A stretch of 30,551 bases of DNA, taken from assembly GCA_965261545.1 (NCBI GenBank), contig CBDHDF010000003.1, positions 1-30,551 of the forward strand, read 5' to 3'. The stretch is from Bdellovibrionales bacterium (GTDB lineage Bacteria > Bdellovibrionota > Bdellovibrionia > Bdellovibrionales > UBA1609). The notes below the pieces were generated by a model that was given only the letters and a program-made list of their open reading frames with translations, ran no database searches and was not told where the DNA came from. Positions 1-30,551 of the stretch are shown one piece after another. Numbering within the stretch: position 1 is the stretch's first letter; each line of letters opens with the position of its first letter. Both the position numbers and the translations under genes were made by a program.

Positions 1-2
1 AT

Positions 3-326
3 ATCATAGAAAATGCGATCAAATATTCCAAAGGTGGTGAGCATATCAATATTCAAACCACAGTAGAAAGCCACTGTGTAAATATTGAAATTGTCGATGA
101 AGGCATGGGTATGAATGAAGTGGATCAAAAGAGAGCCTTTGATAAATTTTATAGGTCTCCCCAGTATGTTGGGCATACAAAAGGGAGTGGACTAGGCTTA
201 TATCTAGCTAAATACTTTGTTGAATTGCATGGTGGAAGAATTTTTCTAGAAAGTCGAGAGGGGCATGGAACGAGGGTCCATATACATTTGCCCAATCAGC
301 CGAATGCGCCACTCGACCCTTCGTGA
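3..326 (+). CDS. Sensor histidine kinase, C-terminal HATPase_c domain (5'-partial, runs in from the window edge)
   Basis: Frame from nt 3 reads IIENAIKYS (N box) ... IVDEGMGM (G1) ... AFDKFYR (F) ... GSGLGLYLAKYFVELHGG (G2) ... GTRVHIHLP. Confidence 0.92.
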   Translation: MIENAIKYSKGGEHINIQTTVESHCVNIEIVDEGMGMNEVDQKRAFDKFYRSPQYVGHTKGSGLGLYLAKYFVELHGGRIFLESREGHGTRVHIHLPNQPNAPLDPS

Positions 327-433
327 GTACCACTTTTATAGAATTCCATAAAGAACCTCCCAAGGAGATTATTATTGACTTTGATGCGACAGATGATCCT
401 CTTCATGAAGATCAAGGGGCCGTTTTTTTCATG
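320..433 (+). pseudogene. IS1380-family transposase fragment
   Basis: Reads FVSTTFIEFHKEPPKEIIIDFDATDDPLHEDQ, then GRFFH after a 1-nt shift. This matches the IS1380 motif 'PxEIxLDxDATDDPLHGxQEGRFFH'. Not in the ORF track. Confidence 0.7.
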
Positions 434-444
434 TAGTTGTTGGG

Positions 445-972
445 GAGGGTTGACACCCTCGCCTTTAGGCGAAAACTTTAGTATCTTGCTGGCATGGACT
501 ATCGTAAAAGCTCGCACATCCTATATGACTTGAAGTATCGGTTCAAGGTACTGCGTGGCGTAGTGTGAGCGAACTAGGGATATAATTCGTGAGATATGCA
601 GTGCTAACAGTATAAAAATTGAGAGTGGGAGCATGAGACCTGAGCATGTACATTTGTTGCTGTCGATCCCTCCAACACTGTCTGTGTCTAAGGCAGTACA
701 ATATAAAAGGAAAAACGAGCCGGAAGCTGCAGCAAGAGTTTACACATTTAAGAAAGCGTTATTGGGGTCAACATTTTTGGGCAAGTGGGTACTTTGTAGT
801 CGCTGTGGGTAATGTAAATGAAGAAGATATAAAGAAGTATGTAAAAGAACAAGAAGAGCATCACAAAAAAGATGACTTTAAAATAAGTGAGTACTGATAC
901 TAAGACGCTCACGCCTATAATCTGCTTTGCAAGCGTTGTCCCAAACTATTGACTTTAGCCGATAGTGGTTGA
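445..972 (+). mobile_element. Degenerate IS200/IS605-family element (tnpA only)
   Basis: Subterminal hairpins at the left (gagggt-tgac-accctc 445-460; tcgcc-ttta-ggcga 459-472) and right (actattgac-ttta-gccgatagt ~945-966) flank a broken Y1 transposase. Exact ends uncertain. Confidence 0.75.
494..897 (+). pseudogene. tnpA: IS200-type Y1 (HUH) transposase TnpA, frameshifted and internally deleted
   Basis: Pieces read MDYRKSSHILYDLKY..., ...RPEHVHLLLSIPPTLSVSKAVQY (HUH motif), KGKTSRKLQQEF..LRKRYWGQHFWASGYFVVAVG...IKKYVKEQ (catalytic Y) across several frames. Confidence 0.88.
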
Positions 973-1216
973 TTGTCAACTAACAGCGTCCAAAAATGGG
1001 CAACATTTATTTGGAGGAGAGTAAAAACGATTTCAATGAAGGTTTTTATATAGAAAATGGAGCTTCAAACCCATAAGACGACCTAAGTATGGCTTGTCTA
1101 TGGCGTGTCATTGAGGGCTTTCCGGAAAAAAAGAAGAACATCTGAGCCTGTAAACTATTTTGTGTAACTGCCGAATCATATTAGGATGAACTATCATCCT
1201 GAAAGGAGAAGGCAGA

Positions 1217-2419
1217 ATGGATATCAAGACAATAGGCAAGGAACTAGCGAAGAACGTCAAGACCCAAAAGGATTTATCCGACATAACGGGTCAACTGATG
1301 AAGGTTGTTTTAGAGACGGCCCTTAATGCGGAAATGGACGATCACCTAGGTTATGAGAGGCATGAGAAGTCTGAGACCCGCAAATCCAACACTCGCAATG
1401 GTTACAGTAGAAAGACCATAAAGGGAGAGAAAGGCGAGGTGGAGCTTCAGGTCCCCCGTGACCGAAGTGCCTCCTTTGAACCTCAAGTCATTCCCAAGGG
1501 TAAGACTCGTCTTGAGGGCTTTGAAGACAGTATCCTGACCCTCTATGCGAGGGGAATGACGACCAGGGATATTCAAGGAGCTATCAAAGACCTCTACCAT
1601 GGTGCAGAGATATCCCACTCAGTGATAGCCAACGTGACGGATGCTGTTATTGATGAAGTTACGGCTTGGCAGAACCGCCCCTTGGATAGCACTTACCCTA
1701 TCGTATTTTTGGACTGTATCGTGGTGAAGGTCCATCAAGACAAGAGAGTTATTAATAAGGCGATTTACCTAGCTCTTGGTATTACAGAGGAGGGTCAGAA
1801 AGACTTGTTGGGCCTATGGATTTCTGAAAATGAGGGTTCAAAGTTTTGGTTGAGTGTTTTGACTGAGCTGCAAAATCGAGGGTTGAAAGACGTATTTATA
1901 TTTTCTGTAGATGGTCTTACAGGTTTTCCTCAAGCCATTTCAGCGGCTTTTCCCAAGTCTAAAGTGCAACTGTGCATTGTCCATATGGTCCGCAATTCCC
2001 TTCGCTATGTTCCTTCCAAGAATATGAAAGCTGTCGCCCAAGACCTCAAGTCCATTTATGGCTCTACGACTCTGACAGAAGCTGAAAAGGCCCTTGAGGA
2101 ATTTTGTACCAAGTGGTCTTCAAAGTATCCGAATATTGAAAAGTCTTGGCGTAGGAATTGGGACAATCTCATCACTATTTTCGATTATCCGGATGAAATC
2201 AGAAAGATTTTTTATACCACAAACGCCATAGAGTCGTTAAATAGCGTGATCCGCAAGGCGATCAGAAATCGTAAGATATTTCCCAGTGATCGGTCGGCTT
2301 TAAAAGTTGTATATTTAGCGATAAAAATGGCCTCTAAGCGATGGACACGACCATTACACAACTGGAAGCCAGCCATGAACAGGTTTGCCATTGAATACGG
2401 TGACCGTTTTGACAACTAA
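1217..2419 (+). CDS. IS256-family (Mutator-like DDE) transposase, 400 aa
   Basis: Motifs RNGY, VPRDR, YARGMTTRDI, VFLDC, DGLTGF, QLCIVHMVRN, YTTNAIESLN. RBS aaggag upstream. Confidence 0.97.
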   Translation: MDIKTIGKELAKNVKTQKDLSDITGQLMKVVLETALNAEMDDHLGYERHEKSETRKSNTRNGYSRKTIKGEKGEVELQVPRDRSASFEPQVIPKGKTRLEGFEDSILTLYARGMTTRDIQGAIKDLYHGAEISHSVIANVTDAVIDEVTAWQNRPLDSTYPIVFLDCIVVKVHQDKRVINKAIYLALGITEEGQKDLLGLWISENEGSKFWLSVLTELQNRGLKDVFIFSVDGLTGFPQAISAAFPKSKVQLCIVHMVRNSLRYVPSKNMKAVAQDLKSIYGSTTLTEAEKALEEFCTKWSSKYPNIEKSWRRNWDNLITIFDYPDEIRKIFYTTNAIESLNSVIRKAIRNRKIFPSDRSALKVVYLAIKMASKRWTRPLHNWKPAMNRFAIEYGDRFDN

Positions 2420-2510
2420 GTTTTTTAATAAGCACCACCTGCCTTATAAGGGGGCTTAAAAGCCCCTCTAAGGCGTTGACAGAAGTACTGGAATACCGAG
2501 ACTATGGTTA

Positions 2511-2702
2511 GGGTAATATAGTATGGGAACCTAAATACATGCCCTCTTGGTGCAGATTTGGGTTTCCATTTTTTTTCATATTTCATCCCAATGCTGGTAT
2601 TTCTCGAATATCCTAAGTTAAAAAAAATAAAAAAAGGGGGTAATATAGTATGGGAACCTAAACACATGAACCCTTTGATGAGATTGGAATTTCCATTTTT
2701 TT
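2511..2702 (+). repeat. Two direct repeats (127-bp spacing) in the IS256 3' non-coding region, each a hairpin followed by a T-tract
   Basis: Identical 25-mer gggtaatatagtatgggaacctaaa at 2511 and 2638. Unit 1 stem atgggaacctaaat/atttgggtttccat is followed by a T run. Unit 2 has a weaker stem ending tttccat, then a T run. The same pair occurs in copy 2 at 13359 and 13487. Confidence 0.85.
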
Positions 2703-3062
2703 GAGAGAGCCATTGCTGATTTTTTTTCAACCAAGATGATAATTATTTATTTGAGTTCTTTCTAGTTCTGATATGATCCCATTACGGCTCCATAATACAA
2801 TCAAAAGTCCAGAGTAACTAAAGAGGCCAATTATATAGACCAGCGAAGATGTCCACCTCCCCATTAACTTATAATGCATTGTGACTGACAAAATCGCTTG
2901 AAGGAAAAAATGTCAATTATACATTGACGAATAATATGGGACTGTGCTTTTTACCAGGAGTGGAGCCACATAAGTGGCTTTAAGATTTAAGAAAAAAATT
3001 GCAGTTACACAATTATTTTTACAGTCCCGAACATCTCTTTCTGGAAATGGGATCCACTATAC

Positions 3063-5606
3063 TTATCCGCCCCTCCGTGGCTTATTGTCTATAAATGGTT
3101 TCATAAAAGTATCTTTAATCATTTCTGGCTTCAGTTTAGCTTTTTTGAGTGCACTCTCACACTGTTGTTCGGAAAACTTATTCAAATCCAAATGTATAAA
3201 TTCATTCAACATACCGGTTAGTGCAGTTGTTATATTTTGGATATTTTGCAATGTACAAGCAAGGGTACCAGTTGCTGTCACTTTCGAGTCGACTACAGAT
3301 TTTGGTAAGACAGAAACTCTCACTACTTCTCGATTAGGGTACTTATCTTTGTACCAATGCTCAGACTGAAGTAATTGAGCATGGTCTTTTTTGTGGAGCG
3401 GAGTGTCTTCCTGCTTTCGGTTTTTAGCTTCAATGATAAAGTCAAAATTTTCACCTGTTTCCCAAAGCACATCCGGGGCGTCTGAATCATTCTTCCCTGG
3501 ACGTGAAGCCGTAAAGCCGAGGTACTTTCCTAGCTTGCACAGAGCTTCCTCATAATGATTAGACGAGGCACTTGGCATAAGATTGCTCGTATCATTTTGA
3601 AATGCATGGATGAGTGCTTCTTTTGTTTTATGATCTTGGAAGAGCTTAAAAATATTGCGAGATTGTGTACTTGGAATATCTGGTATTTTCGAGTAATGCC
3701 GTTCTTTCGCTGGACTATAGATAGTATTTAAGTAAAAAGCTTTTCCCTGCAACTCATCCCCTTTCTTTAAATCTTTCCTCTGGTAAGCAACTCGGGCGGC
3801 TGCAGCTGCAAGCCAAGCTTGATACTGCTTATTGGACTGTAAATCCTGACTGTTCTTTACCTGTTCTAATGTTTTTAGTGCTTTATTGTAGTCCCCATTA
3901 CTCTGTTGCTTGAATGCTTTGCGTTCCTCTAAAGCTACTCGAAGAGCCACACCTGAAGTAGGAGTAACATTATTTGTGGCTTCAGCAAGCTCTGAGGCAT
4001 GATATTTAACCCATTCTGAATTGCGATTTAGGCATTGCCAAATAGTGTCGTCTAAACTCTGTGGTGTCTCCACTTTTTGGCTGATACTTCGACCCATTTC
4101 AAGTTGAGCACGTGTGCTGGTGGTCAAAAAGTTTAGATTCTGTTCTCTCCCTAACCAACCAACTAGTTTAGAGCCAACTAAGATTATCACACAGTAGTCT
4201 CCGCTACCTCGTGATCCCCGCCCAAGACCCTGCTCGAGGCGTGAGGCGAGAAGCGAACTGACAGCGGAATCGGCCAAGGCATTCATTCGAAAAATATCGT
4301 AGTTTGTTGTTCCTTGTGGTAAATCATCTATCACAAGAAAACGACAAGACGAATTAGACAAATCAATTCCATCGTAGCGATTAGCAAGTACTAGGGGGCC
4401 ATAGCTATCTTTCTCTTGCATCTTAGCCACTTCCTTGGAGACCTCTTCGGTGTTTCTTGGATACTTAGCAATATCAGTCCAATTCCCTGCCTTAGTGTTT
4501 GATGGCGATAGAATCACCACACCACATTTATGTGTGGCAAGATGTGTCGCAAGGTCTTTGATATGTTGCTCTATATTCATTTCCTTTTTAGCTTTTGTAA
4601 GACCAGGAACTAAAATCATGCGCTCGCCAATACCAGTAAGTGACTTAGAGGTAATTGGTGTTTCAACAGCCTTCTTTGATGCCCCGAAAGTTCGTACGAT
4701 TTCACTATTGTCAGCAATTGTAGCTGACATGTATATGCGTCGCTCACAATTTTCAAACGTCAGGAGTTGATCAACAAGTGGAAAAATTGGTGTGATACTC
4801 ACTTCGAACTTGCTGAAAAAACAGTGGCAAACCCCAAGTTTATCACGTAAGAATGGCCACACAAAAGTATGTGGAGGCTGCTTAGAAATACTGGATGCAA
4901 AACTTTGCTGAATTACGGGATACTCCTGATTCCACGCCCAGCTAGGAACTTCAATAACACTATTATCACGTCCATCTATAATATCATTAAAAGCTCCTTC
5001 ACGTTGGATTTCTTTAAAAGCAGGTCTAAAATAACCTGCAAGTTCATTATAGATATCATTGTGTTCTTTTCTTTTAATATTCAGAGTGAATGCTTGGCGG
5101 ACAGATGATAAGGCAACATGTGCATCGTCAAGAATAATGGCACTGACATGTGTAATCTCCCTATTTCCCCCCAGCACACCAAACTTACTATGGCCGTTAA
5201 ACAGAGTCTCGTAGGCTCCAACTAAAACGCTTTTGCCATTGTAAAACTCACTTGGCAACGATTCTTTCTTCTTATAACAAACTGTAGATATTCCATACTC
5301 CTTCCCTTTCTTTACAACTTGCTCAACTAACTGGTTGTTTGGTGCAAGGTAGAGTACTGGTCCTTTTATTTCATTCATTACCGACTGAGCTATTAGTAGC
5401 GCAACGAGCGTCTTACCACCACCTGTATGTAATTTTATTACTACATCCTTTTCATTTCTACGTAGAAACCAACCCTCAAGGACTTCAGCTTGGCTAACAT
5501 ACAGATCATTAATGCCAGAGGGTGTAGGCAGTGCACGAAAAATATCACGTGGGCAATGCAGCTTTGGGCTTTCTTTTGCATCTCGTAGTTTTTTAAAGTC
5601 TACCAT
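3063..5606 (-). CDS. hna: SF2 (DEAD/DEAH-like) helicase fused to a C-terminal PD-(D/E)XK nuclease; Hna-like anti-phage protein, 847 aa
   Basis: Q motif (SQAEVL), Walker A LHTGGGKT, Walker B ILDDAH, motif III YMSAT, NRYDGIDL, motif VI QGLGRGSRG, and C-terminal APDVLW...IIEAKN. The Hna label rests on domain architecture recalled from the literature, not on a search. Confidence 0.75.
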   Translation of the reverse strand: MVDFKKLRDAKESPKLHCPRDIFRALPTPSGINDLYVSQAEVLEGWFLRRNEKDVVIKLHTGGGKTLVALLIAQSVMNEIKGPVLYLAPNNQLVEQVVKKGKEYGISTVCYKKKESLPSEFYNGKSVLVGAYETLFNGHSKFGVLGGNREITHVSAIILDDAHVALSSVRQAFTLNIKRKEHNDIYNELAGYFRPAFKEIQREGAFNDIIDGRDNSVIEVPSWAWNQEYPVIQQSFASSISKQPPHTFVWPFLRDKLGVCHCFFSKFEVSITPIFPLVDQLLTFENCERRIYMSATIADNSEIVRTFGASKKAVETPITSKSLTGIGERMILVPGLTKAKKEMNIEQHIKDLATHLATHKCGVVILSPSNTKAGNWTDIAKYPRNTEEVSKEVAKMQEKDSYGPLVLANRYDGIDLSNSSCRFLVIDDLPQGTTNYDIFRMNALADSAVSSLLASRLEQGLGRGSRGSGDYCVIILVGSKLVGWLGREQNLNFLTTSTRAQLEMGRSISQKVETPQSLDDTIWQCLNRNSEWVKYHASELAEATNNVTPTSGVALRVALEERKAFKQQSNGDYNKALKTLEQVKNSQDLQSNKQYQAWLAAAAARVAYQRKDLKKGDELQGKAFYLNTIYSPAKERHYSKIPDIPSTQSRNIFKLFQDHKTKEALIHAFQNDTSNLMPSASSNHYEEALCKLGKYLGFTASRPGKNDSDAPDVLWETGENFDFIIEAKNRKQEDTPLHKKDHAQLLQSEHWYKDKYPNREVVRVSVLPKSVVDSKVTATGTLACTLQNIQNITTALTGMLNEFIHLDLNKFSEQQCESALKKAKLKPEMIKDTFMKPFIDNKPRRGG

Positions 5607-5945
5607 GATTCTTATTCGCCTTCTATTTTCTCAAAAGCTCCAATAGGTCAGTCATCTATATATCCTATTCGGGAACTTCTACTTTGGTTAATAATACCTC
5701 TAATAAATTCCCAACGGAAGGGTCACCCGGCCATATTTATATTTGTGGGGCTTAGGCCATTTAGGCGATTTGACAAGGAGGGTAACTCCTATCACTAATT
5801 TTTTATCTTGACAAGTCGATTTGAAGCTTTTTTCAGTCTTCAATAATACGATTTGAAGTAATGAGAGCGTTTTTTTCTCACTGAGTATCGGTCCAGAATG
5901 ATTTCCTGGAAGTCATCGTAAGCCTCTGGTAGCAATGCCGTTTCC

Positions 5946-6661
5946 TTAAGCCACCACACCCCTCTGCCTCTGCGTTAAGCTATTTCTTTTAAAAGAACTC
6001 CCAGCCCTTTTGATAGACCTTTCATAGCTTCTTTTGAAGTGCCTCCTCTTCTCCATTGAAATCTTCATCAGCAACTTTATCTGCTTCCTAAATTTCTGAT
6101 AGAGCCCCGCAACAAAAAGAGGGATGCTATCCATTATGAAATCAAGAATCAGTTTAAAGTTAGGTTTTTTGTAGTCATTTTTCACCAACTGATTCACACT
6201 GTCTTCATCCTCATTTATGCTCATTTGAATCTTTGTATAATTGAAGAGCCAAAAATAAGAATACAGCTCTTGCAATATTCCATTAAGGCTTGTTGAGTGC
6301 CACTGCTCCATTTTCATTGTCGATGTAAAATCACGAAATGTCGTTTCTATTTCCCAACGACGAGAGTAAAGAGCAACCATATCCTTCTTGTCCAAGGAGC
6401 CATGCGGAAGATTAGTGGCCAAAACAGAGAACTCCCCAGTCTTTGGGTTTTTATACTTATAGAGATGAATGACCACCCCCTCAATAACCATTCGTGAATA
6501 CCAACCTGGGCCATTAAATAAATTTACAATGGGGATAAAAGTAGAGCCTCGCTTACAACGCGCAATAAAGAAGTTACTGGCTTGAGCATGGGCCTTAATA
6601 ATCTCTGTAGATAAATAAAGCCTATCGTAGAGAGTTATGCTATTACTCTCAAAACTACCTA
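5946..6661 (-). pseudogene. IS4-family transposase, C-terminal part
   Basis: ...GSFESNSITLYDRLY (second Asp)...VLATNL...LYSRRWEIETTFRDF (YREK-type signature). Joins in frame to the N-terminal part at 11269-11858 once the insert is removed. Confidence 0.88.
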
Positions 6662-7212
6662 GTTCCTGTCCAGGGAAGAAAGTTAAGTAGTTTTAAGTAT
6701 TTACATGCCTTCCCTTTAGATTTTATGCTTTAAAATGGAGTCCATCAAACATAATCCGTGTAAATTCAGTTACTTACATAAAACGGAAAAATAAAATAAG
6801 TTCCCCCCCCCCCTCTCTCTTGACGAACCTTTCACAGCCCCTCCCTTTCAGTGACTTATGTGGCTATCAACTGGTTACTTGATATGAGAGGAAGAGTTGG
6901 ATCAACCTGTGTTTCCACCGTGGTGATTTCAAACCTCCTTCAGGGAAATAACATTACGTTGCGCATCAACTTCAAAAAATACTTGACGTGTTTTTTCAGA
7001 GAAATAATTTTTGATATTTTATTCTTCATTTATTTTTTATGTAGGTTTTAGGAGGCGTGGGAACCTCTCTATGAGGTAGAATTCTTATCCATGTTCTCCG
7101 AGAACCTCTCTGATTTTTTTCTTCTTAAAAGACATCCTTGCTCACTTTTTTCCCTCAAAAAAACGTATGTTAATATAAAAATTAAAGAGAAACTTTCACC
7201 AAAGGGGGGACT

Positions 7213-7661
7213 ATGCGCCATTTGAAGAAGACACAGTTGGGACTCTTTTCCCAATATCCTAACCACCAACTCAGTACAGAATTGCAGCAAATTAATAACA
7301 TCATTGATCGCCATCCAGAGTTTGCCCATATGGTTCATGAAGACCTTGTTAAAGAAAAGAAAGATTCTGGTGATATTGGTATGACATCGGAGCAAGTTCT
7401 CAAGGTGGCTATTCTTAAATCCATAAGAGGTCTTTCCTATCGTGCGTTAGCCTTTAATCTTGTCGATTCAGTATCCACCAGAGCTTTTCTGGGCCTTGAA
7501 TTGGAAGAAAATTACGCTCACTCCACCTTACAGGACTTGATTGTTCAAATAAGTGAAGAAACTTGGGGAATTATTAGCGCCTCTTTAGTTTCAGATGCAA
7601 GAGATCAAAAGATTGAGCCGTGTAAGAAAATGAGATTGGACAGTACAGTGACGAAATCAAA
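7213..7661 (+). pseudogene. ISNCY-type transposase, N-terminal part (split by the serine recombinase element)
   Basis: MRHLKKTQLGLF...GMTSEQVLKVAILKSIRGLSYRALAFNLVDS...MRLDSTVTKS, ending at the first catalytic Asp motif. G-rich RBS upstream. Confidence 0.85.
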
Positions 7662-7950
7662 CGAGTCCATTACTTAATACCCCCGTCAACGACAGAGGTT
7701 TTAGAGAGCTAAGGGTCACGGACCCCTCCCATCCCCTTTATAGGAAGTCATTCAAGGTGATTTCCATACCTAAAAATCAGAAAAAATCTACTTTTGCTTT
7801 TGTTCAATACAAGAACCACATGACGCTACGCATACCATTGGCTTCTACCAATCTGAACCCCAATCTCTACGATAGGCAGGCCCCAAGCAAACTTGGTATA
7901 GTTGCAATTCAGGAGCTAATTTCACTGACTCAACAACTGGAAGAGCAACT

Positions 7951-8187
7951 ATGTCAATTACACCAAAAGATGTCTGGCCAAGACTGCCAAAAGAAATTCA
8001 AAAGCAAGTCATCAAAGACTTAACTTTAGCCATTGAGGAGATTATATATGAAAACATCGGAATTGATTACACCTATTCACTTAAAGAGAAAAGCCATAAT
8101 ATACATCAGACAGTCGACCCCTCAGCAAGCCATCAAAAACAAAGAAAGTCTCGACCTTCAATACTCACTCAGGCAAAGAGCTACTGA
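7951..8187 (+). CDS. Small hypothetical ORF overlapping the recombinase start (possible accessory or directionality factor)
   Basis: MSITPKDVWPRLPKEIQKQVIKDLTLAIEEII..., a short helical ORF directly upstream of and overlapping the LSR. Function is a guess. Confidence 0.35.
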   Translation: MSITPKDVWPRLPKEIQKQVIKDLTLAIEEIIYENIGIDYTYSLKEKSHNIHQTVDPSASHQKQRKSRPSILTQAKSY

Positions 8188-10093
8188 ATTAGGTTGGCAA
8201 GAAGATAGTATTGAAATTGTCGATGATGATTTGGGGATCACAGGAAGTAGTATACAGTTTAGAGAAGGCTTCAAGAATATCCTTGCAGAAGTGACCTTGG
8301 AAAAAATTGGTATTATTCTATCGTACGATGTCACTCGTCTATCTAGAAACTGTACGGACTGGTACCAATTACTTGATCTGTGTGCTTTTAAGAATTGCCT
8401 CATTGCTGATAGAGAGTCTATTTATAACCCTTCTAATGTTAATGGAAGAATGTTACTCGGGTTTAAAGGTCAACTCTCAGAAATGGAATTATTTACGATA
8501 CGCAATAGATTAACAGCAGGTCTTCTCAACAAAGCCAAGCGAGGAGATTTAGCTCTTAAATTACCAGTTGGTTTTATTCGAACAGAACAAGGTAAAGTGC
8601 TAAAAGATCCAAATAAAGATTTACAAGATCGCATAAATTTAGTATTTACTATATTCTTAAAACTGAAATCAGCCGGTAAGGTGTCGCGATTTTTTAACGA
8701 TAACAACCTCTTACTTCCAAGAGTTGATTTTGTAAAAAGTATTCATTGGAAAAAAACATCCAAGGCAGCCATACTTTCTATTTTGAAGAATCCAGCTTAT
8801 AGCGGAACTTTTGTATATGGCAAAGCTGAATACCGTAGAAAAGACTTAGCTGGAAAACTTAAGCGTACAAAGCTTCCACTTAATGAATGGAAAATTGTTG
8901 TGAAAGATAAATATCCTAAATATATCGATTGGAATACATTCTTAAAGATACAAGAAATTCTAAAAGACAACTACACTGAATATACTCGTAATAAAACAAG
9001 AGGCATACCTCGCCCTGGTAAGGCCCTCTTACATGGGATAGTCTATTGTGGAGAATGTGGCCACAAAATGTCAGTGCAGTATAAAACAGCAACTCGATAC
9101 TTATGCAACTATCTACGCCAACAACATCGGGAACCTACTTGCCAATTCATTCCTACAGATCCAATCGATGATTATGTAGTAAACGCTTTTTTTAAGGTTC
9201 TTTCCCCTGTCGAGCTAGACTTGTATGCCAAGGCTTTAGAAAATAAGTCAAAAATTGACCAAGAGGTTTACAAATCACACATTCAGCAAATTCAGCGTTT
9301 AAGGTATGAAGCTCAACTGGTAGAAAAGAGGTATCGCAAAGTAGACCCTGAGAATAGACTTGTTGCAGATGAATTAGAAACACAATGGGAAGAGGCTTTA
9401 GTAATACTTAAAAAAGCCGAAGATCACCTAGAGAGGGTTAAGAATGAACAGCGTATTCCAACTGTGATCTCTCAAAAAATGAAAAGAGAATTTTCAGATT
9501 TGAATCAAAAACTACCTTCGCTATGGGAGGATAAGATATTGACCAAAGACATGAAAAAGAAAATTCTTAGAACATTGGTTGAAAAGGTTGTCATTCACAG
9601 AAAGAAAAGAGATATGGTTGCACTGAGAATTGTTTGGATTGGAGGAGATACAACAGAAGCTAGCATTCCAATCAAAGTTGGATCTTTTGATGAACTGTCA
9701 TCTTCTGAAACGATAAAGAAAATAATTGCGCATCAGGTCAAGCTTGGGGTGTCTGATGAAGATATTGCCAAACTATTGACCCAAAAAGGATTCAGATCAC
9801 CAATGGATACCACTTTTCTCAGAAATACTGTGAAGTCCTATAGACTAAACAATAAAATCTATCGGAATCGAAAGCACTCTTTTCCGACCAAAGTCGAGGG
9901 AAGCCTCACAACATCTCAAATTGCAGCACTTATTGATGTTAAAGTTCATTGGATTTATCACCATATTAAACAAGGGAGGATCATTGTCAAAAAACACGAG
10001 AAAACAAAGGCTTATCTCTTTCCAGATAAGAAAAAAACCATATCTGACTTTAAAAAACTTAAGTCCGGATCAATTAAAAAGCTACGTTACTAA
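8048..10093 (+). CDS. Large serine recombinase (resolvase + recombinase + Zn-ribbon domains), about 681 aa
   Basis: KAIIYIRQST (catalytic Ser), DVTRLSRN, ILKNPAYSG, LLHGIVYCGECGHKM...YLC...C zinc ribbon, coiled coil VDPENRLVADELETQWE, C-terminal HTH-like tail. RBS gaggag before ATG 8048. Confidence 0.93.
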   Translation: MKTSELITPIHLKRKAIIYIRQSTPQQAIKNKESLDLQYSLRQRATELGWQEDSIEIVDDDLGITGSSIQFREGFKNILAEVTLEKIGIILSYDVTRLSRNCTDWYQLLDLCAFKNCLIADRESIYNPSNVNGRMLLGFKGQLSEMELFTIRNRLTAGLLNKAKRGDLALKLPVGFIRTEQGKVLKDPNKDLQDRINLVFTIFLKLKSAGKVSRFFNDNNLLLPRVDFVKSIHWKKTSKAAILSILKNPAYSGTFVYGKAEYRRKDLAGKLKRTKLPLNEWKIVVKDKYPKYIDWNTFLKIQEILKDNYTEYTRNKTRGIPRPGKALLHGIVYCGECGHKMSVQYKTATRYLCNYLRQQHREPTCQFIPTDPIDDYVVNAFFKVLSPVELDLYAKALENKSKIDQEVYKSHIQQIQRLRYEAQLVEKRYRKVDPENRLVADELETQWEEALVILKKAEDHLERVKNEQRIPTVISQKMKREFSDLNQKLPSLWEDKILTKDMKKKILRTLVEKVVIHRKKRDMVALRIVWIGGDTTEASIPIKVGSFDELSSSETIKKIIAHQVKLGVSDEDIAKLLTQKGFRSPMDTTFLRNTVKSYRLNNKIYRNRKHSFPTKVEGSLTTSQIAALIDVKVHWIYHHIKQGRIIVKKHEKTKAYLFPDKKKTISDFKKLKSGSIKKLRY

Positions 10094-10118
10094 GGGGGTA
10101 TCAACATGAGTGATCAAA

Positions 10119-11034
10119 TATTCATCATCCAACGGATGCATCGCTTTTATATGACTGCATAAGAGTTACAGAAAGAGAATTTAAAAAAGTTCGTAAAAAT
10201 GTCATGAAAGATTTTTGGCGACTTATTTCAAGAGAAGATCTTAAGAGAGCAAAAACCTTGCTTTACAAAATTAATAATTCCAAAAATGATGCGGAAAGAC
10301 TACCTTGCTATAAGGAGCTTTTAAAAATCGCTACCAAATTGAACAAAGGATTACCTGATACCATCAGAAAGATAAAAAAAGAACAAAAATGTGTGAAGAT
10401 GAATGCTTTGAAAAAGAGTCTAAAACAGTTAGAAAATGTTGCCTTCTACCTGGAAAAAATCATCTTTCAAACTCAAAAAAGAGTTATTGAGGGGAAAAAA
10501 GTATCTTCTGAAAAAAAGGTCCTATCCATCTTTGAACCGCATACAGACATTATTGTAAAGGGGCAAAGAGAAGTCGAGTTTGGGCATAAAATCTTTTTGA
10601 CCTCAGGGCAAAGCAACATGATTTTAGATTGTCAGATCCCTGATGGCAACCCCGCAGACTCTGATATGTTTTTAAAAGTTATGAATTCAGTGACACAAAC
10701 CTATGGGGCTTGCCCTGTAAAAGTAAGTGCAGATGGTGGGTTTGCTTCAAAAGAAAATCTTGAAGAGGCCAAAGAGATGGGGGCTAAAGATGTTTGCTTC
10801 CCAGAAAAAAAAGGAATGAAAATATTAAAGATGGTTAAAAGTGCTTGGGTCTTTAAAAATCTTCTCAATTGGAGAGCCGGAATAGAGGCTGTTATTTCAT
10901 TCCTTAAGAGATGTTTTGGTATGAGAGTTGCTTACTGGAAAGGGCATGATGGTTTTAAGAGGTATGTAAAGAATGCCGTTTGTGCCTATAATTTTGTTGT
11001 CTTGGCAAGACATGAATTATCAACTGTCACCTAA
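10119..11034 (+). pseudogene. ISNCY-type transposase, C-terminal part
   Basis: Continues NIHHPTDASLLYDCIRV...KVLSIFEPHTDIIVKGQREVEFGHK...GNPADS...SADGGFAS...WRAGIEAVISFLKRCFGM, covering the remaining D and E of the DDE triad. Confidence 0.88.
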
Positions 11035-11192
11035 ATTTATCCATTAGGAATAACAGCAATGGACCAGGTCGAAGGTGCTAAAATCTTCCAAAGGTAGGGG
11101 TGCGTCTTCAAATCGAAAAAACTAGGGCGCAAGTCGCTTAAAGACCTTTTTCCCCTTAATCTGTAGAGTTTGTGTGGCAAATCTCCAACTCT

Positions 11193-11232
11193 CACTCCCC
11201 CATTGAGGCATTGGGAGGCTCAATGGGGAGTG
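11193..11232. other. Strong hairpin near the right end of the ISNCY-type IS
   Basis: cactcccccattgag ... ctcaatggggagtg, a 14-bp stem with one bulged base. Confidence 0.6.
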
Positions 11233-11268
11233 TCAGAGAACAAAAAATGGGCCTTTCTGGACAGAAAC

Positions 11269-11858
11269 TACCTATCATTTGAATAGCATTGGCGATTTCG
11301 TTGAGAGCGGGAGAAAAGCAAAGATTCTTTGTCACACCCGATAAAACGTCATAAGCATGAGATAGATACATACGTAAGAAATGAGTTTCCATCTCATTTG
11401 GGCAAGGGTACCCACAATAACCCTCCTTTAAAAGATCTTTAGAGCGAGGAAGTGCTAATTGGTCGCCATCTATGGCATAGATATAAAAACCATGAAACGT
11501 TTTTCTCAATGGTTCGTAGTCTGTAATCAGAGATTCAAAGATATCTTTGAAAAATAGGTAAGAAATACTTTGACGTATCTTGCTGAGACTGCTTTTGACT
11601 GGCATGAGAAGCAGGTCACCAAAATGAGTCCATACCGTCTTAAGAGCGATTTGGTAGCCTTCGTAATTTGTTCCGGAAATAAGATAGATAATGGTAAAAA
11701 AGAAAATTTGAGGATTAAATTTTCGATTCCTTTTTTGTTTTTCTGGATCGACAAGGTGCTCTGGCTTGAAGGAAGAATCAAGTTTTGGTAGAATAAAATG
11801 GTCATCTGTGACGCGAACTCGTCATTTGGGGGCTTTCGAGATCAATATTGGATTGCAT
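11269..11858 (-). pseudogene. IS4-family transposase, N-terminal part
   Basis: RBS aaggag then ATG 11858. After an apparent 1-nt shift it reads ...KQKRNRKFNPQIFF...PVKSSLSKIRQSIS...IYAIDGDQLALP (first Asp)...YDVLSG...AIQMIG. Confidence 0.82.
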
Positions 11859-11988
11859 GTGACTTACTCCTTGGTTGAGGGTTGGGTGTAAAATAAAACA
11901 AGTCTTATTCTTGTCGATTTATCTAATGATTTCAAGAGATTTTTCTTAAGGAAACGGCATTGCCTCTGGTAGAATGCGCTTTCAAGTA

Positions 11989-13876
11989 GAGCCTGTAAAC
12001 TATTTTGTGTAACTGCCGAATCATATTAGGATGAACTATCATCCTGAAAGGAGAAGGCAGAATGGATATCAAGACAATAGGCAAGGAACTAGCGAAGAAC
12101 GTCAAGACCCAAAAGGATTTATCCGACATAACGGGTCAACTGATGAAGGTTGTTTTAGAGACGGCCCTTAATGCGGAAATGGACGATCACCTAGGTTATG
12201 AGAGGCATGAGAAGTCTGAGACCCGCAAATCCAACACTCGCAATGGTTACAGTAGAAAGACCATAAAGGGAGAGAAAGGCGAGGTGGAGCTTCAGGTCCC
12301 CCGTGACCGAAGTGCCTCCTTTGAACCTCAAGTCATTCCCAAGGGTAAGACTCGTCTTGAGGGCTTTGAAGACAGTATCCTGACCCTCTATGCGAGGGGA
12401 ATGACGACCAGGGATATTCAAGGAGCTATCAAAGACCTCTACCATGGTGCAGAGATATCCCACTCAGTGATAGCCAACGTGACGGATGCTGTTATTGATG
12501 AAGTTACGGCTTGGCAGAACCGCCCCTTGGATAGCACTTACCCTATCGTATTTTTGGACTGTATCGTGGTGAAGGTCCATCAAGACAAGAGAGTTATTAA
12601 TAAGGCGATTTACCTAGCTCTTGGTATTACAGAGGAGGGTCAGAAAGACTTGTTGGGCCTATGGATTTCTGAAAATGAGGGTTCAAAGTTTTGGTTGAGT
12701 GTTTTGACTGAGCTGCAAAATCGAGGGTTGAAAGATGTATTTATATTTTCTGTAGATGGTCTTACAGGTTTTCCTCAAGCCATTTCAGCGGCTTTTCCCA
12801 AGTCTAAAGTGCAACTGTGCATTGTCCATATGGTCCGCAATTCCCTTCGCTATGTTCCTTCCAAGGATATGAAAGCTGTCGCCCAAGACCTCAAGTCCAT
12901 TTATGGCTCTACGACTCTGACAGAAGCTGAAAAGGCCCTTGAGGAATTTTGTACCAAGTGGTCTTCAAAGTATCCTAATATTGAAAAGTCTTGGCGTAGG
13001 AATTGGGACAATCTCATCACTATTTTCGATTATCCGGATGAAATCAGAAAGATTTTTTATACCACAAACGCCATAGAGTCGTTAAATAGCGTGATCCGCA
13101 AGGCGATCAGAAATCGTAAGATATTTCCCAGTGATCGGTCGGCTTTAAAAGTTGTATATTTAGCGATAAAAATGGCCTCTAAGCGATGGACACGACCATT
13201 ACACAACTGGAAGCCAGCCATGAACAGGTTTGCCATTGAATACGGTGACCGTTTTGACAACTAAGTTTTTTAATAAGGTCCACCACCTGCCTTATAAGGG
13301 GGCTTAAAAGCCCCTCTAAGGCGTTGACAGAAGTACTGGAATACCGAGACTATGGTTAGGGTAATATAGTATGGGAACCTAAATACATGCCCTCTTGGTG
13401 CAGATTTGGGTTTCCATTTTTTTTCATATTTCATCCCAATTCTGGTATTTCTCGAATATCCTAAGTTAAAAAAAATAAAAAAAAGGGGGTAATATAGTAT
13501 GGGAACCTAAACACATGAACCCTTTGATGAGATTGGAATTTCCATTTTTTTGAGAGAGCCATTGCTGATTTTTTTTCAACCAAGATGATAATTATTTATT
13601 TGAGTTCTTTCCAGTTCTGATATGATCCCATTACGGCTCCATAATACAATCAAAAGTCCAGAGTAACTAAAGAGGCCATTATATAGACCAGCGAAGATGT
13701 CCACCTCCCCATTAACTTATAATGCATTGTGACTGACAAAATCGCTTGAAGGAAAAAATGTCAATTATACATTGACGAATAATATGGGACTGTGCTTTTT
13801 ACCAGGAGTGGAGCCACATAAGTGGCTTTAAGATTTAAGAAAAAAATTGCAGTTACACAATTATTTTTACAGTCCC
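11989..13876 (+). mobile_element. IS256-family element, copy 2 (1888 bp)
   Basis: Same TIRs as copy 1. Own 8-bp TSD ttcaagta at 11981-11988 and 13877-13884. Differs from copy 1 by a few SNPs and small indels. Confidence 0.95.
12062..13264 (+). CDS. IS256-family transposase, 400 aa
   Basis: Identical to the 1217-2419 protein except one N/D change (PSKNMK vs PSKDMK). Confidence 0.97.
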   Translation: MDIKTIGKELAKNVKTQKDLSDITGQLMKVVLETALNAEMDDHLGYERHEKSETRKSNTRNGYSRKTIKGEKGEVELQVPRDRSASFEPQVIPKGKTRLEGFEDSILTLYARGMTTRDIQGAIKDLYHGAEISHSVIANVTDAVIDEVTAWQNRPLDSTYPIVFLDCIVVKVHQDKRVINKAIYLALGITEEGQKDLLGLWISENEGSKFWLSVLTELQNRGLKDVFIFSVDGLTGFPQAISAAFPKSKVQLCIVHMVRNSLRYVPSKDMKAVAQDLKSIYGSTTLTEAEKALEEFCTKWSSKYPNIEKSWRRNWDNLITIFDYPDEIRKIFYTTNAIESLNSVIRKAIRNRKIFPSDRSALKVVYLAIKMASKRWTRPLHNWKPAMNRFAIEYGDRFDN

Positions 13877-14531
13877 TTCAAGTACGCCTCAACCTCAATC
13901 ATAAAACAACGTAATTCCCCTTGGTCCCTCACCCCATTCGTAGTGAATGAATCTAAAACCTTGCGCAAACCACCAACTGAGCTTGAAAAAAATCTATTTC
14001 TACATCTTAGGATCTACTGGCATAACTGGTGGATTTCTAAAAAAGACCTTTTATCCTTCCTGTTCTCTTCCCCTTGGCTAAGGATCGAAGAATATGAGCA
14101 CGAACACGCTTGTATTAGATTCTTGAAGGTTCTTTGTGGAGTCTCTGTGAGGCTAATACGGTCTAAAGAACTCGGCATGGTAGCTCTTTTCTTTTAAGGG
14201 CTTTTGTTAAGTCCTGTTTAAATTTACTTTATATTATATATTGTCCTTTTAAAATAGATAATGGGAGATGTCAAAAAAAGTATCGCCAGAAGACTGGGGA
14301 ATATAGGCGCCGTGACCGTAGAGGAATTGCTGCAAACGGTTGGCTTGATGCTTGATGGGAGTGTAACGATGTCGTCTTACACCAGAGGCTAGTGGAGCCA
14401 GACCCCTCCCTGTCCAAGACAAGAAGCGACTTTTTATCGTGCCTTGAAGAACAGCCCGTTTCCTTTGCCTTGCCTTAGTGATTTGTTCAGATGACCCTTT
14501 TCGTATTTTGTAATATAGTTCTTACAGACTT

Positions 14532-14944
14532 ACGAAGAGTACATCGGTATGTCGTCGCCCGTATTATGCGGAGCATTGGCGTGGTTGAGTTATGTAAGTA
14601 TTTGTAAATAATAAGTTATTTCGATTTGTCGTCGCTATGTCATTGAGAGGTCGCAACATGAGCTTTGAACGAAGAGTGCATCGGTATGTCGTCGCCCGTA
14701 TTATGCGGAGCATTGGTCTGGTTGAGTTATGTAAGTATTTGTAAATAATGAGCTATTTCGATTTGTCGTCGCTATGTCATTGAGAGGTCGCAACATGGGC
14801 TTTGAGCGAAGAGTGCATCGGTATGTCGTCGCCCATATTATGCGGGGCATTGGTCTGGTTGAGTTATGTAAGTATTTGTAAATAATGAGTTATTTCGATT
14901 TGTCGTCGCTATGTCATTGAGAGGTCGCAACATGAGTTTTGAGC
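14532..14944 (+). repeat. Tandem repeat, 3 x 137 bp
   Basis: Units start at 14532, 14669 and 14806 (cgaagagt(a/g)catcggtatgtcgtcgccc...gtcattgagaggtcgcaacatg(a/g)g(c/t)tttga) with only scattered substitutions and no spacers. Confidence 0.95.
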
Positions 14945-15325
14945 AAGGGAAACCAGATTTAGAAATGTTACTGTCTCATATTGCAGGTGGCAAGTTGCTT
15001 GAAATCCAATACCCTCGATTGGAACTGAAGTCGGAGTGGAGCAAAGATTGTGGCCAAGACATTTCTGCAATAGCAAATCATGAGTCTCAAACTGGTGGTT
15101 GGCTCATTGTGGGGCTTAATGATAAGGGCATTCTCCAAGAAAAAAATGAAGGTTGGGCTAAAGCAAGAGAAGAGTTGTTAGGAGATCAAATTAACCGACT
15201 TCTTTCTCCTTATTATTCTGTTGGTGAGATTCATGTTCAAGACATCAGGGGAAGTTTTTTAATTCTCCTAGATATTCAAAGCCCAGGCGACGTTACTGAA
15301 TGGAATGGAGAAGCATATAAACTTT
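14932..15325 (+). pseudogene. AlbA_2/Schlafen-like domain protein, 3'-truncated by ISL3
   Basis: RLELKSEW...DISAIANHESQTGGWLIVGLNDKG fits the AlbA_2 pattern ExK...isAfAN..GG.liiGv.D. The native frame is cut at the ISL3 end (15326). Confidence 0.72.
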
Positions 15326-17046
15326 GGCTATATCCGAGTTTCTCGGAGCCTAAAGTCCAAATTCCCTAGGGAAATAGCTAAAAACTGGATGTACAGGTTA
15401 TTCCTAAGATTTGTACATAAAAACACGGAGGACAGGGCTACCAAATCACTTGTGTGGAGAGCCGCCGTTATCCACAAGACTCACCCACAGCAGCGCTGCT
15501 TTATTGTGGCTCCGAGGGCCATAGCCGCAGCGTCGCCATGGATGAGTCTGTGGATAACTGACTCATCTTGGCGGAGTTAGTATAGGGAGGTGAATTGGAA
15601 AAAGAAATGTTGATCGACAATAAAAACTATAATGTACAAAAACGCTTGGGGAAACTTCCAACAATATCCAAATCCCCAGCACACAAGTAAATCATATTCT
15701 CAAAACCCTGTAGGTTCTTAAATCCTGAAGCCCGATTTTTTATGATCTTTAGAAGGCGATTGATTCCCTCAGCCTTGGCATTTGTGACAGGATCTTTAAT
15801 GAAGGAAAGAATATTTTCTTGGTGCTTCCTGAGCATCAAGGCAAACTTTTTCATAGAATCAATGCGTGATCTTAAGGCACGAGTGATCCAGGCATTCAGA
15901 AAATTCGCAGCATGACCTGGACTCACATAATCCCAGAAATGCTCAAAATTATCTTTAAGCAGCCATGCTCTGAATATTTTATTGTTAGATTTCTCCATGA
16001 GGTTAATTTTACGAGTTTGGGCCTTACTACGAGAGGATGAACTGTAGGCTATCAACCAGCGAGTTCCCTTAATAGCCTTTCTGTCCTTCTTGCAGGCATC
16101 TCTCCAAATTTCTTTTCTCACCTCATCCACAGCCCTGTTGAGGGATTGAATAATGTGAAATTTGTCCAAAACGAGAGTAGCATTCTTACAATGCTCCTTG
16201 ATAGAGGAGATGTAGCCTTGAGCCATATCACAACAAGCCACTCTAATTTTGTCTCGCTGATATTGGCTGAGTTCCTTTGTAAAAAAGGAGTCTATTGTCT
16301 CCTTACCCTTACCTTTTCCAATCCAAACGACACAGCCTTTCTTCATGTCGTAAATCAAGGTAATAAACTTCCTTCCCTTAGCATAAGAAATTTCATCGAC
16401 TCCAATGACCTCCAAACCACGAATTTTGTGACCATCTCGTTCCCTGTGGATGATTCGATGAATAAGATCAGATAAGGTGGATGTGGGTATCTTGACAAGC
16501 TCTGAAACGGCTTTTTGGGTCATCTGCTTGGTCAGGGTCAGAATTGTTAGTTCCAGACGATAGGTGACTCGACTGAAGTGGTCGGCCCAAGGAATTCTCT
16601 CCATAATACGACCATGAGTGGGACACAGAACTTCCTTCGGAGAATAATGGAAATAAATGGGGGTACCGCACACGACGATATCTCGCCACACTCTTTCTTC
16701 TAAGCATCTAAGTATCTTACAGCGGCGTCCACAATGAGGACAGCGGCAGCCATTCTTATGGGGTTTAACCCCTAAGTGAAGTTCTTGATTTCGATTTTTA
16801 AATTTAACCCAAGTCACTTTTAAGAATGATAATTTCAACATCTTTATAATAAACTTATTCAAGACCATGGCATCTCCTGTATTATTTTCCAATAAGTAAA
16901 TTAAGAGATTAAACCATGGTTTTTTTATGGGTAAAGTAATGAGGGGGATAAATCATGGAAATTGAATTATTTTCTTGGTTTTTAATGCGGTAATTCTGCG
17001 ACGTCGAAATTAGGCCCATTTTCTGTTGAGAAACTCGGATATACCC
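15326..17046 (-). mobile_element. ISL3-family element (1721 bp)
   Basis: TIRs ggctatatccgagtttctc (15326-15344) and gagaaactcggatataccc (17028-17046). No matching TSD. Confidence 0.9.
15627..16892 (-). CDS. ISL3-family transposase, about 421 aa
   Basis: N-terminal Zn finger CPHCG...CPTHG, IGVDEIS, ACCDMAQGY, VLDKFHII, VTNAKAEGINRLLKIIKNRASGFKN. Confidence 0.95.
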   Translation of the reverse strand: MENNTGDAMVLNKFIIKMLKLSFLKVTWVKFKNRNQELHLGVKPHKNGCRCPHCGRRCKILRCLEERVWRDIVVCGTPIYFHYSPKEVLCPTHGRIMERIPWADHFSRVTYRLELTILTLTKQMTQKAVSELVKIPTSTLSDLIHRIIHRERDGHKIRGLEVIGVDEISYAKGRKFITLIYDMKKGCVVWIGKGKGKETIDSFFTKELSQYQRDKIRVACCDMAQGYISSIKEHCKNATLVLDKFHIIQSLNRAVDEVRKEIWRDACKKDRKAIKGTRWLIAYSSSSRSKAQTRKINLMEKSNNKIFRAWLLKDNFEHFWDYVSPGHAANFLNAWITRALRSRIDSMKKFALMLRKHQENILSFIKDPVTNAKAEGINRLLKIIKNRASGFKNLQGFENMIYLCAGDLDIVGSFPKRFCTL

Positions 17047-17279
17047 GTTTTTATAAATGTCATTCATTAAAGGAACTAGCCTTGGATCTTCAAACCTCTC
17101 ATAGCCAAACAATTCTCTGACGTGGGTGAAGTTTTTTTGCTCAATGTAGCAGTTGTCATTCTTTTTGTAGGGGCGAGAACGAGTGAACTTGATGTTAGAT
17201 AATTGGGTGAATTGAAGGACAGGCTTGTTTAAGAACTCACTTCCTGAGTCTGAGTTCATGGCCAGTAGTTTAAAAGGTA
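17047..17279 (-). pseudogene. rve-type DDE transposase, distal fragment
   Basis: IPFKLLAMNSDSGSEFLN...FTRSRPYKKNDNCYIEQKNFTHVRELFGYERFE, containing the second D and the E. Cut at the ISL3 end. Confidence 0.85.
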
Positions 17280-17285
17280 TAGCTT

Positions 17286-19184
17286 CCTGAAATCCCTAAA
17301 AGTTGTAACTAGGTGTAGGACTTAAGTCCTGATTATTGTCTGAGAAGGCCTTCACTTTGATTAAGAGATTGTCATCTCTTCAAAAGCATAGTTACAATAT
17401 TAACGATGTCATACACTTTTGAGCAAAAAAATAAGGGAAAAACCTATGTCTATAAAGTTGAAAGCTTTTGGGACAAGGAAAAAAAGCAGGCCAGGCAAAA
17501 ACGCATCTACCTTGGAAGAAAGGATGAGTTTACAGGTCAAATTAAGACCAAAAGAAAAAAGATTCCCATAGGCTCCTATAATGTGGGAGCCTTATTTTTC
17601 TTAGAGAAAATATGCGAACAACTAAATCTTCTAAAAACATTGTCTAAAATTTATCCAGATAATTACGAACATTATTTGCATTTAGCTTTTTTTAAAATAA
17701 TCAAAAGAGAGCCCTTTTATCTTTACGATATGTGGTGTCAAGAAGCTTATGTTTCAAAGAAAAATTTTATGTCGTCACAAAAAATAAGCAATCTCTTATG
17801 TGATCTTGGGAGAGATCAAAAAAAGATAGAATCTTTCTTTAGCGAATGGATAAATCAAGTGAAGGGTTCTGGTACGGTAATGTTTGACATCACATCCTTT
17901 TCTTCCTACTCTATGAATAATGAATTTTTAGAGAAAGGTTACAACAGAGATGGAGAGAATCTCGAACAAATAAACTTAGGTCTGATAAGTAGGAAATCTG
18001 AAGACAATAAAACTCATACGCCTATAGCGTACAGAATCTATCCTGGAAGTATACCGGATGTCAAAACTTTATCGAATATTATTGAGATCATAACAAGTTA
18101 TAAATTAGATTTAGATTGTTTAGTTATGGATAAGGGTTTTTCTAGTGTAGAAAATATTAAGGGACTGCATCGTAAGGAATTGAAGTATTTGATACCCATG
18201 AGTTTTAGAACAAAACTCTCAAGAGAGCTTGCTGTGGCTTTAAATGAGAAAATAAAATCTCCATCATGCTCTTTTACTTTTAATGAGGAAATTTATTCGC
18301 ATTGCAAAGAATCAATAAAAATCGGAGGATTTGATTGTACGGCTCATATTTTCTTAGACAAAGAAAGAAGGGTTTATGAGGAATCTGTGTTAATGAAAGA
18401 GTTGCTTGATTTTATGAAACTCTTTCTTGAGAAAGATTTGAAATCAGAAGAACAAGCTAGTTCCTATATGAAAGAAACTTTAGGAAATAAAAAAAGGTTT
18501 CTCAATATCTCTGATTGCACTCCATTTAAGATTTCTTTAAATGAAGAAAATATTAATGAAGAATCTTCTACGCTGGGTATTATGATATTAATTACAAATA
18601 GTCATGATTTAAAGAAAACAAATATATTGAGTTTATATCGAAACAAAGATATCATTGAGAAAGTATTTTTCTCATTCAAGCATGATATTAATGGAAGGAG
18701 AAGTCGAGTTCATTCTCTCATGAATATGAGGGGAAGCATCTTTATTAATTTTCTCTCTTTAATTTTAATTTCACATATTGATACTGTTATGAAAGATAAG
18801 AAGTTATATAAAAAAATGTCTAAAATAGAAATTTACAAAATGATGGACCGATTAAAATTTTATGAATTAGCTACAGGTGATCTGATGCTTGGAGAGCTGT
18901 CTAAAAAACAAAAGGATATTTTTTCAGCCTTCCAAATAGATGGGCTTCCCAAGACAAAATGATGTTTTTTATCTGTTTCAAATGTGACGGTGGCTGTGGC
19001 TACCACTATGCCTCATCTATCCAATGGGGACGAAGAGGACCTTTCGCAGCAAATTCTTATGAATCATATTAAATATATTAATACTATTAAACCTCTCAAA
19101 CCGTTGACAGCAGCCAATTCCATAGGAAGAGAGGAAAGTTAACGCAATACATTAAACCTAGTTACAACTTTTAGGGATTTCAGG
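17286..19184 (+). mobile_element. IS1634-family element (1899 bp)
   Basis: Perfect 29-bp TIRs cctgaaatccctaaaagttgtaactaggt. 6-bp TSD tagctt at 17280-17285 and 19185-19190. Confidence 0.93.
17406..18962 (+). CDS. IS1634-family transposase, 518 aa
   Basis: YVYKVESFWDKEKKQARQKRIYLG, FDITSFSSYS, KGYNRDGENLEQINLGL, YPGSIPDV, VMDKGFSS, YRNKDIIEKVFFSFK. Confidence 0.93.
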   Translation: MSYTFEQKNKGKTYVYKVESFWDKEKKQARQKRIYLGRKDEFTGQIKTKRKKIPIGSYNVGALFFLEKICEQLNLLKTLSKIYPDNYEHYLHLAFFKIIKREPFYLYDMWCQEAYVSKKNFMSSQKISNLLCDLGRDQKKIESFFSEWINQVKGSGTVMFDITSFSSYSMNNEFLEKGYNRDGENLEQINLGLISRKSEDNKTHTPIAYRIYPGSIPDVKTLSNIIEIITSYKLDLDCLVMDKGFSSVENIKGLHRKELKYLIPMSFRTKLSRELAVALNEKIKSPSCSFTFNEEIYSHCKESIKIGGFDCTAHIFLDKERRVYEESVLMKELLDFMKLFLEKDLKSEEQASSYMKETLGNKKRFLNISDCTPFKISLNEENINEESSTLGIMILITNSHDLKKTNILSLYRNKDIIEKVFFSFKHDINGRRSRVHSLMNMRGSIFINFLSLILISHIDTVMKDKKLYKKMSKIEIYKMMDRLKFYELATGDLMLGELSKKQKDIFSAFQIDGLPKTK

Positions 19185-19843
19185 TAGCTTGGTTAATGTT
19201 GTTGATTTGCCTTCTCACCTCCGTCCCTTTCTTGGTAAACATAGCCCGACACTCTGTCCATGTGGTGTTAATGTCGGTCACTGTAAGAGAGCTGATAAAA
19301 GGGCCTTGGGCACTGGTTCCACAGTGAGCAACCGTATCTGTTTGTATATAACCAGGCCTTGTGACCTTGGAGTCCAGTGTATTGATGGGAACCTTATTTT
19401 TCATATATTGGGCAGGACAGGTTGTGGACAATCCCTTAGAGACCACTGAAGCCAAGCGAATTTCCTTCAGATAACGCTTCAAGGTGCTGGCACTCATTTT
19501 TTCTAACTGAAGCTTTAAGTGGGGAGGACACGACTCATAATTGGGGAGCCAATCCGGTAGAGCGGCTTTTATTCGTACAGCCGAGATTTTTTCCATTTGT
19601 TCCCACAAATATTTGATGTGGGGTCGTAACTCCTCTTGAGAATAAGCCAGAGGCCTCCCTGACCGCTTGAGTGGCACAGAGCCAATTTTGTTGAATCTCG
19701 TTTAATCTCCTTATGAGTCGCTTCCTAGAGAGGTTTGTGACCAGTTCCGCATGATCTAGCAACTCCCCTTTTTTAGCCTTAGAACTTTGTTGATATAAGC
19801 CTGAAATTGCAGTTAAGTAAGCATTAACAGCCGACTCCCTCAC
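19185..19843 (-). pseudogene. rve-type DDE transposase, proximal fragment (1-nt frameshift near 19685)
   Basis: GTG 19843 after RBS gagggg. Reads ...YQQSSKAKKGELLD...SRKRLIRRLN, then GRPLAYS...MSASTLKRYL...PGYIQTDTVAHCG...LTVTDINTTWTE. Joins INQA|IPF across the IS1634. Confidence 0.83.
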
Positions 19844-20156
19844 TGAAGACCCCCTCGTTGATTGTTTGTTTCCAAAGATCAATCTTACTGAGAGGATCAA
19901 CAGAGGGGTAGCTCGGCTGATCTGTTTTAGAAGGCGTAACAACCGGTGTCTTATTGAGTGAGGGAGTCTCCTCAACGCACATTTTTGACTCAAAAAGAGA
20001 AAAGTGGGAACTCGGTGTCGGAATAATGAGCCAGCCAGGTGGAGGACCATAACCCGGGCACCACGAAGGTGTTTTAATGTGATGCGTCTTGGTGTCGTTT
20101 ACTTATGACCCAATACGATGCTGCTGTCAAACTCGGGACAAAGTAAATGCGACGGA

Positions 20157-20705
20157 CTATGGAATGGGATGAATATGAAGACGCTTCTGTGCTGACGGGC
20201 TTTTAACAATTTTTCCCCCTACTGTTTGACCGATATTAAGTACCAGTAAATGGGAAACTCTTAAACCCCCTACCCATAAAGAGTTTTGATTATTTCTACG
20301 GACGGGAAGCTGAACCAAAATGAGAAAATGTCCTTGTGAACACTTAAGAGTTTGTTTCTCTTCCATGGAGCTAGAGATAAGGGAGCTATTGGCATAGAGT
20401 TCCCACGCTATCATATGGTCCTGAAAGCCCCCCTCATTGCAATCACCAGAGATATTGAATTGAGATTGATGGGGTTGAAGAAAAATTTCCGACGATGGAG
20501 AATGGACAATGAGACTCAGAAGGTCTTCCTTTGGTTCGCTGCACTTATTGGCATCAACATCAATGCAATGGCTGCTGGATTCAACAACAGCAGGTTCTTC
20601 TACATTTTGACAATTTATAAACATGACCATTACCATTATAAAAGAAAGAAGTAGACTAAGCCCTCCAAGTCCAAAATAATTTCTGCGATTCTTACTTTTT
20701 GCCAT
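20157..20705 (-). CDS. Hypothetical exported or lipoprotein, 182 aa
   Basis: Basic N-terminus, hydrophobic stretch ending FINCQ, several Cys, and an 'FNISGDCNEGGF' beta-rich domain. RBS aagga. Confidence 0.7.
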   Translation of the reverse strand: MAKSKNRRNYFGLGGLSLLLSFIMVMVMFINCQNVEEPAVVESSSHCIDVDANKCSEPKEDLLSLIVHSPSSEIFLQPHQSQFNISGDCNEGGFQDHMIAWELYANSSLISSSMEEKQTLKCSQGHFLILVQLPVRRNNQNSLWVGGLRVSHLLVLNIGQTVGGKIVKSPSAQKRLHIHPIP

Positions 20706-21097
20706 AAGGTCCTTTTTTCGTCGCTCTTCTCCTGTATTATAGGCTTATCCGCCTTATCGACTCATTGAGAGGAATACTTGAGAAAAATTCGACTTCCTGT
20801 TTTTTCAAAATTTGCTTTATTTTTTTCTTGAATTGTATGGAAAGAGCAATATATCATACGTGTGGTAACCTTCATGGGGGGCGCCTTGCTTCCCCACCCA
20901 GCCCATGAATGTTGTGTATTAAAATAGGATTTATTAATAAATCCAGTATTTTAGAGGAAAAACATTCATAGTGACTGCTCAGGGGGAGGGGAAGAGTTCA
21001 AGAAATAGTGCCTCTTCTTACAAGAAGAACTGTAAACCCCTTTTTGTAAACTCGTGTCTACCTGAGCAGTTACAAGCCACCCAACGAAGGAGTCAGA

Positions 21098-21361
21098 ATG
21101 TCAGCTAGAGTGAAGTTATATTCCATGCAGCATTGTCCATTTTGTGATCGAGCCAAACGCCTTTTAGATGACAAAGAAATCAACCACGAAGTGATTGACC
21201 TTACTTCTCAACCTGAAGAACTAGAGAAGCTCAGAAAACGAACGGGAATGAGAACCGTTCCCCAAATCTTTATCAATGATGAGCTTATTGGTGGATTTCA
21301 AGAGCTTTCCGCTATGGAGTCCAGCGGCGAACTTAAAAAAAAGCTTGAGGGAAAGCCATAA
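21098..21361 (+). CDS. grxC: Glutaredoxin 3-like dithiol glutaredoxin
   Basis: CPFC active site, TVPQIFI, IGG motif, 87 aa. RBS aaggag. Confidence 0.92.
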   Translation: MSARVKLYSMQHCPFCDRAKRLLDDKEINHEVIDLTSQPEELEKLRKRTGMRTVPQIFINDELIGGFQELSAMESSGELKKKLEGKP

Positions 21362-21495
21362 CAACGAGATAGAAATCTTGATTCATTCGATTCTTCTGTT
21401 GCATGACTTGAAACATACAAAGTATAAAAAAATTAATATAAAAAAATGTGAAATTAAATAAATACACTAACGTACATAATAAGGGGGATAAAAAC

Positions 21496-22536
21496 ATGCA
21501 AAAAATTTATTGGTATCTCATTTTAGTATCCTGTGGCTTCTTGATGTCATGTGCCGTGCCTGTAAGGCAGCACACTGACGGGCCCAACCAAAGTCAAGGG
21601 GAGTCTAGCCCCTTCCATCGAACCACTGAACATTCTTGCCATGGCAAAAGGCCATGCCAAAAGTATAAACATGATGACTCTATTATTCAACATGAACTGA
21701 ATCTTTGGCAACAGCCCCACGTTGATGTTGATCCACAGGGTTTAAATACAATACTTCCCCTGGACAAAAAGATTCACTTGGCTTTGGCTGAAGAGTCCAC
21801 ACTTCATCCTCCCTTGCATGAAAGAAAATATGGTGAACACAAGTGCAAGGGTCATGGAAAGAAGCACGGTGAACACAAGTGCAAGGGTCATGGAAAGAAG
21901 CACGGTGAACACAAGTGCAAGGGTCATGGAAAGAAGCACGGTGAACACAAGTGCAAGGGTCATGGAAAGAGGCATGGTGAACACAAGTGCAAGGGTCATG
22001 GAAAAAAGCACGGTGAACACAAGTGCAAGGGTCATGGAAAGAAGCATGGTGAACACAAGTGCAAGGGTCATGGAAAGAGGCATGGTGAACACAAGTGCAA
22101 GGGTCATGGAAAGAAGCATGGTGAACACAAGTGCAAGGGACTTCGAGGACATCATGAGAACGCAAAGAAGCGCTTTGCCCAAAGAGTTCTCGTACAAGTT
22201 CCTAAAGGAGGGCTTTACAGGGTTTCCATGAAGCATCGTCATTGGGTGAACATCATTGATAAAACCTCTGGCAAACTTATACCACCTTATAAGCATTTTC
22301 TTATCAAATCAGAGGTCATTAAAAAAGTTGTTGAATACAGTTTGGCAGAGGGCACGCCCTATATGCTCGAAGTCTCTAGCCGCCATGCCTCCCCTTTGGC
22401 TCTGATGGTTTCTCAACACCAACCTGCGCCGGCGTCGCCGCCTGCGCCAATGAATAAACCTTACATTACACCACCAGCCCAAGGCGACTCAACCCAAGAG
22501 CCAAAGGATGGTACTGATACAAAAGAAGAAAAATAA
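21496..22536 (+). CDS. Putative lipoprotein with a His/Cys/Lys-rich tandem repeat (candidate metal-binding), about 346 aa
   Basis: RBS aagggg before ATG 21496. Signal peptide with lipobox-like FLMS-C. (GEHKCKGHGK[K/R]H)x8 plus a partial unit. Globular C-terminal domain and Pro-rich tail. Confidence 0.8.
   Translation: MQKIYWYLILVSCGFLMSCAVPVRQHTDGPNQSQGESSPFHRTTEHSCHGKRPCQKYKHDDSIIQHELNLWQQPHVDVDPQGLNTILPLDKKIHLALAEESTLHPPLHERKYGEHKCKGHGKKHGEHKCKGHGKKHGEHKCKGHGKKHGEHKCKGHGKRHGEHKCKGHGKKHGEHKCKGHGKKHGEHKCKGHGKRHGEHKCKGHGKKHGEHKCKGLRGHHENAKKRFAQRVLVQVPKGGLYRVSMKHRHWVNIIDKTSGKLIPPYKHFLIKSEVIKKVVEYSLAEGTPYMLEVSSRHASPLALMVSQHQPAPASPPAPMNKPYITPPAQGDSTQEPKDGTDTKEEK
21832..22139 (+). repeat. Coding tandem repeat, 36 bp x 8.5
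   Basis: Unit ggtgaacacaagtgcaagggtcatggaaagaagcac. Variation is limited to synonymous or K/R changes. Confidence 0.97.
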
Positions 22537-22577
22537 GTAACCTTTCATGGGGGCGGGCGCAGGGCTTCTCCACACCG

Positions 22578-22615
22578 CAAAAGAAAAAAAGAGGGAGCCC
22601 ATAGAAAGGCTCCCT
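22578..22615 (-). terminator. Intrinsic terminator between convergent genes
   Basis: Stem agggagcc/ggctccct (22592-22615) followed on the minus strand by a U-rich tract. Confidence 0.7.
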
Positions 22616-22679
22616 TAAAATTGTGATTATTTATGGTTATAATCACTTAGTTAAAAAGTGAATGGAAGATTAAGATTAT

Positions 22680-25301
22680 CTAGAAAGTATAAATACCTTT
22701 AAGGTACCAAGAACCGCCATCATAGGAAGCGGCACTAAGTGTGGAGTAGGGAAACCCAACAGTGTGAAAGCCCGCTGTATTTTCTCCCTTAACTTCTGTG
22801 GGATAAGTGTTCAAGAAATTATTGGCACCAAACACAAGGCTCAGGTCATTCATCACATTATAGGTCACCTCAAAGTCAAGAAACAGTGTGGAATCAATCT
22901 CTTGGGATCTATTCTTCCCATTGTCATCACCAGCAATAGTCCCCATATCATCGTAGTGAGCCCCAATATATCGGGCTCTCAGAAGAAGGTCCCAATCTCT
23001 TGCAACACGAGTGCGAGAAGTGACTATGAATTTATTGGTGGGGTAAGTATTCTCAATATCTTCGATGACATCATCTCTAACCACTTGTACATCATTGATC
23101 TTCCGAGTGCCTGTCACATCGACCATATTCATATTGTAGGCCAAAGAAACGGATGTGAGAAATTTAGGAATATGAGTGGTCCAAACAAGATCCAAGCCTG
23201 TATGGCGAGTGTCTAGAGCATTGGTATAAAAGGACCAGTCATTGACCACATTTTCACTATTCTGAATCGAACCCTCAATTTCGTTGCGATAAATACGGTC
23301 CGTGACAAGGGTCTGATAAATATCGGCACTCAATCTCATATTCTTGGAAATTCGAGAAACAGCACCAACACTGGCGTTGATAGACTTCTCCTCAGCAAGA
23401 GCTCTTCCTCCCAGTTCCAAAGCCTTCTCACTTTCGGGTGGTATATGTCGAACGTGAATTTCTTCAATGTCGTCATCACTTGTGTCCCTATCGGCAAAAT
23501 CTGTCAGTGTTGCTCTCAAGTTGGCTTGCCCTGGAGTGGGGGCACGAAAACCCGTAGAGAGAGATCCTCTTAAGGCAAGGGCAGGGGACCAACTATAGTG
23601 ACCTGCTAGCTTACCCGTCAATGTGCTTCCAAAATTTGTATATTGCTCAAATCTTAGGGCATATTGCATGAAGAGGTCATCGGTCATCCCGTGCTCAAAA
23701 TCTGTATAAGCGGCAAAACTTGTGCTGTCATAGGTGCCTGCATCGGCAAGCTTTGTTCCCGGCATTCCGCTCACGCCTCCACCGACGCGGGCAGGGTAAC
23801 TCCCTGGGTATTGGGTATAAATTTCTTGACGCACTTCGAGGCCATAGGTCCAAACCATATTATTAATATAATCATCAAGATTTTTAGAAAAATCGGCATT
23901 GAATCGCATTTCTTCTTGTTTGAGATCTGCTGTATCAAAGCTTCTGACAGCACGGCCTCCATCATCCAAAGGTGCATTGGGATTGAGAGAATTTTTCAGT
24001 GTGTAATCCATGGTGTTCATACCCATAGCCACACTCAAATCGTATTTGTGACCCCACGGGCCCTCGTCCCCCTTTAAACCCGCTGTCACACTAAAGTCAT
24101 TCTGGTCCCCTTCAAGAAAGGGAGTGAAGCCAAGTTGATGAACTTCTTGAAGATTGACCGGCACCGGCGAGGACGAAAGAGAGTTGGTTCCTGTAAGGGC
24201 ACGATTCTCTATATTGCGATAAAAAAAAGACCAATCTCCCTTGGTGCGAGAGTAGTTACCAAAAGCGTATAAATGCCTATCTCCACGGAGCTTACAAGAA
24301 GAGTTGGCAAAAAAGCGAGTTCCAGAAAGAGCGGGCCGCCCCCAAGTTTGGGCGTATTTGTCATTGTTAAAGTGATTTCCCTGGAAGGGAAGCCCTTGAT
24401 CAATCAAAGCCTGTGCATCAGGGTGCTGTTTCCCACGGGAAAGATGCTCCGCACTATTTGTATCCATGGAGAGGTTGAGAAAGCCATTGTCACAAAGCTT
24501 CGTTCCCATATTGGCACTAAGACGCCAATTTTGCTCTCCCTCAAAGTGATTTCCATAAACCATTTCCATGGAGCCACCGCTGGAGGCATCCTTAAGAGAA
24601 AAGTTAACCACCCCTGCCATGGCATCTGAGCCATATTGGGCCGCCGCTCCATCTCGAAGAACTTCAATACCCTTAATGGCAATGATGGGTATCATACCAA
24701 TATCCGCCCCATGGGCCCCCCTATTGGCGGGAGAAGCAAAAAGGTGAAGAACTGATGAACGATGGCGACGCTTTCCGTTGAGCATCACCAAGGTCTGATC
24801 CGCAGTTCCTCCCCTCATGGTGGTGGGAACGACAAAAGCACTTCCATCAAAGGCACGCCCCGATGAAAAGGAGGGGATCAGTGCCTCAAGGCTTTGAATC
24901 ATACTGCCGCCTCCCCCAACAGAAGAAATATCACTGCTATCAAAAACATCAATAGGAGTTGTGGAATTGCCTGCAGAACGAGTTCCAGAGCGAGTCCCTA
25001 GAACGAGAATCTGCTCATAACTGCTTCCTTGGTCTTCTAAATCTTGCTTCTCTAAACCTTGTTTCCTCAAATCTTGACTGTCTTCAAACCGTGCTTGGGC
25101 TTTATGGGGAACTTCACTTTCTGATGAACCTGCTGATGAACCTGAAGTACTCTCTGCTGAGTCGGGAGCCTCGGTCTTACTATTTGGATTGTCTGCGCTA
25201 TGGACCGAACCTCCAAAAACAACACCCAAGACCAGCAAAGAGACGGCAAGAAAAAACGATCTTAATGACCTTGGTGACTTTAATGATGATTGATACTTCA
25301 T
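22680..25301 (-). CDS. TonB-dependent outer membrane receptor, about 873 aa
   Basis: Likely start ATG 25301 (RBS ggaggt), signal peptide, TonB-box-like EQILVLGTR, plug motifs TLVMLNGKRRH and IEVLRDGAAAQYGSDAMAGVVNF, STGFRAP, C-terminal YLKGIYTF. Confidence 0.95.
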   Translation of the reverse strand: MKYQSSLKSPRSLRSFFLAVSLLVLGVVFGGSVHSADNPNSKTEAPDSAESTSGSSAGSSESEVPHKAQARFEDSQDLRKQGLEKQDLEDQGSSYEQILVLGTRSGTRSAGNSTTPIDVFDSSDISSVGGGGSMIQSLEALIPSFSSGRAFDGSAFVVPTTMRGGTADQTLVMLNGKRRHRSSVLHLFASPANRGAHGADIGMIPIIAIKGIEVLRDGAAAQYGSDAMAGVVNFSLKDASSGGSMEMVYGNHFEGEQNWRLSANMGTKLCDNGFLNLSMDTNSAEHLSRGKQHPDAQALIDQGLPFQGNHFNNDKYAQTWGRPALSGTRFFANSSCKLRGDRHLYAFGNYSRTKGDWSFFYRNIENRALTGTNSLSSSPVPVNLQEVHQLGFTPFLEGDQNDFSVTAGLKGDEGPWGHKYDLSVAMGMNTMDYTLKNSLNPNAPLDDGGRAVRSFDTADLKQEEMRFNADFSKNLDDYINNMVWTYGLEVRQEIYTQYPGSYPARVGGGVSGMPGTKLADAGTYDSTSFAAYTDFEHGMTDDLFMQYALRFEQYTNFGSTLTGKLAGHYSWSPALALRGSLSTGFRAPTPGQANLRATLTDFADRDTSDDDIEEIHVRHIPPESEKALELGGRALAEEKSINASVGAVSRISKNMRLSADIYQTLVTDRIYRNEIEGSIQNSENVVNDWSFYTNALDTRHTGLDLVWTTHIPKFLTSVSLAYNMNMVDVTGTRKINDVQVVRDDVIEDIENTYPTNKFIVTSRTRVARDWDLLLRARYIGAHYDDMGTIAGDDNGKNRSQEIDSTLFLDFEVTYNVMNDLSLVFGANNFLNTYPTEVKGENTAGFHTVGFPYSTLSAASYDGGSWYLKGIYTF

Positions 25302-25452
25302 GAATATACCTCCCATGATACCCTCAGTAATTGAGGTTGGTGATGAGTTTATTGTACAAATATGGTTTAAAACACTTTTATGAAATGAGTCCTCTTTATT
25401 TGTCTCATACAGTAAGAATTCCCATAAAATCAAGAAAGTTCACTCAAGCAAA

Positions 25453-25644
25453 CTAGCGAAGGGGCTTCTTTGGAGCACCTGCTTTGGTTCCAGTATGATT
25501 TTTCCAATTCATTTCAATGCTTGATACGTAGCGTTTTTCCCAAGCTTCCCACTTGGACTTAGAAAGATTATGACGTACGCCCCCTTCTGCATCAAAGATA
25601 TTAGGGTTCTTACCAAATAAGAAATTTCGTATTGTTGAAAACAA
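25453..25644 (-). CDS. Small hypothetical protein, 63 aa
   Basis: TTG start with upstream aagga. Fills the intergenic gap and has a protein-like composition (KWEAWEKRY...NWKNHTG). Confidence 0.6.
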   Translation of the reverse strand: MFSTIRNFLFGKNPNIFDAEGGVRHNLSKSKWEAWEKRYVSSIEMNWKNHTGTKAGAPKKPLR

Positions 25645-25814
25645 AATCCCTATCCTTTGCTTATTTTAATACTTTGCTTTGCTTATCTCATTTATTTAGT
25701 TTCCTAATAGACTTATCTACTGTATAAGGGAATATGTCAAGGCGGCTCAAGCCAAACAAACAAACAAATTCAAGCCGACCCATGTCATCAATTTTATTGA
25801 CTCAAGAGGAATTC

Positions 25815-27647
25815 ATGCCCCCCCAGTTACCCAAGCAACCCTTCTGGTTTGCTCTTCACTTTATTAAGAATTTCAAGCGGCCTCTACTGGCCATGATGGT
25901 TTTGGAGGCCGGGCAAGCCAGCTGTCAGATTCTACTCCCCAGTGCTATCAAAGATATCATAGATACGATCGACCACATGGGCCAATCCCTTTCTCAAAAT
26001 CAAGTTTTCACCCATATCAAAGAGCCCGCGTGGACTTTTGTGGGTCTGAGTGTCGGGATTCTTATTTTCAGTCGTGCCAGCGGTGCGATTTTAATCTACG
26101 CCGGCCCCGCTCTAAGGCGGCTGACACGATACAACTTATACAGTTATTTACAGCACCACTCCCATCGATTTTTTACATCTAATTTTTCTGGAGCTCTTTC
26201 CAACAAAATCAACGAAGTCTCTGTGGGAATCAACCACGCCCTATGGACCATCATGTTTGATTTCTGGCCCGTACTTATTACATTCTCTATCTCGATGATT
26301 TTACTTGCCAAAGCCCAAACTGAATTGGCTCTTTACTTGGGATCTTGGCTTTTTGTCTATGTGCTGGCATCCTTTCTGCTCGCCATAAGAGCACGAAAAT
26401 ATGCCAAAAATTTTGCGGCCGCAAGAAGCACTGTCAGTGGCAAAATTGTGGACTCCGTAACGAATATTATTAACACCCAAATGTTTTCTCGCATGAAATT
26501 TGAGAGAAATTATGTGCGCCACCACCTGAATTTTGAGGTCAAAAAGGCGAGAGAAGCCTTCTGGTTTATGGAGAAAATGCGATGGTTTCAATTTATAGCA
26601 GCTCTCATTCTCCAATTGGGAATGATGTACATGGCTATAAATTATTGGGTACAGGGACGAATTACTCTAGGGGAATTTGCCATGGTTACAAGCCTCTCCC
26701 TACTCATTATCAATGATGCAAGAGGTTTAAGCCGCCGATTTCTTGAGTTCTTTGAGTATTTAGGCAATATTTCCGATGGTGTTGGTACAATGATACAAGA
26801 CCATGAGGTCAAAGATGAGAAAGGAGCCTCCCCTTTAAAAGTCACCAAGGGAGAAATTGAATATAAAAATGTTCACTTTAAGTATATAGATGGAGTTAAA
26901 GTTTTTCAGGGTCTCAATGTCAAAATTTGTGGCGGAGAAAAAGTTGGTGTGGTGGGATTTTCAGGGGCGGGAAAATCCACTTTCATTAGCTTGCTCGCTC
27001 GCCTCTACGATATTCAAGAAGGCGGTATTTACATCGATGGACAGCCAATCACCAAAGTTACGAAGGACTCTCTCAGAGACCAAATTTCCATGATCCCCCA
27101 AGATCCCATGCTCTTTCACAGAAGTGTTATGGAAAACATCCGCTATGGAAAGACGTCTGCCACCAATGACGAAGTCTACCAAGCCACCCAATTAGCCTTT
27201 GCCCACGACTTTATTCAAGAATTGCCTCAAGGATACGAATCCCTTGTGGGGGAAAGGGGAGTTAAGTTATCTGGTGGGCAAAGACAACGCGTAGCCATCG
27301 CCCGGGCGATTCTCAAAGACGCCCCCATACTGGTCCTCGATGAGGCCACAGCCAGCCTAGACTCCAAAACTGAAAAGCTAATTCAGGTGGGGCTGGACAA
27401 CCTCATTCAGGGAAAAACTGTGCTTGTGGGAGCCCACAGACTCTCCACCATCCACCACATGGATAGAATTCTTGTCTTTCACCAAGGAAAAATCATCGAA
27501 CAAGGCAGCCATGAGAAACTCCTCACCATGGACGGGCATTATGCCATGCTATGGGAAATGCAGGCCGGTGGTTTTTTGCCCCTCGAACCCATGGACAGTA
27601 TAGAAACTGTCAAAGCCACCAGTAAAACACTCCCCTGCACCCTCTGA
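25815..27647 (+). CDS. ABC transporter, fused permease/ATP-binding (MsbA/MdlB-type exporter)
   Basis: N-terminal TM helices, Walker A GFSGAGKST, Q-loop IPQD, signature LSGGQRQR, Walker B ILVLDEATASLD, H-loop AHRLST. Start 25815 chosen by RBS (25734 possible). Confidence 0.95.
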   Translation: MPPQLPKQPFWFALHFIKNFKRPLLAMMVLEAGQASCQILLPSAIKDIIDTIDHMGQSLSQNQVFTHIKEPAWTFVGLSVGILIFSRASGAILIYAGPALRRLTRYNLYSYLQHHSHRFFTSNFSGALSNKINEVSVGINHALWTIMFDFWPVLITFSISMILLAKAQTELALYLGSWLFVYVLASFLLAIRARKYAKNFAAARSTVSGKIVDSVTNIINTQMFSRMKFERNYVRHHLNFEVKKAREAFWFMEKMRWFQFIAALILQLGMMYMAINYWVQGRITLGEFAMVTSLSLLIINDARGLSRRFLEFFEYLGNISDGVGTMIQDHEVKDEKGASPLKVTKGEIEYKNVHFKYIDGVKVFQGLNVKICGGEKVGVVGFSGAGKSTFISLLARLYDIQEGGIYIDGQPITKVTKDSLRDQISMIPQDPMLFHRSVMENIRYGKTSATNDEVYQATQLAFAHDFIQELPQGYESLVGERGVKLSGGQRQRVAIARAILKDAPILVLDEATASLDSKTEKLIQVGLDNLIQGKTVLVGAHRLSTIHHMDRILVFHQGKIIEQGSHEKLLTMDGHYAMLWEMQAGGFLPLEPMDSIETVKATSKTLPCTL

Positions 27648-27704
27648 CGGATGAAGTCGAACAATGCCTTAGCCTTAATGCCTTAATTCCTTCTCCCTTG
27701 ACAC

Positions 27705-28448
27705 GTGATGCTAGTATTGTATTTTAAAGGAATGTTCACTCTCTCCTCTATGCAACCTCTTCTCCACCATCTTCTGTGGAGCATCCCTATCATAACGACC
27801 CTTTATCTTATATTTACAACATCTCTCACGGGCTTTGCAGAAGTCACGTCCAAGGGTGCCACCCAAAGCGCCACTCAACGCGCAAATAAAAACATAACTA
27901 AAGGTGTGGTCCAAGGTACGACTCAAGGTGCTGCTGAAAAGGCAACCAAAGGTAGTCTGACGACGGCCAAAGCTCCAACCACCTCACCCTTAAAGGCTCG
28001 CCGCTCTCGACAGCCCCAGAGAAATCCAAGCTCACAAACTGTTGCAAAGGCCCTGAATAACCACCTTAAAAAACTTAAGGGTATCTGTGAGAATCACACG
28101 GATCCCCAGAAACAGCTCTCCATTTTTAGCAGCTCCCTAGATCATTTAAAACAGTGGATTCAACATCAAAAAAGTAAAGAGAGTCTCACCCTCAATGATC
28201 AATTGATTTTGAACGAAATATACAATCGAGCCAAAGAACTGCCCTACAAACAAATCATGGGCGAACATGTTCCCACTCTAAAAAAGGCACTTGTCATCAA
28301 AAGTGAATTTGAAAGAATTTATAGGCATTCCTATAACCTTGAATCTGAAGTGTCTATTTTAAACCCCTGGGCCCAAGAGATACTGCAAACTCTCAATTGT
28401 ATTGTGATTAACTCTCAAAATGCCACAACCACTCATGAGGAAAAATAA
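27705..28448 (+). CDS. Hypothetical exported protein
   Basis: Hydrophobic N-terminus, Thr/Ala/Lys-rich linker and helical C-terminus. True start uncertain. Confidence 0.6.
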   Translation: MMLVLYFKGMFTLSSMQPLLHHLLWSIPIITTLYLIFTTSLTGFAEVTSKGATQSATQRANKNITKGVVQGTTQGAAEKATKGSLTTAKAPTTSPLKARRSRQPQRNPSSQTVAKALNNHLKKLKGICENHTDPQKQLSIFSSSLDHLKQWIQHQKSKESLTLNDQLILNEIYNRAKELPYKQIMGEHVPTLKKALVIKSEFERIYRHSYNLESEVSILNPWAQEILQTLNCIVINSQNATTTHEEK

Positions 28449-28477
28449 GAAATAAAGAATAAGGAACAAAAATTAAA

Positions 28478-30060
28478 ATGATATCATGGATGCCTTTACT
28501 TTTCTTAGCCCTTTGGACTCTCACCTTTTCCCCTGCCTATGGCGATTTATCACATATTCCCTTTGAAGAGTGCTCTTGGAAGAACAAAAATTACACCCAT
28601 CAAATCCTGAATAACAACCCTCCCCACAGCGATGCCTTCTTGGAAGCGAAAGATTGCTCCAACTGCTCCACTCGAAGGGAGAGTCTCCAAGAACCAGCAG
28701 AAACCAAATCCTTAAAATCTTTGAGTTCCATAGTCTCTCAGGCCATACTACCACCAGATTGCTTTTTTGCCAGCTCCCTCAGAGCCACTAAGAAAGGGCC
28801 CGGCCAAAGAAAATTTTACTACTGTGACAGCCCAGAGCACAGAAACCAACTCATCATGTCCCCCATAAAGGATCCCAGTGGAAAAATTCGACATCTCTAC
28901 CCAAGGCGACCCTGCCTCAATGAAGACTACACAAAAATGACCCACAAAGCCTTTCATAGCCTTGCCAACTGTTTCAACTTTAGCCCCCAAGACAAGATTT
29001 ATCTTTTTGCACTTCTCAACCACGAGTCCTCCTTTATTCTCAACAATCGAAGTCGCCACAGGGGCTCGCTGTTATGGACAAATCACCTCTGTCACCGTGG
29101 ATGAGATTGATAAAAATATCTTTGTCAGCGGCAACACAAATCCTCCCTGGAAAAGCAAAATTTATTCAGATGTGGTTCGCCGGTGTCCAAATCTTCCCCA
29201 GCGTATTCACACCCCCTCATCCATCAAAGACCAGGGGCAGAAAAACCGTCGATTCTTCGAATTCGAAGAACACAAACAAAATCAAAGAATTATGAACTGC
29301 CGCTTGACTCACCACGCTCCAACTTGCCTTTTCTACACCATGTACAACATGAAGATGAATATGCAATACTTAGACTACATCATCCTGCACTCCGTCACGC
29401 AAAATATGCCACAAAATTTAGAGGTTCCTCAAGAATTCAGTGATCACTTTTCCCTGCCCATCCGCCTCAATGAGGTCCTTGTGGTGAAGAAAACAACCAT
29501 TAAAAGTGGAAAAAAAGAGGAACAAAAATGGGTTGTTGGCAGTGATTACCAACTTTATAAGTTATTCTATGATCCAGAAACAGGTCGTAAAAAAAAGGAA
29601 CTATGATCTTGAGGACCTCAAAGTCGCAAAAATAAATACCTACAAAATGGAAGACGCCAATAAATGGCGTCTTCTCTATCAAGCCTACAACGGAGGAAGC
29701 TCTGTCATTAATGACAAACTCCGCACTTTTTTAGAGCACAAGAAGCAACAGTTGGCCGTGGGGGATACCTGTAGCAACTCAAAAACAAAAGCCAAAGAAG
29801 TATGCAAGAACAAAAACCTTTCTCAAAGAAGACATGCATTGCAACAAGGGAAAAGCTTGGCCTTTCCCTCCCAAAGATTCAATCAAGAAATGATCTCTGA
29901 AGAAACAAGAAGATTCACTGGCCAGATCAGAAGGGATATAGAGTATCTCAGTAGTAACTCGTCCTCATCTTCGTCCCAGATCTATAATCATCTCGAAAAA
30001 TTGCCCAAGAAAGCATCTTCAGAAAAAGCCCAACAGCTTTCTCAAATCTATAAAAAATAA
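28478..30060 (+). pseudogene. Secreted lytic transglycosylase (SLT-like) protein broken by two frameshifts (real or assembly error)
   Basis: Signal peptide, then SLT motifs spread over three ORFs: LLNHESSF (catalytic E-S), TGARCYGQIT, and QAYNGG. Shifts near 29052 and in the A-run at ~29590. Confidence 0.7.
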
Positions 30061-30109
30061 GTGTATCCCCAAAGACTTCATATAGTCATCATTTACCCAC
30101 TTGAACCAT

Positions 30110-30551
30110 TCAATTCCAGTGCTTCCATCCTTCGAGATAGTACTGAAGTATGTGAGGGGCATCCAAAGAACTCGGTGATACCTGCTGATCTTGAGAAGCC
30201 ACCCTTAGATCCTTGGAGAAGTAAAATAGAGATTCCACTTGGTCACCATGGAGAAATCGAGTGGGCACCTGCCACAGCCAACTTTTCCACATCCAAAGGT
30301 ATGTGGGAGGCCATCATAAAGCCCCAGTCCCCCCATGGAGGGTACATAAGCGTGGTAGGGGTGAATCACATTAAATTTTGCAGCCTTAAGAGATTCATGA
30401 ATACACCAAAAAGCTTTTTTTTGCAAAAAAGGGACTTGTGGACTGCGTCACAAAAACGCCCTGCCGGCTCAAACGCTTTTTCACAAGTTTAAAGAATTCC
30501 CGACTGTAAAGACGAGATAAACTGGAGTTTTTAGGATCTGGCAGATCGGCT
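30110..30551 (-). CDS. speE: Polyamine aminopropyltransferase (spermidine synthase-like), 3' part, with apparent frameshifts
   Basis: Minus strand reads [43 protein letters not shown] / [21 protein letters not shown] / DWGFMMAS / VPTRFL...[10 protein letters not shown], matching the long membrane-associated SpeE type. Two of the shifts lie in T8 and C6 runs. Confidence 0.8.

Follow-up and report, generated by a model that had tools for sequence, protein, structure and literature searches.

Organization of the locus

The analysed stretch of DNA (the window, 30,551 nucleotides) is the entire contig C3 of a 4.3 Mb Bdellovibrionales assembly in 11 contigs and harbored nested mobile elements. The outermost was an IS4-family element on the reverse strand, recognised from its ends and copy number as a left piece (5933-6661) and a right piece (11269-11962). 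These fragments matched NF033592 under the cut-off, and the joined empty form (6651-11265) occurs in public contigs. It was split by an ISNCY element ~40 % identical to ISRm17/ISRtr6, whose left arm (6662-7661, forward strand) comprised a terminal inverted repeat together with codons 1-149 of the transposase (7213-7661), while the right arm (10119-11268, forward strand) carried the 3' part of the transposase, to 11034, and a terminal inverted repeat. This ISNCY copy was flanked by the 6-bp target duplication TACCTA (6656-6661 and 11269-11274); TANNTA duplications matched in 37 of 43 full-length ISNCY copies. The joined transposase scored 408.8 bits on NCBIfam NF033593 (cut-off 325).

The transposase gene was in turn interrupted by the element under study (7662-10118, forward strand), which measures 2457 bp when one copy of the AA crossover is counted. 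The preliminary description had proposed a serine-recombinase unit of this length flanked by ATCAAA; the word was indeed found at 7656 and 10113, spaced by 2457 bp, and identity stops outside those six bases. The open 454-codon transposase that it had predicted upon removal of the unit was likewise recovered, and the native 454-codon protein is present in empty ISNCY copies elsewhere in the genome. Its placement of the insertion next to a catalytic Asp held for the DST region only: the cut falls six codons past the Asp of the DST motif and is not adjacent to it. As in DDE_Tnp_1 enzymes, this Asp is presumably catalytic.

The element itself displayed no DDE transposase, terminal inverted repeats or target duplication, by which an IS is classically recognised. 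It is a minimal, IS-sized element without cargo, in which two small genes accompany a large serine recombinase. The recombinase (681 aa, 8048-10093, forward strand) displayed resolvase, recombinase and zinc-ribbon domains (PF00239, PF07508 and PF13408, all above cut-off) and a weak C-terminal HTH (HTH_17, under the cut-off). Ser23 was invariant in an alignment with 50 homologues, and the nearest solved relative was YokA (E 5e-10). The second small gene, ORF2 (7951-8052, forward strand), encodes a conserved peptide of about 34 residues that finishes at the recombinase start, although the open frame here continues to 8187. Its loose motif was found in 141 of 159 loci, with no family match above cut-off.

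Ends and crossover

The last two bases of the common ATCAAA, AA, form the crossover dinucleotide of attL (7660-7661) and attR (10117-10118) and the centre of the attP symmetry. An outer arm motif, ATACCCCC (7677-7684, forward strand), occupies positions +16 to +23 of attL/attP and is conserved in the family attP consensus; its counterpart in attR/attP is GGGGGTAT (10094-10101, forward strand). Both lie 15 bp away from AA, just as had been described for the inverted 8-mers of the predicted circle junction. A symmetric run of at least eight bases arose in only 0.05 % of 200,000 random junctions, and the same attP positions were symmetric in 99 related attP junctions. The ATACCCCC motif is likely a binding site for the zinc-ribbon domain.

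The crossover was assigned to the 2-bp AA because a second, non-IS junction (described below) has no identity 5' of it; the attR position rests on this junction and on the attP symmetry. ATCAAA was also considered as a target duplication or a homology core and rejected, only two to five bases being common in relatives. The genome contains 6417 ATCAAA words.

A gene completed by joining of the ends

The first small gene, ORF1, was split between the two ends. Its start codon and first four codons (10106-10118, forward strand) are stranded at the right end, and its DUF5372-like body (7662-8023, forward strand), predicted to form an SH3/KOW-like barrel with a C-terminal helix, is startless when integrated. 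An ATG was located 13 nt from the element end, just past the recombinase stop, in all 105 distinct elements. In the joined ends it opened a frame of at least 90 codons in 103 of them, the other two frames being open in two and zero cases. In those 103 elements ORF1 gains a ribosome site, for which GGGGGTAT also serves here, and a start codon only on joining of the ends. Counting 25 codons in from the left end, 35 of 105 elements offered a possible in-frame start, mostly at codons 15-24, and in the window copy none was seen. The small ORF previously reported at 7757 does correspond to a gene, but merely to the tail of this longer one that starts at the other element end, a split that had escaped the preliminary description; the GTG at 7757 was rejected as true start, since it would drop the most conserved motif.

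PF17342 was matched by 15 of 61 aligned ORF1 members, the window ORF1 not among them; the Atlas value to DUF5372 clusters was 0.93. The ORF1 model had a pLDDT of 79 (the single-sequence fold was poor, pLDDT 49), and in fold searches nothing passed E 0.001 or Z 5 (best Z 4.8). The predicted ORF1-recombinase complex scored 0.60 against 0.01 for the best control, with runs agreeing in at least 89 % of contacts and a partner pLDDT of at least 63. On calibration, 116 of 157 solved pairs passed the mark, as did two of 215 mismatched pairs; 18 of the 157 solved pairs and both of these mismatches did so with no more than 0.60. The model thus hints that the ORF1 protein might bind the recombinase. A protein made only after excision would be best read as a re-integration factor. 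A simple consensus scan, which addresses consensus promoters only, detected none across the circle junction. A promoter scan of 6600-8100 gave five sites versus 3.5 ± 2.2 expected by chance and was disregarded for that reason.

Copies and occupancy in the genome

The element was found at 11 places: eight full copies of 99.8-100 % identity with identical ends, all with an intact recombinase frame, and three broken ones. The ISNCY site was present at 10 of 10 attL and nine of 10 attR junctions (19 of 20), while 46 ISNCY sites were empty. The preliminary description had anticipated both empty-site alleles and parasitism of an IS; for this genome these counts bear it out on both. The tenth attR (C11:191227) adjoins an unrelated gene, of which the 3' part has been duplicated there. 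The intact copy of that gene lies at C7:145804, and its identity with the junction begins only from AA onward. Since this attR meets a non-IS gene exactly at AA, the recombinase has acted at a secondary site in this lineage.

Occupied ISNCY copies displayed two left-arm alleles and four right-arm haplotypes, all of which were also found in empty copies, and identical elements were found within different IS haplotypes. The base 24 bp left of the crossover was G in five of 10 occupied versus two of 46 empty copies (p = 0.001), and one right-arm haplotype was enriched in occupied copies (four of nine versus six of 46, p = 0.047). No significant association was seen between the element haplotype and the left allele (p = 0.14). 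Judged by the diverged copy C2:359483 and the homologue P0135, the G allele looks ancestral, and three identical, apparently derived elements lie in copies with the now-common T allele. This pattern is compatible with at least two integration waves, without proving them.

The composites of C3 and C10:1004700 were identical apart from a repeat tract and occupied different sites, each with a duplication of its own. No two broken ISNCY copies had the same passenger at the same position. Blocks of C6 and C7 recur in contig C3, and the C3 and C7 copies have common flanks. C3 may be a strain haplotig, with both copies representing one locus in two strains, which is why they were counted as one event. 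Reverse transcriptase (RT) matches near two broken copies were considered as a second target and rejected, one of them being an intron inserted into the element.

In public short-read contigs of one sample, empty junctions reached a depth of 72-140 and the element 30-39, a ratio of 0.28-0.41 that is near that of the assembly; this sample is possibly its source, so the agreement is not independent. The attP circle junction was not found in the assembly, and contigs from four of five public runs, which drop rare forms, contained no back-joint. Run X5 covered only 244 bp and is uninformative on the target.

Related elements and their targets

The protein search gave 5516 relatives among 8000 scored. 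Among the best 120 of these, the top three were 71-77 % identical to the window recombinase and the others at most 58 %. Homologue loci were taken from five plasmids, 80 genomes and 80 metagenomes (165 in all); since many of the metagenome loci are closely related, counts within the family do not represent independent events. In 110 loci, the window among them, it was possible to place both ends; lengths were 2426-2515 bp and the ends were conserved.

The idea that homologues share the insertion site was not borne out: none of the 165 loci had ISNCY-like flanks (the three closest relatives, P0002-P0004, lie outside this set), and most were in group II intron RT genes. On the opposite strand, 80 of 110 empty sites encode the D-I-x-x-x-F-D of the group II intron RT under a strict pattern, and, independently of this, an RT match occurred in the flanks of 114 of 142 loci with at least 150 bases of flank. 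Other targets included tnpB of IS66 (L003-L005), IS3 (L032 and L035), ISAs1 (L058), another recombinase gene (L002) and a dctP gene (L001). The IS66 tnpB was cut at one motif in three genera; for IS3 a single motif was used in two phyla, and both orientations occurred in either case. IS-targeting is heritable in these branches of the family. Stray off-target copies accompanied the RT-targeting members L046, L053 and L137, and a Wolbachia member displayed eight copies with unrelated flanks. Most family members are site-specific for another selfish element and not random, and targeting of ISNCY likely holds for the present branch, not for the family.

A target matrix was built from 74 family targets (training minimum 33.2). 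The genome holds 19 intact RT motif sites with scores of 17-35, two of them within the training range, and none was occupied; the two best lie at C11:347357 and C10:510059. The ISNCY site scored -57, a value equalled or bettered by 10.7 % of genome positions; the IS66, IS3 and ISAs1 sites likewise scored -28 to -66. In RT targets the arm motif sits 5 bp further in than it does in attP, and the ISNCY site is without such a motif. A second genome with the element in ISNCY was not encountered among 100 relatives, 389 genomes of the class and 400 of the phylum. A search for truncated N-terminal ISNCY proteins gave five matches, the sole one ending at the site being from this assembly, and neither a single-sequence genome-contig scan nor a viral scan yielded further pairings.

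The window recombinase grouped with P0002-P0004 on a long branch whose sister is an RT-targeter. The family loop RRDRFGD, in which 62 RT-targeters show 97 % conservation of the G, has become RVDFVKS here (residues 226-232); going by the LI integrase structure, this loop presumably contacts DNA. As the IS66 and IS3 branches retain a family-like loop, its change is not needed for retargeting. IS-targeters appeared at four places on the tree, and a single origin of IS-targeting did not survive the AU test (p = 0.00016, computed from 27 of the 97 non-redundant rows); the trees are quick trees with weak deep branches.

Origin of the insertions

With one exact ISNCY site here and relatives mostly in intron RT genes, the element looks like a host-switching parasite of parasites. 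The reading that we hold to be probable, with reservations, is that it belongs to a family parasitising selfish DNA through insertion where conserved protein motifs are encoded, and that its branch was retargeted from the intron RT to ISNCY and integrated there repeatedly. From the observed anatomy, crossover, occupancy, family targets and split frame we infer a cycle of excision, ORF1 expression and re-integration. The recombinase would join attL and attR at AA, freeing a circle and restoring the IS, so that insertion would be reversible. In the circle, the recombinase transcript would read on into ORF1, now provided with a ribosome site and ATG, and the ORF1 protein would bind the recombinase and tilt the reaction toward integration. 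The circle would then enter a further empty ISNCY copy at the same codon, knocking out its transposase. Copy number would thus rise as integration is repeated in a multi-copy target of no service to the host cell, with some additional spread by gene conversion or movement of whole composites.

In favour of retargeting we counted the 19 ISNCY junctions, the free RT sites, the variety of occupied haplotypes, the secondary junction at AA, the intact recombinase frames, the long branch with its altered loop and the IS-targeting of other branches. The points counted against retargeting were the site score of -57 and the missing arm motif, the lack of ISNCY flanks among the 165 homologue loci, the lack of a second genome, the enriched alleles, the stray off-target copies of RT-targeting members, the family-like loop of the IS66 and IS3 branches and the possible haplotig.

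It is less likely, and on balance we doubt, that a relaxed or RT-preferring element hit ISNCY once or twice by accident and that the resulting 4.6-kb composite was then copied. Agents for such copying are at hand, namely gene conversion and the transposase that the 46 intact copies could supply, and the terminal repeats of the composite are intact. The low matrix score of the ISNCY site, the secondary site and the scattered Wolbachia copies speak for this course, as do the near-identical composites that lie at different sites, each flanked by a duplication of its own; the enrichment of the G allele and of one right-arm haplotype in occupied copies is compatible with it too. Against it, four right-arm haplotypes and two left alleles require several recombination events, and the broken ISNCY copies lack any passenger recurring at one position. 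An active RT-targeter with eight intact copies should have taken some of the 19 RT sites, and a relaxed element should be scattered, like the Wolbachia member. The seemingly ancestral G allele also fits an older integration wave frozen in inactivated copies. Repeated targeted integration was likely mixed with hitch-hiking.

That excision and re-integration toggle the host IS as a regulatory switch maintained by selection is very improbable. Precise removal does give back an open frame, and gene-interrupting elements regulate genes elsewhere, according to passages of PMC10111431. With 46 empty against 10 occupied left junctions, however, transposase supply barely depends on the occupied copies, and at least three of the 11 element places had been disrupted by further insertions or deletions. 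The ratio of intact to interrupted ISNCY copies exceeds 4:1, and the functional off-switch of the preliminary description is accordingly unsupported. Least credible is an assembly artefact, in which repeat collapse or mis-joins in a very repeat-rich metagenome assembly, whose contig C3 duplicates others, turned one insertion into many, given that the copies differ in flanks, duplications and SNPs and that the depth ratio in public contigs, possibly from the source sample and not independent, is close to that of the assembly.

More tentatively, and at rather less than even chances, repeated targeted integration might be one instance of a class of serine-recombinase insertion sequences so far unrecognised, hyperparasites that read the motif DNA of other selfish elements. 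Such elements would have made repeated host jumps from the RT to IS66, IS3, ISAs1 and ISNCY with attP kept. Their circle-only gene would sense excision and encode an integration-promoting cofactor, opposite in action to a phage directionality factor, and the present genome would exhibit a completed host jump with the ancestral sites free and the new one occupied time and again.

Significance

More than 100 mapped attP/attB pairs, with near-identical attP and very different targets, constitute a natural series of recombinases. They make a change of serine integrase target specificity directly testable, with a candidate specificity loop at hand. They also show mobile elements parasitising one another in a way that could keep group II introns and IS families in check, and a circle-only gene would be another route to control of recombination direction than phage factors. 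As a compact integrase/att set the element lends itself to tool testing, the likely need for a cofactor and the use of a secondary site being a caveat.

Comparison with known systems

By sequence, the nearest named relative is the y4bA-y4bD repeat of Sinorhizobium fredii NGR234 plasmid pNGR234a (NC_000914.2, 33989-37258), which is a cousin and not the same element. As in the window element, the DUF5372 gene comes first and the recombinase last, the latter being 33 % identical to the window recombinase over 676 aa, and the flanks are, by eye, two halves of a transposase gene. That transposase displays no similarity to the window ISNCY, and the repeat carries four genes including an HTH gene in ~3.3 kb, against three genes in 2.46 kb. 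The literature searched yielded no account of its mechanism. It also yielded no description of the element family, most subscription papers lying outside that search, and a term search in PMC12884075 gave no match.

Tn4451/Tn4453 (TnpX) and Tn5397 (TndX) employ a large serine recombinase like the window element, a 2-bp crossover and a circular intermediate. According to work attributed to Lyras and Rood in 2000, the circle junction of a clostridial transposon reportedly turns on expression. The window element resembles serine integrases in its chemistry and these transposons in a junction-dependent switch. The junction of Tn4451/Tn5397 makes a promoter, whereas that of the window element completes a reading frame. 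Tn4451 and Tn5397 also carry cargo and enter many targets, in contrast to a cargo-free element with one motif-coded target in a mobile element, 19 of 20 junctions being at a single site. The DUF4368 domain, absent from the window recombinase by domain search, marks a multi-targeting clade according to parts of PMC10083194 (preprint 10.1101/2021.11.05.467528), and those parts contain no mention of RT or IS targets of recombinases.

The integrases of Bxb1, phiC31, A118/LI and SPbeta (SprA/YokA) display the same domain order, a symmetric attP and a central dinucleotide. In the LI integrase model the arm motif is shifted between attB and attP, and RT-targeting members similarly have the attB arm motif 5 bp further in than in attP. 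Unlike phage integrases, the window element is associated with no phage genes and no recognised directionality factor, has an extra C-terminal region, and is IS-like in size and copy number. Domains and directionality of serine integrases are treated in sections of PMC5499577.

The closest ecological parallels use other chemistries. The integrase of PICIs is of the tyrosine type, and the group II intron RmInt1 homes into ISRm2011-2 by retrohoming. HE-PICIs insert in prophage genes and one PICI in an IS110 transposase gene, as described in portions of PMC10111431. Like the window element, all of these find a harmless place to land in a selfish element of many copies, a gene of which is disrupted; here, by contrast, it is a serine recombinase that recognises motif-coding DNA.

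Nested insertions and IS content

Positions 5933-11962 of the window were nested three deep, an IS4-family element being interrupted by an ISNCY element and the latter by the 2457-bp recombinase element. At least five other loci displayed an empty ISNCY at the identical IS4 position, but in reverse orientation. ISNCY copies (2145-2155 bp) differed in the length of a C/T tract in their non-coding left arm (window 6805-6822), a variation that could stem from slippage or sequencing error. The window also harbored two IS256/Mutator copies (1217-2419 and 12062-13264), an ISL3 (15627-16892) and an IS1634 (17406-18962), and the genome (G000) was extremely rich in IS, with individual families reaching 60-120 matches. 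Positions 20138-30551 were 99.3 % identical to C6:2819-13221, while 6782-11962 had its match on contig C7; the window's own contig, C3, could represent either a strain haplotig or a mosaic.

A group II intron within one element copy

One copy of the recombinase element carried a group II intron in its left att arm (G000:C11:318701-326874, corresponding to L167:1100-9275), into which several IS were inserted in turn. The intron matched Rfam RF02005 (135 bits) and was inserted immediately before the outer arm motif, the 8-mer lying 15 bp from the AA crossover. An intron was thereby carried by a member of a family that itself mostly targets introns, a pairing that may be a chance match because the 3' exons of most other copies of this intron start with TA.

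Target variety and a second recombinase element

Two family members (L010 and L104) were inserted in sense orientation at the RT motif, with differing crossover letters, and a Mesorhizobium member (L002:5081) interrupted another large serine recombinase gene. The Wolbachia member (L082, L083, L085), whose eight near-identical copies occupied unrelated sites, is a multi-target branch within an otherwise site-specific family.

Genome G000 also contained a second, unrelated serine-recombinase element of 1.94 kb with inverted ends, encoding a recombinase of 544-548 aa and present in several copies (C10:177069-179004, C10:1013277-1015212, C11:547567-549502, C11:871157-873119, C6:252655-254590 and C2:454383-456318). 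Most copies occupied RT genes, at a different motif. The two recombinase elements of this genome exploit different selfish hosts.
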